Part shown: positions 1 to 60,920 of the stretch, in pieces | Numbering within the stretch: position 1 is the stretch's first letter | Layout: every line of letters starts with the position of its first letter | Translations under genes and position numbers: made by a program | Virus record (IMG/VR): IMGVR_UViG_2744054872_000005 | DNA: 60,920 nt | Origin: a virus | Taxonomy: Duplodnaviria > Heunggongvirae > Uroviricota > Caudoviricetes | Reading direction: 5' to 3' (one strand) | The notes under the pieces: generated by a model | What the model was told of the DNA's origin: nothing | Database searches by the model: none | Seen by the model: the letters and a program-made list of their open reading frames with translations, nothing else

Positions 1-1284
1 TTACAGACTTCTGGAAGGTTGCACAGCTCTTACAACACGCGGTTGATCTTCCGCAGCGTCTTCCAGCGCACTTAAATCACGGTCTTTCACTTCTGGCATT
101 TTCAGCGCAGAGATTAAACCAATCACTGAATATGCCATGATCATAATGGCGATCGGATACCAGGATTCCGTCATGGTGCAGAAAATACCCGCCAGGATAG
201 GACCAAAACCGGAAGCGATAAGACCACCAATTTCTTTAGAAATGGCCATCCGGGTAAAGCGGTTTTTACAGCCGAACATTTCTGCCATGGTAATGTTTTC
301 CAGAGCAAATAATCCCAGCACCGCACAGTTATGAATCACAATCAGTGCAACCATAATGGTGCTCGGGGCATAGCTTTTATCTACAATGATAGAAAGCATT
401 GGCCATGCCAGCACAATCGCGGAGGTATTCATAATAATATACGGGATCCGGCGACCAATTTTATCGGATAACCAACCAAGGAACGGAATGGTCATAAAGC
501 CGAGAATCGAACTAATCATCAATGCATCTGTTGGAATTGCTTTGTTAAACAATAACGTCTGCACTAAATAGCCTGCAAGGAAAGTCTGAATTAACCCGGA
601 GTTACCCGCCTGACCAAAACGCAGCCCTGTTGCCAGCCAGAAGGATTTGCTCTGGAACATGCTACCAGCAGGTGCAGGTTTTGCTGTGGGTTGGTTGCTG
701 TCATTAACCTTCTCAAAGACCGGGCTTTCTTTCAGATTCATACGTAACCAGATAGCAAAGACCATCACGACAACGCTCGCCAGGAACGGTATACGCCATC
801 CCCACGCCAGCAGTTCCTCTTTACTGAGAATGAAGAACATAAAGGCCCAGATTGCCGTTGCGCTCAAGGTTCCGCAGTTAGTTCCCATAGCTACAAATGA
901 GGAGATAATTCCGCGCTTACCTTTTGGTGCATATTCCGCCAGCATCGTACCGGCACCGGAAATTTCCGCACCTGCACCCAACCCCTGAATAATACGCAGC
1001 GTCACCAGCAAGATGGGGGCAAAAACACCAATCTGTGCATAGGTCGGTAACACACCAATTAAGGTGGTACAGATCCCCATCATGGTGATGGTAATAAAGA
1101 GCACTTTTTTACGCCCTATTCTGTCGCCCATTTTGCCGAAAATAAATGCTCCGACAATACGCGCCACATAACCTGCACCGTAGGTTCCCATTGCCAAAAT
1201 TAACGCCATTGCCGTTGATGATTCAGGAAAAAATATTTCATGAAACACTAACGCTGCGCCGAGCGAATATAACTGGAAATCCAT
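1..1284 (-). CDS. MFS-superfamily metabolite:H+ symporter (MHS family, YdfJ-like), complete 427 aa
   Basis: Complete ORF with stop at 1-3; multi-TM hydrophobic profile; MHS-type motif GDRIGRKKVLFITI. Resemblance to E. coli YdfJ is from recall, not searched. Confidence 0.75.
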   Translation of the reverse strand: MDFQLYSLGAALVFHEIFFPESSTAMALILAMGTYGAGYVARIVGAFIFGKMGDRIGRKKVLFITITMMGICTTLIGVLPTYAQIGVFAPILLVTLRIIQGLGAGAEISGAGTMLAEYAPKGKRGIISSFVAMGTNCGTLSATAIWAFMFFILSKEELLAWGWRIPFLASVVVMVFAIWLRMNLKESPVFEKVNDSNQPTAKPAPAGSMFQSKSFWLATGLRFGQAGNSGLIQTFLAGYLVQTLLFNKAIPTDALMISSILGFMTIPFLGWLSDKIGRRIPYIIMNTSAIVLAWPMLSIIVDKSYAPSTIMVALIVIHNCAVLGLFALENITMAEMFGCKNRFTRMAISKEIGGLIASGFGPILAGIFCTMTESWYPIAIMIMAYSVIGLISALKMPEVKDRDLSALEDAAEDQPRVVRAVQPSRSL

Positions 1285-2000
1285 AATTCACAGATGTTTT
1301 TTCTCATTCTGTGGTTTCCTTGGCGCTTTCTAGGTTTTTTCAGATAGTTACATTTTTTCAAAAGCATCCTGAGTTCGATCTTACTATCTATCTGTGGCCT
1401 ATTTCTGTCCCATATATGCCCCAAAAAACACCCCAACAGATAAGCAATCTTTTCATGGTGTTACGCGTAAAAACAATAACGACTTGAAATTATTCAATAC
1501 ACTCTCGAAAGTGCATCAGCCAACCGCAGAACGTTATTGCATACAACGTTTCTGCGGCATATCACGAAACGATTACTTAATGACTGGGACTTCAGACCAC
1601 TCAATATCCGGTACAATTATGTATCAACGCAGTTTAACAACACCCTATATTTAATCCAGAGTGCGAGCAACGTTGTCCCTTTCTCTTTTGCACTCTTAAA
1701 ATATACGATTACTTAAGTGAAGATGCTTGACGAATCGCCAAATAAAACATCTTCATCAGCATAAAAATCCATATATGATTGAAAATTTAGTCATTAATAC
1801 CATTCATATCTGAATACTAACCTAATACGCTTACTAACCGTGAGAAATCTTTTTTTTCGACTTAATCACTCGAAATAAACTTTCACTCAATTGAAAACAA
1901 TTAGCTACAATTATCATTGCAATATCAAATCAAACATAACAACTTGCATAAATTCTCATGGGATACAGCATCAGTTGTGCCAAACACATAAGGAATTGAA

Positions 2001-2198
2001 ATGGACGGAGAAAGCTTTAACTTTGATGACAATGATATTGAATTTATTGCTTCAATGTATGCATCATGTAAATTATCAGGAAGTATCGCCCCCATAATGC
2101 ATATAATGGTTAGCATTCCAAAAAATAAGAAAAAACAATTCTACGAACGAGTTGAGCATTATTGTAGTTTATATTCCAATAAAAACCCACCTTCTTAA
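2001..2198 (+). CDS. hypothetical small protein (65 aa) in AT-rich spacer
   Basis: ATG preceded by AAGGAA about 8 nt upstream; no recognisable domain; AT-rich context so could be spurious. Confidence 0.25.
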   Translation: MDGESFNFDDNDIEFIASMYASCKLSGSIAPIMHIMVSIPKNKKKQFYERVEHYCSLYSNKNPPS

Positions 2199-2902
2199 AT
2201 TCGCTGCATTCTAGTGGATTCCATTAAGAAAACAATGACATACACTCAAACACATCTTTTTTATCAACAGTGAATTTCAGTTCGGCCAGTTTTTACCAGC
2301 TATTATAAAAATAGCACCCATATAAAGTTTTCACCCCACAGGTACAGCTGGCCATTCGATAACCGCACTAAGGAAGTGCCAACACGACATCAGCAAGACC
2401 CGATATTTCTTCCATGCCGCCAGCAACGATGTTAAGGTTAAATTAATTATAAAAAAATATATTATAATTCCATCTTCGCATTAAATTTTAACCTTTAATC
2501 TCCACACGGAACAAGTTGCATAGGTGACTATATTAAGAAAACTTATAACCACCAAAAAGATTTGCTTTGCAAGCAAAAACAGTGACCATTGACTCTAAGA
2601 AAATTCCGATCTATTGTTAGTGTCATCAAAGTTACTTAACAGTATTCCGAAATGAAAATACAAAGCAAGCTAATTGTCTTATTAAACATTATCATTGCAT
2701 TTATATTATTTGAGCTTTTAGCTCAAAAATTTGGTTTGAGTACATTATTTTAAAGCAAGATAAACAATATCGGGCACTCTAGTTTTTATAATTAACAATT
2801 AAACGCCCATAAAATGTTATTTACTTTTCTTCGCTATTGTCATATCTTAATATAGTGGCTTACGCCACTCTACTTTCATCATATTTTGTACGTTTATGTA
2901 CT

Positions 2903-2932
2903 CGCCATGAAGCTCTTTCATGGCGATTTTTT
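2903..2932 (+). terminator. candidate rho-independent terminator
   Basis: Inverted repeat cgccatgaa / ttcatggcg followed by attttttatt. Confidence 0.3.
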
Positions 2933-3018
2933 ATTCTTAATCCAAGAACATACTCCCTACCTATAGAAAAATCACTTTTTGAACAAAAGAATAACGTATT
3001 TAGGTAATCATTACGAAT

Positions 3019-3600
3019 TTACCCTATAGGTGCTACTGGCCATTCAATATCCGGTGCAGTTGTTGTATTAACACGGTTCAGCAACACCCGATACTTCTTC
3101 CAGGCTTCCAGCAACGAGATTTCTTCCTCCGTTGCAATTTCCAGATCTGCAGCATCCTGAAGCGGCGCAATATGCTCACTGGCTACCTGCATCAGGTTGT
3201 TTTTTGTTTCTTCCGCCTCCCGGATCCGGAACAGTTTTTCTGCTTCCGTATCCTTCACCCAGGCTGTGCCGTTCCACTTCTGATATTCCCCTTCCGGCGA
3301 TAACCAGGTGACATTTTCCGGTAACGAGCCAAGTTCAGAAATAAATAACGCGTCGCCGGAAGCCACGTCATAGACGGTTTTTCCCCGATGATCTTCAACG
3401 AGATGCCACGATGCCTCATCACTGTTGAAAACAGCCACAAAGCCAGCCGGAATATCTGGCGGTGCAATATCGGTACTGTTTGCTGGCAGACCTGTATGAG
3501 GCGGAATATATGCGTCACCTTCACCAATAAATTCATTAGTTCCGGCCAGCAGATTATAAATTTTTATGGTCCGTGGTTGTTCACTCATTCTGAATGCCAT
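3019..3600 (-). CDS. tfa: tail fibre assembly protein Tfa
   Basis: 193 aa, near-identical by recall to lambda Tfa; start overlaps stf stop (TAATG). Confidence 0.9.
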
Positions 3601-6600
3601 TATGCAAGCCTCACAATATAGTTAAATGCGATGTTTTTGACGGTGTTTTCCGCGTTACCAGCAGCGTTAACGGTGATGGTGTGTCCATGTGAACCAATCG
3701 CAACGGAGTGCGTATGAGCACCAATACCGACAGTATGCGCGTGTGCACCTGCAGATGCTGCTGTGCCGGACAGTGAGTGGCTATGATTACCATCTGTACT
3801 GGTATTAGCTAACCACCCCGTAGACATACCTACTGAGCCTTGTACACCCCAGGTATTTTGACCTGAGCTTGTATAACCATATTGATAAGTATCTTTAAAA
3901 ACACTGGGGTTAAATCGACGGCCATCTCTATGGCTGTGATTACCAGCTGCATTCGTGCTGCCACTTAAACTATGGGTATGCGCACCAGTGTTATTCGTGG
4001 ATTTAGTGCCGTAATCAAACGACGATGTGGTTTTCGTCCCCAAATCCGTACTGGATGCGCTGGCGCTGTGGGTATGCGATTTAATGCCGTCCTGTTCCTG
4101 AGACAATACGGCCCGACCACTGGTAGGTTTGCCCTTAATCGTCCAGCCACGCATATCAGGGATCACGCCTGACGGATAAGCCGCTGCAAGTTTCGGGTAT
4201 GCAGATTTGTCAAAAGTCTGCCCCTGCATCAGGGCATAGCCAGACGGAACGTTATCTGATGGCCACGGGATTGGTGCACCGACTGGATAAAACTCTGCAG
4301 GAGGATGAGCCGAGGTGTAAAGCTGCGCCCACGGCGACCAGTTTGCGTCGGTCGTATCCCGTCGTGAACGAATAAATGCCGGAGCATGAGCACCGCTTGT
4401 ACCACTCCAGCCGATGAGTAACTCACCTTCGCCAACGGCTGTCATCCCTTTCAGGTGAATGATATTTCCATACGCTGTTGGATATCCGTTGTTATACACC
4501 TCGTATAACTCAAGACCTGTTGCCCCCTGCGTATTGTCTGTCAGCGCGGTTACCCGACCTTTTGAAGACAGATTAACTGATGATACTGCTGTTCCACCTG
4601 ACGGTAACGCCCCGATCTCTGATGCCGTTGGCTTATTTCTGGAGTTATAGTCCCTTCGCCAGCCAGGTGAATAATCTGTTCCGTGATTAATATAGGTAAA
4701 CTGGGCGTTAGTTGTTCCACCACCAGTGGAGGTGGTCGGTGTGGTAATGCGGATCGTCATCGCTGACTTTATCCCCATTACTTCAATGACAGCTCCGGCG
4801 AGATGAATATTACCGCAGTCAGTATCAGTAATGATTTTATTATTGCCATAAGACCAGGAACCCTTGCACATCCAGTAGGGATGGTTAAATGCTCCCTGAG
4901 AATCCAGCCACTCGATAAACTGTGCAGTCGTCCAGTTTCCTGTTATTGTGCTTACTGACCCACCAAAGGCACGGCAGGCACCAATATTTTTCGTAAAGGT
5001 GCCTTTGCCAGGGATATCCGCACCGTTCTGATCTTTCTGCAGACGTTTCTCAGCATTGTCATAGGCTGTTTTTACTGCCTTTGGTGTCGCGGCAAGCGTT
5101 TCAGACGTGCTGTTGGTCGCGCTGCTTAGCTGGATTATCCCTTTCTGTGCTGTCGTTGCATCCTGTGCGGTGTATTTCCCGTTAGCCAGGTCATACGCGG
5201 CCTTAACGGCTTTTGGTGTTGCCGCCAGTGACTCGGAAGTGCTGTTAGTCGCACTACTGAGCTGTACTATCCCCTTTTTCGTCGTGCTCGCATCCTCAAG
5301 CGCCACAGCGGATGCAATATCCTCTGCCCGTTTTGCTGCTGTCTCGGCGCGCGTTGCTGCGGATTCTGCCGTACTCTTGCTCTGTGCTGCCGCCGTCGCA
5401 CTGCCAGCAGCCTCTGTTGCCTTCGTGGATGCCGTCGTGGCGCTGCCCTTCGCTGCTGACGCTTGTCTGGTCGCCTCATCTTTTGAAGCAGACGCCGATG
5501 AGGCCGATGACGCCGCCGAACTGGCGGACGATGCGGCAGCCGTTTTTGAGGATTCTGCGCTGGTTTCCGACGCTTTCGCGTTCGTTTCGGATGTCTTCGC
5601 TGCGGAAGCTGACCTCGCTGCTGCGCTGGCCTGTTCAGTGGCTTCGCCAGCCTTCGTTGTGGCTGTTGAAGCGGATGATGCGGCGCTTTCTGCCGATTTT
5701 CCGGCGGCGATGGCACTGGCTGAGGCCTGCCCGGCACTTGTTGACGCGGCACTGGCAGACGACGCAGCCGCTGTTTTTGAGCCTGCCGCAGCTGAGGCGC
5801 TCTGTCCCGCTGCCGTCTCAGAAGACCTGGCGTTCGTCTCGGACGTTTTTGCCGCCTTCGCGGAATTTGCTGCCGCCGTTGCCGAGGAAGCTGCGCTACT
5901 GGCGCTCGAGGATGCGTTCGTTTCTGATGATTTTGCCGCCTCTTTTGAAGCCGACGCATCCCGGGCTGAGGTGGCAGCTTCTGACGCTTTCGTAGTCGCG
6001 GTGGATGCAGAAGTGGCTGCTGATTGTTGTGACGCTGCAGCATTCGTTTCTGACGTTTTCGCGGCACCGGCACTGGTAGCTGCCGCGCTTTTTGAGGACT
6101 CTGCAGCGGCAGCACTTTTTTCCGCTTCAGTGGCCTTTGTTGATGCCGTTCCTGCGCTGGAAGACGCTGACTGAGCCGACGAAGCGGCCTGTCCGGCTGA
6201 CGTGCTGGCTGCGCGTGCTGAGCCTGCAGCATCAGTCGCATGGGTTGCCGCCTCACGGGCAGATGTGCCGGCATCGCCGGCTGACTTCTTCGCGGCTGCC
6301 GTGTTCTGTGCCACCGCGGACGCGTTACGCGCCACCTCTTCCACCATCAGTTCAAAACGGCGCAGAGCCTCCGGACGGGCATCATCCTCCGTCATGGCAC
6401 CGAGAAAATCATTCAGCGTACCGGGTCGGGAATCTTCATACACGGTGATGGTCCCGGCATGTGACGGCGGGAATCCTTCCACCAACAGAATAACGCTGTA
6501 CTGACCGTACTCAACGTCCATGCTGTAACGCCCGGCTTCATCCGGATTTTCTGAGGCCAGCGTGTTCACCACCACCGCGGTGCTGTTACGTTTTGCTTTC

Positions 6601-6677
6601 AGCTGGATTGTGCAGTTCTGTACTGGTTTTCCTGTGCCGTCTTTCAGTACACCTGAAATCTTTACTGCCATATTCAC
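3600..6677 (-). CDS. stf: side tail fibre protein Stf (1025 aa) with long Ala/Ser-rich repeat region and His-rich C-terminal tip
   Basis: Lambda/Rac Stf-like N-terminus, extended A/S/T-rich repeats, C-terminal HxH-rich receptor-binding region; position between lom and tfa. Confidence 0.9.
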
Positions 6678-6682
6678 CCCAC

Positions 6683-6709
6683 AAAAAAGCCCGCCTGAAC
6701 CGGCGGGCT
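6683..6709 (-). terminator. rho-independent terminator downstream of lom
   Basis: GC hairpin agcccgcc/ggcgggct with a T-run on the minus strand. Confidence 0.6.
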
Positions 6710-6735
6710 GTCATAACACTGTGTTACCTGGCTAA

Positions 6736-7335
6736 TCAGAATTTATAGCCAACACCCACGATGAACCCGTCAGTGCGCCAGCCGCCACTGCCGGAGCCTT
6801 CATAAGCGACATCAACGGCCACGGATTCGGTCGGGTTAAACTGCACCCCAGCTCCCCACGCCAGAGAGGTGTTACTGTGGCGAGCGTCATCACTTCCGGT
6901 CAGCACGTCGTGCGTTTTCCCCTTGCTGTCAGTTACGCGGAGATAATCCCCGGAGAAGGTCGAAACACGGCTGTAAGCCACACCCGCTACCGCATAAGCA
7001 CTGAACCATTCATTCACGCGTACAGATGGCCCCGCCATCACGCTGAACCAGCGGTTACGCACTGAATCTTCATGCCAGCGGGTATCGCTGTAACGGGTAA
7101 TCTGGCGATTCTTGTCTCCTGCATAGCTGAATGACGTCACCATCCCCAGTGTGTCCGTAAACTCATAACGGTATTTCACGTTAATCCCGTTCAGATCGTC
7201 GCTGCCGGGAACGTTGGTCCGGGCATGAAGATACCCCGCGCTCAGCGTGGACTGATGTTCAGACGCCCATGCAGGCGCACCGGATACAGCCAGACAAATG
7301 GCTGCGGACAAAATGGCGGCATAAAGTTTACGCAT
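6736..7335 (-). CDS. lom: outer membrane protein Lom (Ail/Lom family)
   Basis: 199 aa with signal peptide, C-terminal GYKF, high similarity to lambda Lom by recall. Confidence 0.9.
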
Positions 7336-7359
7336 AATTACCTCTCGCTTTTCTGCAAT

Positions 7360-7384
7360 AAAAAAGGCACCATTTCTGGTGCCC
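7360..7384 (-). terminator. rho-independent terminator downstream of J
   Basis: Hairpin ggcacc/ggtgcc followed by a T-run on the minus strand. Confidence 0.55.
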
Positions 7385-7404
7385 TTATATGGGTTATAAC
7401 AATT

Positions 7405-10400
7405 TCAACGAATACTGATGCCGGAAGCAGCTTTTTTGGTCACAATCACCGTACAGTCGGTGATATTGCCTGCCCCCTGATTGCCTTTCTGGAAAATCTT
7501 AAACTCCAGAGTGACGCTTCCCCTGCCACTCGGCATATCAATAACCGCACTGTAACTACCGGGAATGGCCCCTTTAGTTTCTCTGGACGCGATTAATACG
7601 CCGTTTTTGCGAACTTCAAAACCATAACCCGTGTATCGCGTGCCTCCGGGGTTATTTCCGCTCCCCGGATCGTCATACGCTATACCGTTAAAAATAATGG
7701 GCGGAATAATAATCTGGCGGTCAAAGTTATGATCATCGCTGATGGTGACTGTAACCGTACCGTCTGGTGTTTCCGTGTTACCCCACGTACCGACTTTTTT
7801 CGGGAAGGCTTTTGATACAGCTTTAACGAAATCCCCTCTGACCTGGGTCGCCTCCAGCATGCCCTTAATCGTACAGTTCTGGTTAATCGTGACATTGTTG
7901 AGCGTTCCTGAGTTCGCATTCACACTGCCACTGATATCCGCATTTTTAGCGGTCAGCTTTCCGTCTGATGTCAGGGAAAATACCGGAGGACTGCCACCGC
8001 TGGTAATGGTGGGTGCCGTCAGGCGTTTCAGGAACACGTCGTTCATGAATATCTGGTTGCCCTGCGCCACAAACATCGGCGTTTCATTCCCGTTTGCCGG
8101 GTCAATAAACGCGATACGGTTAGCGGCAACCAGAAACTGACTCAGTTTGCCTTCCTCCGTGTCCTCCATACTGAGGCCAATACCCGCGACATAATGTTTG
8201 CCGTCTTCGGTCTGCTCAATTTTGACGCCCCACATGGCATTCCATTTATCGTTGGCGTCTTTCCACTCTTTCGAAAACTCCTCCAGTCTGCTGGCGTTAT
8301 CCTCCGTCAGCTCGACTTTTTCCAGCAGCTTCTTGCCAAGATGGGATTCGGTTATCTGGCCTTTGAAAAAATCCAGGTAACCTTCCGCATCATCGCTCGC
8401 CCGACCGACGGCCTCCACAAATGCCGATTTGCCGACGGTGTTCACACTGCGGATATAAAAGTAATAATCATGGCCCGGTTTGATATTGATACTGGCGGCT
8501 ATCCAGTACAGCGCCGTACCAAGATAGCGGGCTGTGGTTTCAACCTGCCTGATATCCGCAATCCGCTTTTCCGAGAACCAGAACTCAAACTGTACCGTCG
8601 GGTCATAAACGGCAAGATGCGGCGTGGCGGTTATCTGAAAATAGCCCGGCGTCAGCTCAATCCTCGACGGTGCTGCCGGTGCGGCAATCCGGAACGATAC
8701 CGACGCCGGATCGCCCTGCTGCCCCCACGCATTTACCGCCCGGACTGTCAGCCTGTAGTTCCCCAGCGCCAGTTGCGTGAAGCGGTATGTGGTTTCCGTC
8801 GTCCGGGCCGTGCTGACCAGCCGCTCACTGCCGTCATCCGCTGTTACGGTCAGACGGAGCAGGAAGCTCACGCCCTTCACCACCTTCGGCGTGTCCCAGC
8901 GCGCCAGCACCTGATATTCCCCGCTGCCTGCGGTGACTTCGGCGGTCAGGTGCTGCACCGCTGGCGGCGTGACACCATTCACCGTGCCGCTCTGGTCGCC
9001 GTCAAAGTGCGCCCCGTTATCCACGATGGCTTCTTTTTCCGGTACATGCTGCACGGCAGTGATGGCATACGTGCCGTCATCGTTCTCACGGATACTCACA
9101 CAGCGGAACAGGCGCTGGCGCAGCGTCGGCAGCTTAAGCCCCCACACGCTGTATTCAGCAACACCGTCAGGAACCCGGCTAACTTTTACCTTCACGCCGT
9201 CGGTGACGGACTGGACCTCCACGCTGACCGGATTGCCACTTCCGTCAACCAGGCTTATTAGCGTGGTACCGGAGGATGGCAGCGTGATTTCACGGTCGAG
9301 CGTCAGCGTCCGGGTCTGGCTGTTCACAGCTAGCACGCGCCCGCCGATGCTGATCCCCGCATAGTCATCATCGCAGATTTCAATAACATCACCCGGCACA
9401 TGGCGAAGCCCTTCGGCACCCACGCTGAAATCCACGGTCTGCGTCTCCAGCAGCTCCGTTTTAATCAGCCACAGCCCGGCGCGGTGTGCCTGCCCCCGTC
9501 TGGTACAGCCAAAGGCATCCATCTTCGTAACATTACGACCGTAACGGGCAATGGCCTGCGTATCTTCAACAAGCTCTGTCGCCGTCTCCCAGCCGTTGTT
9601 CGGGTCAATCCAGTTCACCTCAACGGCATTATGGCGGTCCTTCAGGGCGCTGAAGCTGTAGCGGAACGGCGCGCCATCATCCGGCATCACCACATTACTG
9701 CGGTTATAGGTCCACACCTTATCTGATGGTCGGTCCTGCACGAACGTCAGCGTCTGCCCGTTCCATACCGGCATACAGCGCATCGCCGAGCAGAAATCAC
9801 TGAGCACATCCCACGCCTTGCGCTGTGTGGTCAGGTACGCATTACAGGTGATGCGCGGCTCCGTGCCGCCAAAGCCGTCCGGCACTGACTGGTCGCAGTA
9901 CTGGCCGATGACATACAGCGCCCATTTATCCACATCCGCCGCACCAAGACGTTTCCCCATGCCGTAGCGCGGATGGGTCAGCATATCCCACAGACACCAG
10001 GCCATGTTGTTGCTGTATGCCGGTTTAAACGTTCCGTCCCAGATACCGCTGTATTGCCGCGTCTGCGGGTTATAATTCGACGGCACCTGCAGAATACGCC
10101 CGCGCAGATGATAATTACGGCTCACCTGCTGGCTGCCGAACTGCTCCGAGTCCACCTGCACGCCGATCAGTGCCGTGTTCGGGTAGCACTGTTTCACATC
10201 GATAATTTCGGTGTATGACGACCAGAGCGTTTTGTTCTGCAGCTGGTCTGTGGTGCTGTCCGGCGTCATCCTGCGCATCCGGATACTGAACGGGCGCGGC
10301 GGCAGGTTATCCACCACCACCGAGGCCAGATACTGTGAAGTGGTTTTACCCTTAATGGTGATGTCTTTTTCCGTCACCCAGCCACCGTTACGTTGTATCT

Positions 10401-10818
10401 GAACCAGCAGGCGGACTTCCGACGGATTCCGGTCACCCTTTGAGGTGGTTTCCACCAGTGCCTGCACGCCGAAAGTAAAACGCAGACGGTCAATGTTTGC
10501 CGACGTGATGGTCCGGGTGATCGGCGTGTCATATTTCACTTCTGTACCGAGCACCGTCTCGGAGCCGGAGGATTCAAATCCCTCCGGCGGTGTCTGCTCC
10601 TGCTCACCGGCCCGGAACACCACCGTGACGCCGGATATATTGGTATTCCCCTCACTGTCCAGCACCGGCGTACTGTTCAGCAGCACGCTTTTTAATCCAT
10701 CCACCGGACCTTCAACCGGCCCTTCGCTGATGGCATCGATCACACTCAGCAGCTGCGTGGACTTCAGGTTGTCCTTCGCTTCGCGCGGGGTATGCCCCTT
10801 ACTGCTGCCTTTACCCAT
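7405..10818 (-). CDS. J: host specificity protein J (central tail fibre)
   Basis: 1137 aa, collinear with lambda gpJ; position between I and lom. Confidence 0.95.
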
Positions 10819-10878
10819 TCCTCACGCTCCATAAACGATAAAACCGCCCGGAGGCGGTTTCACATAAAACATTTTGCA

Positions 10879-11550
10879 TCAGCGACCAATCACCACAACC
10901 TGACCACCATCCCCTTCGTCTGCCGTGCTGATCTCCTGAGAAACCACGCGTGACCCCACGCGCATTTCACCGTACAGAACCGGCAGAACATTGCCCTGGG
11001 CAACCATGTTATCCAGGGAGGAGAAATAGGTGTTCTGTTTTCCGTTATCTGTACTTGCTGCCGTGGGCGTCCTGGCTTTCGGTGCCAGCATCTGCGCCAC
11101 ACCACCGAGCACCATACTGGCACCGAGAGAAAACAGGATGCCGGTCATACCACCGGCCACAATGGCTGCCCCCCATGCTGTAAGGGTGGCTCCGGCGGTA
11201 AAGAATGATCCGGCAATGGCGGCTGCTCCCAGGACAATCTGGAATACACCACCTGACTTGGCCCCGGCGACTCTGGGAACAATATGAATCACAGCGCCAT
11301 CAGGCAGAGTCTCATGTAACTGCGCCGTTAATCCGGACGTGCTGACATCCTGCCCGGCAATCCGTACCTGATACCAGCCGTCGCTCAGTTTCTGACGAAA
11401 CGCCGGGAGCTGTGTGGCCAGCGCCCGAATGGCTTCAGCCCCCGTTTTCACACGAAGGTCGATGCGGCGGCCAAATCGTTGTAAATCCCCGTAAAGGCAG
11501 ATGCGCGCCATGCCCGGTGACGCCAGAGGGAGTGTGTGCGTCGCTGCCAT
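10879..11550 (-). CDS. I: tail assembly protein I
   Basis: 223 aa, near-identical to lambda gpI by recall. Confidence 0.95.
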   Translation of the reverse strand: MAATHTLPLASPGMARICLYGDLQRFGRRIDLRVKTGAEAIRALATQLPAFRQKLSDGWYQVRIAGQDVSTSGLTAQLHETLPDGAVIHIVPRVAGAKSGGVFQIVLGAAAIAGSFFTAGATLTAWGAAIVAGGMTGILFSLGASMVLGGVAQMLAPKARTPTAASTDNGKQNTYFSSLDNMVAQGNVLPVLYGEMRVGSRVVSQEISTADEGDGGQVVVIGR

Positions 11551-12191
11551 TTGTCGGTATACCTCTCTCGTTTGCTCAGTTGTTCAGGAATATGGTGCAG
11601 CAGCTCGCCATCACCACAGTAAATGGCGGCATGATTCGGCACCGATGAACCAAAACAGCACAGCAGCACATCGCCCGGTTGTGCCGCTGACAACGGCACC
11701 TGATACAGCCCTGTGGCCTCCAGATTATCCAGATAGAGATTCTGACCGTGACGCCACCAGTCATCCTCGCGATGAAAATCCGGCATCTCAATCCCCGCCA
11801 GATGATAAGCATCCCGGAACAGCGTGTAACAGTCCGTCACCCCGTGTTCAAAGCGCCGCCCGGTGAGATGCGGCACACAGCGGAACTTATGAATCGTCCC
11901 CCGGCAGACCAGCCACCACGGCAAATCACTCTGCACCTGCAGCCGCCGGTCAGCCTCACTCAGCCAGGGCAGACCACCGGGGTGGCTGTGGACCAGCGCC
12001 ACAATCTCACCCTGCATTTCTGCCTGCAGCCAGTCTTCCGGCGACATACGGAAATACGCCTCCGGCTCACCGGAGATATTCACGCAGGGAAAATATCTTT
12101 CCCCCTCCGGCGTGCTTACCACGAAGCCGCACGACTCCGCTGGCGCACATCGCCGGGCGTGCGCCAGAATCGCTGATTCTGTCTGTGTCAT
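11448..12191 (-). CDS. K: tail tip assembly protein K (JAMM/MPN plus NlpC/P60-like)
   Basis: HSHP JAMM motif; overlaps I as in lambda; alternative shorter start at 12047 would give 199 aa. Confidence 0.85.
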   Translation of the reverse strand: MTQTESAILAHARRCAPAESCGFVVSTPEGERYFPCVNISGEPEAYFRMSPEDWLQAEMQGEIVALVHSHPGGLPWLSEADRRLQVQSDLPWWLVCRGTIHKFRCVPHLTGRRFEHGVTDCYTLFRDAYHLAGIEMPDFHREDDWWRHGQNLYLDNLEATGLYQVPLSAAQPGDVLLCCFGSSVPNHAAIYCGDGELLHHIPEQLSKRERYTDKWQRRTHSLWRHRAWRASAFTGIYNDLAAASTFV

Positions 12192-12196
12192 GGGAT

Positions 12197-12895
12197 TTAC
12201 TGCGAAAGTTTGTTAATGGAAAGGAAGCCGCCAAAGTTGCCGACGTTATTGCGGAACTTACAACCGCTCAGGCATTTGCTGCATTTATCCTTCGTGATAT
12301 CGGACGTCGGCTGGTCATATTCATCCGCGACCGCCGGACCGTTATAACCGCACTCATCACCGCGATAGGTCCAGGTGCAGGTATTAGCCAGCATGATACG
12401 TCCCGGAAAAACGGCACCATCCGTTTCAGTCGGCGTGGACAGTACAAAGGAGGCACTGACCGCGCTCAATTCGCTGCACTGCTCGATGCGCCAGCGGCTA
12501 ATCACCTCCTGCTCCGGATCGGCGTCGCTGTTTCCGTTGACGAAGTTCACCGCATCCAGAAAACGGGCATAAACCTTACGCCTGACCACCGTTCCGCCGA
12601 CCAGACTCTGCAGATCTTCCGCCATCCCGGTGACCATGCCATACAGGTTAGAAACCGTCAGCGTGGGGCGCGTACTGGTGCCTTTGCCATTCAGTTCGAA
12701 ACCACTCCCCTGAATGGGATACGCCTGATACTGTCGCCCCTGCCAGGTGACCGGCTCACCTTTTTCGTTCTGCTCATTACAGAAAAAATAACGTTCTCCA
12801 CCGACCTCTGTCAGGTCGATTTCCCATAGCACCACGCTGGCCGACTGCTCCGCACGGGTGCATTCATTCAGTGTTTCCTGCCGGATATCCTGCAT
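12197..12895 (-). CDS. L: minor tail protein L
   Basis: 232 aa, lambda gpL-like with Cys-rich C-terminus. Confidence 0.95.
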   Translation of the reverse strand: MQDIRQETLNECTRAEQSASVVLWEIDLTEVGGERYFFCNEQNEKGEPVTWQGRQYQAYPIQGSGFELNGKGTSTRPTLTVSNLYGMVTGMAEDLQSLVGGTVVRRKVYARFLDAVNFVNGNSDADPEQEVISRWRIEQCSELSAVSASFVLSTPTETDGAVFPGRIMLANTCTWTYRGDECGYNGPAVADEYDQPTSDITKDKCSKCLSGCKFRNNVGNFGGFLSINKLSQ

Positions 12896-13224
12896 CAGTT
12901 CACCACCTGTTCAAACTCTGCGCTGAACTCAACACGCAGCATACTGACCCGCGACGACCATTTTGCGCAGGTCACCTTTATCTGCCGCCACTCATAAGGC
13001 GGTGTCCACAGAAAGGCTTTCCAGCCCCCGTGCTCTTCCAGAAACGACTCCAGTACCGTGGCCTCCTCACGGGGGACAGAAAGCGTCACGCTGTACGTTT
13101 TCAGGTTGGCATTCAGCCCGGCAGGCGCTCGCTGGGAATAGCCATCACCAAAGCGCACCTTTCTTACAGAAGGGGCCGAAGCCACATCCATACCGGGTTT
13201 CACTTTCCAGCGGAAGGTTTTCAT
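12895..13224 (-). CDS. M: minor tail protein M
   Basis: 109 aa, lambda gpM-like. Confidence 0.95.
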   Translation of the reverse strand: MKTFRWKVKPGMDVASAPSVRKVRFGDGYSQRAPAGLNANLKTYSVTLSVPREEATVLESFLEEHGGWKAFLWTPPYEWRQIKVTCAKWSSRVSMLRVEFSAEFEQVVN

Positions 13225-15782
13225 CGTCCACCTCCGGAGAACAGGCCACCATCACGCATCTGTGTCTGAATTTCATCACGGGCACCCTTGCGGGCCATGT
13301 CATACACCGTCTTCAGAGCAGCCGGACCTATCTGCCCGTTCGTGCCGTCGTTGTTAATCACCACATGGTTATTCTGCTCAAACGTCCCGGACGCCTGCGA
13401 CCGGCTGTCAGCCAGACTGCCCGGTGTACCGACATAACCACCGGTGGCATAGCCGCGCATCAGCCGGTAGAGATTCCCCACGCCAATCCGGCTGGTTGCC
13501 TCCTTCGTGAAGACAAATTCACCACGGTGAACAATCCCCGCTGGCTCATATTTGCCGCCGGTTCCCGTAAATCCCCCGGTCGCAAAATGGAATTTCGCAG
13601 CAGCTGCCTGAATGGCTGTACCGCCTGACGCTGATGCGCCGCCACCAACAGCCCCGCCAATGGCGCTGCCGATACTCCCGACAATCCCCACCATTGCCTG
13701 CTTAAGCAGAATTTCTGTCATCATGGACAGCACGGAACGGGTAAAGCTGCGCCAGTTCTGCTCACTGCCGGTCAGCATCGCCGCCATATTCTGTGCAATA
13801 CCATCAAAGGTCTGCGTGGCTGCACTTTTAACCTGCGACATACTGTCCGTGGCGCTCTCTTCCCACTCACTCCAGCCGGACTTCAGGCCTGCCATCCAGC
13901 TCCCGCGAAGCTGGTCTTCAGCCGCCCAGGTCTTTTTCTGCTCTGACATGACGTTATTCAGCGCCAGCGGATTATCGCCATACTGTTCCTTCAGGCGCTG
14001 TTCTGTGGCTTCCCGTTCTGCCTGCCGGTCAGTCAGCCCCCGGCTTTTCGCATCAATGGCGGCCCGTTTTGCCCGTTGCTGCTGTGCGAATTTATCCGCC
14101 TGCTGCGCCAGCGCGTTCAGGCGCTCCTGATACGTAACCTTGTCGCCAAGTGCAGCCAGCTGGCGTTTGTACTCCAGCGTATCATCTTTATGCGCCAGCA
14201 GGGATTTCTCCTGTGCAGACAGCTGGCGACGTTGCGCCGCCTCCTCCAGTACCGCGAACTGACTCTCCGCCTTCCACAAATCCCGGCGCTGCTGGCTGAT
14301 TTTCTCATTTGCTCCGGCATGCTTCTCCAGCGTCCGGAGTTCAGCCTGAAGCGTCAGCAGGGCAGCATGAGCACTGTCTTCCTGACGATCGCCCGCAGAC
14401 ACCTTCACGCCGGACTGTTTCGGCTTTTTCAGCGTCGCTTCATAATCCTTTTTCGCCGCCGCCATCAGCGTGTTGTAATCTGCCTGCAGGATTTTCCCGT
14501 CTTTCAGTGCCTTATTCAGTTCCTCCTGACGGGCGGTATATTTCTCCAGCGGTGTCTGCAGGCGTTCGTAAGCCTTCTGTGCCTCTTCGGTATATTTCAG
14601 CCGTGACGCTTCGGTATCGCTCTGCTGCTGCGCATTTTTGTCCTGTTGACTCTGCTGCTCAGCCTTCTTTCGGGCGGCTTCAAGCGCAAGACGGGCCTTT
14701 TCACGATCATCCCAGTAACGCGCCCGCGCTTCATCGTTAACAAAATAATCATCCTTGCGCAGATTCCAGATGTCGTCTGCTTTCTTAAACGCAGCCTCTG
14801 CCTTAATCAACATCTCCTGCGCGGTATCAGGACGACCAATATCCAGCACCGCATCCCACATGGATTTGAATGCCCGCGCTGTCCTGTCTGCCCAGGTCTC
14901 CAGCGTGCCCATGTTCTCTTTCAGGCGGCGGGTCTGGTCATCAAACCCTTTCGTTGCGGCCTCGTTCGCCGCCTGCAATGCCCCGGCTTCATCGCCGGAA
15001 CGCTGCAACTGAGCAACATACGCAATCTGCTCCGCCGTCACGTTATGGAACTGACGTGCCATCGCTGTCAGTCCCGACGTCGGGTCTGTGGTCAGCTTCC
15101 CGAAGGCTTCAGCGACCTTGTCCACCTCCACGCCGGATGCAGAGGAGAAACGCGCCACACTCTGGCTGATCGCCTCAAACTGCTCACCACCACGCACACC
15201 GGCATTCACCAGCGCCGTCAGTGACTCGCTGGTCTGGTTAAACGTCAGCCCTGCCGCCTGCCCGGCTCTGGACAGGACCAGCATACGATCTGCCGTCAGT
15301 CCCGCCTGATTGCCGGAAAGGACCAGCGTTTTGTTGAAATCGGACAGGGTTGAGTTGCCCTGATACCAGGCATACGCCAGCGCACCGGTCGCCACCGCCA
15401 GCGAGGTGGCCCCCACCATCGGCAGGGTGATCGCACCGGCAAGCCCCCTGAACATGGGGATCATCCCGCCGAAGGAGTCCTTAACCTGACCCCCCTGTTG
15501 CAGCAGGATCAGCCACGGACTCTGCCCGCCTGCAAGCTGCGTGGCCACGTCGGTGAACTGCGCAGGCAGCATACGCATGGCGGCTTTATACTGCCCGACG
15601 GAAATCCCCGCTTTCTGTGCAGCCAGCGCCTGCCGGCTCATCGACTGTTCAACGACTGCCGCTGTTTTTTTCGCATCACTTTCCGTACCGGAAAAATGAC
15701 GCCTGACTCTGGCCATCTGCTCGTCAAATCTGGCCGCATCCAGACTTAAATCAACGACCAGATCGCCTACCGGTTCAGCCAT
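13221..15782 (-). CDS. H: tail tape measure protein H
   Basis: 853 aa, same length as lambda gpH, coiled-coil rich. Confidence 0.95.
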   Translation of the reverse strand: MAEPVGDLVVDLSLDAARFDEQMARVRRHFSGTESDAKKTAAVVEQSMSRQALAAQKAGISVGQYKAAMRMLPAQFTDVATQLAGGQSPWLILLQQGGQVKDSFGGMIPMFRGLAGAITLPMVGATSLAVATGALAYAWYQGNSTLSDFNKTLVLSGNQAGLTADRMLVLSRAGQAAGLTFNQTSESLTALVNAGVRGGEQFEAISQSVARFSSASGVEVDKVAEAFGKLTTDPTSGLTAMARQFHNVTAEQIAYVAQLQRSGDEAGALQAANEAATKGFDDQTRRLKENMGTLETWADRTARAFKSMWDAVLDIGRPDTAQEMLIKAEAAFKKADDIWNLRKDDYFVNDEARARYWDDREKARLALEAARKKAEQQSQQDKNAQQQSDTEASRLKYTEEAQKAYERLQTPLEKYTARQEELNKALKDGKILQADYNTLMAAAKKDYEATLKKPKQSGVKVSAGDRQEDSAHAALLTLQAELRTLEKHAGANEKISQQRRDLWKAESQFAVLEEAAQRRQLSAQEKSLLAHKDDTLEYKRQLAALGDKVTYQERLNALAQQADKFAQQQRAKRAAIDAKSRGLTDRQAEREATEQRLKEQYGDNPLALNNVMSEQKKTWAAEDQLRGSWMAGLKSGWSEWEESATDSMSQVKSAATQTFDGIAQNMAAMLTGSEQNWRSFTRSVLSMMTEILLKQAMVGIVGSIGSAIGGAVGGGASASGGTAIQAAAAKFHFATGGFTGTGGKYEPAGIVHRGEFVFTKEATSRIGVGNLYRLMRGYATGGYVGTPGSLADSRSQASGTFEQNNHVVINNDGTNGQIGPAALKTVYDMARKGARDEIQTQMRDGGLFSGGGR

Positions 15783-16209
15783 ACCGGACTCCTCCTGCGA
15801 TCCCTTCTGATACTGTCATCAGCATTACATCATCCTCCGTCATGTCCGCCACATCCGGGGAAGCGGGGATAACTTCATTCCCGTCCGGGCCAAAACGAAC
15901 GCCTCCGGCAAGCCCTGCCGCTTTCTGCATCAGCACATCATCTTCAGGCTCTTCGTCAGCCTCACGCCGGTTCAGCAGACTGAAATCCAGCGGATGCATA
16001 TCCGGATCGCTGAAAAACAGGCTGAGCACGGTGTACGTCAGCCCGGAAAAGTGCATATCCAGCAGAACATCATGAAAATAATGGGTACTGTAAAAGCGGT
16101 GCCAGTCGGCATACTCCGTGGATGACATCCCGGCAAGCATGGCACGCCAGTCGGGTCGCCCCATCTCGCGCGCCAGTTTCAGGGCAAAAGTCAGCTCACC
16201 GTCGAACAC
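15775..16209 (-). CDS. T: tail assembly chaperone T segment (expressed as G-T fusion by -1 frameshift)
   Basis: 144 aa ORF overlapping the 3' end of G in the -1 frame, as in lambda. Confidence 0.9.
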   Translation of the reverse strand: MFDGELTFALKLAREMGRPDWRAMLAGMSSTEYADWHRFYSTHYFHDVLLDMHFSGLTYTVLSLFFSDPDMHPLDFSLLNRREADEEPEDDVLMQKAAGLAGGVRFGPDGNEVIPASPDVADMTEDDVMLMTVSEGIAGGVRYG

Positions 16210-16613
16210 TTTCCCGCAGAAACAGGCTCTGCAGGCCCGGCGTCCTCTGCCTGTTCAGGGGCATCATTCACCACAAACTCATACATACCGGACAGCCGGT
16301 ACACCACGTTTTCAGCATGAGAAATTGCCTCTGTAGGCCAGGTGGTAAGCACTTCCTGCTCAATCTGTTTAACGGCTTCATTCATGGAAGGCTGCTTTGT
16401 CTTCTGCGGATGGTTATGCCACAGGGACATCGCTACCACAAAAGCACCGGTTCTGATGGCGTCTTCCACAGTAAACTTCCGGTTGCTGTCTGACTCCGCC
16501 TGTTCTGCCTGCCGTTTCATCAGGGCGAGATGCTCAATGCGCTGCAGGGCTGACAGTTCAGAAAGCGTGACGGTCACACCGTTATGTTCAAATGATTCGG
16601 TTTTCAGGAACAT
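16191..16613 (-). CDS. G: tail assembly chaperone G
   Basis: 140 aa, lambda gpG-like. Confidence 0.95.
   Translation of the reverse strand: MFLKTESFEHNGVTVTLSELSALQRIEHLALMKRQAEQAESDSNRKFTVEDAIRTGAFVVAMSLWHNHPQKTKQPSMNEAVKQIEQEVLTTWPTEAISHAENVVYRLSGMYEFVVNDAPEQAEDAGPAEPVSAGKCSTVS
16209..16215 (-). promoter_or_regulatory. programmed -1 ribosomal frameshift slippery heptamer GGGAAAG (G to G-T)
   Basis: Plus-strand ctttccc is the reverse complement of GGGAAAG, at the G/T overlap. Confidence 0.8.
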
Positions 16614-16628
16614 CGCTGACTCTCCGGA

Positions 16629-17369
16629 TTAACTGGCGGTGACGGTAATTTCTGCAACCGCAGCAAACTCACCATTACCGGATACAACCGGAATGTTGAC
16701 CTTGCCTGCAGCAACGCCGTTCACGGTGATGGTCATACCACTGACCGACACGGTGGCTTTTGTTTTATCCGCAGACACCGCACGAAAGCTCTTGTCGGTT
16801 ACGCCCTCCGGCTGGAAGGCCACGGTCAGCGTGGTGCTCTGCCCTTTCACCACCGAGGTGCTGGCAGGCGTCACGGTCATGCCGGTTGCCGCTGTTACCG
16901 TGCTGCGATCTTCTGCCATCGACGGACGTCCCACATTGGTGACTTTCACCGTGCGGGTGATCACTTCCTTCGCCGTCACCGCCTTACCGATACTGCTGAC
17001 CCAGCCACGGAACACATCGACCGTGCCGTTCGGGAAGCGGATTTTATAGGCACGGGTATCGCCTTCATTAAACCACGCCAGCAGCGCCTGCTGCCCCTGC
17101 TCTCCGGGTATCCACGCCAGCGTGAAGCTGGTATCTCCGGCAGATTTCTGCCCCTGCCCGGTCGCAGTCCAGTCTGCATCTTCATCATCGAGATAGCTGT
17201 CGTCATAGGACTCAGCGGTCAGTTCGCCGGGCGTCAGGTCTTTAACTTTTGCCAGACGCGACCAGTCAACGTCTGAAAGCGGATTCGCATAAGGGTCACC
17301 GCTCCCCTTATAAACCCACAGGGTGGTCCCGGCACCTTTCACCGGCATTGTAGGATTTGGTACAGGCAT
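16629..17369 (-). CDS. V: major tail protein V
   Basis: Lambda gpV-like from [12 protein letters not shown]; the listed ORF has a 10-codon upstream extension. Confidence 0.95.
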
Positions 17370-17376
17370 AGCGTCC

Positions 17377-17772
17377 TCACATTTCATAGGTAATGACATA
17401 AGTCAGATCGGCTGAACTCCACAGGCCCGCATCATCGTCGCGCCGGTAGTCATAGCCGCTGGCCACCATACTGGTGATCAAATCTGACAGTGCCGGGATA
17501 TCGCTCATCACCGGATAAATCCGGGACTCCATCCACGCATCCAGCTCTGAATCCGGCACCTGAGCAGGCAGGAAAACTTCGATATGCAGCTCCGCCTGCC
17601 AGGTATCGCTGTCCAGCTCTTCGCCCGTGTATTCAGCGCCGGTGAGATAAACGGCAACTGCCGGAAAATCCGCCTCATCAAAAACAGCGGGGCGACCATC
17701 AAAAAACGTCGCCCCGGTGTCATGCTTCTCCAGTGCATCCAGTACGGCTGCACGGAGTTCAGTATGTTTCAT
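17377..17772 (-). CDS. U: tail terminator protein U
   Basis: 131 aa, lambda gpU-like. Confidence 0.95.
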
Positions 17773-18347
17773 CGCTTTATTACCATCCTCAGTTGATGCT
17801 GCAGCGCATAGCCCAGCTCTTTCGGAAGACGTTCACGCCGTATCCGCTCAATATTTTGTTTAAACGCCGTGGTCAGCGGCACCGCCATCGGGATTTTCAC
17901 CACATCAATGGGGTAACGGTTTTTCCCGGCCACACGCTGCATGACATGCCACCGGCCATTTTTCAGTTGCTGAATAAACGCGCCGGGAATACGACGGTTA
18001 CCCACCACAAGCACGCTGCCGCCACCTTTCAGGGATGAACGCTGCCCCTTTTTACGACGCCTGCGGCGCGAAAGGACAACCCGCGCATTACCCAGCTTGA
18101 TTACGGGCAAATCCCCCCGGTTAACTTTGATTCTGGCCTGCGGATTTTTGACCGTGGCCCTTTTCAGCCTGGCCCTTTCCTTTACCAGTTTCCGGCGTAC
18201 CTTTGTCTCACGGGCAACCTGTGACGCCGACTGCGATATCGCGGATGAAGCAACGCGGTTAATGGCCATTGCGGCGGCACCAGGCACCGCCGTTTTGCTG
18301 ATACGGCTGAGGTTTTCAATGGCCTGCTCAAGACCTTTTATGGCCAT
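17769..18347 (-). CDS. Z: tail completion protein Z
   Basis: 192 aa, lambda gpZ-like. Confidence 0.95.
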   Translation of the reverse strand: MAIKGLEQAIENLSRISKTAVPGAAAMAINRVASSAISQSASQVARETKVRRKLVKERARLKRATVKNPQARIKVNRGDLPVIKLGNARVVLSRRRRRKKGQRSSLKGGGSVLVVGNRRIPGAFIQQLKNGRWHVMQRVAGKNRYPIDVVKIPMAVPLTTAFKQNIERIRRERLPKELGYALQHQLRMVIKR

Positions 18348-18358
18348 ACATCCCCCTT

Positions 18359-18712
18359 TCAGCGGCGACGGTTAACGGCAGGCGGTACGCCCCGCCCAAG
18401 CCAGAGATGACAGCTTCCACCATCATCCGGCGAAACCCGGTCTATCCAGAAGTTTTCCTCACCGATGGTCAGCGTGTCTCCACGCCGCAGCTGCCGCACA
18501 TCATCAGTCCGGACAAACAGGGACGGGCTGGAGCCTTCAACGCGCACGCCCTGTCCGGCATAGCTGATATTTTCAGGGTCATCAAAAACACCACGTATTA
18601 CTGCGCCGGACTGCTCACCGGATGTCATGGTGGCTGACGTTCCCATGTACCCGCGTATCGTTTCATCGGCGCGAACAATGGCAGCATCGAACAGGTTATC
18701 GAAATCAGCCAC
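18359..18712 (-). CDS. FII: head-tail joining protein FII
   Basis: 117 aa, lambda gpFII-like. Confidence 0.95.
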   Translation of the reverse strand: MADFDNLFDAAIVRADETIRGYMGTSATMTSGEQSGAVIRGVFDDPENISYAGQGVRVEGSSPSLFVRTDDVRQLRRGDTLTIGEENFWIDRVSPDDGGSCHLWLGRGVPPAVNRRR

Positions 18713-18723
18713 AGCGCCTCCCG

Positions 18724-19119
18724 TTATTGCATTCTGGCCAGGCCGCGCTCTGTCATTTCAGCTGCCACACCGGCAGAGACACGGAACGCCGTTCCCGGCA
18801 GCACAAATGCCACAGCCTCATCCCGCGTGGCGTGAAGTGCATCAGTATGCAGCGTCACCAGTGCCACAACCGTGACCAGATCAGCCGTATCAGTCACGGT
18901 ATCCGGCTGCGCTGATACAACCTCATTTTCATGTCCGGTCAGCGCATTTTCCGGGCTGACAGATGTGTCCTGACCAGCAGCGTCATCCGTGTCATCAAGC
19001 TCCTCTTCCAGCTCTGCCACACGGAGTGCCAGTTCTTCTTTCGTCCCCGTCAGGCTGACATCACGGTTCAGTTGCTCACCCAGCACCTGAAGACGGGCAA
19101 TCAGTTCATCTTTCGTCAT
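18724..19119 (-). CDS. FI: DNA packaging protein FI
   Basis: Lambda gpFI-like from MTKDELIARLQ; start at internal Met of the listed ORF. Confidence 0.9.
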   Translation of the reverse strand: MTKDELIARLQVLGEQLNRDVSLTGTKEELALRVAELEEELDDTDDAAGQDTSVSPENALTGHENEVVSAQPDTVTDTADLVTVVALVTLHTDALHATRDEAVAFVLPGTAFRVSAGVAAEMTERGLARMQ

Positions 19120-19160
19120 GGACTCCTCCACAGAGAGAAAATGGCCCCGAAGGGCCATGA

Positions 19161-20186
19161 TTACGCCAGTTGTACGGACACGAACGCATCAGGGTCAGCC
19201 AGCAGCATCAGCGGTGCTGACTGAATCATGGTGAACTCACGCGCCGGATCGCCGGTAGTCACCCAGTTTTTCGGGTAGCGGGCAGAGGCGTTAATACCTT
19301 CGCGCTGTGCGTCCGCATCCTGAATGCAGCCATAGGTGCGCAGACCGCGTGCCTGAGTGTTCCCCAGCACCATCGTGTTGTCCGGCAGGAAGTTCTTTTT
19401 GACGTCGTTTTCCACGTACTGTCCGGAATACACGACGATCGCCGTATCGCCATACATCCCCTTATAGGACACCGCTTCGCCCAGGTCTTTTACCGCTGTC
19501 TCCAGCTCGGAATTAGAGCCGCGACGGGTATCCAGCTTCTCCTTGACGGCTTTGAAGGAACGGAACAGCGCCCAGCCTTTCGGATCAAACACGATGATAT
19601 TCACCACACCGCTGGCGTTCAGCGCGTAGGCTTCGATATCGTCGGTCGGGTCATACGTGGACTTGTCACGCTTGCTCCACTCCGTACCGCCGGACTGCGT
19701 GATGTTGTTCGCCACACTGCGGCCCATATCCACTTCAACCGGATCGAAGGCTTCACCGGTCATGGTATATTTGCCCTTAAGCACGGCAGAAACGGCCTGC
19801 ATCTCTTCGACCTGAGCAATGGCCAGCTCTTCGTCTCGCATGTTCTGCAGGATGATGCGACGGCGGCGGTAAGCCGGGTCCGCCAGATTCTGTGGATCTT
19901 CATCCGGCAGGCGACGCAGGGTCATCTGCGGATTCACCTCATGCTTCGGCTTGACATATCCCGGTGTAAATTCAGAGGTGGAGCCGCCACGGGAGCGGAT
20001 AACCTCACCGGAAACAATCGGCGAAACGTACAGCGCCATGTTTACCAGTCCCGGAATTTGTGAGAGATAGACTTTCTCCGTGGTGAAGGGATAGCTCTCA
20101 CGGAAAAAGAGACGCAGAAACAGCGGATCAAACTTAAATTTCTTCTCATTTGCCGCCAGCAGCTGGGCGGTTGTGTACATCGACAT
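19161..20186 (-). CDS. E: major capsid protein E
   Basis: Near-identical to lambda gpE from MSMYTTAQLLAANE. Confidence 0.97.
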   Translation of the reverse strand: MSMYTTAQLLAANEKKFKFDPLFLRLFFRESYPFTTEKVYLSQIPGLVNMALYVSPIVSGEVIRSRGGSTSEFTPGYVKPKHEVNPQMTLRRLPDEDPQNLADPAYRRRRIILQNMRDEELAIAQVEEMQAVSAVLKGKYTMTGEAFDPVEVDMGRSVANNITQSGGTEWSKRDKSTYDPTDDIEAYALNASGVVNIIVFDPKGWALFRSFKAVKEKLDTRRGSNSELETAVKDLGEAVSYKGMYGDTAIVVYSGQYVENDVKKNFLPDNTMVLGNTQARGLRTYGCIQDADAQREGINASARYPKNWVTTGDPAREFTMIQSAPLMLLADPDAFVSVQLA

Positions 20187-20241
20187 AAAAAAATCCCGTA
20201 AAAAAAGCCGCACAGGCGGCCTTTAGTGATGAAGGGTAAGG

Positions 20242-20574
20242 TTAAACGATGCTGATTGCCGTTCCGGCAAACGCGGTCCGTTTTTTCGTCTCGTCGCTGG
20301 CAGCCTCCGGCCAGAGCACATCCTCATAACGGAACGTGCCGGACTTGTAGAACGTCAGCGTGGTGCTGGTCTGGTCAGCAGCAACCGCCAGAATGCCAAC
20401 GGCAGCACCGTCGGTGGTGCCATCCCACACAACCAGCTTACGGGTGGAGGTGTCCAGCATCAGCGGGGTCATTGCAGGCGCTTTCGCACTCAATCCGCCG
20501 GGCGCGGTTGCCGTATGTGCCGGGTCACTGTTGCCCAGCGGCTGGTAATGGGTAAAGGTTTCTTTGCTCGTCAT
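20242..20574 (-). CDS. D: head decoration protein D
   Basis: Near-identical to lambda gpD from [12 protein letters not shown]. Confidence 0.97.
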
Positions 20575-20583
20575 AAACATCCC

Positions 20584-21903
20584 TTACACTGGTGTGTTCA
20601 GCAAATCGTTAACGGCATCAGATGACGGGTTACCTGCAGCCAGCGGTGCCGGTGCCCCCTGCATCAGACGATCCAGCGCAGTGTCACTGCGCGCCTGTGC
20701 ACTCTGTGGTGCAGCTGCCAGAATGCGGCGGGCCGTTTCCACGGTCATACCGGGGGGTTCGGCCAGCACGCGTGCCTGTTCTTCGCGTCCGTGAGCCTCC
20801 TCACAGTTGAGGATCCCCATAATGCGGCTGTTTTCTGCCGCAACCGCTGCGGTGATCTGCGCGTTCACATCCGGCTGCGCCGCGCTGGCGTTTTTGCCCT
20901 CCGTCGCTTGCACCACGCCAGTAACGTCAGCCTGCGAAGCAGTGGCTGAAACAGTTGTTGATTGAGTCTCTTTGGTCATTCGCCCTCCTGAGAGACGGGA
21001 TTTACGTGTATCCAGTGCATCACGCATGACGGTGATCGCATCGGTACTGTTAACAAGTTCATCAGCCAGTCCGGCATCAATGGCCTCCTGACCGCTGTAC
21101 ACTGCAGCCTCGGTATCCAGCACAGCCTGCACGGACAGGCCGGTATATGCCGATACCTTCTGTGCAAACATCCGGCGAGTTGCATCCATCCGGGACTGCA
21201 GTGTTTCCCGGACATCATCCGGTAGATGGCTGTAGGGGTTGCCATCCACCTTATGGCTGCCGCTGTAAATCAGCGTGATTTCCACGCCCTGTTTCTCCAG
21301 CGCAGCGCCGTAATTACTGTGAGCCATCATGACGCCGATGGAGCCTGTCCGGGCGGTCTGCGTGACCAGACGCCGGGAGGCGGCACTGGCAAGCAGCTGA
21401 CCTGCACTGCAGTTCATGTCGTTGGCCAGCGCCCATACCGGTTTTATGTCACGCACACGGGCGATGATGTCAGCGCAGTCAAATGCCCCCGCCACCATCC
21501 CGCCGGGCGTGTCCATATCGAGCAGAATGCCGTCCACCATCGGATCGCTGGCAGCCTGTTGCAGACGGGCGATAATGCCGTTGTAACCGGTCATCCCCGA
21601 ATGCGGCTGCAGCGCCCGCGTCCGGTTGACCAGCGTGCCGGAAACCGGCAGCACGGCGATGCCGTTCATGACCTGATAACTGCGGGCCTGTCGTGGTCCG
21701 TCATCATCACCGGATAACGCCAGCGTCGCGGGTGTCTCCGGGGCAGTCAGGCTGTCACCGGACACCGCATCTGTCAGGCGGCTGATCCCAAGCTGGCCTG
21801 CTAGCGCACAAAAGAAAACCCGCGCATAGGCGGGTTCAAGCATCAGCGGCTCATTAAAGGCCATGCTGGCAATATGCGGGAGATTACGCAGCTCTGCTGT
21901 CAC
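20584..21903 (-). CDS. C: capsid assembly protease C (with nested scaffold Nu3)
   Basis: 439 codons from a GTG start (VTAELRNLPHIASMAFNE); 20-nt overlap with the end of B as in lambda. Confidence 0.9.
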   Translation of the reverse strand: MTAELRNLPHIASMAFNEPLMLEPAYARVFFCALAGQLGISRLTDAVSGDSLTAPETPATLALSGDDDGPRQARSYQVMNGIAVLPVSGTLVNRTRALQPHSGMTGYNGIIARLQQAASDPMVDGILLDMDTPGGMVAGAFDCADIIARVRDIKPVWALANDMNCSAGQLLASAASRRLVTQTARTGSIGVMMAHSNYGAALEKQGVEITLIYSGSHKVDGNPYSHLPDDVRETLQSRMDATRRMFAQKVSAYTGLSVQAVLDTEAAVYSGQEAIDAGLADELVNSTDAITVMRDALDTRKSRLSGGRMTKETQSTTVSATASQADVTGVVQATEGKNASAAQPDVNAQITAAVAAENSRIMGILNCEEAHGREEQARVLAEPPGMTVETARRILAAAPQSAQARSDTALDRLMQGAPAPLAAGNPSSDAVNDLLNTPV

Positions 21904-22663
21904 TCTTCTCCTCCTCTGTTGATTGTCGCAGCCCGGATTCAAATGCCGCAGCCGCCCAGGCTGGCGGTTTAAGACCGGCTGCGCGGCGCTCCATCGTTTC
22001 ACGGACCTGCTGGGCAAAAATTTCCTGATAGTCGTCGCCGCGTTTTGCGCACTCTTTCTCATAGGTGCTCAGTCCGGCTTCTATCAGCATCACCGCTTCC
22101 TGTACTTCTTTCAGACCATCGATGGCCATACGACCGGAGCCTATCCAGTCACAGTTCCCCCAGGCACTGCGGGCTTCCTGAAAACTGAAGCGTGCTTTTG
22201 AAGGTAACGTCACCACGCGGCGAGCGATGGCCTCTTCCAGCCAGCACAGAAACATCTGGCTCGCCTGACGGGATGCGACGAATTTTCGCCGCCCCATAAA
22301 GTACGCCCACGACTCGTTCGCACTGGCCCGTGCCGTGGAGTAGCTCATCTGGGCGTAATTCCGGGAAAGCTGCTCATACGAGACACCCAGCCCGGCAGCG
22401 ATATACCGCAACAGTGACTGCTCAAACACGGAGTAGCCGTTATCCGTGTCCTGAGCCGTCTGCAGGTTCAGTGAGTCCCCCGGCATCAGGTGCGGCACTT
22501 TTGCGCCTCCCAGACGGACCGGTGCTGCGGCGTAATACGCGGCAATTTCACCAATCCAGCCGGTCAGCTTGTCCCGCTGCTCCTTACTGTTCGCGCCCAG
22601 AATAAAATCCATCGCTGACTGCGTATCCAGCTCACTCTCAATGGTGGCGGCATACATCGCCTT
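21884..22663 (-). pseudogene. B: portal protein B, 3' fragment (about residues 292-533), separated from its 5' part by the island
   Basis: Encodes ...KAMYAATIESELD... through the lambda gpB C-terminus; upstream of codon K the sequence is unrelated island DNA. Confidence 0.9.
22656..22663. repeat. left copy of 8-bp direct repeat ATCGCCTT (island attL core or target duplication)
   Basis: Identical octamer at 33480-33487; removing the island and one copy rebuilds an uninterrupted gpB reading frame ...SAIVKAMYAAT.... Confidence 0.85.
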
Positions 22664-22736
22664 TATGAAAAGACAGGAAAAAATAAAATTTAAAAACAGT
22701 ACATTACGAATGCTCAGACCTATCGTTTAAAGGAGT

Positions 22737-22758
22737 CGCAATACACACTGCAATACAC
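22737..22758 (+). repeat. two direct copies of GCAATACAC (candidate integrase arm-type sites, attL side)
   Basis: tcGCAATACACacTGCAATACACg; same motif three times at 33298-33350. Confidence 0.6.
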
Positions 22759-23694
22759 GATTATTTATAAGATGAGCGGCATCCGTCATAAAGCTGGTGG
22801 ATGCTTTTTCTATGCATATATGCACAGTTTTAGTGGGCGTTAATGTCGATATAGGGATCCCCATATCGAGATTGGATACCTGGCTTTTTTCCGGTTAACC
22901 TTTAATCAGGCTGGTGGGCTTTACCTGTTTTGTATGAGTGGTCATCATGACCATGTCATAACAAAAACCCCATATTCGTGGTTTTTCTGTGTCGGGGCTA
23001 TTCTGCTGTTGCCGTGCTGGTGGATATTCTCCGGTATGCGACTCCCCATATCGGCATCAGGCCCACCAGCGTGAAGCGTTTTTCATTTTTCGCGGGTATA
23101 AAAAATCGATGGGGCTGGCAGTCCGGAAGACGTCAGGTCACAGGGATTTGACCCGCCCCTCCCTGTGCATGAGCACAATAAGTAACCGAAGGCGGAATTC
23201 CGCCCTCGGTACTCACATATGAGAAACGATATTTCTTCCACAGATACCCTTTATTTGGGTATCGCGAGTAAGCCCCAAAATCTGGGTGTTACTCTTACTA
23301 CCCAAACTACGGGTAGTTTCCGTAGTTTCATGGTCGAGTTGCAGATCTGCAACTCACCCACCCGCCAACCCATTTTTGGGCCGTCGGGAATATCAACAAG
23401 TTAGCACAGAAATAACTCAGGCAGATACAAAACTCAACTTTGAGCTTTGCTTATTATTCAGTTGGTTAACATCCCTCAAAACTGAGGACTGTACCCAAAG
23501 CTATTTTTATAGCTCCGGCCTCAGCCGTTGGCTGTTCCCGAAAATATCAGTCAGTTACGTTAACCGCTAATTTCTGCCTTTGGTGTGAATACTGTCGCTT
23601 TAACCTACGGTAATTGTTCTGCCTCGGTGCGTGTCACCGCCGTAACCGCGCCAGTAAACCCCACAGATTCGTGGTTTTCCTGAATATCAGGAAT

Positions 23695-23979
23695 CTACCG
23701 CCGCAACCGTTCCGGTTTCTTCCACTGGTAAGTATTTTTCGCGCTCTCCCTCCGTTGTTGAGAACGGCGACGGTATGCCAGCAACTCAAGGACTCTGATC
23801 CGTATGTCGCGCATATCCACGCCGTTAAGCTCGATACCGTCACGGCGCATCATCTCAGCCACCACACGCGCGTAATTTTCGGCTATCACGCTGTCCGGCT
23901 GCGTGGCCTCCTGTTTGCTTGATGGTTGTTTGATTCCGGTAACGCGGCGGATTAATCCCAGCAATTCAGATTCTGTCAT
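23695..23979 (-). CDS. hypothetical protein (94 aa), last gene of island, 11 nt downstream of the TerS-like gene
   Basis: Charged, helical-looking ORF tightly coupled to the TerS-like gene; no recognisable domain. Confidence 0.45.
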   Translation of the reverse strand: MTESELLGLIRRVTGIKQPSSKQEATQPDSVIAENYARVVAEMMRRDGIELNGVDMRDIRIRVLELLAYRRRSQQRRESAKNTYQWKKPERLRR

Positions 23980-23990
23980 AGTGCGCTACG

Positions 23991-24542
23991 TTACTTGTCT
24001 TTATTCGGCTGCAACTTATCCGGCACATTTCCGGTAGTTTCCATCAGGTAATCAGCCAGTATCTGCGGGAGGTTGTCGTCAACTCCGGCACTGGCATTAC
24101 AGGCTTTAGCCACTTCCTTTTTAAGTCCATCCAGCATAGCCGGAGTCATCTGTGGGAAGCGCCTTTGCATGGTAAGCGGCAGGCTGTCCATGATAGATGA
24201 AATCTGACTCGCCAGTTTGGAAAGAACATACATACAAAACTCTGTATCAATAACGTCGCCGCGTTCGCGCTCGTTTTTAAGCTCCTGCGCTTCTGCCTGT
24301 GCTGTCAGTAATCTGATCCTGACGCGTAAAAGTTCATCGTCATCAATATCGCCCGTTTCGTTTGTAATCTGGCTAATTGCATTGTTAACCCGATTATCTA
24401 TTACACTGGCAACATCATAGAATGCCTCACGGCCCTTACGCTCGACGGGAATCACTCCCCACTTATCAAACGCAGTGGCGCTTACACGGCAACTTTTTGC
24501 CATGTTTTTTTTGTTCATCAGGTGCAATTTCATTGATACCAC
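23991..24542 (-). CDS. small terminase subunit homologue (lambda Nu1-like) encoded by the island
   Basis: 183 aa; C-terminal region aligns by eye with lambda Nu1 (e.g. LTAQAEAQELKNERERGDVIDTEFCMYVLSKLASQISSIMDSLPLTMQRRFP vs LTRAQADAQELKNARDSAEVVETAFCTFVLSRIAGEIASILDGIPLSVQRRFP); N-terminal wHTH region is divergent. Confidence 0.8.
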   Translation of the reverse strand: MVSMKLHLMNKKNMAKSCRVSATAFDKWGVIPVERKGREAFYDVASVIDNRVNNAISQITNETGDIDDDELLRVRIRLLTAQAEAQELKNERERGDVIDTEFCMYVLSKLASQISSIMDSLPLTMQRRFPQMTPAMLDGLKKEVAKACNASAGVDDNLPQILADYLMETTGNVPDKLQPNKDK

Positions 24543-24644
24543 AACTTAATTACTGTTTCAGGTTGGTGTATTGATTGTATTTTTCTCTTCTTATTCATAG
24601 AGATAGAGCGAACAACAAAACCACCACCAGCACCCGAAAAAGGC

Positions 24645-24710
24645 TCATAAATAGCGAAAACCCGCGAGGTCGCCGCCCCGTAACCTGTCGGATCGCCGGA
24701 AAGGACCCGC
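24645..24710 (-). other. island cos site: 66-bp exact copy of helper cosN and flanking sequence (cosN GGGCGGCGACCT at 24667-24678, minus strand)
   Basis: Identical to 37110-37175; sequence toward the island TerS gene (cosB side) is unrelated to the helper cosB. Confidence 0.85.
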
Positions 24711-24734
24711 CAGCCAGAACGGGCCCTAATTTCA

Positions 24735-25118
24735 TCAACCAATCAACTTATAGCGACCATCCCGTGCATTGCGACGTACACGCTCAATCTTGAGGCATAG
24801 CGCCGCACCTGGCTTTTTTGGGACAGGTACGCGGCAATATTCAGAAGCGCGAGGAATATTATTTATCCAGTCGATCACTTCACTTAAATACCAGGCCTTA
24901 CGCCCTTCCGTAACCTGCACTCGCTCCGGGAACTCTCCACTAGCCTCAAGGTTTAGCAGTGTACGCCGACTCAGGGTTGTAATTTCCATCACCTGATTCA
25001 TATCAACAAGGCGCTCGCTTAAACACATTTTGTCAGCGATAGCTTTTAATTCCTCTACAGCTGGATTCGGGTACATCATTTCGGCAATTGGCTTAAGGTC
25101 ATTGTAATCATTCTGCAT
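24735..25118 (-). CDS. AlpA-family HTH protein (second copy, 127 aa) in the island morphogenesis module
   Basis: C-terminal MEITTLSRRTLLNLEASGEFPERVQVTEGRKAWYLSEVIDWI resembles the AlpA/phage regulatory HTH. Confidence 0.55.
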   Translation of the reverse strand: MQNDYNDLKPIAEMMYPNPAVEELKAIADKMCLSERLVDMNQVMEITTLSRRTLLNLEASGEFPERVQVTEGRKAWYLSEVIDWINNIPRASEYCRVPVPKKPGAALCLKIERVRRNARDGRYKLIG

Positions 25119-25129
25119 TGTATCCCCCT

Positions 25130-25459
25130 TTACACACGAGCCAGCGGCTGAACAGAAATACCTGAGCCAACAAACGCTGCAACCTTTACTGACAGTTCTT
25201 TAACAGACTCAGGCCAGTTCAGAGCATCAACATTTAAGACACCTGTCTTATAGACCTGAGCCTGTGTTTTTTTCGCGGTGTCGATTTGTACAGCGGAAAC
25301 ATAAACCGCTTTACCTACGCTCGAACCATCCCATACCACCAGTGCACCATGCATCAGTGGCGTAAATGCAGGAATTACCCCTTTATTAGCTGAAAATATC
25401 CCCAACGTAGTAACCAGTGCTTCAGTGCCAGCCATGAGTTCAGTGTAATGAGTAGCCAT
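25130..25459 (-). CDS. head decoration protein homologue (lambda gpD-like), island-encoded
   Basis: 109 aa; shares TPLM, VWDG and C-terminal AF.G..IS motifs with gpD. Confidence 0.7.
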   Translation of the reverse strand: MATHYTELMAGTEALVTTLGIFSANKGVIPAFTPLMHGALVVWDGSSVGKAVYVSAVQIDTAKKTQAQVYKTGVLNVDALNWPESVKELSVKVAAFVGSGISVQPLARV

Positions 25460-25468
25460 TGCTCCCCC

Positions 25469-26515
25469 TTAACCAATGCGAACGGTAACAAAACGATTGA
25501 TGCGGGCCGGTATTGGCTGTGGTGCAGAGTGCGTTTGTACGTACTCAATAGCCGGATCTCCAGGCACAATGTAGTTTTTCGGTGCGAGTTCGGCTTTAGT
25601 CAGCCCCATTCGGATTAGCTCCGGATCCTGAATACCGCCATAAGCGACAATCCCCTGAAGAGCCGTATTGCCAAGCACCATCAAATCAGGATCAAGGAAA
25701 TGTTTTTCAGTTCCGTCCTCGTCGGTATAACGCCCGCTGTATACAACAATCGCAACATCGCCCATATACCCTTTAAAACTCACCGAATCACCAAGGTCTT
25801 TAAGGGCCGTTTCCAGTTCGGAATTAGAACCACGGCGGGTATCCAGAGCCTCTTTTATCGCTCTGAATGAACGGTATTTCTTCCATACATTACCGCCCAT
25901 AATGATGATATTAGTGACGCCCTCACTAAATTCTGCGTAGCTCTCAATATCATCATTTGGATCAAAAGTTTCTTTATCCTTACCTGACCACTCAGCACCG
26001 CCAGACTGAGTGATGATATTTTGTGGTTTAATATTCCAGTCCAGTTCATAACGTTCAATACCATCGCCTTCAATGATATTTTTCCCCGTTGTGATTGCCT
26101 GAACAGCAAGCCATTCAATACGTGCACGTATAGCTTTAGCCTGATTTACAATCGCCTGTTTAACTTTAATATTACGCGCCCCAAAAGCATTGTATTGTTC
26201 AGGTGATACACCAGCAGGGCGCACAGCTAACTTATTTGGATCAATGCTGCTTTTCGGTTTCATATAGCCAGGGCGAATTGTTTTTGATTCGTATCCCTCA
26301 TCTCGTGAAACTTTACTGCCCACCATAGGAGAGCAAAACGCCGCGATCGGGATATTTGGATCGTCGATCGTATCAAGAATAATGTCTCTCGATTCAAACA
26401 TTACCGAGCGAGTGAAAAACAAACTGGTAAACAACGCATTTAATTTTTTTTGCACATCTTCAGCATTAGCCACCTGCACAAGCTGTGTAGGCGAATATAA
26501 ATCAACCATACTCAT
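25469..26515 (-). CDS. major capsid protein homologue (lambda gpE-like), island-encoded
   Basis: Clear collinear similarity to gpE (TQSGGAEWSGKDKETFDPNDDIESYA, ...AIKEALDTRRGSNSELETALKDLGDSVSFKGYMGDVAIVVYSG); start chosen at MSMVDLYSPTQL with AAGAGG RBS. Confidence 0.85.
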   Translation of the reverse strand: MSMVDLYSPTQLVQVANAEDVQKKLNALFTSLFFTRSVMFESRDIILDTIDDPNIPIAAFCSPMVGSKVSRDEGYESKTIRPGYMKPKSSIDPNKLAVRPAGVSPEQYNAFGARNIKVKQAIVNQAKAIRARIEWLAVQAITTGKNIIEGDGIERYELDWNIKPQNIITQSGGAEWSGKDKETFDPNDDIESYAEFSEGVTNIIIMGGNVWKKYRSFRAIKEALDTRRGSNSELETALKDLGDSVSFKGYMGDVAIVVYSGRYTDEDGTEKHFLDPDLMVLGNTALQGIVAYGGIQDPELIRMGLTKAELAPKNYIVPGDPAIEYVQTHSAPQPIPARINRFVTVRIG

Positions 26516-26726
26516 CCTCTTTACATTCATTACAAATAATTGTGAATATATTCTATTACCGATGTCTGCTATGCGAATACATGCAACCAAGTGCAATGTT
26601 GTATAAAATCTGCCGTGACAACTTCAGTGCTGATAATTCGTGTTAATGTATTTACTTCCTTTGGTCGGGATTTATGTAGCATGCCGGAAAATCTATTTTC
26701 TTCCGGCATTTTTTTATTTGCAGAAT

Positions 26727-27149
26727 TTAAAACGGTATATTATCGCCGTACGGATCATCATTCCCCGACTGTTGTTTTGCCCTGTTCAGTGCGTCAGTAG
26801 CCTGGCCCTGTTGACCTTTTTTGCCGCCCGGTCGCGCCGTTCTGGCACTGATTACACTGTCTGCGATAACCTGCCAGCACTGCCGCGTTTCGCCGTTCTG
26901 GCCTGTCCACTGGCTTACCTGCATGTTACCCGCCACGCTCACCAGTTCGCCTTTGTGGTGTTTTGCCAGTGCGTCGGCCTGTCTGCCAAACGCCAGGACG
27001 GATAACCACATCGTCGCCGTTCCGTCATCTGCCTGGCTGCACGGAAGTGGGACCGCCATACTCGCCATCGTCATTTGTGTACCCTTGCTGGTGGTCTTTA
27101 ACTGCGGGTCAGCCACCAGCCGCCCGTAAGCCGCTATCTGTGCTGTCAT
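26727..27149 (-). CDS. ssb: single-stranded DNA-binding protein (SSB-like)
   Basis: OB-fold-like N-terminus, Gly/Gln-rich linker and acidic C-terminal tail ending DNIPF (compare SSB DDDIPF). Confidence 0.55.
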   Translation of the reverse strand: MTAQIAAYGRLVADPQLKTTSKGTQMTMASMAVPLPCSQADDGTATMWLSVLAFGRQADALAKHHKGELVSVAGNMQVSQWTGQNGETRQCWQVIADSVISARTARPGGKKGQQGQATDALNRAKQQSGNDDPYGDNIPF

Positions 27150-27391
27150 GCTGTCTGCTCTCCGGTTTTAACGTTGATGGTTGTCACCTGTTCCGCTTCG
27201 GCAATCTCCCGTTCTGTCAGCGTGGCAAAGTTTGCAGCTGCCGTTGTCATGAATGCGCTAATCAGTTCGGGATGTGCTTTCGCATATCCTTCCCCGGCGT
27301 TGCGGTCGATGATTTTTATCGACACCCTTAACCAGTGTTCCGTCAAATCAAGGGCGTGCGATTGTGATTTTTTTGTGTGCTTCGCTGTCAT
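27146..27391 (-). CDS. hypothetical protein (81 aa)
   Basis: ORF between the iteron region and ssb with overlapping stop/start. Confidence 0.4.
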   Translation of the reverse strand: MTAKHTKKSQSHALDLTEHWLRVSIKIIDRNAGEGYAKAHPELISAFMTTAAANFATLTEREIAEAEQVTTINVKTGEQTA

Positions 27392-27442
27392 AGGCTTTAT
27401 CTCACAGCAGTAAATTAAAATTTTTGCGTTTTAACCCTTCAC

Positions 27443-27664
27443 CTGTTCACCTTTTGATATTTTATCTTTTAATTCATAATGTTAAGGGGTGAACAGTTTC
27501 ACAAAAACTATTCACCAACTGTTCACCACTGTTCACCCTTGAAGCTCAATAAACAATCAAAAAGGTGAACAGTGAATAGTTTGGTGAACAGTTCATAAAT
27601 AACTGTTCACCCTATAACATACTGATACAAAAGATATTTATGACAGGGTGAACAGTGGTGAACA
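27443..27664. repeat. iteron cluster: at least 9 copies of GGTGAACAG / CTGTTCACC in both orientations (candidate island replication origin)
   Basis: Copies at about 27443, 27488, 27519, 27529, 27564, 27584, 27603, 27647 and 27656 in an AT-rich stretch just 3' of the primase gene. Confidence 0.75.
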
Positions 27665-27678
27665 GTTATTCCATAAGT

Positions 27679-29511
27679 TTAATTTTTGCTATCGTCATTA
27701 GTGACCGATACACATGATGGCATCCAGTCTTCTGATTCCTCCGTCAGTGTCACGTTTGAACGCAAACCGTGCTTCGTTTTCCGTTTCATATACTCCCTGC
27801 CATATTCCGCCATTGCCCCCGGCATATCTTTACCGAAGCGCGTCAGTGTTACAGGTTTACCAAACCCATGTGCCCTCATATAAGCCAGATAGGCATGATA
27901 GAGATACCTGCGTGGGCTGAATGGCACAATTTCAGCATTACCCACTAACAGGCCATCACACATTACCGACGCCATGAGATAGCCGCAGAAGTCCACCAGC
28001 GAATCCCCCTCTCGCTTTATCGCCAGTGCTTCTTCAGATTTCTGCTGCTCATATAACAGGCGTCTGGCTTCGTCCTGGTCAGCAAACCGTGTAAGCAGAT
28101 GGCGAATCACTACCGCCAGCTCACCTTCTATTTTTTCCGCCAGCATTGGATCGCGTTCGTTCTCCGGTACAACTTCCGAAAAATTGAATATCACCCGACG
28201 ACGTGAGATCCCCCCGCTGCGGTCACTGAATGACATGGCGTTATTGTTAACCGCCAGCACTACTGCCGGAATACGCGTTGAGTAGGGGGCTTTGTGTTTC
28301 GGGTCAATTGCCACCTTGTCACCGCCTGTAATAGCCTTAATCCCTGCCCCATCACCAGCGTAGCGGGTCATATCCGGCATGATAATCAGCGAAAAGCCAA
28401 CCACTAACGCGCGTTCCCTTGCATCTTCCAGCGCCTTCATGCTTGCCGATACTGTGTTGGCCTTACCCGCCAGCATGGTGCAAATCTCCGCCATCACGCT
28501 TTTACCACTTCCCCCTGGACCTGTTACCTCAATGAATAACTGCCAGTCGTACCGGTTCGCCAGCACCATGAATAATGCAGCCAGTACGCGATCCGCCTTG
28601 CGGTCATTCTCAGCCACCGAACGGCGTAACCACTTCCAGAAATTCGGCGCATGTGTTGCCAGCGTTTCCCCCTCTGCTGGTGGGCTGAAAGGTAATTCAC
28701 TGGCAATTAACAACCAGTCGTTTTTGTTATGCTCCCGAAAATTACCTGTTCTGGTATCAAATACCCCGTTACTGAATCCAATCAGGTTACGGGCTGTATT
28801 CCCCATAACAGGCAAACTTAACTTCATGGTATCGACCGCCGATTTAATGGCGTTCTGCGAATAGCTGATCTCCGCATCAATGAAAATCTGCGCCATAGCT
28901 CGCTGTAATTCTTTATCCTGTACTGGCTCCCATACAACGCCGTTGTAATGGTGAACAGTGTCAGAGTCAGCATGAATCGCCAGTTCACCGCCATAATGTG
29001 CCAGGAGAACTTCGCCGCGTTGACTTGCTCCCATCTGGTTAAGCGCCAGTGATGAAGCGTTATCGTCTTTTACCCGCTCTTTTTTCTTTACAGGCAGTTC
29101 AACTACCTTTTTCTTTTCCGCCTGCTCTGCCCGTTCACGTTCCAGATATTCGCGCCAGTTCTCCCGTTTCTGGCTGTGCATTCCTTCAGGATAATAATCA
29201 GCATCCCTGACACCTGCCGCTGCCAGTTTCTGCCCGATGGTATTAACAAGCCCCGGACGCAATAACCCCGCCTGATAGAGACGCACGCGATAGCGTCCGT
29301 CCGGTACGATTTGCAGGTTGTCCAGTTCGGCAAGTTGTTGCTCTCCAAGCCAGACAGGTGGCACGTTATCGCCAGCCAGTCGCCCGTCCTGTTCCTGCCA
29401 CTGATTCGCATGTGCCCACGCATCACTACCCGCAAAAATGATGACTTCCGTCATTTTGTCACGCGGCTGGTATTTTAAATTTGGCGCTTTTTTCATTTCT
29501 GCTCTCTCCAC
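27679..29511 (-). CDS. primase/replication initiation protein (P4 alpha or PICI Pri-Rep-like) with P-loop NTPase domain
   Basis: 610 aa; Walker A GPGGSGKS; placement next to int-alpA and directly upstream of the iterons. Confidence 0.75.
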   Translation of the reverse strand: MERAEMKKAPNLKYQPRDKMTEVIIFAGSDAWAHANQWQEQDGRLAGDNVPPVWLGEQQLAELDNLQIVPDGRYRVRLYQAGLLRPGLVNTIGQKLAAAGVRDADYYPEGMHSQKRENWREYLERERAEQAEKKKVVELPVKKKERVKDDNASSLALNQMGASQRGEVLLAHYGGELAIHADSDTVHHYNGVVWEPVQDKELQRAMAQIFIDAEISYSQNAIKSAVDTMKLSLPVMGNTARNLIGFSNGVFDTRTGNFREHNKNDWLLIASELPFSPPAEGETLATHAPNFWKWLRRSVAENDRKADRVLAALFMVLANRYDWQLFIEVTGPGGSGKSVMAEICTMLAGKANTVSASMKALEDARERALVVGFSLIIMPDMTRYAGDGAGIKAITGGDKVAIDPKHKAPYSTRIPAVVLAVNNNAMSFSDRSGGISRRRVIFNFSEVVPENERDPMLAEKIEGELAVVIRHLLTRFADQDEARRLLYEQQKSEEALAIKREGDSLVDFCGYLMASVMCDGLLVGNAEIVPFSPRRYLYHAYLAYMRAHGFGKPVTLTRFGKDMPGAMAEYGREYMKRKTKHGLRSNVTLTEESEDWMPSCVSVTNDDSKN

Positions 29512-29792
29512 GCGGCAATCATATTTTTCAGTTCCTGTAGTTTTTTATCCACATCCACACGTGACACATGGTTATTTCTGGAAGTCGGGATTTTCCGCCG
29601 GAATCTGCAAATAAAGATCTCCACGTTCAGCGAACTAAGAAATGAATAGCCATCACGGATAAAATACACACGGTCAAACATCAGTTCTTTTACCGTTACT
29701 CTGTTACCGTTCTTATCCAGATAAATAGCGCCGGGGATAATTTGGGGGTGTGCATAACCGCTGGCAGTCAAGCCAGATAAATACGTTCTCAT
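29493..29792 (-). CDS. hypothetical protein (99 aa)
   Basis: Overlaps primase start by 19 nt; no recognisable domain. Confidence 0.45.
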   Translation of the reverse strand: MRTYLSGLTASGYAHPQIIPGAIYLDKNGNRVTVKELMFDRVYFIRDGYSFLSSLNVEIFICRFRRKIPTSRNNHVSRVDVDKKLQELKNMIAAWREQK

Positions 29793-29798
29793 GATTAT

Positions 29799-30119
29799 TT
29801 ATCCCCGATTTGAATCAGTATTCGCTTTCTTTATAGCATTTAATGCATCTGTGGCATTTTCAATGGTGCACCGTAACGAAATATCAAAATGTCCAAGCAT
29901 TGCCAGTAACAAACCGATATTACCCATATCAATGCGCATGGCCTTTTCGTCATATTCCTCATTTTCTGACGCATGCCACATCAGGCTACCAATTGACGCA
30001 ACAGCCATTGATATATTGTCAGTAGCCCCATCCGCAGCGGAATAAACCTTTTTAGCAATATCATGCTCACAGTTAAAATGCGGATTAATCAGGTACTGGT
30101 AATTTGACATATCAGGCAT
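29799..30119 (-). CDS. hypothetical protein (about 106 aa from MPDMSNYQ)
   Basis: Internal ATG at 30119 has AGGGGG 8 nt upstream; the listed ORF extends upstream to 30236 through the operator region. Confidence 0.4.
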   Translation of the reverse strand: MPDMSNYQYLINPHFNCEHDIAKKVYSAADGATDNISMAVASIGSLMWHASENEEYDEKAMRIDMGNIGLLLAMLGHFDISLRCTIENATDALNAIKKANTDSNRG

Positions 30120-30404
30120 GGCACACCCCCTGGCGAATACGGGCGGCGAATACAGCAACACAACCGGACGGGCAGCGGTTACGCGCTTCACGTTCCGTCC
30201 AGGCGGTGACGTGGATGATTTGAGATTCTCCGGCACTCAGTGCCAGAAAACGCCACACAAAGGCCGTTTGTGTGTGTACAAGGTGTGGGGTATGCTGTCT
30301 TACAGCCATAATCGTTACTCCAGTTAACGGTTTGGTTAGAAGCCCCGTTACTGCTCCAACAGTGCGGGGCTTCGTCGTTTCAATTGCTGAATTGCATGTA
30401 TCAG

Positions 30405-30475
30405 CCCTTGTGGTATTCAGATTACATTTTGGTGAATACCATTTCAAGTCTTTTTTGGTATTCACTTTTGTATTA
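30405..30475. promoter_or_regulatory. divergent promoter/operator region with three GGTATTCA / TGAATACC repeats
   Basis: tggtattcag, tggtgaatacc and tggtattcac between the divergent replication operon and the DUF3950-like gene. Confidence 0.55.
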
Positions 30476-30508
30476 CACTGCATCCCGTTATTAATCGGAG
30501 GTGCAAAC

Positions 30509-30814
30509 ATGTCCACGAGTTCTGTTAACAATAAATCACAGCAACTGAATGCCAGATTTCCACATGAAGTAGTGAGTGGCATTGAGGCATCCCTACAGCC
30601 AGGGGAAACTAAAGCGAATTTTATAGTTACGGCTGTACGCGGTGAGATCGCCAGCCGCCAAGCAGAAGGCAGCGGAGAAAATCCCCTTGTGTCGTCACTG
30701 GATGCCCTGGCTAAGGTCGAACAAATCGGCATCAAAGCCGCCGAGGAGATCGGGCAACTCATCACCGTCGCGCGTGAAGAACTCCAGCGACGCAAGGTCA
30801 AAGAGCATGAATAG
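30509..30814 (+). CDS. DUF3950/YlcI-like putative DNA-binding protein (101 aa), candidate island regulator
   Basis: GGAGGTG RBS; N-terminus MSTSSVNNKSQQLNARFPHEVVSGIEASLQPGETKANF aligns with the helper YlcI MSTKNRTRRTTTRNIRFPNPMIEQINIALDQKGSGNF. Confidence 0.55.
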   Translation: MSTSSVNNKSQQLNARFPHEVVSGIEASLQPGETKANFIVTAVRGEIASRQAEGSGENPLVSSLDALAKVEQIGIKAAEEIGQLITVAREELQRRKVKEHE

Positions 30815-30871
30815 CCAATATCAGCGCCATAGTTTGAGGAACGCAGGCGCATTGCTTTACAGGACAGCACC

Positions 30872-31051
30872 ATGAGCGACACAGAATCAACCAAAACACC
30901 ATCACCAACTCGTAAGAGACGACGCAAAAATATAGCGCATGAACATGAATCAGAAAGATTCGCACCTTGTTCGTTTGCTCTTGAGAAATTCCTTAAAGAG
31001 CACAGGAAAAAGCTCTCGTTGCAAACCTTGGAACGAACCAAATCTGACTGA
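30872..31051 (+). CDS. hypothetical small basic protein (59 aa)
   Basis: ORF downstream of the DUF3950-like gene, followed by two terminator hairpins; below the 60-aa cut-off of the ORF track. Confidence 0.3.
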   Translation: MSDTESTKTPSPTRKRRRKNIAHEHESERFAPCSFALEKFLKEHRKKLSLQTLERTKSD

Positions 31052-31118
31052 TCACATTGCCCACCAGCCGCAAATGTGGCATTGTTGGTGATGCGTTCAA
31101 GTTTAGTGTGTATCCATT

Positions 31119-31148
31119 GGCGACCGCCCCCGGTCGCCTTTGTTTTGT
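31119..31148 (+). terminator. rho-independent terminator (first of two)
   Basis: ggcgaccg-ccccc-ggtcgcc followed by tttgttttg. Confidence 0.6.
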
Positions 31149-31724
31149 CACTGAATGCGGTTACCAAAGTAAAACTCAGGCTGATATTCACGTATCAGCC
31201 TTTTTTCTTCTTCCTCCAGCTCACGCTTTTTGCGCTTACATGCCTGTAGCTCCCTCCCCTTCTCGCTGGCACTTATTTGATATTGCTCTTTACGGCGGGA
31301 AAAATCCTGTAATGCACCCCACGGGATACCATAAGCCCCCGTTTTTCTGATACCTGGTATCACATTTCTGAATACCCAGTTACTGAAACGATGGGCGAAC
31401 GTGCCAGGAGTAACAGCTTTCCGACTTCTGGCGATTAGTTTGTAGAACCCTGACTCGCATACCGTTCGCATTGTTTGATTTCCACCTGGGGTGGGTATTA
31501 CACTCCCCCTTTTCATCATCATCGAGACGGCGTAACGCAACCTTGTGATCAACAATTTCCAGCGCAGCGCACACGTCAACGGCAACAAACCACGGATCGC
31601 CGTTCACATACACCACGCGAACGCTCACACCATCAAAGCGCAGAACGACCAGATCACGAATATCACAGAATTTTTTCACTGGACGAGCGTACCCCTTGCC
31701 CGTCACGGCAATATTTTTATTCAT
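31148..31724 (-). pseudogene. Bro-N domain (antirepressor-like) gene interrupted by a +1 frameshift in a G5/C5 run
   Basis: ORFs 31380-31724 and 31148-31588 together read ...PWFVAVDVCAALE...DDDEKG // SVIPTPGGNQTMRTVCESGFYKLI...NVIPGIRKTGAY; frame change at ccccc 31504-31508. Confidence 0.65.
31178..31207 (+). terminator. rho-independent terminator (second of two)
   Basis: aggctgata-ttcacg-tatcagcct followed by ttttttt. Confidence 0.6.
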
Positions 31725-31778
31725 CGCGTTTTACCCTATAGACAAAAACCCCTCGTGATGAGGGGCGTTATTTACTGG

Positions 31779-32036
31779 TTATTGCTGTGTTGTTTTTCCA
31801 GGTTTCCATCCAGGATGCCACTCACCACGGATCCATGCCTGAACCTCTGAAAGTCGATACCCTGCAGCACGTTCACCGATCTTGATACGTCGCGGGAATT
31901 TACCTGCCTGCTCCATTTTCCAGCGTGTTGAGTTTGCCAGCGTGGTAAGTGCTATGCACTCTTTTTCACGAATGAACCGATCAATGTCCTTCATTGTGCG
32001 CAAATCGTTTTCATCAACAAGAGAATAAATTGCCAT
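31779..32036 (-). CDS. alpA: AlpA-family transcriptional regulator/excisionase
   Basis: 85 aa HTH ...GKFPRRIKIGERAAGYRLSEVQAWI; immediately downstream of int. Confidence 0.8.
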   Translation of the reverse strand: MAIYSLVDENDLRTMKDIDRFIREKECIALTTLANSTRWKMEQAGKFPRRIKIGERAAGYRLSEVQAWIRGEWHPGWKPGKTTQQ

Positions 32037-32037
32037 A

Positions 32038-33279
32038 TCACACCACCTCTTTATTAAGCTCGATAACGTTGTTGTTAAATCCTGCTATCGTATTAAGGTA
32101 ATTAACCCACATATTAAGCACCTCAAGTTTTTTCTTTATATGCCTGCTTTTATTGTAAACACCAGCAACCCCTTTCACTTTATGACCTAAAAGAAGTTCG
32201 ACAATATAAGGATCCGCCCCCATATCATTAAGCGTAGTGGAAAATGTGCGCCTGAAATCATGTATGCACCACAAGCCATTAGTATCATGACCAAGACGCC
32301 TGCATATTCTGTTTGCAGCCCCTGTTATTGTCGCCCTTTGCAAAGCACAACCGACAACATAACCGCGATTTTTTGTTTCTGCGTAAAGATTAACGATCCA
32401 TTGTTTTATTCCGTCAGGAACAGGCCTTACTATAGCCTCCTTGTTTTTGCTGTGCTCTTTTGGGACTGTCCATACCCAGTTTTTTAAATCCCATTCGTCC
32501 CAGGTGGATAGCCTCGCCTCCTGCTGTCGGCAACCAAACACCAGGCAGATAACCATTATTCTTCGGTTATATATTGATGACAGAGTTAGCAAATTATTAC
32601 CGTAAGCATAAGACCATACATCAGCGGTTTCATTGATATTAAGAACGCGATCCCTTATACCGGATGAGCGCCCGACATAACTTACGTTAATATCTCCAAA
32701 GGGATCGCACGCGATGTATTGCCTGACGCGACAAAAACGCAACGCCTGTTTGATATCAAGAAAAATTGCACCAGACATAACAGGCGCATTTTTTTTGATC
32801 CTGTCAAAGACGGTAAGCCATGTGTGTAATTTGCACTGTTCTATAGCCATATCACCGATATAGGGGAAGATATGCTTTTCAAATCGTTTTATTAAATATT
32901 CATGCTCTTTTCTGGCTGTTGTGGCGTGATTATCGTACCAGTAAAACAGCGCATCCCTTACGGTCACTGGTTGCATGGTTTTTTCGGCAGCAAGTTTTAT
33001 TTGCCTGCGTGGGTCCAGATTTTCAGCCAGCCATTCACGGCACTGATCACGCATGCGCCTGGCTGTTGCAAGAGACATATCAGGATAGCGCCCAAGTGTA
33101 AGCCATACCGGAGGGGATTCCCTGCCACCAAGACGATAGTAAAAAACAAAGCTGATCCCCCCAACCATGCTTACACGCACAGACAACCCGCGCCCATCCG
33201 CTATTGTTTTTTGTTTGTCCTGCCGTTTTCCGACAAGACTCTTTAACAGTTTGTCACTGAGTTTGTTTTCAATAGCCAT
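32038..33279 (-). CDS. int: tyrosine integrase (P4-type)
   Basis: 413 aa; N-terminal arm-binding-type domain and C-terminal catalytic region (HDFRRTF...LLGHK...Y); adjacent to the island right junction. Confidence 0.9.
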   Translation of the reverse strand: MAIENKLSDKLLKSLVGKRQDKQKTIADGRGLSVRVSMVGGISFVFYYRLGGRESPPVWLTLGRYPDMSLATARRMRDQCREWLAENLDPRRQIKLAAEKTMQPVTVRDALFYWYDNHATTARKEHEYLIKRFEKHIFPYIGDMAIEQCKLHTWLTVFDRIKKNAPVMSGAIFLDIKQALRFCRVRQYIACDPFGDINVSYVGRSSGIRDRVLNINETADVWSYAYGNNLLTLSSIYNRRIMVICLVFGCRQQEARLSTWDEWDLKNWVWTVPKEHSKNKEAIVRPVPDGIKQWIVNLYAETKNRGYVVGCALQRATITGAANRICRRLGHDTNGLWCIHDFRRTFSTTLNDMGADPYIVELLLGHKVKGVAGVYNKSRHIKKKLEVLNMWVNYLNTIAGFNNNVIELNKEVV

Positions 33280-33297
33280 TAAAAGCCCTCAAGAGAT

Positions 33298-33350
33298 TTG
33301 CAATACACACCCATCCCGATCGCCAATTTGCAATACACATTGCAATACAC
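33298..33350 (+). repeat. three direct copies of TGCAATACAC (candidate arm-type sites, int side)
   Basis: tTGCAATACACac ... tTGCAATACACat-TGCAATACACaa, between int and the junction. Confidence 0.6.
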
Positions 33351-33479
33351 AAAACCGCGAAAAACTGGAAGAGTGATGAACGGTCATCAAAAGTATGGAA
33401 AACGACATTCCAGACGCAGCAAGGGTTTCAGTGGAGTTGGCGAACGATGCGGGCAACTACGGTGAGATGATAGACATAA

Positions 33480-36408
<2,929 letters not shown>

Positions 36409-36434
<26 letters not shown>

Positions 36435-36954
36435 TCAGCAACCCCGGTATCAGTTCATCCAGCGCGGCTGCTTTGTTCATGGCTTTGATGATATCCCGTT
36501 TCAGGAAATCAACATGTCGGTTTTCCAGTTCCGGAAAACGCCGCTGCACCGACAGGGGGATCCCGTCGAGAATACTGGCAATTTCACCTGCGATCCGCGA
36601 CAGCACGAAAGTACAGAATGCGGTTTCCACCACTTCAGCGGAGTCTCTGGCATTTTTTAGCTCCTGTGCGTCGGCCTGCGCACGCGTAAGTCGATGGCGT
36701 TCGTACTCAATAGTCCCTGGCTGGAGATCTGTCTCGCTGGCCTGCAGCAGTTCTTCAACTTCCCGGCGCAGCTTTTCGTTCTCAATTTCAGCATCCCTTT
36801 CGGCATACCATTTTATGACGGCGGCAGAATCATAAAGCACCTCATTACCCTTGCCACCGCCTCGCAGAACGGGCATTCCCTGCTCCTGCCAGTTCTGAAT
36901 GGTACGGATGCTCGCGCCGAAAATGTCAGCCAGCTGCTTTTTGTTGACTTCCAT
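36409..36954 (-). CDS. Nu1: terminase small subunit Nu1
   Basis: 181 aa, MEVNKKQLADIFGASIRTIQNWQEQGMPV... as lambda Nu1. Confidence 0.97.
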
Positions 36955-37109
36955 TGTTCATTCCACGGACAAAAACAGAGAAAGGAAACGACAGAGGCCA
37001 AAAAACCCGTTTTCAGCATCTGTCGTTTCCTTTCTTTTCAGGTGGTGTTTTAAATAAAAACATTAAGTTACGGCGAAGAAGAACGGAAACGCCTTAAACC
37101 GGAAAATTT

Positions 37110-37175
37110 TCATAAATAGCGAAAACCCGCGAGGTCGCCGCCCCGTAACCTGTCGGATCGCCGGAAAGGACCCGC
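37110..37175 (-). other. helper prophage cos region (cosN GGGCGGCGACCT at 37132-37143, minus strand), cosB toward Nu1
   Basis: Matches the lambda cohesive-end sequence and flanks by recall; 178 nt upstream of Nu1. Confidence 0.9.
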
Positions 37176-37342
37176 AAAATGATAATAATTATCATCTACA
37201 TGTCACAACGTGCATCTACGCCATCAAACCACGTCAAATAATCAATTATGACGCAGGTATCGTATTAATTGATCTGCATCAACTTAACGTAAAAACAACT
37301 TCAGACAATACAAATCAGTGACACTGAATACAGGGCAACCTC

Positions 37343-37537
37343 ATGTCAACGAAGAACAGAACCCGCAGAACAACAACCCGCAACATCCGCTTTCCTAACC
37401 CAATGATTGAACAAATTAACATCGCTCTTGATCAAAAAGGGTCTGGGAATTTCTCAGCCTGGGTCATTGAAGCCTGCCGTCGGAGACTAACGTCAGAAAA
37501 GAGAGCATATACATCAATCCAAAGTGATGATGAATAA
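37343..37537 (+). CDS. ylcI: DUF3950 family protein (YlcI-like)
   Basis: 64 aa MSTKNRTRRTTTRNIRFPNPMIEQINIALDQKGSGNFSAWVIEACRRRL, as in DLP12/lambdoid ylcI by recall. Confidence 0.7.
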   Translation: MSTKNRTRRTTTRNIRFPNPMIEQINIALDQKGSGNFSAWVIEACRRRLTSEKRAYTSIQSDDE

Positions 37538-37899
37538 ACATCCCGGTTTCTTCCACCATCGCACCGGAAAAGCAACTATGAGGGTAACCCTGCGTCTGTC
37601 AGCACAGTAAAACCCGGTGTGCATCGTTTTTGATTATTCCCGCACACTCACGCAGAAGGAATTCCCCGTCGGGCTACGGTCATGGTTCATGCGGGAATAC
37701 GGCGACGATACAGCGCAGCTAAAAGGGTAATAGACAGAAAGAGCGGTTTATTTCATTCCACAGGATTCTGAGTGTCCCCAACTTCCTCCAATAGTCTGAG
37801 CGTACACCTATATAGTTTTAATTTTCATCAATCCATTTAACTATCGTTTAATTGTTGTCACATAGGATTCCGCCGTTTTTAACAATGCAGGATAATAAG

Positions 37900-38193
37900 A
37901 TGAAAAAAATGTTGTTTTCTGCCGCTCTGGCAATGCTTATTACAGGATGTGCTCAACAGACGTTTACTGTTGGAAACAAACCGACAGCAGTAACACCAAA
38001 GGAAACCATCACCCATCACTTCTTCGTTTCGGGAATTGGACAGGAGAAAACTGTTGATGCAGCCAAAATTTGTGGCGGCGCAGAAAATGTTGTTAAAACA
38101 GAAACCCAGCAAACATTCGTAAATGGATTGCTCGGTTTTATTACTTTAGGCATTTATACTCCGCTGGAAGCGCGTGTGTATTGCTCACAATAA
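37900..38193 (+). CDS. bor: Bor lipoprotein (serum-resistance associated)
   Basis: MKKMLFSAALAMLITGCAQQ lipoprotein signal; lambda Bor-like; opposite strand to Rz as in lambda. Confidence 0.9.
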   Translation: MKKMLFSAALAMLITGCAQQTFTVGNKPTAVTPKETITHHFFVSGIGQEKTVDAAKICGGAENVVKTETQQTFVNGLLGFITLGIYTPLEARVYCSQ

Positions 38194-38224
38194 TTGCATG
38201 AGTTGCCCATCGATATGGGCAGCT

Positions 38225-38686
38225 CTATCTGCACTGCTCATTAATATACTTCTGGGTTCCTTCCAGTTGTTTTTGCATAGTGATCAGCCTCTCTCTGAGG
38301 GTGAAATAATCCCGTTCAGCGGTGTCTGCCAGTCGGGGGGAGGCTGCATTATCCACGCCGGAGGCGGTGGTGGCTTCACGCACTGACTGACAGACTGCTT
38401 TGATGTGCAACCGACGACGACCAGCGGCAACATCATCACGCAGAGCATCATTTTCAGCTTTCGCATTAGCTAACTCCTTCGTGTATTTTTCATCCAGTGC
38501 AGCAACATCACGCTGGCGCATCTGCATGTCAGTAATTGCCGCGTTCGCCAGCTTCAGTTCTCTGGCATTTTTGTCGCGCTGGGCTTTGTAGGTAATGGCG
38601 TTATCACGGTAATGATTAACAGCCCATGACAGGCAGACGATGATGCAGATAACCAGAGCGGAGATAATCGCGGTTACTCTGTTCAT
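38225..38686 (-). CDS. Rz: i-spanin Rz
   Basis: Near-identical to lambda Rz from [18 protein letters not shown]. Confidence 0.95.
38284..38466 (-). CDS. Rz1: o-spanin Rz1 (embedded in Rz, +1 frame)
   Basis: [24 protein letters not shown]...[29 protein letters not shown], lambda Rz1-like lipoprotein. Confidence 0.95.
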
Positions 38687-39180
38687 TGCTGACCCCACAA
38701 ACAGATTTCACGCTCAATCTCACGACGAGTCATGAGACCTTTCCATTGCTTACCGCCAGCATATGTCCAGCGACGTAGCTGATCACATGCGCCTTTGATA
38801 TCGCCCTGGTTTATTTTGCGAAGAAGCGTCGATGTTCTGAAATTGCCAGCGCCCACGTTGTAAACGAACGAGTAAAGAGCGCCGCGCGTTGTTTCCGGTA
38901 TATCAACTTTGATGTACGGGTTAATTTGTCTGGCGACCGTGGCAAGGTCTTTATTCAGGAGGGCTTTGCATTCTGCTTTGGTATACGTTTTACCGAGCAT
39001 GATGTCTTTTCCTGTATGCCCGTGACATACAGTCCATACACCAACAATATCTTTGTATGGTATGTAGCTGACACCTTCCAGACCATCGTTACCACTTGGG
39101 CCAGTAATTAACACTGATGCTATAGCAATTGCTCCGCCACCAATAGCAGCAGCAACGGCTTTTCGTAATGATGGAGGCAT
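38683..39180 (-). CDS. R: SAR endolysin (phage 21 R-type lysozyme)
   Basis: 165 aa with N-terminal Gly/Ala-rich SAR domain; matches phage 21/DLP12 lysozyme by recall. Confidence 0.9.
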
Positions 39181-39395
39181 TATTCACCTCTCGCAGCCTT
39201 GCGCTTATCTTCTTTAATCTTGAAATAAAGGTTTGTCAGGTACGTCAGCAGGCCAAATACCAGGCTACCCAGCACACCTATTGCTGCCCACTGTGAGGGC
39301 GTGACTTTATCGAGCAGCTGTAAAAACCAGTAGCCAGCACTGCCTGCGGAGGTGCCGTAGGCAATGCCTGTTGAAATTTTGTCCATGGATTTCAT
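39180..39395 (-). CDS. S: pinholin S (phage 21 S-type, dual start)
   Basis: [26 protein letters not shown]... two TMDs; the listed ORF is longer upstream. Confidence 0.85.
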
Positions 39396-39496
39396 AGCCT
39401 CACCTCCGCACGGAACGGATGGCATAGTTATTATGTGTAGGCTTTCAGACACATCAATCAGAGCCTTAATTGATATATATGCTGGAGACGATGCAA

Positions 39497-39521
39497 TATA
39501 AAAAGCTCGCCATAGCGAGCT
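39497..39521 (-). terminator. rho-independent terminator between the lipoprotein moron and S
   Basis: agctcgc-cata-gcgagct followed by a T-run on the minus strand. Confidence 0.5.
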
Positions 39522-39646
39522 AATAAAATGTATTTCTCTGATATTATGTTTATTTGTATTAGCTCAGACTTGACATCACAGGTTTCGTATATAGAACATC
39601 ATCAAATCTGTCAGTTTGCTATGAATGAGATATAGTAATTGAAGAG

Positions 39647-40042
39647 CTAACCTCGCATGTCAAAGCCAGATTTCTGAAAATCTCTGTAGACTTCCGGATT
39701 GTTGAAGGCCGGAAATTTGGCTTTATGAGCTGCGGACTTTATCGCTTCGCAATAGGCTTTATCACCGTTACTGGTAGATATTTTTAACGCCGTGCCATCC
39801 TGAGAGAATTCCATATGCAACCTGCATTTTTTCCCTTTCCAGTTATGCGGCTCATCAAGTTTGGCATTAATTGCAGCTCTGATTCCCCGCGCTTGCGCCC
39901 CCCATTCATCCTGATCATCCCAGCGTCCTGAACTGCAACTACCTGTAGCAGTAGTTTTGTGGCAATCTGAAGGGTGTAAAGGTGTGCATCCCGCAACAAA
40001 ACCGACCCAAAAAGTCAACATAACGATTTTCTTTAATCCCAC
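39647..40042 (-). CDS. lipoprotein with TolA C-terminal (domain III)-like domain, paralogue 1
   Basis: Lipobox VAGC; C-terminal region resembles TolA domain III (KKCRLHMEFSQDGTALKISTSNGDKAYCEAIKSA...PEVYRDF). Confidence 0.6.
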   Translation of the reverse strand: MGLKKIVMLTFWVGFVAGCTPLHPSDCHKTTATGSCSSGRWDDQDEWGAQARGIRAAINAKLDEPHNWKGKKCRLHMEFSQDGTALKISTSNGDKAYCEAIKSAAHKAKFPAFNNPEVYRDFQKSGFDMRG

Positions 40043-40192
40043 TTCTTGCTCCTCAATCCATTAAAATCTCAGCAATAGTAGTTGTTACGTCCGCCACTGG
40101 CTCAGAGCTGACTATCCGCTAAATTTAGCTCAGTGCCGTAGCTGTGTCAGAACAAACCTAAGCCGAAACCGTTTATTACAAAACAATAAATA

Positions 40193-40621
40193 TCAGGGTT
40201 TAAAATCCAGCACCCCATTTTGAAATACTTTATATACTTCCGGCGAAGGGGGGGCAGGTATATCAGCATTCTTTATCGCATTCATCGCTTCACGACATAA
40301 ATCGAGGTCTCCACTTTCTCTTTTAACCTCCAGTAGAAGGCCATTCGGGGCCATATGCATTCTCAGTGTACACTCTTTTCCTGAATACTTACTCGCATCC
40401 CCGAACTGTTTTTCGATGGCGCTCTTGATTTGATGGGCATACAGACGGATATTCTCACTAACATCAGAAGTACGTTCAGATGAACTCACATACTGTGTCT
40501 CTATTGCTTTATCGGAGTAATATGATGTACGGTCATGATAATTTGTCGATACAGCATCAGTGCACCCGATAATAATCCCACTAATAATCAACGTAAGAAT
40601 TGATGCGCTACGAAAACCCAT
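40193..40621 (-). CDS. lipoprotein with TolA C-terminal (domain III)-like domain, paralogue 2
   Basis: Lipobox IIGC; YAHQIKSAIEKQFGDASKYSGKECTLRMHMAPNGLLLEVKRESGDLDLCREAMNAIKNADIPAPPSPEVYKVFQNGVLDFKP closely matches recalled E. coli TolA C-terminus. Confidence 0.7.
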   Translation of the reverse strand: MGFRSASILTLIISGIIIGCTDAVSTNYHDRTSYYSDKAIETQYVSSSERTSDVSENIRLYAHQIKSAIEKQFGDASKYSGKECTLRMHMAPNGLLLEVKRESGDLDLCREAMNAIKNADIPAPPSPEVYKVFQNGVLDFKP

Positions 40622-41154
40622 TTTTCCTCACATATGTCATATAGTAAAGGATTATATATACCGTTGTTTTGGACGCTCAAACAGCGAATCAGATCAAATA
40701 AAACGCACATTTGTTAACATTTACACAAAGTCTGCGTGGGATATTCTGAAAGAATATCCATAATGTGGAGAGAATCTATTGAAGTGCATGGTGCCGGGTG
40801 CCTCCCGGTGAATTCAGTACCAGCACCTGAATCCGCGATTATCCCATATACCTACTCGCTGATTGCCCCTCCGCACAGGGGGATTCACCATGCCAGTTTC
40901 TTTTAACAAACTCCCCGCAAACCAGAGAACAGTCAACCGCCTGAATTGTGAAGTATTTAAAAATTTCTCCCGCTAACTGATACCCGGCTAACAGTCTGGC
41001 GTTTTCTTTTTCAGCAACGGGAAAGCAACAACCACCACACCCGCCACCAGCACACCGTCAGCCAGCACTGACATTATCCGGCTGCTGCAATGCCATTCAC
41101 AAAAACAGTAAGCAATCACTTTTTACCGTAACAGGTGATAATCCAGATATGTAT

Positions 41155-41508
41155 CTACCCCAGATGAGTAATCCGAAGTTCATCCATACCACAGGTCCTG
41201 GCTATTCTGTTGTACTCCTGAACAAGAGCAAATAATTCTGAATTAGCAACCATGAACTCATCGCAAACCCTCTGTATAGCATCACTATTCAGAAGAATAA
41301 CGTCTCTTCCCGAAAGACGATCAGGAGTACAGAACAAAACTGTCAAACGGCTGAAGGCCTTTGCTCGTGCTGCATTGACTATATCAATACGCTGCCTAAG
41401 GATGAAACACCCCGACGCCTCATCAATATTCACTCTACCCACACCATATGAATGATAAATATTTAATGCTGAAAAAACCATTAGACCGTATAACAAACAC
41501 TCAATCAA
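41155..41508 (-). CDS. hypothetical protein (117 aa) in moron slot
   Basis: ORF between the tRNAs and the lipoprotein genes; no recognisable domain. Confidence 0.35.
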   Translation of the reverse strand: MIECLLYGLMVFSALNIYHSYGVGRVNIDEASGCFILRQRIDIVNAARAKAFSRLTVLFCTPDRLSGRDVILLNSDAIQRVCDEFMVANSELFALVQEYNRIARTCGMDELRITHLG

Positions 41509-41618
41509 TACTTAACAGAACTTTTATTTTTGACAAACATATAATATTTTCAACAATATCCTGAGCCAGGTATATTCCAGTATAAGGCTCTGCCGGAAGG
41601 AATCTGGAAGAATGAATA

Positions 41619-41695
41619 TGGCGCGCTGTACTGGATTCGAACCAGTAACCGATTGCTTAGAAGGCAATTGCTCTGTCCGGCTGAGCTAACAACGC
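41619..41695 (-). tRNA. tRNA-Arg (anticodon UCU)
   Basis: 77 nt; clover-leaf drawn by hand: acceptor GCGTTGT/ACAGCGC, anticodon loop CTTCTAA, T-loop GGTTCGAATCC, 3' GCCA. Confidence 0.8.
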
Positions 41696-41800
41696 TGAAT
41701 ACCGATAATGGACCGCTATCGGGGACCCGCCCCCCCCCCGCACCAACAACCCTGTTATCGTGTCGTCTGCTCTTCCTGATAAGCTCATGGCGGTTTGTGA

Positions 41801-41876
41801 TGGTGGCCCTTGCTGGATTTGAACCAGCGACCTGGCGATTATGAGTCGCTCGCTCTCACCACTGAGCTAAAGGGCC
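41801..41876 (-). tRNA. tRNA-Ile2 (anticodon CAU, ileX/ileZ-like)
   Basis: 76 nt GGCCCTTTAGCTCAGTGGTGAGAGCGAGCGACTCATAATCGCCAGGTCGCTGGTTCAAATCCAGCAAGGGCCACCA; close to recalled E. coli ileX. Confidence 0.8.
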
Positions 41877-41912
41877 GGGAGCAGAATAATAACGGTCCGT
41901 AATTAATTCCGC

Positions 41913-41940
41913 AATAAAAAACCCGCTCGGCGGCGGGTTG
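41913..41940 (-). terminator. candidate tR' terminator downstream of Q
   Basis: GC-rich hairpin acccgc...gcgggt followed by a T-run on the minus strand, about 80 nt past the Q stop. Confidence 0.5.
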
Positions 41941-42019
41941 TAGAAACTCTTCTAACGTCAGGCATAAAAAGCCCATCGTTATGATGAATTTACCACAGAT
42001 TTCGGAAAAATCAACCTTG

Positions 42020-42841
42020 TTACCTAGTTACCTTTTTTAACTGCCGCTCAGCCCATCCTTCTTCAATATCAAACCGGGTCACCAGCGCATCATAGAATTT
42101 CTTAACTGTTTTTTCCCATGACGCGCGTGTTATCTGGTTTGTCACCTCGCATATAGCATTAAATGCCTCCGTTGATGGTAGTCTTTCATAGCCACGACCA
42201 CCACAACGCTGGCAGTCTCTGATAACAGGCATACCACGTTTTACCGACTCTTCACGGTGAATGGCGACACCACGCCCACGGCAATCCTTACAGGCGGTGG
42301 AAACCTCACCCTTTCCGCCACACTCCGGACAGGCAACTTTTACCACCTCCCTGACTTTTTTCCATTCTTCCCAGTAAGACGGATACACACCTTTCGTACA
42401 CTTTGCCCATACCGGCGGCTTACCATCCGGATACTGGACCTTGTTTGTAAAAACTACGCTTTCAATAAATTTTTCCCCATAGCAACAAGGGCACTGCTTT
42501 TTACTCGCTGCGCTGCGGGCATAATCCTCAAAAGCGTACGAAGCCATAATGCGCATCACTACCGGTTTTATTTCTGCCGGAAGTTTTCTCAACGCCGCCA
42601 CACGATCGCACCGACTGAGTGCATAATCTGCCAGTAATTCTGTTGCCCGCGCCCTGTCATTCATACTGATGCCCATTTTCCCCAGGAACGCAGAAAACCC
42701 CATCTCAGCCCGATTCTGTGTCATGCCCTGCGCGGCCATCACATCAGTGATACTCAGCGCATCTTTTGACGTTGAGGCCGATGCATCGGTCAGGCAAGGG
42801 GATTTTGGGGAGTAGTATTTCGGTAAATCTTCCAGTTTCAT
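42020..42841 (-). CDS. antitermination protein Q (Qin QuuQ-like, zinc-binding)
   Basis: 273 aa with several CxxC pairs; position upstream of tRNAs and lysis genes; resembles Qin-type Q by recall. Confidence 0.65.
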   Translation of the reverse strand: MKLEDLPKYYSPKSPCLTDASASTSKDALSITDVMAAQGMTQNRAEMGFSAFLGKMGISMNDRARATELLADYALSRCDRVAALRKLPAEIKPVVMRIMASYAFEDYARSAASKKQCPCCYGEKFIESVVFTNKVQYPDGKPPVWAKCTKGVYPSYWEEWKKVREVVKVACPECGGKGEVSTACKDCRGRGVAIHREESVKRGMPVIRDCQRCGGRGYERLPSTEAFNAICEVTNQITRASWEKTVKKFYDALVTRFDIEEGWAERQLKKVTR

Positions 42842-43215
42842 TTTTTGACCTGCTCTTCATGCATTATGGGGTAAATCTTCACCCCCAGACGTCCACCAGA
42901 TACTGGCTGACCACGAACGATATTGATTTCATCAAACTGCTCATCGTCCATTAACACTCCCGCATGCGTCAGCGCATCCAGCGGTGCTTTCAGGATATTG
43001 TCCAGGTCGCGACGACGCTTATCCGGTGGCTCTGCAATCACCTTTATCGCCAGCCTTCCGGACAGGCTTAATTTCAGCCGCTGCTGGCGAACAATAAGCG
43101 CCACAGCCCGGCGATAACGCTTTCCCTCCTCCGAGATAAAATATGTGCTGCCACGGCGTCGCCAGTAAGTGTTCACCGTCGGCGGGTAAGGTAAAACCAA
43201 ATCTATGAGCATCAC
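42838..43215 (-). CDS. rusA: Holliday junction resolvase RusA
   Basis: 125 aa with RusA motif DKRRRDLDN. Confidence 0.85.
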   Translation of the reverse strand: MMLIDLVLPYPPTVNTYWRRRGSTYFISEEGKRYRRAVALIVRQQRLKLSLSGRLAIKVIAEPPDKRRRDLDNILKAPLDALTHAGVLMDDEQFDEINIVRGQPVSGGRLGVKIYPIMHEEQVKK

Positions 43216-43224
43216 TCACCTCTT

Positions 43225-44274
43225 TTACCCAAGCACGCCAGTTGCAAAGGCGTGATCAAGAAAACGAAAAATTAAATCAACCTGAGAACCATGCTTTTCT
43301 TCGAACGCCAGAGGATCCGCATGAAGCTCGTTGTGATGCTCCCGACACAGCGGTAGCGTGAAAATATCGTGAGATTTTGTCCCCATTCCGCCCTGACCAT
43401 GACCAATCAGGTGATGGGGATCGTCGGCTGGCTTACCACAATACGCACACGGCTGTGTCTTCACCCAGCGTGTGTATTTCTCGTTAACCCAGCGGCGACG
43501 TTTAGGTCGTTTCATGAAAGATTCCGGAGACTCAGGATCAACGGCAATGCTGACCACCGTCTTTTCCTGTGGTGGGTTCTGTTGCTGGTGGGCGTGAGGC
43601 AGCGGCGCAAGATTTTTTGTGCGCTGTTTCAGTATGCTGGTGGCGGTCTGCTCTCCCGGTACGATGTCGCTTTCACGGTACATTGAGCGGATTTTTTCCG
43701 CACGCAACCCCAGCGAACGACGTAATACCGCTTCCGGTAGCGCGTCCGCCACCTGATTGCGGACCGCCCACCAGGATAATTCAGCCAGCGATAATTCCCG
43801 CTCCTGTGTGCCATTCATTGCGTGACGAATGACGTCAATCATCCATGCTGACAAGTTTTGGTGAGCAAGTTGCTCAAGTGATTCGGAGGTCTGGTCACGC
43901 AACTGGTTGTCGCAGTGCCAGCACAACACCATTGCGCCGGTACCATAACGGTGAATGACGGTTTCGCTGTGATGATAATCGCCGTGTGGCCACTGGCAGG
44001 ATTTAATATGGCGCAACAGCCAGTCAGACAATGCACCAGCACCACCAGCAGCACGAATCACCCGTGCGTTACTGAAAAACGGCAGCAATGTTTTGTCTTC
44101 CACCAGCGGCTGGCGAACGGCAGGAACGCCCCCGGACGGCAGATTACGCATGCTTTTCGGTTCCGGCTCCACCAGTACCCGGGTATTGTGGAATACCGGC
44201 ATGGATTCACGGCCCGGCTTAACGATCACCAGCCCGAGTTCCGGTACCAGAACAGGTCGAAGTAATACTCGCAC
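43225..44274 (-). CDS. DUF968 family prophage protein (YdfU-like)
   Basis: 349 aa; C-terminal HNH-like Cys/His motifs; Qin order ydfU-rem-hokD. Confidence 0.65.
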   Translation of the reverse strand: MRVLLRPVLVPELGLVIVKPGRESMPVFHNTRVLVEPEPKSMRNLPSGGVPAVRQPLVEDKTLLPFFSNARVIRAAGGAGALSDWLLRHIKSCQWPHGDYHHSETVIHRYGTGAMVLCWHCDNQLRDQTSESLEQLAHQNLSAWMIDVIRHAMNGTQERELSLAELSWWAVRNQVADALPEAVLRRSLGLRAEKIRSMYRESDIVPGEQTATSILKQRTKNLAPLPHAHQQQNPPQEKTVVSIAVDPESPESFMKRPKRRRWVNEKYTRWVKTQPCAYCGKPADDPHHLIGHGQGGMGTKSHDIFTLPLCREHHNELHADPLAFEEKHGSQVDLIFRFLDHAFATGVLG

Positions 44275-44275
44275 G

Positions 44276-44683
44276 TTACCTCCAGATGCGTTGCTGGAAT
44301 GTGCGGGACGGACGCGGTGATCGTTCGGAGTAAGGAAGCCTGACGGAGATTATCCAGTGACGATAATCGAGGCTGAGGGCTTTCTTAATCTCGTATCCGT
44401 GTCTGCGGTAGCACTGAATTAGCCACTCGGCCTGTTCTTCAGTGCATGGGGGATGCTGGAACCAGTCAGATTTGAAAGTGCGGGAACGCCGCCCGTGCCT
44501 GCTGGCAAAGACGACAGAATCATCAGAATTGTGTAATTTGGTATCGTGCGCCATCGGTTGTCTCTGCTGGCGCAGCAGGTGCCAGTTGTTCAGGCTGGCG
44601 TGCGAATTGTAAACCAGAATGCCAGGAAAAAACAAAACCCGCCGAAGCGGGTTACGTGCGGGTGCGTTGAGGATGCCTGACAC
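44276..44683 (-). CDS. hypothetical prophage protein (rem-like position)
   Basis: ORF between DUF968 and hok; true start may be internal (MAHDTKLH). Confidence 0.4.
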   Translation of the reverse strand: MSGILNAPARNPLRRVLFFPGILVYNSHASLNNWHLLRQQRQPMAHDTKLHNSDDSVVFASRHGRRSRTFKSDWFQHPPCTEEQAEWLIQCYRRHGYEIKKALSLDYRHWIISVRLPYSERSPRPSRTFQQRIWR

Positions 44684-44721
44684 ATCAGAGGTGGCGAGGG
44701 ATTTCTCCCTCGCCGGGTCTC

Positions 44722-44877
44722 TTACTCCTCAGGTTCGTAAACTGTGAAGACAGCGACCTCCGTCTGGCCGGTTCGGATTCGTACCTCGCAGAGGTCTTTC
44801 CTCGTTACCAGTGCCGTCACTATGACGGTTAAACAGATGACGATCAGGGCGATTAACATCGCCTTTTGCTGCTTCAT
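44722..44877 (-). CDS. hokD: Hok/Gef family type I toxin (with overlapping mok frame extending to 44934)
   Basis: MKQQKAMLIALIVICLTVIVTALVTRKDLCEVRIRTGQTEVAVFTVYEPEE is essentially HokD/RelF by recall. Confidence 0.9.
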   Translation of the reverse strand: MKQQKAMLIALIVICLTVIVTALVTRKDLCEVRIRTGQTEVAVFTVYEPEE

Positions 44878-45597
44878 AGCCTGCTTCTCCTTGCCTTTCG
44901 GCACGTAAGAGGCTAACCTAGATTTGCCGTTCATAGATTGAGCCTCAGATTAATGTTAAGCGTCTTGCAGGACGCGTAATGTTAACTGGGGCTTTTCTCT
45001 ATCTGCCTTTGGTGTTCATGCCTGAGGCAGATAGCCTCAAGCACCCGCAGCAATTCTACTTAACTCCCGTCACCTCGCCAATATAAAATCAATCAGAAAG
45101 GCGATCCATAAGAACAACAGCAAGACAATAAATTGCCATTACAGCCGCAATAGCTAGCGCACATTTGAGAACCAGCACGACAACCTCCTGTATTGGACGT
45201 ACACCAGTTCTGATAAATATGAGGCTGTCTCATCATTGATTCAATATAACTATTGGGTATAGTTTCTGTGATTTTGTTCTGTAGAAATGGAACACAACAA
45301 CCAGTCACCACCAGCACTTCTTTAAATACGCCAAGTCCGACGCAAGCTAACCTTCTAGTCCGCTTTGAGCGAGGAGCGGACCAAACCCGGCCAACTGACT
45401 CTTAAAGGGGCCGCAGGAATTTTTCGTCTGAACTTTCGAAGCTCCTCTCCCTGAAGACAGAAAACTTCTGTGTGCTGTGGGAATATTGAATCTTTGCATT
45501 AGATATAAATAATTTTATCCCGCCTGAAGTTTACATTATTTTATTTATCTGTTTTTCTAAATCAGACTGCACTCCTTACTTAAATCAGGAGCCAGTC

Positions 45598-46797
45598 ATG
45601 CCATTTGTTATTTATGTGTTTACTATCAGTGCCTTTGCGCTCGGACTCGCGGAATTTGTCCCCATTGGGCTGACAGACGTTATGGCTCAGGGGTTGTGTG
45701 TGGGTGTGGAGCAGACCGGGGCAGCGGTTACAACCTATGCACTGGGGGCAACGTTCGCGGCACCCGTACTGTCTGCGCTGACAGCAAGCTGGAGCCGGAA
45801 AAATGTAATGCTTACAACTGCCGTTGTGTTTACTGCCGGTAGTCTGGCGGCCGCGTTTGCAGCCACATTACCTCAGCTCCTGTTAGCGCGGTTCATTGCT
45901 GGTCTGGGACACGGCCTGTTTCTGGCTGCGGCATCCAGTACCGCAGCTCGTCTTGCTGGACCGGGTAAAGCAGGCAGAGCGGTGGCTGTGGTATTTGGTG
46001 GCTTTACTCTGGCGATGGCAATCGGCGTACCGCTGAGTACATGGTTGGGGGGGGTGGTCTCATGGCGTCCAGTTCTCGGCGCTATTGCCGCTTTTGGCGC
46101 GTTCGGATTCCTTGGACTGTTGTTCGGTATGAAAGATCCCGTACGCAGCGTGCCCGGTGAACATAGTGACTCAGCAATGCAGAATATCGGCATGCTGTTT
46201 AACCGTAAGTTGCTGGCCGGCGCGCTGGTTACGGTGCTGGCGTATGCAGGCTCGTTTACGGCTTACACCTTTATCGCACCTATTCTGACGCAGGTGACAG
46301 GGGTTACCGGAGCAACGGTGAGTCTGTTTATGCTGGTTTACGGTATTACAGCTGCGGTAGGTAATATTCTTGGTGGGAAACTTACCGACAGCATGGGGGT
46401 TAATCGTGCCAATATACTCATCATTAGCGGCATTGTTGTTGTCGTGCTTGGTATGTGGCTGCTGTCATCCTCACCGGTGAGCATGGGCATTCTGGTTGCG
46501 CTGCTGGGTATGGTGACATTTGCCGCAGTGCCGGCACTGCAGGCCCGTCTGATTGGTGTCGCTGAGCAACATGCTCCTCATGCGCATGGTGTTGCTGCCG
46601 GCCTGAATATTGCGGGCTTCAACTCAGGTATAGCGCTGGGATCAGTACTGGGCAGCATTACTATAAGCCACGCCGGTATCGTGTATACCGGTATCAGCGG
46701 TGCGATTGTTTCTCTGCTCGGCCTGCTGTTGCTGCTTGCACAAATCCGTCGCAGCCACAGTCGTAAATTTCAACAGGTTAAAATCGTAGGCCAGTAA
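45598..46797 (+). CDS. MFS transporter (399 aa)
   Basis: 12-TM-type hydrophobic protein with MFS-like loop motifs. Confidence 0.7.
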   Translation: MPFVIYVFTISAFALGLAEFVPIGLTDVMAQGLCVGVEQTGAAVTTYALGATFAAPVLSALTASWSRKNVMLTTAVVFTAGSLAAAFAATLPQLLLARFIAGLGHGLFLAAASSTAARLAGPGKAGRAVAVVFGGFTLAMAIGVPLSTWLGGVVSWRPVLGAIAAFGAFGFLGLLFGMKDPVRSVPGEHSDSAMQNIGMLFNRKLLAGALVTVLAYAGSFTAYTFIAPILTQVTGVTGATVSLFMLVYGITAAVGNILGGKLTDSMGVNRANILIISGIVVVVLGMWLLSSSPVSMGILVALLGMVTFAAVPALQARLIGVAEQHAPHAHGVAAGLNIAGFNSGIALGSVLGSITISHAGIVYTGISGAIVSLLGLLLLLAQIRRSHSRKFQQVKIVGQ

Positions 46798-46808
46798 AGG
46801 GAGGTTAT

Positions 46809-47501
46809 ATGCTTACCCGTGAAAATATGCTTAATGGCACATTTGTCAGGGTGCATGAAGCGCTGCTCCCGGCGAATATGCTCTGGGACGCTGAAAAAAT
46901 ACGCGCATCAATGAACTCTACTCTGGAGGAGCGCCCGACGGGTGCTCCTTTCTGGATATTTGCCTACGGGTCATTGATGTGGAATCCCGTGCTGGCAATT
47001 GAAGAAATGCAACGGGCCCGTCTGAAAGGATGGCAGCGCAGTTTCTGCATTCGTTTGATATCCGGACGAGCGACTCCTGATGTCCCCGGCAGGATGTTAT
47101 CGCTCGACGAAGGTGGAATTACCGAAGGTATTGCGTTCAGACTGCCGGAATCGACTCTTATTAATGAGCTGGAAATTGTCTGGACGCGCGAGATGATAAC
47201 CGGTCTTTACCGTCCGGTCTGGGCAGACGTTTCGCTAGGAAACGGTGAGGAAATTCAGGCGCTGGCTTTCGTATCAGACAGACTGCATCCGCATTATGAA
47301 CAGGACAATCTTACAGCGACCGTAGCATTGAGCATCGCATCTGCCCGTGGAGACATTGGCACGAATGCAGATTATGTATGGAAACTGCAGGCCACTCTGG
47401 GTGCGTTGGGAATACGGGATGATTACGTGAGTGAACTGGCCCTTGCTCTGCATGAGGCTCCCTGTAACGATAAACTTCATCAGCGAGGCGCTTCACTATG
47501 A
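46809..47501 (+). CDS. ChaC-family gamma-glutamylcyclotransferase-like protein
   Basis: FAYGSLMWNP motif and collinear similarity to recalled E. coli ChaC. Confidence 0.7.
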   Translation: MLTRENMLNGTFVRVHEALLPANMLWDAEKIRASMNSTLEERPTGAPFWIFAYGSLMWNPVLAIEEMQRARLKGWQRSFCIRLISGRATPDVPGRMLSLDEGGITEGIAFRLPESTLINELEIVWTREMITGLYRPVWADVSLGNGEEIQALAFVSDRLHPHYEQDNLTATVALSIASARGDIGTNADYVWKLQATLGALGIRDDYVSELALALHEAPCNDKLHQRGASL

Positions 47502-48379
47502 GCCATCTGAGCCATCTGCGAACGTTTCTTGAGGCCTATCGCTCTGGCTCCTTTTCAAAGGCGGCAGAACTACTGGGCATCACTCAGCCCGCGGCGTCAC
47601 AGCATATCCAGTCTCTTGAGACTCTGGTTGGTAAGCGTCTGTTTATCAGGCAGGCCAGAGGCGTGACGGCAACCGAAGCTGCGGATGAGCTTGCCCGCTC
47701 AGTTTCACCCTTCATTGATGGTCTGGAAGAAAAGCTGTCCTCTTTCCGGTCAGGCTCTGTACACGGGGGAACAATTAATCTGGCAGGACCGCCAGATTTT
47801 ATTCATTCCCGGCTTGGGACAGTAATGGCTCCACTAATGAAGGAGGGGTATCGCCTACGCTTTCATACCGGCAATAAGCAACGTATTTATTCCCTTTTGC
47901 ATGACGGGAGCGCCGATCTCGCTGTTACCGCATCTATGCCTGATGACCGTCTGTACGGCTATGCACATCTACTGACTGAACGCATGCTCCTTGTTCATGC
48001 TCCCGCCATGTCAGAGATCATCGGATCAGAACCTGGTGCTGAAACGCTTGCCTCATTACCGCTGATTGCTTATGACGAAGAGTTGCCACTGATTAGAGCG
48101 CTCTGGGCCTCCATGTTTCAGAGAGCCCCTGAGATGCAGGCTACATTCACCATTCCGGATTTACGTATTATCCGCGACTTGGTCTGTGACGGCCACGGGT
48201 GGACAGTGCTGCCGGATTATCACTGTGACAATGACCTGAAAAGTGGTCGCCTGATTTCAGTGACACCTGCAGACCTCGCTCCGACTAATCATCTTTATCT
48301 GGTCTGGAACAAAAGGACGGCTAATAACAGCCGAACCGCCTATGTTCGGGATTACATTCTTAAAACGTTTCCGCGTTGA
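47498..48379 (+). CDS. LysR-family transcriptional regulator
   Basis: N-terminal HTH (AAELLGITQPAASQHIQSLE) plus LysR substrate-binding domain length. Confidence 0.85.
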   Translation: MSHLSHLRTFLEAYRSGSFSKAAELLGITQPAASQHIQSLETLVGKRLFIRQARGVTATEAADELARSVSPFIDGLEEKLSSFRSGSVHGGTINLAGPPDFIHSRLGTVMAPLMKEGYRLRFHTGNKQRIYSLLHDGSADLAVTASMPDDRLYGYAHLLTERMLLVHAPAMSEIIGSEPGAETLASLPLIAYDEELPLIRALWASMFQRAPEMQATFTIPDLRIIRDLVCDGHGWTVLPDYHCDNDLKSGRLISVTPADLAPTNHLYLVWNKRTANNSRTAYVRDYILKTFPR

Positions 48380-48509
48380 TGTTTGAAACGGATGATTGGC
48401 GATGCGTATCATAAGTTACGTATGTCCGCTTCTGGCACAAAGCAGACGCCCACTCTCACGCGAATGCTTTGCCCTTGACTTGCCAACAACCGTATCGCTT
48501 GCTCCGCAA

Positions 48510-49802
48510 CTATGGTTTTTTATTAGAACCTTCGCCACTAAATAAATTATAATAAATTGATTTTATTAGATATCTGTCAGAATCTATATGGTCAGCACGA
48601 GTAGCATGCTCTAATGTTTCAAATGCTAGGGTTTGTGCGGCTTCAGCAAAAATTCCAGGCCAACCCTTACTCAGCATCGACAGTCCTTTAAGTACCCTTA
48701 TCTGAATTTCCCTCATACTGGCACCATCGCGCGCAACAGGTGAGAAAAAGTCTTCAAGTAGATCGTTATTCTGAAGTGGTGCAACATGTACAGAAGGATA
48801 TTTCACTTCTATTTCATCAGATTTATTCTGCGCGTAAGCGGAAAGTATACGTACACCTCTGCCAATGACATCAATGGCGGTTCCAGGATCGTTCACTGCG
48901 GGGGAAAGGGCTCGGCAGGCTATTTCGGCCATGACGCTAAGACAAAATCGGGGGTCCTGAGCAAATGAACGTACATCCGAGACAATAATCGTCTCAAGTA
49001 AATCGGTGCTGATTGATGACTCCTGGCCCTGACTCAGGTACAAAACTGGCGTGGACGGATGTATGAAACTGCCCGGCTGCGCCACGAGGTATACATGACG
49101 GGGATCATTGGTCAGCAGCTTGCTGAGTTTCACCATATCAACATATTCAACATAGCCAATCTTTTTCGGATAAACTGCAACCGTTCCTTTCGGCTGTTCA
49201 TTGTTCTCAAGCCAAGGATATCCGCCGAGACAGGGATTTCTTGCTCTCGCAATAAATGTTTCGATGGCCGCCTGTTCTACTTTTGCCGTTGTCTCACCAA
49301 CCCTCCCCAGAGAGGTCAAATGCTGTATCCAGCGAAGCAATGTGATGAGGATTAAGGCAATGACAACCAGTGTTACAATGAATAAAATGACTCTCCCCCT
49401 TTCTCCATAAGCTCCCATATTGAGGGCAATAATCCCTACCAGACTGAAGAGAAAAGAACCGATGAAGGTGGCCAGTACATTTTGTGTGGTGACGTCTTCA
49501 ACAACTAAACGAGTAGCTCTGGGAGTCACATTAGTAGTGGCTGAACCGTAGGCTGTGACCATGATGCTCAGCGAAAATGTGGTCACTGCCAGCATACTCG
49601 ATGCCAGTATGTTCAGAATGTTATCGACTGCTTCCGCACCAACCTTCACGGAAACCGACTCAGGTATCATTGATTTAAAAAGAATTGATAAAAGGGCCGT
49701 TATTATTGCGACAATTGCGAATAACGTTGCCCTGAACCATAGTTTTTTAAATGTCTGCTTCAGCATCCATTTCCAGCGTGAAATCATTCTGCATTCCCTC
49801 AT
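48510..49802 (-). CDS. DUF2254-like membrane protein
   Basis: 430 aa with N-terminal TM segments; family assignment by recall only. Confidence 0.5.
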   Translation of the reverse strand: MRECRMISRWKWMLKQTFKKLWFRATLFAIVAIITALLSILFKSMIPESVSVKVGAEAVDNILNILASSMLAVTTFSLSIMVTAYGSATTNVTPRATRLVVEDVTTQNVLATFIGSFLFSLVGIIALNMGAYGERGRVILFIVTLVVIALILITLLRWIQHLTSLGRVGETTAKVEQAAIETFIARARNPCLGGYPWLENNEQPKGTVAVYPKKIGYVEYVDMVKLSKLLTNDPRHVYLVAQPGSFIHPSTPVLYLSQGQESSISTDLLETIIVSDVRSFAQDPRFCLSVMAEIACRALSPAVNDPGTAIDVIGRGVRILSAYAQNKSDEIEVKYPSVHVAPLQNNDLLEDFFSPVARDGASMREIQIRVLKGLSMLSKGWPGIFAEAAQTLAFETLEHATRADHIDSDRYLIKSIYYNLFSGEGSNKKP

Positions 49803-49850
49803 ATTGCAGCCGGGATAAATAAATGCCGCCTCTGTGGCGGCATGTTGCTG

Positions 49851-51854
49851 TTAACGAACCAGATGCAGGAAGTGCAGGTGTTTTTCGTACTGGTCCAGTA
49901 TGTCATTAATCAGCTGTTCCTGATTCCAGCCCATTACATCATAATTTTGGCCGCCCTCTTTGAGATAGACTTCAGCGCGATAATATCGATGTTGTTCACT
50001 CTGCTGCTCATCATTATCCAGCGCAGCGAGCGCGAAGGTCGGTGAGTTATACCCGCGAAGCCTCACTTCATATATATAATTCAGCTCGTTGCCCAAATCG
50101 ACTTCAAGGCGAATACGATCCTCGGCGGCGTCACTGATGTGGCTTATCGTTCCCTGCTTGTTAAGTTCCTCCTGAACCAGCGTCATGGCGGGTTGGATAA
50201 TGTCGTCCATAAAACGTTTCACAAGAGAGCGCTTCGGCAAATACGCGATATTGCGTAACCTTCTCTGCCAGGGAATTGGGTTACGTGCAGCCGTAGGAGC
50301 AATAGTCGCCATGCTAAGGCTTTCACGCTTGGTCAAATCCCGACGCAGGGCTTTTAACAGTCCGTATATGGATATTAATAAGATAACTGAGAAGGGCAAT
50401 GCACTCGCTATCGTTACGGTTTGCAACGCACTCAGCCCCCCTGCGATCAGCAGGGCAATAGCAACAACGCCCATGAGCGATGCCCAGAAAATTCGCTGCC
50501 AGACGGGCGTGTTTGCCACCCCACCTGATGCCAGAGTATCCACAACCATTGCCCCCGAATCAGCAGACGTTACAAAGAAGACGATGACCATCGCCATTGC
50601 AATGAATGACAGCACGGAAGAGAACGGGAAATGCTCCAGGAAATTAAACAGGGCAAGCGCAACATCCTGCTGAACGGTATTGGCGAGGTCAGTGGCGCCC
50701 TGGTTCATGATGAGATAGATGGCGCTGTTTCCAAACACCGTCATCCACATGAGCGTAAAGCCGGCGGGAACAAACAACACGCCAGTCACGAACTCACGAA
50801 TTGTCCTGCCGCGGGAAACGCGTGCAATGAACATACCTACAAACGGCGACCATGAAAGCCACCATCCCCAGTATAATAATGTCCAGCCCCCCAGCCAGTT
50901 GCTCGACTTGGGTTCATACGCGTAAAGGTTGAACGTTTTACTCACCAGTTCCGACAGATAACCACCCGTATTTTCCACAAATGACTTCAGCAGAAGCACA
51001 GTGGGACCCAGGCACAAGACCAGCGCCAGGAGCAACACCGCCAGGCCCAGATTAAGCTCAGACAGGATGCGTATTCCCTTGTCCAGGCCGGACACCACCG
51101 AAATCGTCGCTAACCCCGTGATGACCACGATCAAAATGACCTGTACCGTTTCATTGATGGGCACGCCGAAAAGATGGTTCAAACCGGCATTCACCTGCAA
51201 TACACCGTAACCCAGTGATGTTGCAACGCCAAAGACAGTGCCTATCACGGCGAAGATATCAACCGCGTGGCCTATAGGCCCGTAAATGCGATCGCCGATA
51301 ATGGGATAGAGCGCAGAACGCAGCGTTAAAGGCAGACCGTGACGGTAACTGAAAAAGGCCAGAATCAGCGCCACGATGGCATAAATTGCCCATGCGTGCA
51401 GACCCCAGTGGAAGAACGTCAGGCGCATGGCTTCCTTCGCTGCCGCAACGGTCTCTGGAGTGCCGACAGGTGGCGAAAGATAATGCATCACAGGTTCGGC
51501 AACGCCAAAGAACATCAGGCCGATCCCCATCCCTGCCGAAAAAAGCATCGCGAACCAGGAGTGGTAGCTGAAATCAGGCTGCGCATGGTCTGGGCCCAGC
51601 TTTATATCACCGTAACGTGAGAGTCCAAGGAACGTGACGCTCAGTAAAATCAGGGCCACAGCAAGTATGTAGAACCAGCTGGCATTCGTGAAGATTTGTT
51701 GCTGAAGTAGTTTAAAATTTTTGTCGGCGACATCCGGGAATACGGCGGCAAAGGCGACAAGAAGGAAAATTAGCAAAGCAGATGTAAAGAATACCGCTTT
51801 GTTAATCTGGCTTGTAGACTTCTTTGGGGTTGTATCATTTTCACTCATAATCAT
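49851..51854 (-). CDS. BCCT-family transporter (BetT-like, 667 aa)
   Basis: Multi-TM N-terminal two thirds with BCCT-like motifs and long cytoplasmic C-terminal extension. Confidence 0.7.
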   Translation of the reverse strand: MIMSENDTTPKKSTSQINKAVFFTSALLIFLLVAFAAVFPDVADKNFKLLQQQIFTNASWFYILAVALILLSVTFLGLSRYGDIKLGPDHAQPDFSYHSWFAMLFSAGMGIGLMFFGVAEPVMHYLSPPVGTPETVAAAKEAMRLTFFHWGLHAWAIYAIVALILAFFSYRHGLPLTLRSALYPIIGDRIYGPIGHAVDIFAVIGTVFGVATSLGYGVLQVNAGLNHLFGVPINETVQVILIVVITGLATISVVSGLDKGIRILSELNLGLAVLLLALVLCLGPTVLLLKSFVENTGGYLSELVSKTFNLYAYEPKSSNWLGGWTLLYWGWWLSWSPFVGMFIARVSRGRTIREFVTGVLFVPAGFTLMWMTVFGNSAIYLIMNQGATDLANTVQQDVALALFNFLEHFPFSSVLSFIAMAMVIVFFVTSADSGAMVVDTLASGGVANTPVWQRIFWASLMGVVAIALLIAGGLSALQTVTIASALPFSVILLISIYGLLKALRRDLTKRESLSMATIAPTAARNPIPWQRRLRNIAYLPKRSLVKRFMDDIIQPAMTLVQEELNKQGTISHISDAAEDRIRLEVDLGNELNYIYEVRLRGYNSPTFALAALDNDEQQSEQHRYYRAEVYLKEGGQNYDVMGWNQEQLINDILDQYEKHLHFLHLVR

Positions 51855-52188
51855 TTATTCCATTAATTAAATCCGCACTGGATAGAAGGTACTACCTCTC
51901 ACAGAGTAGCAAAGTTCAACTGGCTATGCGGGGTTAATCGGAATGCATGGTGGAATGAGTGCCGATACAAATCATCCTATATTCTAAGGAGTTTTAAGTT
52001 ACTCAGCCTGCCAATTACTGGGGCATTTAATTTGTATGATCTGTATCAAAGCTGGGATATAAGTTAAGTGAAGTATATTAGGCACGAATTACCAGCGTCT
52101 GCTCTTGGCACAAAGCGGACAACCACGCTAGCTCTACCCTGTGCCACAAAATGTCAATTTGCATCTGAACTAATGCACTTTAATCTCG

Positions 52189-52611
52189 TCACTTCAATAA
52201 ATACCGAACATCCCCCTGATAAAACGACAATATGCGCTGCATAACTTCGCTCTTCCGGCACTCGCGACAGATTATGTTTAGGCGACTGTCGTAGCGACGT
52301 ATTTCTCCGTCAGGTAATGACCAGATAAGGTCCGGATCAACCACAACCGGTTTCTTCAGCTTTGCCCTCGATAATTTTTTGCGGGCATTTTGCCAGTCTT
52401 TACGAGCCTGTTCAGACGGGAATAACCCGTAGCCAGAATTGTATACATCGCCACTGGCAACCAGCTCTCTGGCCAGAACGCTCATCAGATATCTTGTTGC
52501 CCCAGTTTTAGCTTCCAGTTGTCGTAACGTCTCGCGCCCACTCTGGCGTACGAGTTCAAGAACCTGCCCTTTAATTTTTTCCCGCTCTTCTTGTGTAAAA
52601 ACTTTTGCCAC
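52189..52611 (-). CDS. hypothetical prophage protein (140 aa), downstream of replication gene
   Basis: ORF following the replication protein; charged, possibly DNA-binding. Confidence 0.45.
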   Translation of the reverse strand: MAKVFTQEEREKIKGQVLELVRQSGRETLRQLEAKTGATRYLMSVLARELVASGDVYNSGYGLFPSEQARKDWQNARKKLSRAKLKKPVVVDPDLIWSLPDGEIRRYDSRLNIICRECRKSEVMQRILSFYQGDVRYLLK

Positions 52612-52651
52612 AAGCCCTCCTGAAAATTACCTCATGACCAGAAATTAACAC

Positions 52652-53728
52652 TTACCCCCTGAAGCCCGGCGGAATTTCGTTATCCGGTTCAGAAATATGA
52701 TTCACACAACGCTGGTTGTTCGTGCCGCTTACCGGGAGCAACCAGGGGTTCTCAAAATTCCGGTCCGGTCCAAAAAACGTCGTCGCTCGCTGAACAAATT
52801 CCGTTCCCGTTTTCCCGGTAGCCGCCAAGTATCTTGCGTAACGCCTCACGCCATCCAGCATGGCCTCTGGTGGCACCCCCTCGCGTAATCTGGCCTTCCA
52901 GGCACTGAAAGCGGATTTCTTCGGGTTTGCCCCAGCACGCAACGGGTACTCCCGCCAGACCTGTTCGAACACATCCGGATAATCCACTCGTCCCACAGAC
53001 TGCCCGGTGTTTTCCGGGACTACCCGATCGGCTTCCCGCTGAATGGCGGAATCGGCTTCAGGCTGCTGCAGTTGGTGTGATTGCTCCGCCCTTGCGGTCA
53101 TCACCTGCTGCACAGCGCCCGAATCGGCTTTCAGCGCATACGCTGAATCGGCTTCCGGTGTCGTGCCTGCTGGCTGACCAAGATTGACGGTCTGAACATC
53201 CCCTGCCTGGTTCGTGGCGTTTTTTACGCCATGGACCATAGTGTTTTGATCTTCTTGATCTGTATCTTTATCTGTATCTTTATCTGTCGTGACTCGTCGT
53301 GACATGTGCGTGACATTTCGTGACGCGCCGTGACAATCGCCATTTTGTTCCCGCTTTCTTTCCCTCTCTCGCTGCGCCCTCTTGCGCTCTGCAGGAGATT
53401 TTGCGGTTTGCGAAATATTGCCGTTGTCCTCTTTAAGCACCTGGCGTTTTTCCCATCCAGTGATTAAATCACCATCAAGTACCCGCCCCTGCATCGTCTG
53501 CAAAATTGAATCAATTACCTCTTCTGTCACGTCGAGCGCACTTGCCAAATCTTCTGTCGTGACATCAATGTGACCTCGCGTGACATTTCGTGACGCGCTC
53601 ACCAGGAGGTGGATATACACTGCCATCACTGTTGCAATTGGCTGCCCTGACACCCTGGCAATTGTTCGCCACTTAGGGTCATTTGGCATGTCATGCCATA
53701 ATCTGAGCCAGGCGTTAGCCATACTCAC
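52652..53728 (-). CDS. phage replication initiation protein (O-like; YdaU/DUF1376-type) containing internal iterons
   Basis: 358 aa; direct repeats of CGTGAC in two clusters inside the gene (53288-53340, 53557-53600); downstream of ydaS-ydaT. Confidence 0.6.
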   Translation of the reverse strand: MSMANAWLRLWHDMPNDPKWRTIARVSGQPIATVMAVYIHLLVSASRNVTRGHIDVTTEDLASALDVTEEVIDSILQTMQGRVLDGDLITGWEKRQVLKEDNGNISQTAKSPAERKRAQRERERKREQNGDCHGASRNVTHMSRRVTTDKDTDKDTDQEDQNTMVHGVKNATNQAGDVQTVNLGQPAGTTPEADSAYALKADSGAVQQVMTARAEQSHQLQQPEADSAIQREADRVVPENTGQSVGRVDYPDVFEQVWREYPLRAGANPKKSAFSAWKARLREGVPPEAMLDGVRRYARYLAATGKTGTEFVQRATTFFGPDRNFENPWLLPVSGTNNQRCVNHISEPDNEIPPGFRG

Positions 53729-53793
53729 CTCTTTTGATACCGAATCTTTTTACTCACAAATTGCCGGAAGTGATCCGGTATGAATATTGCGAG

Positions 53794-54219
53794 TCAATGC
53801 ACAGCCACAATATTTCCTGCAGGGCCACCACGATTCATCTGGTTGAAACCAGCGATCGCCACTGCGACAAAATCATCAGCGTCTCTCACCAGTCGTTCCC
53901 GCGTCTCCACTAGTTCCCGAAAATAGGCTGAGCTATGGCTGCGCATTCGGGCCACCAGCAGAGGTGGCATTGCTTTTTCGATAGCTGGTAACAACGCCTG
54001 AATTTTTTCAACTGCATCAGGGGTGTCTTTCTCTACCCAGCGGAAAATTTTCTGGGTATTGCGAGCCAGGGCTTCCGGATGGCTGTCGTCATACAGTTCT
54101 GGGAACGTCATACCCAGTTCAAAATAAGCCCTGGTTATTTCAGCTGCCGGAACTTTTTCACCGTCCGGATGCGCCCAGGCATTCATCGCCATGCGGATGT
54201 GTTCATGCTTGATTTTCAT
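53794..54219 (-). CDS. ydaT: YdaT-like protein (CII-position regulator of Rac-type prophages)
   Basis: 141 aa starting MKIKHEHI; immediately downstream of the ydaS-like gene. Confidence 0.6.
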   Translation of the reverse strand: MKIKHEHIRMAMNAWAHPDGEKVPAAEITRAYFELGMTFPELYDDSHPEALARNTQKIFRWVEKDTPDAVEKIQALLPAIEKAMPPLLVARMRSHSSAYFRELVETRERLVRDADDFVAVAIAGFNQMNRGGPAGNIVAVH

Positions 54220-54484
54220 GAATCAAGCTCCTAGAAAGTGGTTGTGTTAACATTTTGGTATCTTCCAGCTCGGGCCAAATATTCATCCAATCAAAAGGCC
54301 TTAGTTGCTGACGTGTAACTTCACCATTACTGGCTCGCTCAATAAGGACACATAACGATGCCCCTAACACTTGACCTTTACTCAATGCCTTTCTTAGATA
54401 ACCGATGCTGGTACCACACTCGCATGCAAACATACGCTGTTCATCTGACGAAAGAGAATTGAGAAATATTCTTAATTCTTCCAT
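54203..54484 (-). CDS. ydaS: YdaS-like Cro-type HTH regulator
   Basis: 93 aa; divergent from the repressor gene with shared operator region. Confidence 0.6.
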   Translation of the reverse strand: MEELRIFLNSLSSDEQRMFACECGTSIGYLRKALSKGQVLGASLCVLIERASNGEVTRQQLRPFDWMNIWPELEDTKMLTQPLSRSLIHENQA

Positions 54485-54511
54485 AGCTACTCCTTAGTAA
54501 ACACAGCAAAG

Positions 54512-54555
54512 AATACCCACAGGTAAACAAAAGTCAATACCCACAGGTTGTTTAC
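54512..54555. promoter_or_regulatory. immunity-region operators: two direct AATACCCACAGGT repeats with flanking GTAAACAA/TTGTTTAC
   Basis: Located between the divergent racR-like and ydaS-like genes. Confidence 0.55.
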
Positions 54556-54584
54556 CTTGCAGTAATCGCATCTATTATTTACCT

Positions 54585-55004
54585 ATGGACAAATATGAAT
54601 TTAGACGACAGCAACTCATCAAAATTCGTGATGAGAAATGCGATGGTAAAGCGGTTAACGTGGCCAGAAAGATCGGGCGCGAGCCTTCTTATGTATCAAG
54701 AATGTTGTACCCAGAGGGGAAAAAGGGAAAAAAACGGATCGCTGATGATATGGTGGAGATTATCGAAGAGTCCTTTGGGTTACCCCGGGGATGGATGGAT
54801 GGTATCGTTTCATCATCAACGAACACAGCCTCCAGTTATGAAACAAGGGTTCTAACGCCACGACAACGTATTTTTTTAGATCTCTTAGACGAACTGCCAG
54901 AAAGTGAAGCGGATAACTTATTAAAAACTCTTGAAGAGAAAAAACAGTATTACAATATGATCTACGAAGAAATCCGTAAAAAGAAAGCACAAAACGCATC
55001 ATAG
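54585..55004 (+). CDS. racR: prophage repressor (RacR-like HTH)
   Basis: 139 aa with N-terminal HTH (NVARKIGREPSYVSRMLY); divergent from ydaS-ydaT. Confidence 0.6.
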   Translation: MDKYEFRRQQLIKIRDEKCDGKAVNVARKIGREPSYVSRMLYPEGKKGKKRIADDMVEIIEESFGLPRGWMDGIVSSSTNTASSYETRVLTPRQRIFLDLLDELPESEADNLLKTLEEKKQYYNMIYEEIRKKKAQNAS

Positions 55005-55269
55005 CTCACCAAACAACTAGTCACCAGTTAAGACACCGCAAAAAGTTACCCATGGGTATTTACTTTTTAAATACCTATGGGTAACCTTCTTTTCATACCA
55101 ACCCACCCCGCCCCACAGAATGCAGGGCAATACTTCGAGTTACCAGGCAGTGGTCAGGGGTTAAGTAGCCAGCCCGAGGCGTAAGAACATGACGGCAGGG
55201 TTCAACTTTAATAACTATGCAGCAGGTTTTTGTTCCGCTACCCCGGCGTTAAGGGGAAATGAGGTCAGC

Positions 55270-55425
55270 ATGGATACTATCGATCTTGGCAACAGCGAAT
55301 CTCTGGTATGTGGCGTGTTCCCCAACCAAGACGGTACGTTCACCGCGATGACGTATACCAAAAGCAAAACGTTTAAAACCGAAAATGGTGCCCGTCGCTG
55401 GCTGGAAAGAAACTCAGGTGAGTGA
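55270..55425 (+). CDS. ydaF: YdaF-like small protein (DUF1391)
   Basis: MDTIDLGNSESLVCGVFPNQDGTFTAMTYTKSKTFKTENGARRWLERNSGE matches Rac YdaF by recall; the listed ORF starts further upstream. Confidence 0.65.
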   Translation: MDTIDLGNSESLVCGVFPNQDGTFTAMTYTKSKTFKTENGARRWLERNSGE

Positions 55426-55426
55426 T

Positions 55427-55555
55427 ATGGATTTCGACACAATCATGGAAAAGGCTTACGAAGAATACTTCGAAGGTCTTGCCGAAGGCGAAGAAGCTCT
55501 CAGCTTCAACGAATTTAAACAGGCGCTTTCCAGTTCGGCAAAATCTAACGGCTGA
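55427..55555 (+). CDS. ydaG: YdaG-like small protein (42 aa)
   Basis: ORF MDFDTIMEKAYEEYFEGLAEGEEALSFNEFKQALSSSAKSNG directly after ydaF; below the ORF-track cut-off. Confidence 0.45.
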   Translation: MDFDTIMEKAYEEYFEGLAEGEEALSFNEFKQALSSSAKSNG

Positions 55556-55584
55556 TAAGCGAAACAGCACCGCGAGGAATCAGT

Positions 55585-55800
55585 ATGCAGAAACGAGAAC
55601 CCGTCATCATCGCGCCAGACTATACCGATGATGAACTTTATGAGTGGATGCACCAGAAAATTAATGCAGCGCAGGATCTGAAATGGGCCAATGAAGCTAG
55701 GGCTAAGCAGGCTGAAAATCTGTCCGCTCTGGAGCAGGATATCACCAATCTGGAAAAAGCAGCAGCATTAAGCATTGCCAGAATGATTACAGGTTGGTAA
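55585..55800 (+). CDS. RacC-like small prophage protein
   Basis: 71 aa with GAGGA RBS; position as in the Rac early-left operon. Confidence 0.45.
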   Translation: MQKREPVIIAPDYTDDELYEWMHQKINAAQDLKWANEARAKQAENLSALEQDITNLEKAAALSIARMITGW

Positions 55801-56339
55801 TAAAGGAGTTCTCCACGGGTGAGGTGGAGTGCGTGTGCCGGACACGGGTGAGCATCCGGCACTGACAGTTTACTGAAAGGATATTTCCCTGAAAAGTCAG
55901 ACCATAACGCGAAAGCGCACGGCGAGGTAGCTGGTTCATAGATAGCCTGTCGTTAAATTTTCGTCGACCGTGCGCTTCCGGTTGTGGCAATCCGCGAAAT
56001 GGCGCGGCGGTAAGTATGGCGGGGTTATTCCTTCCCCCGTTGAGGACACCGGGTTGTCAGGTTGACCATACGCTTAAGTGACAACCCCGCTGCAACGCCC
56101 TCTGTTATCAATTTTCTGGTGACGTTTGGCGGTATCAGTTTTACTCCGTGACTGCTCTGCCGCCCTTTTTAAAGTGAATTTTGTGATGTGGTGAATGCGG
56201 CTGAGCGCACGCGGAACAGTTAAAACCAAAAACAGTGTTATGGGTGGATTCTCTGTATCCGGCGTTAATTGTTAACTGGTTAACGTCACCTGGAGGCACC
56301 AGGCACCGCATCACAAAATTCATTGTTGAGGACGCGATA

Positions 56340-56528
56340 ATGAAAACGTTATTACCAAACGTTAATACGTCTGAAGGTTGTTTTGAAATTGGTGTCACTA
56401 TCAGTAACCCAGTATTTACTGAAGATGCCATTAACAAGAGAAAACAAGAACGGGAGCTATTAAATAAAATATGCATTGTTTCAATGCTGGCTCGTTTACG
56501 TCTGATGCCAAAAAGATGTGCACAATGA
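56340..56528 (+). CDS. hypothetical early-left-operon protein (about 62 aa)
   Basis: Internal ATG with GAGGA RBS in ORF 56235-56528. Confidence 0.3.
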   Translation: MKTLLPNVNTSEGCFEIGVTISNPVFTEDAINKRKQERELLNKICIVSMLARLRLMPKRCAQ

Positions 56529-56716
56529 ATTCAGCATTTGCGCTTGTTCTGACAGTTTTTCTTGTTTCCGGAGAGCCAGTTGATATTGCAGTCAGTGTTC
56601 ACAGGACAATGCAGGAGTGTATGACTGCAGCAACCGAACAGAAAATTCCCGGTAACTGTTACCCGGTCGATAAAGTTATTCACCAGGATAATATCGAAAT
56701 CCCGGCAGGTCTTTAA
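56516..56716 (+). CDS. hypothetical small protein with N-terminal signal-peptide-like segment (kil/sieB position)
   Basis: MCTMNSAFALVLTVFLVSGEP...; immediately upstream of the recE-like gene. Confidence 0.3.
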   Translation: MCTMNSAFALVLTVFLVSGEPVDIAVSVHRTMQECMTAATEQKIPGNCYPVDKVIHQDNIEIPAGL

Positions 56717-56809
56717 AACAGTTCCGTAATAAATATCCGGTTTCATTCTTATATGCCAGCAATGGCAGGGATTTATTCATCCTTAAATCTGTCATGAGGT
56801 TAAAATAAA

Positions 56810-59281
56810 ATGAGTAAAGTCTTTATTTGCGCCGCTATTCCTGACGAACTGGCAACAAGGGAAGAAGGCGCTGTGGCTGTAGCCACAGCCATTGAAGCTG
56901 GCGACGAACGCCGTGCTCGAGCAAAATTTCACTGGCAATTCCTGGAACATTATCCGGCTGCTCAGGACTGCGCTTATAAATTTATTGTCTGCGAGGATAA
57001 ACCTGGCATACCCCGCCCAGCCCTCGATTCATGGGATGCTGAATATATGCAGGAAAACCGCTGGGATGAGGATTCTGCTTCTTTTGTTCCGGTTGAGACT
57101 GAATCCGATCCGATGAACGTCACTTTTGACAAGCTGGCCCCTGAAGTACAGAACGCTGTCATGGTTAAGTTCGACACATGTGAAAACATCACCGTTGATA
57201 TGATTATTAGCGCGCAGGAATTGTTGCAGGAAGACATGGCAACATTCGACGGACATATCGTTGAAGCGTTGATGAAAATGCCAGAAGTTAACGCCATGTA
57301 TCCGGAGCTTAAGTTGCACGCCATTGGGTGGGTTAAGCATAAATGTATTCCTAGTGCTAAATGGCCCGAAATTCAGGCAGAGATGCGCATCTGGAAAAAA
57401 CGTCGCGAAGGTGAACGCAAGGAAACCGGAAAATACACGTCTGTTGTTGATCTCGCCCGCGCCAGAACCAATCAACAGTACACTGAAAATTCAACAGGAA
57501 AAATCTGCCCGGTCATTGCTGCCATTCATCGCGAATACAAGCAGACATGGAAAACACTGGATGACGAACTGGCCTACGCTCTCTGGCCTGGTGATGTGGG
57601 TGCCGGAAACATTGACGGCAGCATCCATCGCTGGGCAAAAAAAGAAGTTATCGACAACGACCGCGAAGACTGGAAGCGTATCTCGGCATCAATGCGCAAA
57701 CAGCCTGATGCCCTTCGCTACGACCGCCAAACTATTTTTGGCCTTGTCCGTGAGCGTCCGATCGACATTCACAAAGATCCCGTAGCACTGAACAAATATA
57801 TCTGCGAATACCTGACGACAAAGGGCGCGTTTGAGAATGAAGAAACAGACCTGGGCACTGTTGATGTTCTCCAGTCATCAGAAACACAAACTGATGCAGT
57901 GGAAACTGAGGTATCTGATATCCCAAAAAATGAAACCGCGCCGGAAGCTGAACCATCTGTAGAGCGTGAGGGGCCGTTCTATTTCCTCTTCGCAGATAAG
58001 GACGGAGAAAAATACGGTCGCGCAAACAAACTTTCTGGTCTGGATAAGGCACTGGCTGCTGGCGCCACTGAAATCACAAAAGAAGAATATTTTGCCCGAA
58101 AAAATGGCACATACACGGGCTTACCGCAAAATGTAGATACCGCTGAAGATTCAGAACAACCAGAGCCGATAAAAGTTACCGCTGACGAAGTAAACAAAAT
58201 TATGCAGGCAGCCAATATCAGCCAGCCTGACGCCGATAAGTTGCTTGCTGCATCACGTGGTGAATTTGTTGAAGGGATTAGTGACCCGAATGATCCGAAA
58301 TGGGTTAAGGGGATCCAGACCCGCGATTCTGTGAACCAGAACCAGCATGAATCGGAACGGAACTACCAAAAAGCGGAACAAAACAGTCCAAATGCGTTAC
58401 AAAACGAGCCAGAAACGAAACAGCCTGAACCAGTGGCGCAACAGGAAGTGGAAAAAGCCTGCACCGCTTGCGGTCAGACCGGCGGCGGCAACTGCCCTGA
58501 TTGTGGCGCGGTGATGGGCGACGCAACATACCAAGAAACATTCGATGAAGAGTATCAGGTTGAAGTTCAGGAAGATGATCCGGAGGAAATGGAAGGCGCT
58601 GAACATCCACACAAGGAGAACACTGGCGGCAATCAGCATCACAATAGCGATAATGAAACTGGCGAGACGGCAGATCACCCAATTAAGGTGAACGGTCATC
58701 ACGAAATCACATCCACCAGCAGGACGTGTGACCATCTAATGATCGACCTTGAAACCATGGGAAAAAATCCTGATGCCCCGATCATCTCAATAGGTGCAAT
58801 ATTTTTCGATCCGCAAACCGGAGATATGGGACCGGAATTTAGTAAGACTATCGATCTGGAAACTGCTGGCGGAGTCATTGATCGGGACACCATTAAATGG
58901 TGGCTTAAGCAATCACGCGAAGCGCAATCTGCCATTATGACCGATGAAATCCCGTTAGATGATGCACTGTTACAATTGCGGGAATTTATCGACGAAAACT
59001 CCGGTGAATTTTTTGTTCATGTCTGGGGAAATGGAGCCAACTTCGACAACACGATTTTGCGCCGTTCATACGAACGGCAGGGGATCCCCTGCCCGTGGCG
59101 TTACTACAACGATCGCGATGTACGCACAATCGTTGAGCTGGGGAAAGCCATAGACTTCGATGCCAGAACGGCTATTCCATTCGAAGGTGAGCGCCATAAT
59201 GCACTTGATGACGCCCGTTACCAGGCAAAATACGTTTCAGTTATCTGGCAAAAACTGATCCCGAGTCAGGCTGATTCTTAA
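56810..59281 (+). CDS. exodeoxyribonuclease VIII-like protein (RecE family region plus C-terminal DEDD-type 3'-5' exonuclease-like domain)
   Basis: 823 aa; segment DADKLLAASRGEFVEGISDPNDPKWVKGIQTRD recalled from Rac RecE; C-terminus has DLETMG...HNALDDA exonuclease-like motifs; sits upstream of xis-int. Confidence 0.5.
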   Translation: MSKVFICAAIPDELATREEGAVAVATAIEAGDERRARAKFHWQFLEHYPAAQDCAYKFIVCEDKPGIPRPALDSWDAEYMQENRWDEDSASFVPVETESDPMNVTFDKLAPEVQNAVMVKFDTCENITVDMIISAQELLQEDMATFDGHIVEALMKMPEVNAMYPELKLHAIGWVKHKCIPSAKWPEIQAEMRIWKKRREGERKETGKYTSVVDLARARTNQQYTENSTGKICPVIAAIHREYKQTWKTLDDELAYALWPGDVGAGNIDGSIHRWAKKEVIDNDREDWKRISASMRKQPDALRYDRQTIFGLVRERPIDIHKDPVALNKYICEYLTTKGAFENEETDLGTVDVLQSSETQTDAVETEVSDIPKNETAPEAEPSVEREGPFYFLFADKDGEKYGRANKLSGLDKALAAGATEITKEEYFARKNGTYTGLPQNVDTAEDSEQPEPIKVTADEVNKIMQAANISQPDADKLLAASRGEFVEGISDPNDPKWVKGIQTRDSVNQNQHESERNYQKAEQNSPNALQNEPETKQPEPVAQQEVEKACTACGQTGGGNCPDCGAVMGDATYQETFDEEYQVEVQEDDPEEMEGAEHPHKENTGGNQHHNSDNETGETADHPIKVNGHHEITSTSRTCDHLMIDLETMGKNPDAPIISIGAIFFDPQTGDMGPEFSKTIDLETAGGVIDRDTIKWWLKQSREAQSAIMTDEIPLDDALLQLREFIDENSGEFFVHVWGNGANFDNTILRRSYERQGIPCPWRYYNDRDVRTIVELGKAIDFDARTAIPFEGERHNALDDARYQAKYVSVIWQKLIPSQADS

Positions 59282-59353
59282 TGTTCAACTGTCGCCGGTT
59301 GTGACTGGTATTCTGCAACCGGCGCTCGTCTAATGTAAGAGATAAAGAAATCG

Positions 59354-59605
59354 ATGAGCGAAGTAATCATGATTGTCTCTCCCGGCAAATGGGTATCCGA
59401 AGAGCAGTTAATTGCGCTGAAAGGAATAAAAAAAGGTACGTTAAAAAAGGCCCGGGAAAAATCGTTTATGGAAGGAAGGGAATATAAGCATGTCGCTCAT
59501 GACGGTATGCCATGGGATAACAGCCCATGCTTTTACAACCTGGAAGAAATTGATCGCTGGATTGAGCGCCAGGCATCAGCAAGACCAAGACGTCATCTTA
59601 CTTGA
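59354..59605 (+). CDS. xis: excisionase (Xis, YdaQ-like)
   Basis: 83 aa, directly upstream of int. Confidence 0.6.
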   Translation: MSEVIMIVSPGKWVSEEQLIALKGIKKGTLKKAREKSFMEGREYKHVAHDGMPWDNSPCFYNLEEIDRWIERQASARPRRHLT

Positions 59606-59624
59606 CTAAAAGCCACACTAACTA

Positions 59625-60920
59625 ATGAGAGAAGTTGAAATGAAATATCCGACAGGCGTGGAAAACCATGGAGGGAAATTACGTATCTGGTTTGTTTATA
59701 AAGGCGTAAGAGTCAGGGAAAACCTGGGGGTTCCTGACACAGCAAAAAACAGGCGCGTTGCAGGCGAGCTACGCGCCTCTGTTTGTTACGCAATAAAAAC
59801 TGGTGTTTTCGACTATGCAAAACAGTTTCCCTCCTCACGCAATCTGGAAAAATTTGGTGAGACCCGACAAGATTTAACCATAAAAGAACTGGCTGAAAAA
59901 TTTCTGGCACTGAAAGAAACTGAAGTCGCAAAAACATCACTCAACACATACCGTGCCGTCATCAAAAATATCCTGAGCATAATCGGTGAAAAAAATCTTG
60001 CCTCATCGATTAATAAAGAAAAATTACTGGAGGTTCGTAAAGAGCTACTGACTGGATACCAGATCCCCAAAAGTAACTATATTGTTACACAACCAGGAAG
60101 ATCGGCTGTAACTGTAAATAATTACATGACAAATCTTAACGCCGTGTTCCAGTTTGGTGTTGATAACGGTTACCTGGCAGATAACCCGTTTAAGGGGATC
60201 TCGCCATTAAAGGAATCAAGAACCATTCCGGATCCTCTTTCGCGGGAGGAATTCATCCGTCTTATCGATGCGTGCAGAAATCAGCAAGCCAAAAATTTAT
60301 GGTGTGTTTCTGTTTATACTGGCGTTCGCCCTGGTGAGCTGTGTGCACTTGGATGGGAGGACATAGATCTGAAAAATGGAACAATGATGATCAGGAGAAA
60401 TTTAGCAAAAGACCGTTTCACGGTACCAAAAACACAGGCGGGAACCAATCGGGTCATTCATCTTATTAAGCCAGCAATCGACGCTCTCCGGAGTCAGATG
60501 ACATTAACGAGACTGAGCAAAGAGCATATCATTGATGTTCACCTCAGAGAGTATGGCAGAACAGAAAAACATAAATGCACCTTTGTTTTTCAACCTGAAG
60601 TGTCAGCGAGAGTAAAAAATTATGGTGACCATTTTACCGTTGACTCAATAAGGCAGATGTGGGACGCAGCGATAAAACGTGCCGGACTCCGCCATCGAAA
60701 ATCATATCAGTCGAGACATACTTATGCCTGCTGGTCGCTGACAGCTGGTGCTAACCCGGCATTTATAGCAAACCAGATGGGCCATGCAGATGCGCAAATG
60801 GTATTTCAGGTATACGGAAAATGGATGTCTGAAAACAATAATGCACAGGTAGCTTTGTTAAATACACAGTTAAGCGAGTTTGCCCCAACCATGCCCCATA
60901 ACGAAGCAATGAAAAATTAA
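59625..60920 (+). CDS. int: tyrosine integrase of the host prophage (complete, stop at window end)
   Basis: 431 aa; C-terminal catalytic residues (R...HxxR...Y), e.g. RHTYACWSLTAGANPAFIANQMGHADAQMVFQVYGKW. Confidence 0.85.
   Translation: MREVEMKYPTGVENHGGKLRIWFVYKGVRVRENLGVPDTAKNRRVAGELRASVCYAIKTGVFDYAKQFPSSRNLEKFGETRQDLTIKELAEKFLALKETEVAKTSLNTYRAVIKNILSIIGEKNLASSINKEKLLEVRKELLTGYQIPKSNYIVTQPGRSAVTVNNYMTNLNAVFQFGVDNGYLADNPFKGISPLKESRTIPDPLSREEFIRLIDACRNQQAKNLWCVSVYTGVRPGELCALGWEDIDLKNGTMMIRRNLAKDRFTVPKTQAGTNRVIHLIKPAIDALRSQMTLTRLSKEHIIDVHLREYGRTEKHKCTFVFQPEVSARVKNYGDHFTVDSIRQMWDAAIKRAGLRHRKSYQSRHTYACWSLTAGANPAFIANQMGHADAQMVFQVYGKWMSENNNAQVALLNTQLSEFAPTMPHNEAMKN

Follow-up and report, generated by a model that had tools for sequence, protein, structure and literature searches.

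The Island and the Gene It Interrupts

Why does a satellite island that lies within a late gene of a lambdoid prophage carry its genes in the direction of the helper's late transcription, and could that transcription induce it? We examined this question in a stretch of viral DNA of 60,920 nucleotides (Caudoviricetes; IMG/VR record IMGVR_UViG_2744054872_000005), hereafter the window. The island, a phage-inducible chromosomal island lying inside its helper (HE-PICI), occupies 22664-33479 on the minus strand. Its 10,816 bp are, to the base, the sequence between two copies of the 8-bp identity block AAGGCGAT, one at 33480-33487 on the int side and one at 22656-22663 on the far side, both read on the minus strand.

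The interrupted gene is the portal gene B of the prophage, which is a lambdoid one at the Qin locus. Its 5' part (33480-34309, minus strand) consists of codons 1-276 together with the two leading bases of codon 277, and its open frame runs on for 17 extra codons inside the island to a stop at 33428-33430; the 3' part lies at 21884-22655 on the same strand. The island supplies no replacement end for B, as is characteristic of HE-PICIs. When the island was removed in silico, the two parts joined as an intact ORF of 533 aa, in which the Pfam domain Phage_portal_2 spans residues 33-400 and the insertion falls at residue 277. The 121 nt across the restored junction were 100% identical to B of phage lambda (J02459 3612-3732).

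The window is 99.97% identical to CP032892.1, in which the element Eco5118.11.B_Phage_portal_2_241 was mapped at 2404963-2415798 with the identity block aaggcgat (Tommasini, Mageeney and Williams, 2023, PMC10111431). The authors' table places that element at site B_Phage_portal_2_241, and the island agrees with it and its site group in element, identity block, target position in B and orientation. The island is almost certainly a member of the B:Phage_portal_2:241 site group of HE-PICIs catalogued in 2023. The published description of Eco5118.11 gives its map; terminators, a cos copy, a Nu1-like TerS and the helper pR' and tR' are absent from it (PMC10111431).

Of 5426 complete E. coli genomes, 62 contained the junction between int and B; this int is present in 63 genomes, and in 62 of them it lies at the B junction. 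Because the junction recurs in this way, the co-orientation of the island with B is not due to chance. Orientation with the interrupted late gene has been reported for all 14 HE-PICI site groups (PMC10111431). The island was probably inserted at AAGGCGAT by its own tyrosine integrase, its orientation being set by the att core. Between the junction and int lie the doubled motif TGTATTGC (two copies, 33330-33349) and a third half-site (33300-33307), all on the minus strand and presumed to be arm-type sites. A second copy of the doubled motif is found near the far end of the island (22738-22757, minus strand). Measured between the core centre and the centres of the half-sites, the distances are 82 and 94 bp on one side and 138 and 150 bp on the other. 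In HE-PICIs, two co-oriented copies of the doubled motif tgTGTATTGCantgTGTATTGCa flank the attP core at 81 and 132 bp, each +/- 2 (PMC10111431), and the small offset of our values from these distances reflects how distance is measured.

Gene Order of the Island and Its Relatives

The initial annotation described the island genes as co-oriented with the helper late operon. This held for 14 of the 15 annotated genes, the exception being a YlcI/YnfO-family gene on the plus strand (30509-30814). The genes int, alpA and primase are all oriented like B, which the definition of an HE-PICI demands. The tyrosine integrase gene int (32038-33279, minus strand; Pfam Arm-DNA-bind_3 and Phage_integrase) is followed directly on its 3' side by alpA (31779-32036, minus strand; Pfam Phage_AlpA, E = 5.4e-14), the stop of int lying at 32038 and the start of alpA at 32036. 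The Bro zone consists of a gene with a BRO-N domain (31148-31724, minus strand), which is frameshifted in this copy. The YlcI/YnfO-family gene and a 59-aa ORF (30872-31051, plus strand) belong to a plus-strand unit at 30509-31201.

The replication zone (27679-30321, minus strand) contains an Icd-like gene, a hypothetical gene, a DUF4222 gene and a primase gene (27679-29511, minus strand; D5_N/DUF5906/Pox_D5). Just downstream of the primase gene lie GGTGAACAGT iterons (27488-27671; repeat families D1, D2 and D14), which are the probable origin of replication of the island. In the late zone, the major capsid protein (25469-26509, minus strand) is 41% identical to helper E, and the head decoration protein encoded after it, within 25130-26509 on the same strand, is 38% identical to helper D. 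A second AlpA-family HTH gene follows (24735-25118, minus strand; Pfam Phage_AlpA, E = 7.6e-9). The island cos (24645-24710, minus strand; cosN at 24678-24667) is a 66-nt exact copy of the cosN region in the helper cos core (37110-37175, minus strand; cosN GGGCGGCGACCT at 37143-37132), and it is followed by unrelated sequence at the position of the helper's cosB. The small terminase gene terS (23991-24542, minus strand) encodes a homologue of Nu1, as indicated by Pfam (Phage_Nu1) and BLASTP; the two proteins share 37% identity over their whole length, the C-terminal half being conserved and the N-terminal part having diverged. Thus, the zones run int and alpA, BRO-N, primase and SSB, and then capsid, decoration and TerS, which is the four-zone order of HE-PICIs (integration, Bro, replication, late).

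Two other kinds of satellite were considered and rejected. For a P4-like satellite, the Rfam families C4 and isrK (CI/seqA immunity RNA) gave no match, whether the gathering threshold or E <= 1 was applied, and neither the annotation nor the Pfam results contained the capsid-size genes psu, sid or delta. A capsid-forming PICI (cf-PICI) was rejected since the island encodes homologues of capsid, decoration and TerS only, with no portal, protease or large terminase.

The closest comparison is with the founder HE-PICI, 11capE (Eco567.11.E_Phage_cap_E_80, E. coli NRG857c), the only HE-PICI with induction data (PMC10111431). Its integrase is 54% identical to that of the island over the full length (BLASTP E = 3e-170). 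11capE also lies within a lambda-type late gene and has the same orientation as that gene, and it shares the order int, alpA, antisense YlcI/YnfO, icd-like, DUF4222, primase, SSB, capsid, decoration and AlpA-like HTH. It likewise has a doubled TGTATTGC motif before int and a stretch from junction to int without a terminator. In contrast, it targets the capsid gene E and not B, the last genes of its late zone are antisense HEPN and DUF262 genes where the island has TerS, and the hairpin after its alpA is a different, AT-rich one.

The island also resembles EcCICFT073 and other chromosomal Gram-negative PICIs, in which int is followed by alpA, the replicase is of the primase type, the size is near 11 kb, DNA is packaged at cos by lambdoid helpers and AlpA activates the island cycle (Fillol-Salom et al., 2018, PMC6092414). 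However, those PICIs are integrated in chromosomal genes remote from the helper, which they sense only in trans, whereas this island lies inside the late operon and interrupts an essential helper gene.

The Helper Late Operon

The late gene order proposed in the initial annotation was confirmed: Q, the lysis genes, cos, Nu1 (36409-36954), A (34509-36434), W (34306-34512), the 5' part of B, the island, the 3' part of B, and C, D and E (19161-22062), all on the minus strand. The Q gene (42020-42841, minus strand) is intact, encodes 273 aa with the Pfam domain Antiterm (PF03589, E = 2.9e-54) and is annotated as an antitermination protein in near-identical records. Downstream of Q, a candidate late promoter pR' with a pause-like element can be read from the sequence (41975-42014, minus strand). 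It has a -35 of TTGATT (42014-42009), a 16-nt spacer, the stretch TGnTAAATT and a -10 at 41992-41987, and the pause-like element AACGAT (41980-41975) follows the -10 by six nt. We take the candidate promoter and this spacing to be like those of lambda pR'. A tR'-like intrinsic terminator (AACCCGCCGCCGAGCGGGTT then TTTTATTG; 41913-41939, minus strand) is located, at 41939-41920, about 40 nt downstream of the predicted transcription start. The succession of Q, pR', pause element and tR', with late genes on one strand, is that of a lambda-type Q-dependent late operon, and by homology late transcription here would depend on Q. While the island is in place, C, D and E are predicted to be reached only by transcription that crosses it.

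Terminators and Predicted Late Read-Through

The initial annotation had reported no minus-strand terminator at the right junction of the island. This was borne out between the junction and int, where two independent scans found no terminator-like site on the minus strand and the 231-nt junction RNA folded no better than shuffled sequence (z = -0.04). Further, the 200 nt preceding int showed no recognisable sigma-70 promoter. The annotation had also assigned the strong internal terminators to the plus strand. Two such terminators are indeed present (31119-31138 and 31178-31201), but three sites on the minus strand had been overlooked.

The first of these is a canonical intrinsic terminator directly after alpA (31739-31766, minus strand), in which the hairpin GCCCCUCAUCACGAGGGGU (31766-31748) is followed by UUUUGU. 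Its fold has an energy of -14.7 kcal/mol (z = -3.07); the hairpin is bidirectional, the better U tract being on the minus strand, and the terminator is kept in L002 and about 61 genomes of the group. The other two are very stable hairpins with weak U tracts (23524-23482 and 23215-23179, minus strand; z = -4.57 and -6.07), which lie in the 1-kb non-coding tail of the island and may mark the end of its own operon. A promoter-like site precedes the capsid gene (26577-26550).

RNA polymerase modified by Q is resistant to terminators. The helper late operon itself contains terminator-like hairpins at 39521-39504, 37029-36985, 20223-20204 and 19158-19141, the first belonging to a late-leader site immediately upstream of the holin gene (39496-39521, minus strand; fold z = -2.79). 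Because the modified polymerase ignores terminators and must in any case cross these hairpins, the presence or absence of terminators in the island is largely beside the point. For the same reason read-through is very plausible, and helper late transcription would probably pass passively into the island. The proposal that Q-dependent read-through couples the island to helper late gene expression appears to be supported in part.

A Possible Course of Induction

The explanation that we prefer, with a probability of about 0.6, is that this HE-PICI at the B site is triggered along the late transcription of its helper. After induction of the helper, Q would modify RNA polymerase at pR', as suggested by the promoter, the pause-like element, tR' and the intact Q gene. 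Going by gene order in the sequence, the terminator-resistant polymerase would transcribe the lysis genes, cos, Nu1, A, W and the 5' part of B, and then int and alpA. Int and AlpA would excise the island and AlpA would start its programme, as in EcCICFT073. Ignoring the terminator after alpA, the modified polymerase would go on passively through the genes for replication, capsid, decoration and TerS and into helper C to J. Excision would restore wild-type B, as it did in silico, and only afterwards would portal protein become available to both partners. The island would be packaged via its own cosN copy and Nu1-like TerS, into heads in which its E-like and D-like proteins are combined with the helper portal, protease, large terminase and tails.

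Continuation of late transcription into a co-oriented satellite has been hypothesised for the sister element 11capE, in which excision of the satellite was seen by qPCR and sequencing only after the composite had been excised and replicated; virions of that composite were not recovered by the authors (PMC10111431). Overexpression of AlpA alone induces EcCICFT073 (PMC6092414), so alpA transcribed in cis would suffice as a trigger. A literature search found no transcript data for any HE-PICI. That read-through is the main trigger of induction, as distinct from its occurrence, we put at slightly below even odds. Once the island is excised, its morphogenesis genes need promoters of their own, because the cis link to helper transcription is lost. 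Autonomous transcription units are suggested by the terminator after alpA, the divergent plus-strand regulator-like gene and the promoter-like site ahead of the capsid gene.

These unit boundaries, together with the two plus-strand terminators, also agree with induction in trans, in which a helper protein activates the alpA promoter and AlpA drives the island, as in ordinary Gram-negative PICIs. In EcCICFT073, expression of alpA rises only on induction of the helper phage, and AlpA activates its own expression (PMC6092414). Co-orientation would then spare a head-on conflict and let late transcription proceed to C to J, genes that the satellite requires; downstream of B, every head and tail gene of the helper relies on transcription across the island. 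However, the 200 nt before int offer no recognisable sigma-70 promoter, and late transcription would meet int and alpA before any other island gene, with no obstacle in the way. Q-modified polymerase would transcribe alpA regardless of a signal in trans, so that the two routes are not mutually exclusive. As an explanation of induction, and of the co-orientation, we consider the trans route unlikely.

A further reading is that of a dead-end composite: the insertion knocked out the portal gene in a prophage undergoing decay, both partners have lost expression and mobility, and co-orientation has no present function in this strain. It would fit the frameshifted BRO-N gene, the 6-kb block of transporter and regulator genes, the Qin/dicA-type immunity region with a dicA/dicB/DicF early region that in K-12 is part of a defective prophage, and the report that many HE-PICI helpers look truncated and that virions were not obtained (PMC10111431). 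This reading is nevertheless very improbable. The island has intact int, alpA, primase, capsid and TerS genes, and its cos, the two att blocks and the two doubled motifs are intact as well. The split B is otherwise undamaged, no helper gene from int to tail fibre is annotated as broken apart from the portal fragments, and the same island group also occurs in a complete lambda-like prophage (cI, cro, O, P, N) of another strain.

Triggering along late transcription admits a more specific form. The int-alpA pair without a recognisable promoter and the conserved terminator after alpA lead us to the speculative view, which we hold to be distinctly less likely than not to be correct and somewhat less so than the trans route, that the island is a cis-sensor of Q-modified polymerase, its signal being the helper antiterminator acting at pR' rather than a trans-acting inducer protein. 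Stray transcription might then yield at most Int and AlpA, antiterminated late transcription alone passing beyond alpA to the Bro, replication, capsid and TerS genes. On the same speculative footing, a Q that matches might also reach pR' from another lambdoid phage, either resident in the same cell or superinfecting it.

Implications for Satellite Biology

Two known arrangements help to place the locus. In 933W-type phages, stx is a cargo of the late operon that is expressed by Q-antiterminated transcription from pR'. However, stx is passive cargo, whereas the island is a mobile element in its own right, and the genes transcribed first would bring about its excision. As in regulated gene integrity, or active lysogeny, a gene is split without a replacement end and restored by precise excision, a comparison also drawn previously (PMC10111431). 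In active lysogeny the interrupted gene belongs to the host; here it belongs to a phage, and the satellite would be the one to gain.

The read-through hypothesis appeared in print in 2023 together with this exact element and its configuration, and the finding is thus correct but already known. What the window adds is small: the helper pR' and tR' at sequence level, the junction without a terminator, the conserved terminator after alpA, the cosN copy of the island and its Nu1-like TerS. If late read-through is the trigger, the satellite senses its helper via the helper's transcription and not via a protein signal, while it holds the helper portal gene hostage until excision. If true, this would represent phage parasitism of a distinct, cis-acting kind.

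Identity of the island and restoration of portal gene B

The helper-embedded PICI (HE-PICI), a phage satellite, lies within portal gene B of a lambdoid prophage, hereafter the helper. The island boundaries in the initial annotation were exact: AAGGCGAT was found at 33480-33487 and at 22656-22663, with 10,816 bp (22664-33479) in between. When 34309-33480 was joined to 22655-21884, an uninterrupted portal ORF of 533 aa was obtained, which matched Pfam Phage_portal_2 over residues 33-400. The 121 nt across the restored junction were 100% identical to B of phage lambda (J02459 3612-3732), and the restored attB sequence is AAGGCGATGTATGCC. In the unexcised state, the interrupted B frame runs on for 17 codons inside the island (33428-33480), and thus a truncated portal protein of 293 aa could arise prior to excision.

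A doubled tgTGTATTGCantgTGTATTGCa motif on either side of the core is the hallmark of the HE-PICI attP (Tommasini, Mageeney and Williams, 2023; PMC10111431), and this doubled motif was found in the island at 22738-22757 and 33330-33349. The supplementary table of the same paper lists Eco5118.11.B_Phage_portal_2_241 (CP032892.1/2404963-2415798; identity block aaggcgat; helper Eco5118.60.proP), and Supplementary File 1 covers 491 HE-PICIs and 2,701 chromosomal fis and hpt PICIs. The window matches this same record, being 99.97% identical to Escherichia coli SCEC020022 (CP032892.1) and GZEC065 (CP048025.1). Classification of the island as a P4-like satellite or as a capsid-forming PICI was rejected on gene content.

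Of 5,426 complete E. coli genomes, 63 contained the island integrase, 62 contained the int/B junction, and about 3,200 possessed an uninterrupted B, in which the match to the query broke off at the junction. In at least one strain, a complete lambda-like prophage (cI, cro, O, P, N, QuuD) hosts the same island group. Across its full length, the island integrase shared 54% identity with the integrase of 11capE, the founder HE-PICI from E. coli NRG857c, in which the gene order is the same.

The helper prophage and its late promoter

The helper occupies the minus strand of the window at the ydfJ/rspB (Qin) locus and extends from ydfJ to rspB. Its early side comprises, in order, int, xis, exo, dicB, a dicA-type immunity region, replication genes and a 6-kb transporter/regulator block, followed by hokD, rusA, Q, two tRNA genes, the lysis genes, cos, Nu1, A and W, and then by the split portal gene B, C, D, E and the tail genes. 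The 6-kb block (45598-51854), located between hokD and the replication genes, is a run of cellular-looking genes encoding an MFS transporter, a gamma-glutamylcyclotransferase, a LysR regulator, a DUF2254 protein and a BCCT transporter. These transporter and regulator genes after hokD might indicate that the helper is a truncated remnant; this was rejected, because replication, immunity, dicB, exo, xis and int lie beyond the block. Rfam matches above the gathering score were IS009 RNA near the tail-fibre end (3059-3257), STnc100 between the tRNAs and the lysis genes, within the late leader (40732-40922), sok adjoining hokD (44872-45046), DicF in the early region (56114-56165) and the two tRNA genes (41622-41876), which lie just downstream of pR'/tR'. 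The late leader and its surroundings also contain accessory genes, namely an iss/bor-type serum-survival lipoprotein gene between Rz and cos (about 37900-38193, plus strand) and, past tR' and ahead of the holin gene, two that are TolA-like (39647-40621, minus strand).

Q was intact (273 aa; Pfam Antiterm, E = 2.9e-54). Six bases past its stop codon there is TTGATT, followed by a 16-nt spacer, TGnTAAATT and, after six more bases, AACGAT, whose spacing after the -10 element is that of the pause-inducing element in lambda pR'. A compact tR'-like terminator follows at 41939-41913 on the minus strand (AACCCGCCGCCGAGCGGGTT and then a T run). Judged from sequence, the combination of Q, promoter, AACGAT and terminator is the canonical Q/pR'/tR' layout.

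Farther along, the late region contains more terminator-like hairpins: one precedes the holin gene (39521-39504), one adjoins cos (37029-36985), one lies between D and E (20223-20204) and one lies past E (19158-19141). Late transcription thus already needs a terminator-resistant polymerase, and whether the junction itself has a terminator therefore counts less than the initial annotation assumed.

Orientation of the island genes

Genes for the following products lie on the minus strand of the island: a tyrosine integrase, AlpA, BRO-N (frameshifted), an Icd-like protein, a DUF4222 protein, a D5_N/DUF5906 primase, SSB, capsid and decoration proteins of the E and D families, respectively, another AlpA-family HTH protein, a small terminase (TerS) of the Nu1 family and one hypothetical protein. 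The proposed co-orientation with the helper late operon is thus real for these genes, but one exception had been overlooked: at 30509-30814, the plus strand carries a gene of the YlcI/YnfO family. This gene is divergent from the icd-like/primase operon and has two strong terminators 3' of it; its product could be the island repressor. A YlcI/YnfO-family small protein is encoded antisense to the late operon in the helper as well (37343-37537, plus strand; a match to Pfam DUF3950).

The BRO-N gene (31148-31724) carries a frameshift in the strain of the window and in GZEC065, but isolate AHB3 (L002), whose island is 95% identical, has an intact copy (579 nt). The second AlpA-family HTH gene (24735-25118), which 11capE shares, is located in the island late zone, with the decoration gene on one side and cos/TerS on the other, and might control this zone after excision. 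Directly downstream of the primase gene there is a cluster of GGTGAACAGT repeats (27488-27671), some of which form 29-nt palindrome-like units; this cluster is probably the island replication origin.

Terminators and promoters at the junction and in the island

The junction is the int-side edge of the island, where the 5' part of B (ending at 33480) meets the sequence upstream of int (start at 33279). In agreement with the initial annotation, no minus-strand terminator was found there up to the int start codon by either a pattern scan or an RNAfold-based scan. Because the latter was too permissive, we kept only hits shared with the stricter pattern scan, or compact GC-rich stems followed by a U run. 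The junction RNA (231 nt) folded no better than shuffled sequences (z = -0.04), and 11capE likewise has no terminator from the junction to int. Neither scanning nor inspection by eye revealed a promoter for int in the interval from the junction to the start codon. A split promoter in the far arm (22789-22760), which would point towards int in the excised circle only, was rejected as too weak (9/12 match).

The strong internal terminators had been assigned to the plus strand. Two good ones are indeed present there (31119-31138 and 31178-31201), ending a short plus-strand unit, but the assignment was incomplete, as a terminator of textbook form follows alpA on the minus strand (31766-31748; GCCCCUCAUCACGAGGGGU and then UUUUGU; -14.7 kcal/mol, z = -3.07). 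Conservation of this terminator extends to a 95%-identical relative and to roughly 61 complete genomes sharing this alpA. The DNA similarity of more distant islands to this one is limited to the alpA coding core (about 70%), and 11capE has a different hairpin in its place. Going by established lambda biology, a polymerase modified by Q would pass the post-alpA terminator as well. Two very stable minus-strand hairpins with poor U tracts (23524-23482 and 23215-23179) lie in the 1-kb non-coding tail of the island. Some PICIs possess an RNA that would impose early termination; in a search for a P4-type immunity RNA, neither C4 nor isrK was matched, whether at the gathering threshold or at E <= 1.

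Packaging genes of the island

The island contains an exact 66-nt copy of the helper cosN region (24710-24645 versus 37175-37110), past which its sequence is unrelated to the cosB of the helper. Immediately downstream of this copy, TerS (23991-24542) is a Nu1 homologue (37% identity) with a diverged N-terminal, DNA-binding half and a conserved C-terminal half; founder 11capE, in contrast, lacks TerS. The E-like and D-like head proteins are 41% and 38% identical, respectively, to those of the helper. This arrangement of cosN copy, unrelated flank and TerS suggests that the island redirects the helper large terminase to its own cos.

Proposed mechanism of island induction

The best-supported mechanism is read-through in cis. 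Its geometry, its intact components and the way B is restored can be seen in the sequence; for transcription and protein function, we infer that Q-antiterminated transcription from pR' would cross the promoter-less and terminator-less junction into int and alpA, that Int and AlpA would then excise the island, and that AlpA would switch on the island's own units. As excision restores B, portal protein would become available, and the island would be packaged via its own cos.

In 11capE, all non-hypothetical genes are co-directional with the surrounding late genes (Discussion, PMC10111431). In a time course, the 11capE composite excised at 1 h and replicated, and satellite excision products appeared from 2 h only (PMC10111431). 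This order, composite first and satellite later, fits the read-through idea put forward in the same paper.

In EcCICFT073, a model chromosomal PICI, AlpA is an activator, overexpression of which alone leads to excision and replication, and is itself expressed in a helper-phage-dependent manner (PMC6092414). Taken with the 11capE results, this leads to the mechanism above. Alternatively, alpA could be induced in trans, as in ordinary PICIs, with or without read-through alongside; in that case, co-orientation might be kept mainly so that late transcription crosses the island to C-J. It is unlikely that the composite is a dead-end insertion, since the recombination parts are all intact, the split B shows no decay and, among the helper genes, only the portal fragments are annotated as broken.

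The searched literature mentioning HE-PICIs reported no transcript data for them. The arrangement of island and helper has already been published, as have this particular element and the hypothesis of read-through, which is not a new idea. Our additions are descriptive: the coordinates of pR'/tR', the terminator inventory, the conserved post-alpA terminator and the arrangement of the island cos and TerS.

Follow-up and report, generated by a model that had tools for sequence, protein, structure and literature searches.

The window analysed here is a 60,920-nucleotide stretch of DNA from a virus of the class Caudoviricetes, in which the portal gene of a lambda-like prophage is interrupted by a 10.7-kb island. 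The two portal halves lie at 21884-22657 and 33428-34309 and both are marked partial in RefSeq; the C-terminal fragment ends at 22657. The gene-free stretch at 22664-23694 forms the distal end of this island; the original prediction had placed it at the island's left end, and its first position, 22664, is the island/portal junction. The island's genes run in the order int...primase...MCP, decoration, AlpA, Nu1-like TerS (23991-24542) and orf94, with the tyrosine integrase gene at 32038-33279. All of them are on the minus strand, which is the strand of the helper late genes, as is typical of helper-embedded PICIs (HE-PICIs). RefSeq leaves the stretch unannotated in three identical genomes and annotates no Gam/Red gene in the island. 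In an excised circular relative of 10,790 bp the order is orf94-core-attP-int. The features of the stretch, together with the island's lambda-type cos outside it, are listed below.

22664-22675 (no strand): island/portal junction (att crossover region); the counterpart of TATGAAAAGACA is TATGGAAAACGACA at the far end of the island, 33394-33407
22738-22757 (minus): attP arm, doubled motif TGTATTGCagtgTGTATTGC; partner copy at 33330-33349
22778-22805 (plus): terminator-like hairpin and T-run, from a consensus scan
22793-22800 (plus): Chi octamer GCTGGTGG, inside the stem and loop of the 22778-22805 hairpin
22847-22868 (no strand): palindrome P1, CGATATAGGGATCCCCATATCG; its half-site CGATATGGGG is common to P1, P2 and 22968-22977
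22910-22917 (plus): Chi octamer, same orientation as the 22793 site
22940-22952 (no strand): palindrome GGTCATCATGACC; related islands have further examples of the TGGTCAT-N-ATGACCA type
23016-23023 (plus): Chi octamer; Citrobacter and Salmonella islands keep ATCCACCAGC
23032-23053 (no strand): palindrome P2, between two opposed Chi; the Salmonella copy is changed symmetrically in both half-sites
23063-23070 (minus): Chi octamer, opposite orientation, 42 bp from the cos2 cohesive end
23081-23163 (minus): cos2, a complete SfV/SfI/SfII/ST64B/phiP27-type cohesive-end site by sequence homology
23185-23210 (minus): strong terminator-like hairpin with U-rich tail (11 bp, 8 G-C pairs), co-oriented with the island genes
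23236-23362 (minus): conserved palindromic core of about 127 bp
23358-23365 (minus): near-Chi GCGGGTGG, some 250 bp away from the cos2 cut and oriented for recognition from it
23361-23388 (minus): hairpin H1, stem kept with differing sequences in relatives
23391-23403 (plus): exact match (TATCAACAAGTTA) to the IHF consensus WATCAANNNNTTR, part of a conserved TAACTTGTTGATATT box
23404-23694 (minus): variable insert, absent from L097-, LH85-a- and O157-type relatives
24600-24710 (minus): cos1, the island's lambda-type cos, outside the stretch and upstream of the Nu1-like terS

Attachment arm and packaging sites

Copies of the doubled attP motif flank the crossover, both on the minus strand: the one in the stretch is about 75-80 bp from the junction and the int-side one about 55-60 bp. 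According to the HE-PICI description (Tommasini, Mageeney & Williams 2023; PMC10111431), a doubled attP motif, tgTGTATTGCantgTGTATTGCa, is specific to this class. HE-PICIs share with the present island a tyrosine integrase, AlpA, the Integration-Bro-Replication-Late order and a doubled TGTATTGC attP motif on both crossover sides. The spacings reported there are 81 or 132 bp, for which the int-side distance is no obvious match. We envision the last approximately 100 bp of the stretch as the attP arm of the HE-PICI integrase clade.

Inward of this arm lies cos2. Its cohesive 10-mer TGCCAGCCCC, at 23111-23120, agrees at 9 of 10 positions with TGCCCGCCCC, the 10-nt cohesive end determined experimentally for SfI (PMC3636060). 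Over 84 bp the site matches the HNH-terS intergenic region of an E. coli prophage at 97.6% identity; across about 84 bp, identity is 95-97% with SfV, SfII, ST64B and a prophage, and it is 82% with the phiP27 cos-site as annotated. On the SfV genome the match runs across the joined ends, matches in phage records fall at genome termini, and the homology ends exactly at the start of the phage genes. The HNH endonuclease gene and P27-family terS are not there, and cos2 stands alone between the terminator hairpin and the Chi/palindrome DNA. Such missing flanks are to be expected of a captured cos, and they mark cos2 as a copied phage site as opposed to a packaging module. A candidate tRNA-like att remnant at 23140-23165 turned out to be the cosQ-like part of cos2.

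The island's own cos was also considered as an occupant of the stretch and was rejected, since the lambda-type cosN (GGGCGGCGACCT) is at 24667-24678, upstream of terS, with cosQ at 24696-24708. The cosB of this cos1 differs from that of lambda and contains a Chi at 24624-24631. In this island cos2 is co-oriented with cos1, and wherever it occurs it is co-oriented with terS. Of 5426 E. coli genomes, 293 carry it in an island setting; many relatives have no cos2.

The region as a whole is highly mosaic, with 74 distinct downstream regions among 80 loci and blocks that are shuffled, duplicated or missing. Downstream of orf94, the only block that the present island shares with the Citrobacter and Salmonella islands, besides short matches to the variable insert, consists of cos2, Chi, P2 and Chi. 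This block is 77-83% identical across three genera, with invariant octamers and surroundings that are almost wholly replaced. The cross-genus copies came solely from a search for encoding contigs; GTDB species-representative genomes scanned for a TerS peptide pattern and a palindrome pattern yielded nothing. The cohesive 10-mer here has a C-to-A change, and this variant occurs in 13 of the 23 contexts, against 8 with the canonical form; given the change, cos2 could be a decaying relic. Between the core and cos2, both included, diversity in E. coli is low throughout (about 3-4%), which leaves the test powerless, so that purifying selection on cos2 is not demonstrable within this species. No second copy of a cos2-type site is present in SCEC020022, a genome 100% identical over the stretch, and hence no SfV-type helper cos was detected in this host.

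Chi octamers around cos2

Four exact Chi octamers lie within 280 bp of the stretch, where 0.02 are expected from base composition and 0.23 at E. coli density (P about 9e-5 against that density, 4e-8 for a random octamer), and Chi is the commonest octamer of the stretch. This enrichment extends across the islands: five of them carry one Chi per 0.8-1.2 kb, 4-6 times the chromosomal density. The 22.6-kb late region of the helper has zero Chi. Orientation relative to cos2 was scored in 23 distinct contexts, which are related sequences and not independent events; upstream of cos2 it runs 19 to 1, and the 31 Chi sites downstream are all opposite, bar the conserved +42/+35 position and two same-orientation sites at +390. 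The conserved Chi at +42 has the non-protective orientation, and over the whole island orientation is balanced at 5 to 5.

The Chi at 23016-23023 is about 90 bp inside the "left end" that a cut at cos2 would create, and the sequence CACGCTGGTGGG around the Chi at 23063-23070 is invariant in E. coli, Citrobacter and Salmonella islands. Roughly half of the relatives have a perfect GCTGGTGG at the position of the near-Chi, 23358-23365. Hairpins immediately 5' of Chi are not enriched (6.8% of 400 Chi contexts vs 8.3% of random positions), and a general hairpin-Chi coupling was therefore rejected.

These octamers presumably act on RecBCD. On entering at a cos2 cut, the enzyme would reach Chi in the proper orientation within about 90-320 bp in one direction and at about 250 bp in the other, and when moving to lower coordinates from a cut at either cos it would recognise the Chi at 22793-22800. 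Since the island lacks a Gam/Red module and has a Chi roughly every 1 kb, these octamers would shield linear or concatemeric satellite DNA and would promote RecA-dependent multimer formation.

In the arrangement that we propose, read along the minus strand, the last gene orf94 would be followed by the variable insert and a small stem-loop, and next by the conserved palindromic core, closing in the strong terminator-like hairpin. This hairpin probably ends or insulates the late operon and so would spare attP and int in the excised circle from late transcription. After the late operon would come cos2 as a site of the SfV/SfI/P27/ST64B group, whose members use HNH, a P27-family TerS and an HK97-like TerL. 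With cos2 and a lambda-type cos beside its own Nu1-like TerS, the island would hold signals for two unrelated terminase families, which could allow mobilisation by two kinds of helper; cos2 itself would be cut and packaged by SfV-type helpers.

Inverted repeats, coding and RNA signals

The original prediction described the stretch as dense in palindromes and stem-loops, and this description holds. Perfect inverted repeats (stem 7, loop <=20) number 17, against 1.4 +/- 1.5 in 500 dinucleotide shuffles, an approximately 12-fold excess that 0 of the 500 shuffles reach, and the stretch is the top-scoring 1-kb tile of the whole window, for which the median is 2. RNA-fold z scores go down to -7.6 per 120-nt window; the segment 23130-23420 scores -8.6 on the minus and -7.1 on the plus strand. 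The structure is densest in 23120-23440, with a moderate amount in 22760-23080 and none in 22600-22760 or 23000-23120. The five features that had been named are all present, at positions off by up to about 20 bp: the near-palindrome around GGGATCCCC has arms at 22842-22857 and 22858-22873 (given as about 22860-22885), palindrome GGTCATCATGACC is at 22940-22952, the 10-bp repeats GCTGGTGGGC/GCCCACCAGC are at 22910-22919 and 23061-23070 (given as 22928 and 23074), the perfect palindrome GAGTTGCAGATCTGCAACTC is at 23336-23355 and the hairpin with its T-run is at 22778-22805. The 10-bp repeats, 140 bp apart, had been thought able to close a long stem; they are really two opposed Chi octamers.

P1 lies in a block (22835-22954) that is common to islands with different integration sites. 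The hairpins at 23185-23210 (minus) and 22778-22805 (plus) pass an intrinsic terminator consensus scan (G+C-rich hairpin and T-run) and may terminate transcription; the number of terminator-like sites is not above that in shuffles (5 vs 2.5 +/- 1.8). In L089-type relatives the 23185-23210 hairpin is replaced by a non-homologous hairpin and T-run. The core comprises the palindrome at 23336-23355 with a central GATC, a symmetric ACTAC/GTAGT array (23297-23326), an imperfect 33-nt inverted repeat (23245-23315) and a GATACCC/GGGTATC hairpin (23243-23263). It is found, unannotated, in 664 of 5426 complete E. coli genomes (about 12%), including O157:H7, and a literature search for the palindrome sequence found no paper. 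In relatives without the 23404-23694 insert, H1 is about 20 nt past the orf94 stop. The insert has small hairpins of its own, including a terminator-like GCTCAAAGTTGAG followed by TTTTGT at 23427-23445.

The claim that the stretch holds no convincing ORF was upheld, as no ORF within it shows third-codon-position bias across homologues; the neighbouring gene orf94, used as a control, has 496/734/1240 substitutions by codon position. Several ORFs of the stretch are disrupted in 4/7 to 10/18 homologous variants. A hidden CDS was rejected on the lack of codon-position signal and the frequent disruption in homologues. A 62-aa "hypothetical protein" annotated in the relative E47 overlaps the Chi region and is not conserved.

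The prediction had also suggested that the stretch could encode structured RNAs or protein-binding sites, with a covariance-model scan as a check. Its protein-site half is supported by the sites found here, namely the attP arm motif, the terminase cos, four Chi (RecBCD), the IHF consensus and the recurrent palindromes. Its structured-RNA half is not supported: a scan of 22400-24100 against Rfam 15 gave no match at gathering score and only three chance-level matches at E<=10, the palindromes fold on both strands, and changes that break pairs predominate. In the conserved core, pair-breaking single changes occupy 33 cells vs 11 that preserve pairing through G-U, a ratio that by our own rough reckoning is close to the expectation without pairing selection. 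Double changes occur in 6 of 59 pairs, no more than in shuffles (268 of 500 do as well). The core alignment has 87% of its cells paired and only two sequence types of core to compare. Helices 5-8 depart mostly via unpaired cells, and in the long hairpin the L096-type relatives, 75% identical, mostly break pairs. H1 alone keeps its stem through different sequences, with 3 covarying pairs, and fits a generic terminator or stabiliser stem-loop. Covariation thus lends a large RNA no apparent support. A retron msr/msd-like element, suggested by the flanking inverted repeats, was rejected for want of a nearby reverse transcriptase and because the repeats proved to be Chi sites.

On balance we think it probable that the stretch is the gene-free distal end of an HE-PICI satellite and a mosaic of cis-acting DNA sites, not an RNA gene. 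This model builds on the identity and position of the att motif, cos2 and Chi, on their conservation and orientation, and on the absence of coding and Rfam signals. The same data bear on three other explanations. A structured ncRNA running from the core (about 23215-23405, minus) to the 23185-23210 terminator, either 3'UTR-derived or an independent satellite sRNA with a helper or host target, would account for the better folding of the minus strand (-128.7 vs -106.8 kcal/mol for 291 nt, with the z of -8.6 given above), for its 5 G-U pairs vs 1 on the plus strand in the 191-nt core, for the terminator-like hairpin at its end and the different one that L089-type relatives have there, for the H1 stem, in which three pairs have changed on both sides, and for a core so widespread and never annotated. 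We nevertheless consider it unlikely, given the Rfam result, the elements that are DNA palindromes folding on both strands, the pair-breaking changes in L096-type relatives and the small number of double changes. Moreover, the ACTAC/GTAGT array has conserved cores and non-complementary spacers, as protein sites typically do, the sequence upstream of the core showed no sigma-70-like promoter, and the H1 loops switch between A-rich and T-rich. An explanation of the stretch as evolutionary debris, in which remnants of helper recombination ('late gene capture') and cargo turnover persist as non-functional passengers, would suit the extreme mosaicism, the substituted cohesive 10-mer, the lack of differential conservation within E. 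coli and the capture of helper late DNA by HE-PICIs, as reported in their description (PMC10111431). It sits poorly with a cos2 captured at exact intergenic boundaries with no flanking gene fragments, with the block retained across three genera, with the non-random Chi orientation around cos2 and with the island-wide Chi excess; no pseudogene-like ORF remnants or annotated-gene matches were found. Debris, too, seems an improbable account of the stretch.

A protein-binding array for replication or regulation at 23236-23405, whether a second origin/crr-like region or operators for an AlpA-like protein, orf94 or IHF, is very unlikely in our judgement. Four symmetric ACTAC cores, the 20-bp palindrome with central GATC, the IHF consensus and the TGCA-N-TGCA palindromes that recur in relatives speak for it, as does the constant linkage to orf94, a small protein with an invariant Arg-rich C-terminal tail that falls within a predicted long helix. 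Against it, the core is common to islands with different replicases (primase vs DUF927) and so is not replicase-specific, no further copies of the ACTAC and palindrome motifs occur around the primase gene, and the core is missing from the Citrobacter and Salmonella relatives, whose iteron array is a different one; a replication origin/crr was rejected on the first two of these grounds. Nor does orf94 show a detectable DNA-binding fold by Pfam, PDB or Foldseek. It has no Pfam or PDB match and belongs to PHROG 1561 (function not assigned); its AlphaFold model has three helices at a mean pLDDT of 69, Foldseek against the PDB returned nothing with E<2, and it has no sequence homology to Rpp. A role as Rpp or as a TerS-like DNA-binding protein was rejected on these grounds.

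The tail of orf94, RRRSQQRRESAKNTYQWK, has no PDB sequence match and, as we presume, resembles the Arg-rich motif of lambda N. A lambda N/nut (boxB) module was rejected: the loops of the hairpins after orf94 are variable (3-6 nt, A-rich or T-rich) and not conserved, unlike the GNRA-like purine pentaloop of a boxB, and no boxA-like sequence was seen. The core array is always linked to orf94, and the approximately 127-190-nt core together with orf94 could be a previously unrecognised PICI-specific RNA or RNA-protein device, which we regard as quite unlikely. Such a device might take the form of a 3'UTR-derived regulatory RNA, or possibly of an N/nut-like readthrough or processing module gating the passage of late transcription over the terminators, cos2 and attP, either into int or into late genes of the helper further downstream.

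Relation to known satellites and phages

Returning to the model of a satellite end built from DNA sites, a cos for each of two terminase families with flanking Chi would appear to be a new variant on known satellite strategies. SaPIbov5, a Gram-positive satellite, reportedly combines signals for two helper packaging systems in one element, a pac-type TerS and a phi12/phiSLT cos, and is said to have copied this HNH-type cos without its genes. The present island differs from it in having two cos systems, in being an enterobacterial PICI and in its flanking Chi. Another parallel is EcCICFT073 (Fillol-Salom 2018, 2019; PMC6092414, PMC6739421), likewise a Gram-negative PICI with two cos, in which cosQ and cosN are identical to those of the helper and cosB differs. 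Both of its cos sites are lambda-type and depend on Rpp and the helper's TerS (PMC6092414, PMC6739421), whereas the present island has its own Nu1-like TerS and a second site of the unrelated SfV/P27 (HNH-dependent, HK97-like) family. The consulted sections of the HE-PICI paper (PMC10111431) describe no non-coding tail, second heterologous cos or Chi sites.

The LLS phages, a Chi-rich lambdoid group (Zheng et al. 2025; PMC12315714), resemble the island in lacking Gam/Red, in a Chi density several-fold above the host chromosome and in Chi placed near a cos-made end and oriented to RecBCD entry. They are autonomous, with one-sided Chi (20 to 3) near the right end, whereas here the Chi belong to a satellite and are two-sided around cos2; satellites are not mentioned in that paper (PMC12315714). 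The cos sites of SfV, SfI, SfII, ST64B and phiP27 share 82-97% identity with cos2 over the entire intergenic cos region, including the cohesive 10-mer, a cosQ-like GGGAGGGGCGGGTCAAATC and an TATACCCGCGAAAAATGAAA block. Unlike them, cos2 is without HNH/terS flanks, has the one substitution (TGCCAGCCCC) and is followed by island-specific Chi and palindromes.

PICI satellites are vehicles for virulence and defence genes among enterobacteria, and the helper phages able to package them determine their host range. An SfV/ST64B/P27-type cos would make a lambda-embedded satellite transferable by a second, unrelated group of temperate phages, one that is common in E. coli, Shigella and Salmonella. Chi flanking a cos would add satellites to the phages for which a 'no Rec module, many Chi' strategy was recently described, and would offer an account of how a Gam-less 10-kb element could survive RecBCD and form multimers to fill a phage-sized head. 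Some 1 kb of hitherto unannotated DNA that recurs in hundreds of genomes can now be annotated, with att arm, cos and Chi elements assignable in as many as about 300 genomes of E. coli.

The gene-free tail of a helper-embedded satellite

An E. coli lambda-like prophage makes up the window. Its Nu1, gpA, head and tail genes lie on the minus strand, and a 10.7-kb insert divides the portal gene into an N-terminal half (33428-34309) and a C-terminal half (21884-22657). The minus-strand genes of the insert encode a tyrosine integrase, HTH/BRO/Icd-like proteins, a primase, an SSB, a major capsid protein, a decoration protein, an AlpA-family protein, a Nu1-family small terminase and orf94, and the insert is a helper-embedded PICI satellite (HE-PICI) by the definition of Tommasini, Mageeney and Williams (PMC10111431). 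The stretch at 22664-23694 is the gene-free DNA from orf94 to the left junction, and most of its apparent mystery resolves into recognisable elements.

Features of the stretch, the island and the helper (window coordinates)
22664-22675: island junction, counterpart at 33394-33407
22738-22757: doubled TGTATTGC motif, partner copy at 33330-33349
22778-22805, plus strand: terminator-like hairpin
22793, 22910 and 23016, plus strand: exact Chi sites, GCTGGTGG
22847-22868: P1, a 22-bp palindrome related to P2 and recurrent in relatives
23032-23053: P2, a 22-bp palindrome related to P1 and recurrent in relatives
23063, minus strand: exact Chi site, GCTGGTGG
23081-23163, minus strand: cos2, a complete cos of the SfV/SfI/SfII/ST64B/phiP27 group
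23185-23210, minus strand: strong terminator-like hairpin
23236-23362: palindromic core, comprising a perfect 20-bp palindrome, a symmetric ACTAC/GTAGT array, a 33-nt imperfect inverted repeat and a GATACCC/GGGTATC hairpin
23358, minus strand: near-Chi site with one mismatch
23361-23388: H1, a hairpin preceding the core
23391-23403: exact IHF consensus preceding the core
23404-23694: variable insert, missing from many relatives
23695-23979, minus strand: orf94, 94 aa, function not assigned
24667-24678: cosN of cos1, the island's lambda-type cos, upstream of the Nu1-like terS
34509-36434: helper gpA
36409-36954: helper Nu1
37132-37143: helper lambda cos

The original prediction described this stretch as non-coding and highly structured. 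All of the features it named exist, offset by about 20 bp or less, and the stretch is the highest 1-kb tile of the window for inverted repeats, with 17 perfect ones (stem 7, loop ≤20) against 1.4 ± 1.5 in shuffles (0/500). Fold z-scores for 23130-23420 are -8.6 on the minus strand and -7.1 on the plus strand. The absence of a coding ORF also held: third-position bias is seen in no ORF and homologues carry broken versions of many, with orf94 as a control giving 496/734/1240 substitutions by codon position, and the RefSeq annotation has nothing across the stretch. The 10-bp inverted repeat that might close a long stem is instead the pair of opposed Chi sites at 22910 and 23063.

Motif identity shows the final about 100 bp of the stretch to be the integrase arm; the HE-PICI study found the doubled TGTATTGC motif to be specific to attP arms of the HE-PICI integrase clade (PMC10111431). 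An excised relative, the 10,790-bp circular 'plasmid' NZ_CP148328.1, has the circular order orf94, stretch region, attP, int, and is probably the episomal form of a PICI caught by assembly. Its genes (1-10790; PLSDB) include int, AlpA, primase, a ClpP-MCP fusion and orf94. The orf94 family is small (37 clusters at 50% identity) and annotated nowhere; the C-terminal tail YRRRSQQRRESAKNTYQWKKPERLRR is near-invariant across 26 homologues and the N-terminus is variable. We take this invariant Arg-rich tail to resemble the lambda N motif, a likeness that drew no support from a PDB sequence search or from Foldseek against the PDB (no match at E<2), and the AlphaFold model has three helices only. The RefSeq annotation of the identical genome marks the island's BRO-N domain gene as frameshifted (L001, 21503-22079; about 31150-31730 in the window).

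A second cos site and its Chi context

Hundreds of E. coli genomes gave the first sign of cos2, an 83-bp match at 97.6% identity; in them this sequence occupies the gap between the HNH endonuclease gene and the P27-family terS of ordinary prophages. Phage records place the match at genome termini, spanning the end and start of SfV, and it aligns with the annotated 'cos-site' of phiP27; the homology ends exactly where the phage coding sequences start. Sequenced virion DNA ends gave SfI the 10-nt cohesive end 5'-TGCCCGCCCC (PMC3636060), and the corresponding island 10-mer is TGCCAGCCCC at 23111-23120, a substitution that could reflect decay of cos2. The genome 100% identical to the window over the stretch has no cos2-type helper cos, and within-species diversity has no power to reveal selection. 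cos1 lies on the same strand as cos2. In the cos1 region (24530-24760) the helper cos is matched exactly by cosQ, by cosN and over the first about 25 bp. The cosB is unrelated; within it lie a Chi (24624-24631), 37 bp from cosN, and a small ORF (MNKKRKIQSIHQPETVIKLWYQ) that overlaps the start of terS.

Chi is the most frequent octamer of the stretch, and four sites in 280 bp have a P of about 9e-5 even at E. coli Chi density. RecBCD is established to read Chi on approach from the 3' side of 5'-GCTGGTGG-3' (restated in PMC12315714). After a cut at cos2, RecBCD moving toward lower coordinates would reach the three plus-strand sites at about 90, 195 and 312 bp, and in the other direction a minus-strand site at about 250 bp, degenerate in the window and perfect in about half of relatives. 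Across 23 distinct cos2 contexts, correctly oriented Chi number 19 against 1 upstream and 31 downstream, where the exceptions are a conserved opposite-orientation Chi at +42 (or +35) and two more at +390; these sequences are related, and the counts are therefore not independent events. Chi density in five islands of the family is one per 0.8-1.2 kb, and the embedded island (22658-33420) holds ten sites against none in the helper's 22.6-kb late head/tail region (1-22657). No Gam, Exo or Bet gene appears in the RefSeq annotation of the island. Zheng et al. 2025 showed Chi enrichment, with terminal clusters, in lambdoid phages that have no Rec module; satellites do not feature in their paper (PMC12315714).

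The palindromic core and the question of an RNA

The core is present in 664 E. coli genomes, annotated in none, and always lies directly downstream of an orf94 homologue, as in an O157:H7 HE-PICI within a terminase gene. The proposal that such DNA encodes a structured RNA can draw on the minus strand, which folds better and with more G-U pairs than the plus strand, and on a terminator-like hairpin at the core end, replaced by a non-homologous hairpin in some relatives. However, an Rfam scan of the stretch returned no family match, and among core sequences, which fall into only two types (≥88% and about 75% identity), double changes affect 6 of 59 pairs of the MFE structure, no better than shuffles. 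Pair-breaking changes occupy 33 cells of the long hairpin and G-U-preserving ones 11, roughly the ratio expected without pairing selection by our own rough, informal reckoning, and the ACTAC array has conserved cores and non-complementary spacers. The sole element behaving like a selected stem is H1: its stems vary across 34 distinct orf94 3' flanks, with patternless A-rich or T-rich loops, a variability that fits a generic stem-loop.

The GGTCATCATGACC palindrome also recurs in relatives. Some islands (L092, 4535-4997; L099; L128) carry two core copies about 435 bp apart. A Citrobacter island (L148, 4281-4450) has three tandem units of about 55 bp, in each of which a hairpin and a Chi or near-Chi accompany a TAAC..GTTGAT box; a single unit of this kind is present in the window, at 23358-23405.

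Relatives and a proposed role in packaging

Of 5426 complete E. coli genomes, 1513 contain some part of the stretch and only three the whole. The region is mosaic, with 80 TerS-anchored IMG/VR loci yielding 74 distinct downstream regions. cos2 is found in island context in 293 genomes. Seven cos2-less relatives that are long enough to judge instead have a second, inverted lambda cosN between terS and orf94, and in these seven loci it and the SfV-type cos2 are mutually exclusive. An inverted exact lambda cosN about 180 bp after terS was seen in many relatives, including L036 (6729-6740, minus strand), L040, L044, L045 and L048.

Citrobacter and Salmonella islands, found via orf94 homologues, are without the core and keep the order P27-like cos2, invariant CACGCTGGTGGG, P2 palindrome, ATCCACCAGC. 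This block, at 77-83% identity, is the sole DNA shared past orf94 besides short variable-insert matches, and in the Salmonella P2 the half-sites are changed symmetrically. Islands of Citrobacter and Salmonella, and some of those in E. coli, carry just upstream of cos2 an array of three TTGCGGGTTA iterons, an AT-rich spacer and three inverted TAACCCGC (L148, 5280-5480; L150, 4590-4760; also L092, L099, L113 and L128). The array looks origin-like or TerS-binding-like and is absent from the window. L148 also has a GmrSD-type gene and, at 2598-3008, an HNH gene with a partial cos-like sequence of SfV type after it (78% identical to window 23113-23163), additional to its complete cos2 further downstream.

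We propose that the satellite tail works as a collection of DNA signals acting in cis. The terminator-like hairpins would end the late operon and, when the island is circular, shield attP and int. By homology, cos2 would allow SfV/ST64B/P27-type helpers to cut and package the island, besides lambda-type helpers that would act through cos1 and the island's own TerS. The Chi sites flanking cos2 and the Chi excess of the island as a whole could protect cut or injected linear DNA against RecBCD and steer it to RecA-dependent recombination, favouring the multimers that a 10.7-kb genome would need to fill a phage head. Three points stand out: two kinds of helper might serve the island, the Chi sites are arranged around cos2, and the core is widespread and unannotated. 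Dual packaging signals are reportedly already known from SaPIbov5. Already known too are HE-PICIs (PMC10111431), two lambda-type cos sites in EcCICFT073 (PMC6092414, PMC6739421) and Chi-rich Rec-less phages (PMC12315714); the literature examined on these three subjects contains no PICI joining a lambda-type with an HNH/HK97-type cos and no Chi arrangement around a satellite cos.

Chi sites occur in pairs in the helper's early/right region, at 43584/43636 (plus strand) and 44042/44100 (minus strand). Elsewhere in the helper prophage, Rfam and ARAGORN matched IS009, STnc100, the sok antitoxin RNA, DicF, tRNA-Arg(tct) and tRNA-Met, at 3059-3257, 40732-40922, 44872-45046, 56114-56165 and 41619-41876.

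Follow-up and report, generated by a model that had tools for sequence, protein, structure and literature searches.

An N15-type small terminase and a candidate R3 site in a satellite island embedded in a lambda-like prophage

The stretch of viral DNA analysed here (60,920 nt, hereafter the window) carries a lambda-like helper prophage with a satellite island inserted in its portal gene. The packaging module of the island consists of a small terminase (TerS) of the Nu1 family, with a DNA-binding domain of the N15 class, and an adjoining cos site bearing a single conserved element at the position of R3. The parts of this module, their positions, their conservation and their affinity to the N15 type are established by sequence comparison. 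Taken as a whole, the module is best explained as a cognate TerS-R3 pair that would recruit the helper large terminase (gpA) to island DNA, a reading to which we assign a probability of about 0.55. Recognition of cos in an island-specific manner is the better supported part of this proposal, because a conserved R3-position element unlike that of the helper adjoins a TerS whose N15-class binding domain is its most constrained part.

The satellite and its helper prophage

The satellite (nt 22,656–33,487, minus strand; 10,824 bp plus one copy of the core) lies inside the helper portal gene B between two copies of the direct repeat AAGGCGAT (nt 22,656–22,663 and 33,480–33,487), the portal ORF being interrupted between ...QSAIVKA and MYAATIES.... 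All of its genes are on the minus strand, as are the helper late genes, and they comprise int, an AlpA-like gene, a D5_N/DUF5906 primase, SSB, an E-like capsid protein, a D-like decoration protein and TerS. A survey of ORFs, Pfam matches and annotation detected no genes for portal, protease, TerL or tail proteins in the satellite, and there is no second cos in the window island. The satellite is a PICI of the Gram-negative kind, with the portal gene of its lambda-like helper as the site of insertion: it shares with the cos-type members of that group a length of about 10 kb, a single direction of genes, an incomplete set of virion genes and a phage-like cosQ/cosN with a cosB unlike the helper's, and it shows the split portal ORF, the AAGGCGAT core and the co-orientation with late genes of the helper-embedded configuration (HE-PICI). 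The cf-PICIs carry their own full capsid and packaging set, including portal, protease and head-tail connectors; this identity was rejected for the satellite, which has only the E-like capsid, D-like decoration and TerS genes.

Helper-embedded PICIs were published as a class in 2023 (Tommasini, Mageeney and Williams), and the element is of a type already catalogued rather than a new kind; publications already cover PICIs as a class, their embedded configuration and the overall concept of redirection. Like other HE-PICIs it lies within a lambda late gene and shares its orientation (the four main targets include B); the identity block at att is short, and excision would restore the gene. It differs from the model element 11capE, which lacks terS and has a 258-bp cos region at 90% identity to that of its helper, whereas the window island has terS and shares only 66 bp.

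The helper encodes its own small terminase, Nu1 (nt 36,409–36,954, minus strand; 181 aa), which matches PF07471 (E = 6e-100) and the lambda TerS PDB chains 6hn7_B and 1j9i. The large terminase gpA (nt 34,509–36,434, minus strand; 641 aa), recognised from its ORF and translation and annotated in the matching genome, is presumably the nuclease and motor that the island would use. The four portal-embedded composites examined are hosted by prophages with a 181-aa TerS (annotated nohD), a 641-aa TerL and a lambda-like size and layout; cosB is of the lambda type in the helpers of three of them, and the fourth (L016) yielded no cos core. No Rfam families were found in nt 22,000–38,000. An exact-peptide scan of genome contigs for relatives gave no match, an alignment-based scan gave four, and a protein-based scan of viral contigs (IMG/VR) gave 80 loci, which are mostly prophage calls from isolate genomes and say nothing on packaging into virions.

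The shared cosQ-cosN block and the island cosB

As reported in the first-pass annotation, a 66-bp block of the island (nt 24,645–24,710) that contains the 12-nt cohesive end is base-for-base identical to nt 37,110–37,175, the lambda-type cosQ-cosN of the helper; the identity ends at both edges. The block spans −32 to +34 in lambda numbering, which counts from the first G of the cohesive end as bp 1, and therefore contains cosQ, cosN and 22 bp past cosN. The cohesive-end sequence GGGCGGCGACCT is found at nt 24,667–24,678 in the island and nt 37,132–37,143 in the helper (both minus strand), and the window has no further site within one mismatch of it; two such sites compare with 0.22 expected by chance. 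The heptamer GGGTCCT (nt 24,702–24,708, minus strand; −30 to −24), which we take to be cosQ from its position in lambda, lies inside CGGGTCCTT, a sequence kept in almost all of the cos sites compared (the exceptions are GGGGCC in 1 of 63 IMG/VR loci, and one EcCICFT073 site that begins TGGG). Exact identity of island and helper over 66 bp is not a family trait. The lambda-type cosQ-cosN spacer occurs in just two of the 63 other islands, and two further portal-embedded islands (L015 and L017) depart from their own helper at several positions.

Beyond the shared block, the cosB region of the island (nt 24,534–24,666, minus strand; bp 13–145 from the cohesive end) is 45 bp shorter than the helper cosB (nt 36,955–37,131, minus strand), which is of the lambda type with R3, R2 and R1 cores (CGTTTCC or its complement, at nt 37,085, 37,024 and 36,984). 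None of the three helper cores is present in nt 24,534–24,666. The two regions had been described as unrelated, which does not hold entirely: the first 49 bp past the shared block are about 57% identical without gaps, and a candidate R3 occupies exactly the R3 coordinates. This element, GGTGGTGGTTTTGTTGTT (nt 24,611–24,628, minus strand; bp 51–68), consists of GGTGGTGGT (bp 51–59) followed by TTTGTTGTT, and is in register with lambda R3 (bp 50–65) and with the experimentally mapped R3 of N15 (GTTGTTGTT, bp 51–59; PMC4669245). Set against the sequence that defines N15 R3, GAGGTTGTTGTT (bp 48–59), the island is identical at 8 of 13 bases (bp 48–60) in equal register, and the T at bp 56 is common to both. 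The middle base of the island triplets is G rather than the T of N15, giving GGTGGT at bp 54–59, the block of greatest importance in N15 R3 (PMC4669245).

The R3-like element is nearly invariant over some 70 islands from five genera. The sequence GGTGGTGGTTTTGTT(G/T)TT was found at a fixed register (bp 51–68) in 61 of 63 IMG/VR islands, nine other loci and the IHE3034 island, a spread that takes in E. coli, Enterobacteriaceae islands, Superficieibacter and Kosakonia; by contrast, bp 36–50 and the cosQ-cosN spacer vary among islands. One of the two IMG/VR exceptions lacks a GGT unit (−3 bp) and the other has a degenerate tract, while in locus L008 two GGT units are missing (−6 bp); in all three the shortened tract brings the element nearer to cosN. 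The spacing is therefore not absolutely strict. Related motifs extend to the two distant marine prophages found, of Glaciecola and Thalassotalea, where GTTGTT-type motifs lie past a cos-like sequence and a TerS with an island-like binding-domain type is followed by TerL- and portal-sized ORFs (649 and 529 aa in L020).

A second conserved element, CAATACACCAACC (nt 24,562–24,574, minus strand; bp 105–117), was derived from the consensus and is also present in loci L018 and L019. It lies at the position of lambda R2 but is not designated R2 here, as a repeat search showed it to be unlike the R3-like element. The R-site-like repeats for which a search was suggested in the first-pass annotation were not recovered either: searches with 6-nt seeds found no repeated R sites or inverted repeats of the lambda style in the island cosB. 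Nor was a remote inverted copy of R3 (the equivalent of N15 rR2) found in terS by a scan that did recover N15 rR2 (bp 249–257), and no sigma-70-like promoter was found between cos and terS.

The island small terminase

The gene adjacent to cos, terS (nt 23,991–24,533, minus strand), specifies a 180-aa protein that was correctly recognised from the outset as a Nu1 homologue. It matches Phage_Nu1 (PF07471) over residues 32–148 with 87.4 bits (cut-off 30; E = 1e-24), is 37% identical to helper Nu1 over its full length (E = 4e-36) and is annotated in RefSeq as 'terminase small subunit'. In the island loci compared, terS always adjoins a cos bearing the conserved R3-position element. With cos upstream and a 94-aa ORF, not a large terminase gene, as the next gene, the arrangement is that of a satellite and not of a phage.

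Identity to helper Nu1 is distributed unevenly along the protein (region boundaries follow lambda Nu1): 33–42% in the DNA-binding domain (residues 1–55), 25% in residues 56–99, 51% in the oligomerisation region (residues 100–140) and 29% in the TerL-binding tail (residues 141–181, the last 41). The initial description of a conserved gpA-contacting C-terminus and a divergent N-terminus is thus not borne out, the conserved part being the central oligomerisation region. As a yardstick, lambda Nu1 and the TerS of CFT073 prophage 4, classed as 21-type (TerS-21) by Murialdo and Feiss, share 32% in the same C-terminal region, whereas the island tail shares 49% with Nu1 of PhiR5_1, which belongs to a different lambdoid lineage. 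With a tail close to the lambda/21-type level and below that to PhiR5_1, direct binding to the gpA of this helper is not predicted by sequence.

The closest affinity of the DNA-binding domain is to N15 gp1 (56–60% identity), with which it shares the AFDKWGV recognition segment and a short wing. The N15 class is the third documented packaging specificity of the lambda family. Among the TerS proteins of the island family, conservation is highest in the binding domain and lowest in the last 41 residues, and the values of dN/dS (0.09–0.15 for the whole gene, 0.03–0.04 for the binding domain and 0.16–0.36 for the C-terminus) indicate strong purifying selection, with the binding domain as the most constrained part. 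In one island (L018) TerS has a C-terminal half of the lambda/N15 type, which suggests swapping of modules to match helpers.

Support for a winged-helix fold comes from two sources. A family profile of island TerS had lambda TerS 1–98 (6hn7_B) as its best PDB match (E = 0.0057), with weaker matches to 1j9i and 7lw0 (E about 0.85); a PDB search with the single sequence gave no match. The order of predicted secondary structure is H-H-E-E-H, in an AlphaFold2 model (23-sequence alignment) of low confidence (pLDDT 60.7, pTM 0.32), and a Foldseek search of this model against the PDB returned noise (best E = 1). Because of the low confidence of the model, the fold assignment rests on the weak profile similarity and the secondary-structure order.

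Proposed packaging mechanism and relation to known systems

The preferred reading is that the island packaging module is a cognate pair of a Nu1-family TerS with a putative winged-helix domain of the N15 class and a single R3-type site. That site lies 51–68 bp from the cohesive end, the distance at which the TerS of lambda and N15 anchor the large terminase for nicking of cosN. We infer that, after induction, helper gpA would be led to the island cosN and cosQ, the sequences of which are the helper's own, by island TerS bound at the island R3; in the route we favour, this would happen by direct contact through the TerS C-terminus. Helper capsids would then be filled with DNA cut from island concatemers (4 × 10.8 kb = 43 kb). 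A recognition site and a TerS of the N15 type suggest that the island probably uses helper enzymes for its own packaging, and as the island offers helper Nu1 none of its R sites, this packaging is proposed to depend on island TerS. The failure of lambda terminase to package DNA with an N15-type cosB (PMC4669245) fits such a need. The N15 binding domain is functional with lambda TerL in hybrid phages, and lambda DNA, too, is packaged by N15-specific terminase (PMC4669245), so discrimination may be one-sided. Retention of phage cosQ/cosN with an altered cosB is known for cos PICIs (PMC6739421), and this, together with redirection of packaging by a satellite TerS, already forms the standard model for PICIs (PMC10085698, PMC6739421). 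As for the redirection first proposed for this island, the comparisons support its DNA-recognition half, through the R3-position element and the N15-class TerS, but not its TerL-contact half as argued, given a tail identity of 29%.

Among cos PICIs of E. coli, Rpp is the one mechanism that has been elucidated, and the EcCICFT073-type islands in which it operates (Fillol-Salom 2018, 2019; Murialdo and Feiss 2022) resemble the window island closely. The 3'-end order is the same (E-like capsid, D-like decoration, small HTH/hypothetical, cos1, packaging-specificity gene, 93–94-aa ORF), with RppA in EcCICFT073 and TerS here occupying exactly the slot directly after cos1. Both have phage-type cosQ/cosN and a different, simple cosB, and both would depend on the large terminase of a lambdoid helper. 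The window island differs in having no second cos, in a full-length 180-aa Nu1-family TerS where Rpp (135–153 aa) has no TerL-binding tail, and in its R3-position sequence (GGTGGTGGT at bp 51–59, against ACCACCACC at bp 55–63 in EcCICFT073 cos1). TerS was rejected as an Rpp itself, as it has no similarity to RppA (L014:2660–3094; E = 6), and so was the 127-aa HTH protein encoded upstream of cos, which matches an AlpA structure only and not the RppC structures 6HLK and 6HN7.

An Rpp-like mode of action is nevertheless the strongest competitor, though we consider it somewhat unlikely. Island TerS and helper Nu1 would co-assemble through the central oligomerisation domain, the island subunit reading R3 and the helper subunit contacting gpA; helper terminase would then be diverted from helper cos, with interference as the outcome. 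The pattern of 51% identity in the central domain and 29% in the tail is as expected for such a complex, TerS does occupy the slot of RppA, and Rpp-TerS heterocomplexes that require the phage TerS have been proven in sister islands (PMC6739421, PMC9026076). Against it, the C-terminus of island TerS is full-length, constrained and, as in L018, swapped between lineages, which would be surprising in a tail with no binding partner, and RppA and TerS have no sequence similarity. Moreover, the partners in the RppC-TerS(1-98) crystal heterodimer jointly form one DNA-binding domain (PMC6739421), whereas the binding domains of the island and helper proteins are of N15 and lambda type, at 33–42% identity.

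The affinity of the tail to PhiR5_1 raises a different prospect, that island TerS is tuned to a PhiR5_1-like TerL as its effective helper, and that the resident prophage is mainly an integration site that packages the island weakly through the shared cosQ/cosN. The gpA N-termini of PhiR5_1 and the resident are only 55% identical, the PhiR5_1-type cosQ-cosN spacer CATATGGACCC occurs in many chromosomal islands of this type and in EcCICFT073, and PICI-cos plasmids without a matching cosB reader still transfer at a reduced level (PMC6739421). We regard this as improbable for the window island: its 66-bp block is exactly that of the resident helper and not of the PhiR5_1 type, all four portal-embedded composites reside in prophages with lambda-matching terminase genes, and 49% identity is modest in itself. 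That terS and cos are a passive relic of phage capture is very improbable, even though PICIs do capture helper late genes (PMC10111431) and EcCICFT073 does not need its capsid-gene homologues to be transferred (PMC6092414), as intact ORFs of 167–180 aa persist in hundreds of genomes of five genera with dN/dS about 0.1, terS is constantly beside a cos with the conserved element, and no sequenced phage has an island-type TerS above 48% identity, so that terS is not a recent capture.

Returning to the cognate TerS-R3 pair, its nearest counterpart is N15 (Feiss et al. 2015), in which gp1 also acts with a cosB that has one R3-type element of G-N-T triplets at bp 51–59 and no R-sequence repeats. The R3 triplets are GTT GTT GTT in N15 but GGT GGT GGT in the island, followed there by TTTGTTGTT; the remote rR2 of N15 is absent from island terS; cosN and the start codon are 88 bp apart in N15 and 145 bp in the island; and the C-terminal half of gp1 is lambda-like (78–80%), against 29–51% in the island. 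N15 also encodes its own TerL, which the island does not. We tentatively suggest that a large branch of enterobacterial PICIs adopted the N15 class as a portable TerS and R3 cassette, swapping just the C-terminal module of TerS for each helper, in a one-way and non-interfering strategy distinct from Rpp. As an N15-type TerS reads lambda R3 and lambda TerS cannot use an N15-type cosB, insulation would be one-way: the helper could not package the island without island TerS, and island TerS need not block the helper, which would suit a satellite living inside its helper.

Redirection by a satellite TerS acting with helper TerL also has an analogue in the SaPIs of Gram-positive bacteria, the TerS of which belongs to a different protein family. 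The likeness is one of analogy only, as these are pac-type PICIs with headful rather than cos packaging, in which the TerS of the phage is blocked by another protein, Ppi (PMC6739421).

PICIs disperse virulence and defence genes. If the proposal holds, an N15-class TerS and R3 working with a borrowed large terminase would be a second common route of packaging piracy, and the islands would provide two natural series, one of TerS chimeras with a constant binding domain and a variable TerL-binding tail, the other of R3 variants (TTTCCGTTC, GTTGTTGTT and GGTGGTGGT) at equal coordinates. Both could be used to find out what determines TerS-DNA and TerS-TerL specificity in phages like lambda, and as a basis for designing delivery particles that are packaging-specific.

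The PICIs of E. coli IHE3034 and 18098 were listed as 'TerS-encoding' in 2018 (Fillol-Salom 2018), their cos/TerS specificity being left unanalysed; the details added here, as read from sequence, are the N15-type binding domain of TerS, the element in R3 register, its near-invariance over about 70 islands and the purifying selection on terS. The IHE3034 island belongs to the same family, with a TerS 90% identical to that of the window and the same cos1 and GGTGGTGGTTTTGTTGTT. It is chromosomal, beside clpS, and by gene layout probably has an inverted cos2 as in L008–L013, whereas the window island is portal-embedded, with one cos and a lambda-type cosQ-cosN spacer. In the sole published test its transfer was very poor (up to 40 transductants/ml, near the detection limit), which speaks against the proposal, although a suitable helper may have been missing (PMC6092414). 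The cos-terS module of this type is present in 761 of 5426 complete E. coli genomes, or about one in seven, IHE3034 among them. Strains of O157:H7 and O55:H7 are also among the carriers.

A satellite island in the helper portal gene

The portal gene B of the helper, a lambda-like prophage, is split into two minus-strand fragments (21884-22657 and 33428-34309); the N-terminal one runs up to ...QSAIVKA at about 33480, and the C-terminal one starts MYAATIES at 22657. As AAGGCGAT is also present at both junctions (22656-22663 and 33480-33487), a 10,824-bp element has integrated site-specifically. Because it interrupts gene B, the helper is without portal production until the island excises; precise excision would restore the gene. 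Four island copies amount to 43.3 kb, which would be compatible with a lambda-size head. The main island genes are all on the minus strand, with one small annotated YlcI/YnfO-family ORF opposite, and specify, in order, an integrase, an AlpA-like regulator, a frameshifted BRO-N gene, an Icd-like gene, a DUF4222 gene, a D5_N/DUF5906 primase, an SSB, a lambda-E-like capsid protein, a gpD-like decoration protein and a 127-aa AlpA-type HTH protein, followed by cos, terS and a 94-aa ORF. The element belongs to the helper-embedded Gram-negative PICIs, for which gene B is among the main target genes (Tommasini, Mageeney and Williams, 2023; PMC10111431). The window is 99.9% identical to sequences of E. 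coli GZEC065, J-8 and SCEC020022.

The BRO-N gene (31148-31724) is annotated as a pseudogene in a matching genome and is intact in the related portal-embedded islands L015-L017. Directly downstream of the primase gene is a 36-nt inverted repeat (27504-27539 and 27645-27680) of TGTTCACC-type iterons, probably the replication origin of the island. About 1 kb at the island end beside attL (22664-23690) showed no convincing ORF and no Rfam match; integrase arm sites or an uncharacterised RNA may lie here.

The cos sites and an R3-like element

The helper cos at 37.1 kb (minus strand) is of the lambda type, with cosQ, cosN and three R-site cores, and aligns with lambda nearly base for base. It is followed by Nu1, the small terminase (TerS; 36409-36954, minus), gpA, the large terminase (TerL; 34509-36434, minus), W and the first part of gene B. 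The identical 66-bp block reported by the first-pass annotation was confirmed: 24645-24710 matches 37110-37175 over exactly that length. Both copies carry GGGCGGCGACCT on the minus strand (24667-24678 in the island, 37132-37143 in the helper), and no other site in the window matches it with up to one mismatch, against a chance expectation of 0.22. With bp 1 set at the first G of the cohesive end, the block spans -32 to +34, and after +34 the island departs from the helper.

The 66-bp sequence is the ordinary lambda-type cos end; many genomes in the E. coli sample of the terS-cos search have it, unannotated and 100% identical. Across the cos sites compared, CGGGTCCTT (cosQ) and the cosN core are kept in almost all, while the spacer between them is of at least four types; the lambda type was found in only 2 of 63 other islands, and the cos sites of the portal-embedded L015 and L017 have several mismatches to their respective helpers. 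The exact match is thus best read as a lineage-specific state, perhaps acquired by recombination with a lambda-type cos, and the requirement is probably limited to cosQ plus cosN. The spacer of phage PhiR5_1, CATATGGACCC (L023, 150-410), is also found in cos1 of the island EcCICFT073 and in many chromosomal TerS-type islands.

No CGTTTCC core of the helper occurs in island positions 24534-24666, and a search for internal repeats in the island cosB returned none, so that the cosB is 'simple', as in N15. A 'simple' cosB has also been proposed for Rpp-type islands (PMC9026076). Island cos sites were aligned by distance from the cohesive end, using the window, three other portal-embedded E. coli islands, chromosomal E. 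coli islands, and islands of Enterobacteriaceae (capsid gene E; TerS cluster sources named Enterobacteriaceae, Enterobacter or Citrobacter), Superficieibacter and Kosakonia. All share GGTGGTGGT at bp 51-59 and TTGTT at bp 61-65 (the R3-like element, 24611-24628, minus), and a second element, AATACACC(A/C)AC, near bp 105-117 (24562-24574, minus); bp 36-50 and bp 70-104 are variable. Among further IMG/VR loci, GGTGGTGGTTTTGTT(G/T)TT was in register in 61 of 63 (33 distinct cos variants).

Upstream of the conserved TTTTGTTGTT, the GGT tract has three to five units, with the overall distance to cosN nearly always kept. Exceptions are L008, a chromosomal TerS-type island (6862 onward; two units fewer, -6 bp), and one IMG/VR locus (one fewer, -3 bp); the tract of one further IMG/VR locus is degenerate. 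Such variation may reflect slippage, by which the R3-like site would be disabled or retuned.

An N15-class small terminase

Island terS (23991-24533, minus) encodes a Nu1-family protein (PF07471, E 1e-24) with 37% identity to the helper Nu1; among the TerS proteins of sequenced phages, N15 gp1 comes closest (48%). In lambda Nu1 numbering, with ranges covering two alignments and two gap-counting methods, identity to N15 gp1 versus helper Nu1 is 56-60% versus 33-42% in the DNA-binding domain (1-55), 38% versus 25% in the linker (56-99), 56% versus 51% in the oligomerisation region (100-140) and 24-32% versus 29% in the TerL-binding region (141-181). Island TerS and N15 gp1 share the recognition segment AFDKWGV and a wing five residues shorter than that of lambda, whereas the C-terminal half of N15 gp1 is lambda-like (78-80%).

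The N15 R3 site has been mapped to bp 48-59, GAGGTTGTTGTT, of which bp 54-59 are most important (PMC4669245). Our scan found GTTGTTGTT at bp 51-59 of N15 and also recovered the published rR2 (bp 249-257); the island GGTGGTGGT has the same triplet phase as N15 R3 and keeps the T at bp 56. Two marine prophages (L020 and L021; hosts Glaciecola and Thalassotalea) encode a TerS 38-40% identical to that of the island; in L020 a 649-aa and a 529-aa ORF come next, matching a large terminase and a portal in size. Since both also carry GTTGTT-type motifs after a cos-like sequence, this binding-domain type and a G-N-T triplet R3 travel together. Published genetics bear directly on this: lambda terminase fails to package DNA carrying an N15-type cosB (PMC4669245), and in hybrid phages lambda TerL accepts an N15 binding domain (PMC4669245, PMC9026076).

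Among E. coli island terS alleles, dN/dS is 0.09-0.15 overall, with its lowest values (0.03-0.04) for the binding domain and its highest (0.16-0.36) for the C-terminal third. Between genera, binding-domain identity stays at 72-77%, and that of the last 41 residues falls to 32-37%. The Superficieibacter TerS (L018, 4001-4504) is a natural chimera: an island/N15-type binding domain is joined to a C-terminal half of the lambda/N15 type, in which residues 100-140 and 141-181 match the window helper Nu1 at 83% and 63% identity. Together with the conserved binding domain, it fits a constant DNA-reading module joined to an exchangeable partner-binding module.

Possible routes of large terminase recruitment and the wider island family

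As the island lacks a TerL and shares cosN and cosQ with the helper, the helper large terminase is taken to be used. The first-pass annotation had described the gpA-contacting C-terminal region as conserved. In lambda Nu1 the TerL-binding region is the C-terminal ~40 residues (PMC9026076), where the island protein has only the 29% identity to helper Nu1; the same region is 32% identical between lambda-type Nu1 and the CFT073 prophage-4 TerS, which is classed as 21-type (TerS-21; PMC9026076). With the best-matching region being the oligomerisation domain, direct recruitment of the resident gpA is plausible but not indicated by the sequence. One alternative is that island TerS prefers another helper lineage. 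The closest phage match to its tail is that of PhiR5_1-type Nu1 (49% in the C-terminal region), which, together with the spacer shared between PhiR5_1 and many islands, hints that a PhiR5_1-like lambdoid lineage may be the usual helper; the gpA N-termini of PhiR5_1 and the resident helper are only 55% identical. Another is that island TerS acts in an Rpp-like mixed TerS complex.

Of the earlier model, in which packaging is redirected through a shared cosN and an island-specific cosB and TerS, comparison gives good support to the island-specific site and to an N15-class protein that reads it, while gpA contact through a conserved C-terminus is not supported by the sequence. The model is the standard expectation, since de Sousa et al. 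rank a small terminase, 'responsible for redirecting the packaging', among the core components of PICIs (PMC10085698). The cos-terS segment is real and coherent as a packaging module, and the satellite class to which it belongs is known.

The end of EcCICFT073 (L014) holds capsid and decoration genes, then a 137-aa protein, cos1, RppA (144 aa), a 93-aa ORF and a cos2 in inverted orientation. Chromosomal islands identified by way of TerS homologues share this layout but carry a 178-aa Nu1-like TerS in the RppA slot; island TerS has no sequence resemblance to RppA (E = 6). In contrast, the window island has one cos only, with 11 bp between terS and the 94-aa ORF. The IHE3034 island, listed as 'encoding TerS' with transfer of at most 40 transductants/ml (PMC6092414), has the same cos and a TerS 90% identical to that of the window, and the terS-cos segment was found at 80% or more query coverage in 761 of 5426 complete E. 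coli genomes. The TerS-type family is thus catalogued and common; no published analysis of its cos or TerS specificity was found.

The proposed Rpp R3 core of EcCICFT073 cos1, ACCACCACC (bp 55-63; L014, 2607-2623), is the reverse complement of the TerS-type GGTGGTGGT (bp 51-59; window 24620-24628), which could reflect a small inversion, shared cos1 ancestry or coincidence. The inverted cos2 lies just after terS (L008-L013, ~7728, minus) or rppA (L014, 3309, minus) and has a phage-like cosB with different R-type sequences. The Enterobacteriaceae islands L002-L007 and the Kosakonia island L019 appear, from the region around 9100-9900 in L002-L007 and 5739-6503 in L019, to be embedded in capsid gene E and not the portal gene, because they are followed by a truncated lambda-E-like capsid ORF and then by head-completion and tail genes. 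This ORF is Pfam-supported in L002-L004 and L006 and assigned by size alone in L019; in L002-L007 two reverse-strand genes come before it.

Follow-up and report, generated by a model that had tools for sequence, protein, structure and literature searches.

EcCICFT073, the model Gram-negative PICI and a chromosomal one, carries a capsid gene, c1499, and a decoration gene, c1500 (Fillol-Salom 2018, PMC6092414). Deleting c1499 or c1500 left its transfer and interference unchanged, and its packaged DNA was all phage-sized (Fillol-Salom 2018, PMC6092414). Its packaging factor, RppA (144 aa), hijacks the phage TerS (Fillol-Salom 2019 Mol Cell, PMC6739421). Of the 29 reference PICIs, 21 have a capsid gene, and helper-embedded PICIs (HE-PICIs) have two doubled tgTGTATTGCantgTGTATTGCa motifs, located 81 and 132 bp (+/- 2) from the attP centre (Tommasini 2023, PMC10111431). 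Literature searches on the function of PICI capsid and decoration genes, or on HE-PICIs, found nothing beyond these papers of 2018, 2019 and 2023.

More distant systems are also instructive. The Gram-positive island SaPIbov5 is cos-packaged and encodes Ccm, a homologue of the helper major capsid protein (23% identity) which redirects phi12 capsid assembly. Ccm has no decoration partner, the helper capsid protein is also required and small capsids have been demonstrated, a phenotype not seen for EcCICFT073. PmCI172 of Pasteurella, a Gram-negative PICI with a Mu-like helper, encodes a major capsid protein homologue and makes small capsids as observed by electron microscopy; the gene responsible was never identified. 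P4, a satellite of ~11 kb, has an integrase of the P4 type, a D5-like primase and the cos of its P2-type helper. It uses the Sid scaffold and brings its own decoration protein, Psu. Finally, the capsid-forming PICIs (cf-PICIs) encode their own capsid protein together with all other head and packaging proteins, so that the helper contributes nothing but tails (Alqurainy et al., bioRxiv 10.1101/2022.09.08.507074).

The window analysed here, the whole 60,920-nucleotide stretch of IMG/VR record IMGVR_UViG_2744054872_000005, contains a complete Qin-like lambdoid helper prophage of ~48.8 kb with int, xis, Q, lysis, head and tail genes. An island sits inside its portal gene B, with the helper Nu1, A, W, C, D and E genes directly flanking. 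The N-terminal part of the portal gene lies at 33488..34309 (Pfam Phage_portal_2 positions 3-242) and the C-terminal part at 21884..22655 (profile positions 238-354), both on the minus strand. Also on the minus strand are the intact helper major capsid gene E (19161..20186; Pfam 7.4e-70 and RefSeq annotation of an identical prophage), the intact decoration gene D (20242..20574; Pfam scan and RefSeq annotation), the S49 protease gene C with its nested scaffold (20584..21903; RefSeq annotation), the large terminase gene A (34509..36434; RefSeq annotation) and the small terminase gene Nu1 (36409..36954; Pfam 6e-100). The key island genes are all co-oriented with this late operon.

The island occupies 22656..33487 on the minus strand and is bounded by two copies of an 8-bp att identity block, as read from the junction sequences: ATCGCCTT (AAGGCGAT on the minus strand) at the distal junction, 22656..22663, and again at the int-proximal junction, 33480..33487. 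The unit length between the two copies of the core is 10,824 bp, in agreement with the 10.8 kb given in a preliminary description of this DNA. The block AAGGCGAT at both junctions is the published 'aaggcgat' for site B:Phage_portal_2:241 (Tommasini 2023, PMC10111431), and in silico excision at this core rebuilt a 533-aa portal ORF. Counting of the HE-PICI motif found the doubled form GCAATACACnnnGCAATACAC, the reverse complement of tgTGTATTGCantgTGTATTGCa, at 22738..22758 and a second doubled copy on the int side of attP at 33330..33350, with an extra single copy at 33300-33308. The 9-mer occurs seven times in the window against 0.5 expected, and the near edges of the doubled motifs lie ~78 and 134 bp away from the centres of the cores.

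Over its full length the island is 99.9% identical to elements in CP032892, CP048025 and CP047002. The first of these, CP032892.1/2404963-2415798, is Eco5118.11.B_Phage_portal_2_241 in SuppFile1 of Tommasini 2023 (PMC10111431), and it shares the lambdoid-portal insertion point, the orientation, the AAGGCGAT block, the doubled TGTATTGC motif and the length of ~10.8 kb; a 12-bp deletion in the decoration gene is found only in the window copy. The helper in CP032892 is labelled 'proP' (Tommasini 2023, PMC10111431), and that in the near-identical genome CP048025 is at the ydfJ/rspB (Qin) locus. Judged by its sequence, the island is evidently an already catalogued HE-PICI of the EcCICFT073 kind at site B:Phage_portal_2:241. 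It has the layout described for Gram-negative PICIs (Fillol-Salom 2018), with int and alpA at one end, a primase/replication module and a length within 10-20 kb. No tail or lysis genes were found among the island proteins by Pfam, PHROGs or RefSeq annotation. Pairwise comparison of its integrase with those of E-site islands gave 52-53% identity.

The int end comprises the tyrosine integrase gene (32038..33279; Arm-DNA-bind_3 and Phage_integrase) and alpA, encoding the excisionase/regulator (31779..32036; Pfam Phage_AlpA 5.4e-14). Next to these is a Bro-N gene (31148..31724) which is frameshifted in the window copy, where two overlapping ORFs hold its N and C parts; RefSeq flags it as 'frameshifted' in a 99.9% identical copy and it is intact in L002. 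A primase-helicase (27679..29511; D5_N / DUF5906 / Pox_D5) and an SSB (26727..27149; Pfam SSB 4.5e-16) follow. The late zone includes a second AlpA-type HTH protein of 127 aa (24735..25118; Pfam Phage_AlpA 7.6e-9; phrog_2790) and ends with a 94-aa protein of unknown function (23695..23979; phrog_1561). All these genes are on the minus strand. Some PICIs have been reported with C4/isrK-type immunity RNAs; when the whole window was scanned against Rfam at gathering thresholds there was no hit inside the island, so that RNAs of this type were not seen there at that threshold.

The preliminary description had recognised a lambda gpE-like and a gpD-like protein, and both identifications hold; the two ORFs are on the minus strand of this late zone. 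The major capsid gene of the gpE family is at 25469..26515. Its length had been given as 349 aa; the ORF is 348 aa from the ATG at 26515. Shine-Dalgarno spacing favours the ATG at 26509, giving 346 aa, which is also the RefSeq start in near-identical genomes, and this is probably the true start. The protein matches Pfam Phage_cap_E (PF03864) at 3.8e-41 and 141.7 bits (cut-off 22.9) over profile positions 4-327 of 329. It also matches the solved lambda gpE 7VI9 full-length (4e-77, residues 7-347) and, again full-length, PDB 3BQW, the CFT073 'putative capsid protein of prophage' (1e-121). The adjacent decoration gene of the gpD/SHP family, 25130..25459, encodes 109 aa matching Pfam HDPD (PF02924) at 5.4e-13 and 49.5 bits (cut-off 29.1) and the structures of phage 21 SHP, 1TD0 (1.2e-11), and lambda gpD (3e-9). 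Because these matches to solved gpE, 3BQW and gpD/SHP are full-length, the folds can be taken as settled; on capsid size, models of single chains have no bearing. Island E is a gpE-family protein, and from purifying selection on it we infer that it may assemble into an icosahedral shell.

Good Shine-Dalgarno sites precede the island E, D and second AlpA-type genes. A promoter and terminator consensus scan over 22600-27700 gave counts at or below shuffled expectation and nothing usable on expression of the pair.

Comparison with EcCICFT073 shows a common order, int-alpA, then the primase, then capsid-decoration-X-cosN-packaging factor and a last gene of 93 or 94 aa. Island E is 55% identical to c1499, island D is 54% identical to c1500 and the 94-aa protein shares 69% identity with its positional counterpart of 93 aa. 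Both elements use a lambdoid helper, and both have a cosN identical to that of lambda without the phage cosB. The differences are that EcCICFT073 is chromosomal whereas the island is helper-embedded, that an unrelated 137-aa protein lies between D and cos in EcCICFT073 where the island has the AlpA-type protein, and that the packaging factor of the island is a TerS of full-length Nu1 type which does not resemble RppA. A late zone of this content is standard for Gram-negative PICIs and no novelty, with c1499/c1500 and the capsid genes of the reference PICIs as precedents.

The TerS gene, 23991..24542 on the minus strand, occupies the position of rppA (Pfam Phage_Nu1 1.1e-24; phrog_57) and encodes 180 aa from the ATG at 24533 or 183 aa from the GTG at 24542. 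The 183-aa protein was considered as an RppA and rejected: there is no BLASTP match to CFT073 RppA, nothing relevant was found in the PDB and the protein is a Nu1 homologue. Neither was any RppA, RppB or RppC homologue found beside the island cos in these searches (BLASTP vs RppA, PDB), as Rpp-type redirection would involve. The protein is 37% identical to the helper Nu1 over the full length, with the C-terminal half conserved, and its closest phage relative is N15 gp1 (48%). The island cos site is a 77-bp stretch, 24634..24710 on the minus strand, 95% identical to that of the helper and including an identical run of 66 nt. Within it the cosN 12-mer GGGCGGCGACCT at 24667-24678 is exactly that of the helper at 37132..37143 on the same strand, while the downstream region equivalent to cosB has diverged and is not common to island and helper.

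Of the island proteins covered by a Pfam and PHROGs scan, only the capsid, the decoration and the 183-aa Nu1-like protein belong to head or packaging families. No portal, protease/scaffold, connector or TerL was found among the island proteins by Pfam, PHROGs or RefSeq annotation, and the 15 island genes that RefSeq annotates in the 99.9% identical copy include none for a portal, a protease or TerL. The earlier statement that E, D and the TerS-like gene are the only morphogenesis genes on the island was therefore borne out. The island differs from the cf-PICIs in having no portal, protease/scaffold, connectors or TerL of its own. With P4 it has in common a size of about 11 kb, a P4-type integrase, a D5-like primase and the possession of the helper cos. 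It differs from P4 in using a shell subunit with a lambdoid helper rather than Sid with a P2-type helper; no P4-type Sid, Psu or Delta appeared among the Pfam and PHROGs hits of the scanned island proteins. To place its gene content between the P4-type satellites and the capsid-forming PICIs, as had been done, is a fair description.

The preliminary description went on to propose that the pair redirects capsid size. Island E, with D, would build or nucleate shells of reduced size, T=4 or T=3, on the helper portal and scaffold; these would take up island DNA as single units or dimers and shut out the 48.8-kb helper genome, in the manner of SaPIbov5 Ccm. By that description's own measure the proposal fails for the closest characterised relative, in which the DNA was all phage-sized and c1499/c1500 were dispensable, the mutants having no transfer or interference phenotype. 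The small unit had also been offered as support. Four units of 10.824 kb come to 43.3 kb, however, which is ~89% of the ~48.8-kb helper. Lambda packages ~78-105% of its genome length and a four-unit concatemer fits this range. Because cos concatemers can be packaged as multimers in this way, the small unit size does not discriminate between the models. In T=4 to T=7 systems the usual ratio is one-third, to which 10.8 kb, ~22% of the helper genome, is a poorer fit, and no scaffold-type size determinant is present among the island genes. In favour of the proposal, a capsid homologue does redirect size in SaPIbov5, and such a homologue is also encoded by PmCI172, which forms small capsids. Islands at the portal site cluster tightly at 10.80-10.90 kb despite mosaic gene content, and the island lineage, unlike EcCICFT073, has its own TerS and cosB. 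Small heads were also reportedly obtained by Katsura in 1983 from lambda carrying point mutations in gene E. Taking these points together, size redirection by the island pair is unsupported by the present comparisons and we consider it improbable.

Island E is 41% and island D 38% identical to the resident prophage proteins, and the GC content of the island pair is ~46% against ~57% for helper E. Given these identities, the GC gap and the distinct clade in which the island proteins fall, a recent capture of the pair from the resident helper was ruled out. The best match to island E in 50,697 phage records is only 41.8% identical, and homologues of E fall into a satellite group, which includes c1499, and a lambda-type group. 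The satellite-group members sampled were all in PICI contexts, at fis, portal or capsid-gene sites. The decoration gene adjoins the capsid gene in nine of nine contexts seen, and the second AlpA-type protein is found beside the pair, at 64-68% identity, in Kluyvera, Superficieibacter, Cedecea and Kosakonia. In complete E. coli genomes the module was found in 397 of 5,426 (~7%). A search for related loci in species-representative genomes gave four loci, which served for synteny and dN/dS and not as a census.

For island E, dN/dS is 0.01 within E. coli (dN 0.001, dS 0.125) and 0.03-0.07 between genera where dS could be estimated; elsewhere between genera pN is ~0.07-0.11 with synonymous sites saturated. 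For the D-like gene dN/dS is 0.03-0.12. From these comparisons the pair evidently belongs to a satellite-only capsid lineage under strong purifying selection. The idea that the pair is cargo without a role, left over from phage head genes that were captured and are now decaying, could draw on the lack of phenotype of c1499/c1500 and on the 12-bp deletion private to the window copy. That deletion is in frame, removing four residues, and the ORFs of E and D are full-length in all contexts examined; low dN/dS together with saturated synonymous divergence between genera contradicts decay already. We give this idea hardly any credence.

It has been suggested, for islands inserted in gene E, that captured late genes act as a backup copy (Tommasini 2023, PMC10111431), replacing the helper gene interrupted by the satellite until excision. 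The capsid gene E is the most frequent HE-PICI site (Tommasini 2023, PMC10111431), and the Cedecea and Kosakonia relatives are islands which interrupt the helper E gene and carry the same E/D module. Here, though, the interrupted gene is the portal gene and the island has no portal gene, and the same module is also carried by EcCICFT073 and by PICIs inserted at fis in the chromosome. The lineage is moreover old and distinct from any helper E, and is thus not a recent capture. A backup role is very unlikely for this island.

The N-terminal two-thirds of island E is only 18-33% identical to helper E, so that island E may not be able to nucleate on the helper portal and scaffold, and a central patch is 50-72% identical. 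A chimera joining the island E and helper E genes also exists in metagenome ERZ28600228, either a real recombinant or a product of assembly. Membership of the same family, the conserved central patch and the chimera, which suggests that the two genes can be joined, would all suit a role in interference, with island E and D as dominant-negative subunits which co-assemble into helper capsids, or those of rival lambdoid phages, and spoil them; the host population would be protected and the satellite favoured, and PICIs in general do interfere with their helpers. In EcCICFT073, however, deletion of c1499 or c1500 did not relieve interference with lambda, which maps there to Rpp. A poison subunit has no obvious need of a co-conserved decoration protein, nor would it need to be under purifying selection along its full length to the degree seen for a true capsid protein. 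Interference by the pair is thus an unlikely explanation. The gpD protein binds only expanded, DNA-filled lambda shells. Given this specificity and the retention of the decoration gene with the capsid gene in every context seen, a shell role is indicated rather than a poison.

On balance we lean towards the interpretation that the island is an HE-PICI whose E and D proteins are working shell and cement subunits of phage-sized heads and not a size-redirection device; the structural role is one that we infer from conservation and from the pairing of the capsid gene with a decoration gene. On induction of the helper the composite would excise and late transcription would read into the island. Int and AlpA would then excise the island, repairing the portal gene, and the island would replicate using its own primase and SSB. 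The island TerS may bind the island cosB and recruit the helper gpA to cut cosN, so that concatemers of about four units (43.3 kb) could be packaged into lambda-type heads. Island E and D, alone or mixed with helper gpE, would assemble on the helper portal and protease/scaffold into phage-sized heads. The pair would then be the satellite's own capsid supply, redundant with helper gpE/gpD in laboratory transfer assays. The window copy itself may be impaired, given the frameshift in Bro-N and the loss of four residues from the D-like protein. The behaviour of EcCICFT073 may also not transfer to the island because the proteins are only 54-55% identical and Rpp is used there instead of TerS.

The finding as such matters little, since the literature already covers the element, the site where it is inserted and the occurrence of capsid/decoration pairs in islands of this kind. 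What is new for this island is the satellite-only lineage, the purifying selection, the helper cosN beside its own TerS and the four-unit fit. The puzzle is that a capsid and cement pair of satellite lineage is retained under selection comparable in strength to that on a genuine phage capsid, and occurs in about 7% of complete E. coli genomes, although no phenotype was seen in the only knock-outs made. To ask what the pair is for, a helper-embedded island that encodes its own small terminase offers a reasonable system, candidate purposes being helper range, capsid supply and particle composition. There is a small chance that in the TerS-bearing lineage E and D build a shell of their own, smaller or composed of satellite subunits only, on the helper portal and protease/scaffold. 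If so, island particles would be physically distinct from helper virions and the island would be a satellite with partial autonomy in its capsid, at a stage between the scaffold-only pirates and the capsid-forming PICIs.

The island interrupts the portal gene of its helper, a point absent from the preliminary description. On the minus strand, from high to low coordinates, helper Nu1 (36409-36954), A (34509-36434) and W (34306-34512) are followed by the first ~286 codons of a lambda-family portal gene (Pfam profile positions 3-242), then by the island and, beyond it, by the remainder of the portal gene (profile positions 238-354), the S49 protease gene C, D (20242-20574) and E (19161-20186). 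An 8-bp block, AAGGCGAT, is common to both junctions, reading ATCGCCTT on the plus strand at 22656-22663 and 33480-33487, and in-silico removal of one 10,824-bp unit gives an uninterrupted 533-aa portal. Going by the annotation of the 99.9% identical CP048025, the prophage around the island lies between ydfJ and rspB and is a complete lambdoid phage, Qin-like: it has integrase, excisionase and Q, the lysis genes and the full set of head and tail genes, and measures ~48.8 kb once the island is subtracted. The same annotation shows, in the helper early region, a stretch of cargo genes of apparently non-phage type (~45600-51850: MFS transporter, gamma-glutamylcyclotransferase, LysR regulator, DUF2254 and BCCT transporter genes). 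The helper RNA features, found at 41619-41876, 44872-45046, 56114-56165, 40732-40922 and 3059-3257, comprise tRNA-Arg(TCT), a CAT-anticodon tRNA (tRNA-Ile in RefSeq), sok antitoxin RNA beside hokD, DicF and the sRNA STnc100; an IS009 RNA match lies near the tail-fibre end.

Helper-embedded islands (HE-PICIs) were described by Tommasini, Mageeney and Williams in 2023 (PMC10111431), who assigned 491 to 14 sites, with 97% lying in genes A, B, C and E. Their site B:Phage_portal_2:241 carries the identity block 'aaggcgat', and their Supplementary File 1 lists Eco5118.11.B_Phage_portal_2_241 at CP032892.1/2404963-2415798. The best match to the island and its flanks is NZ_CP032892.1, 99.9% identical over the whole of both. 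The doubled motif specific to HE-PICIs, tgTGTATTGCantgTGTATTGCa, occurs in reverse complement at 22738-22758 and again at 33330-33350, with distances from the att core close to those published (PMC10111431). The island is thus an already catalogued element and not a new one. The capsid gene is also a known feature, as Gram-negative PICIs 'most often' carry one (21 of 29 reference PICIs), and such genes are not required for transfer (PMC10111431). Novelty of a capsid-bearing island is therefore not supported.

In the direction of transcription the island begins with integrase, AlpA and a frameshifted Bro-N gene, followed by a YlcI/YnfO-family gene on the opposite strand, an Icd-like gene, a 106-aa hypothetical and DUF4222. 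Genes for a D5-type primase-helicase, an 81-aa protein and SSB come next, and the late zone holds capsid, decoration, a second AlpA-type protein (AlpA2, 127 aa), cos, a full-length Nu1-type small terminase and a 94-aa protein. Besides the capsid, decoration and TerS-like proteins, no island protein belongs to a head or packaging family, so that the preliminary description was right to call these the sole morphogenesis genes and to note that portal, protease/scaffold and large terminase are lacking. The Bro-N gene (31148-31724) is split by a frameshift, flagged by RefSeq in the 99.9% identical copy as well, and is intact in a 95% identical E. coli island; regulation or induction of the window copy may be compromised as a result. 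The distal ~1 kb (22664-23694) has no annotated gene. A GC-rich hairpin with an 11-bp stem at 23185-23210 (minus strand) possibly marks the end of the late transcript.

The island capsid gene (25469-26515, minus strand) encodes 348 aa from the ATG at 26515; an alternative ATG at 26509, giving 346 aa, has a better-spaced AGAGG ribosome-binding site and is the RefSeq start in near-identical genomes. The protein spans the whole Pfam Phage_cap_E profile (3.8e-41) and matches solved lambda gpE (7VI9, 4e-77, residues 7-347) and PDB 3BQW (1e-121), a structural-genomics entry named 'putative capsid protein of prophage' with a sequence alignment like that of c1499, the capsid protein of the E. coli CFT073 island EcCICFT073. 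The decoration gene (25130-25459, minus strand, 109 aa) gives matches to Pfam HDPD (5.4e-13) and, among solved structures, to the phage 21 and lambda decoration proteins (1e-11 to 3e-9). These matches, together with the strong Shine-Dalgarno sequences preceding both genes, confirm the gpE and gpD homologies proposed earlier. The window decoration gene lacks 12 bp in frame at 25349-25351 (QEDAT to H), flanked by the short repeat ATGCA, in a loop that is also variable relative to lambda gpD. All other copies seen encode 113 aa (111 in CFT073), including near-identical ones in CP032892, CP048025 and CP047002 (99.9% island matches).

The late zone of EcCICFT073 has the same order: capsid, decoration, a 137-aa protein, cosN, the packaging factor RppA (144 aa) and a 93-aa protein. 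Identities to the window island are 55% for capsid, 54% for decoration and 69% for the last gene, whereas between decoration and cos the unrelated 137-aa protein stands in place of AlpA2. AlpA2 (24735-25118), an HTH protein, is kept with the capsid and decoration pair at 64-68% in four other genera, even where there is no Nu1-like gene, and may regulate the late zone or bind the cos region.

Could the pair be a decaying remnant, or a recent capture from the resident helper? Between the window and the 95% identical E. coli island the capsid gene has dN 0.001 and dS 0.125 (dN/dS 0.01). For the islands of Kluyvera, Superficieibacter, Cedecea and Kosakonia, the comparison gives saturation at synonymous sites and a pN of 0.07-0.11; where dS can be estimated, dN/dS between genera is 0.03-0.07, and that of the decoration gene is 0.03-0.12. 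Judged by these ratios, the pair is under strong purifying selection. Among 50,697 phage genome records no capsid exceeds 60% identity to island E, the best match being lambda-type at 41.8%. Full-length homologues in a large protein collection form two groups, 46 sequences with the window protein and c1499 and 64 with helper E. All lineage members placed in context lie in PICIs, at differing sites: the portal gene (window and Edwardsiella), capsid gene E (Cedecea and Kosakonia) and fis (Lelliottia and Serratia), while the EcCICFT073 module adjoins phoQ. On this grouping the island capsid pair is a satellite lineage. The two genes sit side by side in each of the nine contexts seen, the module occurs in 397 of 5,426 complete E. 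coli genomes (at least 80% nucleotide identity), and GC is ~46% in island genes vs ~57% in the helper E region. Taken together, selection, lineage, pairing, spread and GC rule out both a decaying remnant and a recent helper capture. The PICI at fis in Lelliottia sp. SL45 (same capsid lineage, 52% identity) adds to capsid and decoration its own gpC-like S49 protease of 447 aa (10409-11752 of its locus), which brings it one step nearer to a complete head module.

Between island E and helper E, identity is 18-33% in the N-terminal two-thirds and 50-72% in a central patch (…LDTRRGSNSELETA.KDLG…; 25740-25874 vs 19429-19563), where island E is closer to lambda-type E than to c1499. The pattern points to ancient gene conversion or to a motif under strong constraint. 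A metagenome scaffold (ENA ERZ28600228 scaffold_2787, 2801-3829) holds a 342-aa chimeric capsid gene, its N-terminal ~230 residues helper-type (95-100% to window helper E) and its C-terminal ~110 residues 100% identical to island E. It is preceded by a portal gene without interruption, by C and by helper D; the D-like gene of the island and AlpA2 come after it. That patch, the sole one where both E genes resemble each other (73.5% at the nucleotide level, with exact runs of at most ~12 nt), contains the crossover; the chimera is a true recombinant of helper and satellite, or else an assembly error.

The rppA position of EcCICFT073 is filled in the window island by a 180-183-aa Nu1-type protein with no detectable similarity to RppA. 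It matches Pfam Phage_Nu1 and terminase-small-subunit families of PHROG, is nearest among phage proteins to N15 gp1 (48%), and is 37% identical to helper Nu1 over the full length, C-terminal part included. In lambda it is this part of Nu1 that contacts gpA. The exact lambda cosN 12-mer lies directly upstream of the island TerS gene, in a 66-nt block identical to helper cos. Beyond the block the sequences diverge and helper cosB is therefore absent from the island. The simplest reading is that helper gpA would cut the common cosN while island TerS would read an island-specific cosB. Homologues of terS were noted earlier in some Gram-negative PICIs (PMC6092414). The window island has one cosN; EcCICFT073, in which two cosN sequences have been remarked upon in print, has two exact 12-mers in opposite orientation on either side of rppA (2559 and 3309 of its locus).

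Since the island has no portal, protease or scaffold, any shell of island E and D would have to be built on helper gpB and gpC/Nu3. Proteins of the gpD type bind solely expanded, DNA-filled lambda shells. This property, and the constant retention of the decoration gene alongside the capsid gene, speak for a function of the pair in mature heads and against one as an assembly poison. The experimental data come from EcCICFT073 (Fillol-Salom 2018, PMC6092414), in which c1499 is the capsid and c1500 the head decoration gene. Deletion of either left lambda interference unchanged and transfer likewise (3.8e3 and 8.7e3 transductants/ml for c1499 and c1500 vs 8e3 for the parent), and the authors reported no phenotype for c1499. 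With lambda as helper, the DNA packaged was all of phage size, 'ruling out' a redirection of capsid size (PMC6092414), a result restated in the review by Dokland 2019. The preliminary description had proposed that the island pair yields smaller capsids. The window lineage is unlike EcCICFT073 in packaging factor and embedding, which leaves such a role a small probability, but nothing in the sequence points to it: the island has no scaffold-like size determinant, and its unit is ~22% of the helper genome instead of the usual third. The dispensable genes and phage-sized DNA of the relative also speak against it. Size redirection is thus improbable. Nor does the small unit lend it support. Four units packaged together would come to 43.3 kb, 89% of the helper length, within the lambda packaging range of ~78-105% of genome length, and so would fit a full head; the tight 10.80-10.90-kb island sizes at this site are equally expected under four-unit packaging. 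Similar skipping of cos sites was proposed for EcCICFT073 (PMC6092414). The earlier interpretation is thus right on gene content, with neither novelty nor size redirection supported. Given that the sole experimental data, from a relative, are phage-sized DNA and genes that are not required, we favour full-size lambda-type heads in which island subunits would be an alternative or admixed supply, redundant with helper gpE and gpD in standard assays. The puzzle that remains, already noted in the literature, is why satellites retain a capsid and cement pair that is strongly conserved yet shows no phenotype.

Follow-up and report, generated by a model that had tools for sequence, protein, structure and literature searches.

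The ori of phage P4 is insufficient on its own; it also requires crr, a second cluster of iterons, in cis. In the phage-inducible chromosomal island (PICI) EcCICFT073, the pri gene together with the ori region maintains a temperature-sensitive plasmid, which neither the pri-delta-ori nor the delta-pri-ori construct does (Fillol-Salom et al. 2018, PMC6092414). According to the same study, the Pri-Rep proteins of PICIs differ from alpha, and the organisation of their origin is unique to PICIs and common to no other replicon (PMC6092414). The Reps of SaPIs read 6-12 iterons, which lie just past rep around an AT-rich centre, by means of a C-terminal winged helix; binding and melting are independent of ATP, and two hexamers presumably load themselves (PMC9371898). 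Here, we describe an array of short repeats in a window (the whole stretch of DNA analysed) of 60,920 nucleotides from IMG/VR record IMGVR_UViG_2744054872_000005. Judged by sequence comparison, this array is very probably the vegetative replication origin of a ~10.8-kb PICI of E. coli.

The island and its helper prophage

The gene content of the ~10.8-kb host element supports its assignment to the Gram-negative PICIs. The features by which PICIs are recognised were found, namely co-oriented int, alpA and pri genes, a size within the range of ~10-20 kb and helper cos/terS-like functions. The genes on the minus strand follow in the order int, AlpA, Bro-N fragments, DUF4222, Pri, the repeat array, an 81-aa ORF, SSB, capsid, decoration, AlpA-like and Nu1-like, a set and an order that recur in EcCICFT073 (PMC6092414). 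The capsid protein is of the lambda E type and the decoration protein of the lambda D type, the Nu1-like protein is a homologue of the small terminase subunit, and the AlpA-like protein is a second regulator of this kind. The features of the island are as follows:

22651..33487, minus strand: whole island of ~10.8 kb, bounded by the direct repeat CATA(C/A)ATCGCCTT at 22651-22663 and 33475-33487
32038-33279, minus strand: tyrosine integrase (integrase domains)
31779-32036, minus strand: alpA (Pfam Phage_AlpA)
27679..29496, minus strand: Pri/Rep, predicted initiator-helicase, 605 aa from ATG (Pfam, PDB, and alignments with P4 alpha and EcCICFT073 Pri)
27146..27391, minus strand: 81-aa ORF directly past the putative origin, with no family assigned
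26727..27149, minus strand: island SSB, part of the replication module (Pfam SSB, E = 4.5e-16)
24667..24678, minus strand: copy of the 12-mer of the lambda cos cohesive end, GGGCGGCGACCT, apart from the array

The island splits a lambda-type portal gene (21884-22657 and 33428-34309) at approximately position 241 of the Phage_portal_2 profile. It is co-oriented with the late genes of the surrounding lambdoid prophage and flanked by the terminase (34509-36954) and by the C, D and E genes (19161-22062) of that prophage. A location within the portal gene of the helper prophage is characteristic of helper-embedded PICIs, an arrangement that has been published together with the same site name (Mageeney et al. 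2023, PMC10111431). Integrase arm-type repeats GCAATACACA are located close to both ends of the island. A single cos 12-mer lies within the island, flanked by the Nu1-like gene and the second AlpA-like gene, and another single one at the own cos of the prophage (37132-37143), upstream of Nu1, which indicates that the island carries the packaging signal of its helper.

In the early region of the island, two overlapping minus-strand ORFs (31148-31724) match positions 2-46 and 56-96 of the Bro-N profile, respectively, which suggests a frameshifted Bro-family gene. The slot between ori and ssb, which is held by the 81-aa ORF in the window, also contains a hypothetical gene in EcCICFT073, the two being compared by position alone.

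Among 5426 complete E. coli genomes, the origin region was found at a coverage of at least 80% in 591 and with any match in 594, and the two portal junctions in 59-64. In E. coli CREC-629 (NZ_CP024815.1; locus L002, 8094-24371), an island whose origin region is 100% identical lies beside clpS, with a second copy directly in tandem, and the origin query matches six places on this chromosome. One of the CREC-629 copies contains frameshifted capsid and decoration genes. The tandem copies could represent a true amplification or an effect of the assembly.

Architecture of the iteron array

A preliminary description of this DNA had reported at least nine repeat copies in both orientations, located in an AT-rich stretch immediately 3' of the island primase gene, and all of these observations hold. 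Nine exact copies of GGTGAACAG are present in 223 bp (27443-27665), starting at 27443(-), 27488(+), 27519(-), 27529(-), 27564(+), 27583(+), 27603(-), 27647(+) and 27657(+). The GC content is 0.30-0.36 over the array vs 0.50-0.61 in the flanks. As the pri gene (27679-29511 when read as the full ORF) is encoded on the minus strand, the array is 3' of it, with 13 nt between the stop codon (27679-27681) and the first iteron, and it fills most of the 287-bp gap between this stop and the minus-strand ORF at 27146-27391.

The whole 60.9-kb window contains ten exact copies of GGTGAACAG, compared to 0.36 +/- 0.59 expected by chance from 100 dinucleotide-preserving shuffles of the window, none of which reached ten or more; under a uniform model, 0.0017 hits are expected per 223-bp interval. 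The sole exact copy outside the array, at 28950-28958, lies in the interior of the pri gene and faces a copy with one mismatch at 28981-28989. The exact copy encodes a conserved TVHH motif, and an intragenic site of this kind is absent from ten related pri genes, which makes this pair probably a product of chance.

In addition to the nine exact copies, three degenerate iterons, GGTGAATAG (27508-27516, one mismatch), AGTGAATAG (27571-27579, two mismatches) and GGTGAAGGG (27435-27443, two mismatches), occupy positions at which related elements have good sites. The array therefore consists of 12 sites, six on each side of a 26-bp centre with 73% AT (27538-27563). In the direction of the gene, the site order is >> gap < >>> (26-bp AT-rich centre) <<< > gap <<. 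The spacing, which the preliminary description had called irregular, is instead that of a near-perfect dyad, based on a 56-nt inverted repeat with 75% complementarity and many shorter inverted repeats. As single-stranded DNA, the region is predicted to form a single long hairpin (-50.7 kcal/mol, z = -8.15). The parts of the array are as follows:

27435..27665, unstranded: complete iteron array, putative ori (12 sites as a dyad, ssDNA hairpin, conservation across elements)
27435..27537, minus strand: distal half-module, far from pri, with sites at 27435 (two mismatches), 27443, 27488 (inverted), 27508 (one mismatch), 27519 and 27529
27538..27563, unstranded: central AT-rich spacer (73% AT), where, by analogy with the origins of PICIs and SaPIs, melting and helicase loading would take place (PMC6092414, PMC9371898)
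27564..27665, plus strand: pri-side half-module, with sites at 27564, 27571 (two mismatches), 27583, 27603 (inverted), 27647 and 27657, collinear with P4 ori 9309-9413

Searches for DnaA boxes, IHF sites and GATC within the array gave no match, and an Rfam search across the whole island returned no family. Just past the last iteron, an AT-rich block (27410-27434) reads AACGCAAAAATTTTAATTT in the orientation of the gene and is kept across genera as AAACGCATATTTTTTAATTTTA; roles as an unwinding element, as a binding site of a host factor or as part of a promoter are conceivable.

Two other classes of repeat arrays were considered and rejected. CRISPR arrays consist of direct repeats of 24-48 bp with a regular period and unique spacers, whereas the units here are 9 bp long, inverted and 7-45 bp apart, in keeping with the earlier view that this is not a CRISPR. 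The oriV of iteron plasmids (RepA/Pi/TrfA type) contains one-way direct repeats of 17-22 bp and DnaA boxes and is served by a Rep that recruits DnaB, whereas the repeats of the array are 9 bp long and run in both orientations, no DnaA box is present, and the putative initiator is itself a helicase.

The Pri/Rep protein

The ORF of Pri can be extended from a GTG at 29511; based on homologues and the PGAP annotation, translation probably starts at the ATG at 29496, which yields 605 aa. Judged by its domains, Pri is an SF3 helicase with a predicted C-terminal origin-binding domain of the P4 alpha type. Pfam identifies D5_N, DUF5906 (SF3 ATPase with the Walker A motif GPGGSGKS) and Pox_D5, and a weak match to PPV_E1_C (E = 1.7e-4) lies below the cut-off of that family. 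Residues 502-598 match the solved origin-binding domain of P4 alpha (PDB 1KA8; E = 1.8e-24), and the ATPase/helicase core matches SaPI5 PriRep (7OLA; E = 2.6e-10). Pri aligns with residues 320-771 only of P4 alpha, with 51% identity, and is 48% identical to EcCICFT073 Pri.

Zn_Ribbon_Prim and Toprim_3 domains were found in P4 alpha and are lacking in Pri of the window even at E <= 1. The N-terminal ~135 residues of Pri matched no Pfam or NCBIfam model and did not match a profile of the alpha N-terminus (hhalign probability 2.6%). In our reading, the position of the Toprim glutamate is taken by an invariant alanine (VIIFAGSDA), and a DxD motif is not evident. In other entries of E. coli, the same N-terminal module occurs as a fusion with helicases of the RepA/AAA_25 type. 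The gene that had been described as a primase gene is thus the Pri/Rep gene of the island, but it encodes a primase in name only, and owing to the lack of the Zn-ribbon and Toprim domains, initiator-helicase is the better name. The "primase" label is taken to stem from the name of TIGR01613, "primase_Cterm".

Conservation of the layout and covariation of iteron and protein

A scan of one genome per species yielded 80 loci encoding relatives of Pri in the Enterobacterales, distributed over Escherichia, Klebsiella, Raoultella, Kluyvera, Pectobacterium, Serratia, Yersinia, Erwinia, Pantoea, Xenorhabdus and Photorhabdus. The 450 bp past the stop codon are AT-rich in all 80 loci (GC 0.29-0.44), and in about 75 of them the most frequent word is a repeated 7-8-mer that qualifies as an iteron candidate, the exceptions being a few Xenorhabdus loci (e.g., L043, L060 and L078) in which AT-rich words are the most frequent. 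Loci with different iteron classes share the dyad layout. In a comparison of 12 elements of the same class from several genera, which share ~65% identity over the region, conservation is 90% in iteron columns vs 73% in spacer columns (Mann-Whitney P = 5e-12).

The class of the iteron changes together with a single variable segment in the C-terminal domain of Pri, which we infer to be the wing; the adjoining stretch RRYLYHAYLAYM is nearly constant and presumably represents the recognition helix. The following pairs of segment and iteron were identified:

[TS]K[HQLNY]G[ILM]R[ST]N with iteron GGTGAACA: window, P4, vB_KppS-Ant and about 60 loci
STKGN[MI]RSN with iteron GGTGGAGA: evident in six loci (L020, L022-L026), less pronounced in L019 and L083
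PDKGR..[ST]N with iteron GGTAGACA: five loci
ATRGRIQSN with iteron GGCGGACAG: three Serratia loci
PSKGNYQSN with iteron GTGGACAG: one locus

The groups are phylogenetically clustered, so that the locus counts do not represent independent events. However, that both partners changed together five or six times would be difficult to account for if the domain did not read the repeat. Four Serratia loci (L027, L028, L032 and L033) combine other putative wing segments and the iterons GGCGGACAG and GTGGACAG with the same dyad layout, as do the loci of Yersinia, Rahnella, Edaphovirga and Erwinia (L020, L022-L026) with another putative wing segment and the iteron GGTGGAGA. Together, these relatives form a natural series for a recognition code.

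Likeness to the P4 origin

In the record of P4 (NC_001609), "ori type 1 repeats" are annotated both within ori (9310-9413) and within crr (4291-4590), and crr directly follows the alpha gene. P4 ori reads GGTGAACAGTGGTGAACAGACGGTGAACAG ... TTGTTCACCC ... GGTGAACAGAGGTGAACAG, and the 9-mer GGTGAACAG of the window is identical to its type-1 iteron. The window shares with the P4 replicon this iteron, TGTTCACC, and an initiator with a predicted alpha-type C-terminal origin-binding domain, while no match to the P4 type-2 repeats was found in the island. A further difference lies in the Zn-ribbon and Toprim primase domains of alpha, which Pri lacks.

We aligned the pri-proximal half of the array, the reverse complement of the distal half, P4 ori and the two origin halves of vB_KppS-Ant, an induced element. 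All of these, including the reverse-complemented distal half-module, are collinear, with a site spacing of ~10/10/20/44/10 bp, and they also share bases outside the iterons, e.g., TGTTCACCCtTTAAC. As P4 ori is the counterpart of one half of the array, the window contains two P4-ori-like modules head-to-head. The sites of P4 are split into ori and crr, 4.5 kb apart, whereas those of the window form two ori-like modules fused in one place. The array follows the initiator gene, which is the position of crr in P4, but the iterons of crr are more degenerate, and the halves of the array align with ori rather than with crr.

Putative function of the array and alternative explanations

The preliminary description had interpreted the repeats as a satellite replication origin, and our comparisons argue in favour of this. 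The location directly 3' of pri/rep, the high AT content and the two iteron sets in opposite orientation, with six plus six sites about a centre of 73% AT, match the origin of Gram-negative PICIs, the iteron is that of P4, and the initiator appears to contain an alpha-type domain. The interpretation draws on the repeats, their dyad layout, the homology to the P4 origin-binding domain, the conservation of the layout and the covariation of iteron and protein, all of which are established here.

After induction, Pri/Rep would bind the 9-bp iterons via its C-terminal winged-helix domain. The two mirror-image modules of six sites, each equivalent to the six-iteron P4 ori, would each receive one hexamer facing the 26-bp AT-rich centre, a stoichiometry of our own proposing. 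The centre (27538-27563) would presumably be melted, allowing two helicases to load themselves and to drive bidirectional theta replication. Since Pri has no recognisable primase catalytic domain, primers would probably be provided by the DnaG of the host, while the unwound strands would be coated by the island SSB, the gene of which lies two genes downstream.

It is unlikely that the array instead represents a crr-like auxiliary, i.e., a cis enhancer or a handcuffing copy-control site that binds the initiator while initiation occurs elsewhere. It does occupy the position of crr in P4, directly past an alpha-type gene. Furthermore, P4 requires two separated iteron clusters, that is crr besides ori, so that an origin with a single cluster, as in the island, could be incomplete. 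However, neither a P4-ori-like nor a distant crr-like second cluster was found in the island, where the lone extra 8-mer at 28950 encodes TVHH and is absent from the ten related genes. In addition, both halves of the array align with P4 ori and not with the more degenerate crr, and pri with the adjacent region suffices in EcCICFT073 (PMC6092414).

A primary role as a transcriptional operator, through which Pri/Rep or another regulator of the island would control read-through or a promoter of orf81-ssb-capsid, is very unlikely. Such a role would fit the location in a 287-bp gap between two co-oriented genes and the conservation of the AT-rich block (about 27410-27434) past the last iteron in many genera, but a scan of 27100-27800 identified neither a sigma-70-like promoter nor an intrinsic terminator. 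Moreover, the iterons covary with the origin-binding domain of the helicase itself, and a dyad of twelve sites around an AT-rich centre is the architecture of an origin. A regulatory side role of the array besides that of an origin is possible.

Hardly any weight can be given to a packaging (cos/pac) signal or to a chance or decayed repeat without function: although satellites carry packaging sites of their helpers and AT-rich intergenic DNA can gather repeats, the cos 12-mer of the island lies 3 kb off, at 24667, which excludes the array as the packaging site, and only 0.0017 hits are expected in the interval, the site positions of which are kept across genera and which recurs in 594 of the 5426 E. 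coli genomes.

Comparison with described systems

The origin of EcCICFT073 resembles that of the window in its location immediately 3' of pri and in having two sets of iterons that oppose each other across an AT-rich centre; site by site, the layout is the same. The gene neighbourhood, consisting of DUF4222, pri, ori, a small orf, ssb, capsid and decoration, is also shared. The two islands differ in the iteron, which is CTGTTCACC in the window vs CTGTCTACC / CTATCTACC in EcCICFT073, and in the putative wing segment of Pri, which reads TKHGLRSN vs VKGVTQTN. In SaPIs, the iterons likewise surround an AT-rich centre shortly past rep, and the helicase core is homologous, but SaPIs reside in Gram-positive hosts and have iterons of 5-6 bp, and their DNA-binding domain and iteron are unrelated in sequence to those of the window. 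At the origins of SV40 and papillomaviruses, inverted short sites nucleate two SF3 helicase hexamers around a central melting region. Given the unrelated origin-binding domains and the eukaryotic hosts, this likeness is an analogy of mechanism only.

This kind of origin is already known and was tested in 2018 in a sister island with a different iteron, and the helper-embedded location is published as well. The finding hence opens no new question, but would confirm the replication start of a widespread island whose array was found in 594 of 5426 complete E. coli genomes. Two aspects may be stated here for the first time. The first is a Pri/ori allele close to alpha/ori of P4, with an identical iteron and a PICI origin like a head-to-head pair of P4 ori; the second is the correspondence of segment and iteron across specificity classes. 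Both are modest refinements, which suggest cross-talk between P4-like satellites and this PICI. As a comparative rule, the variable C-terminal segment predicts the iteron and may be used for the annotation of origins and the prediction of compatibility in PICIs and P4-like satellites.

The identical iteron GGTGAACAG and the similar segments (TKHGLRSN in the window and TKQGIQTN in P4) raise the tentative and rather doubtful idea that the initiators of this PICI and P4 recognise each other's origins, and that the PICI origin is a head-to-head fusion of two P4-ori-like modules which does the job of ori and crr. If so, a resident P4-like satellite and this PICI would cross-activate each other or compete for replication, an incompatibility between families that are usually treated as independent, and the fusion would contradict the statement that the organisation of the PICI origin is shared by no other replicon (PMC6092414). 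Pri/ori of the window appears to be a close relative of the alpha/ori pair of P4, which sits uneasily with both the difference from alpha and the uniqueness stated for PICIs (PMC6092414).
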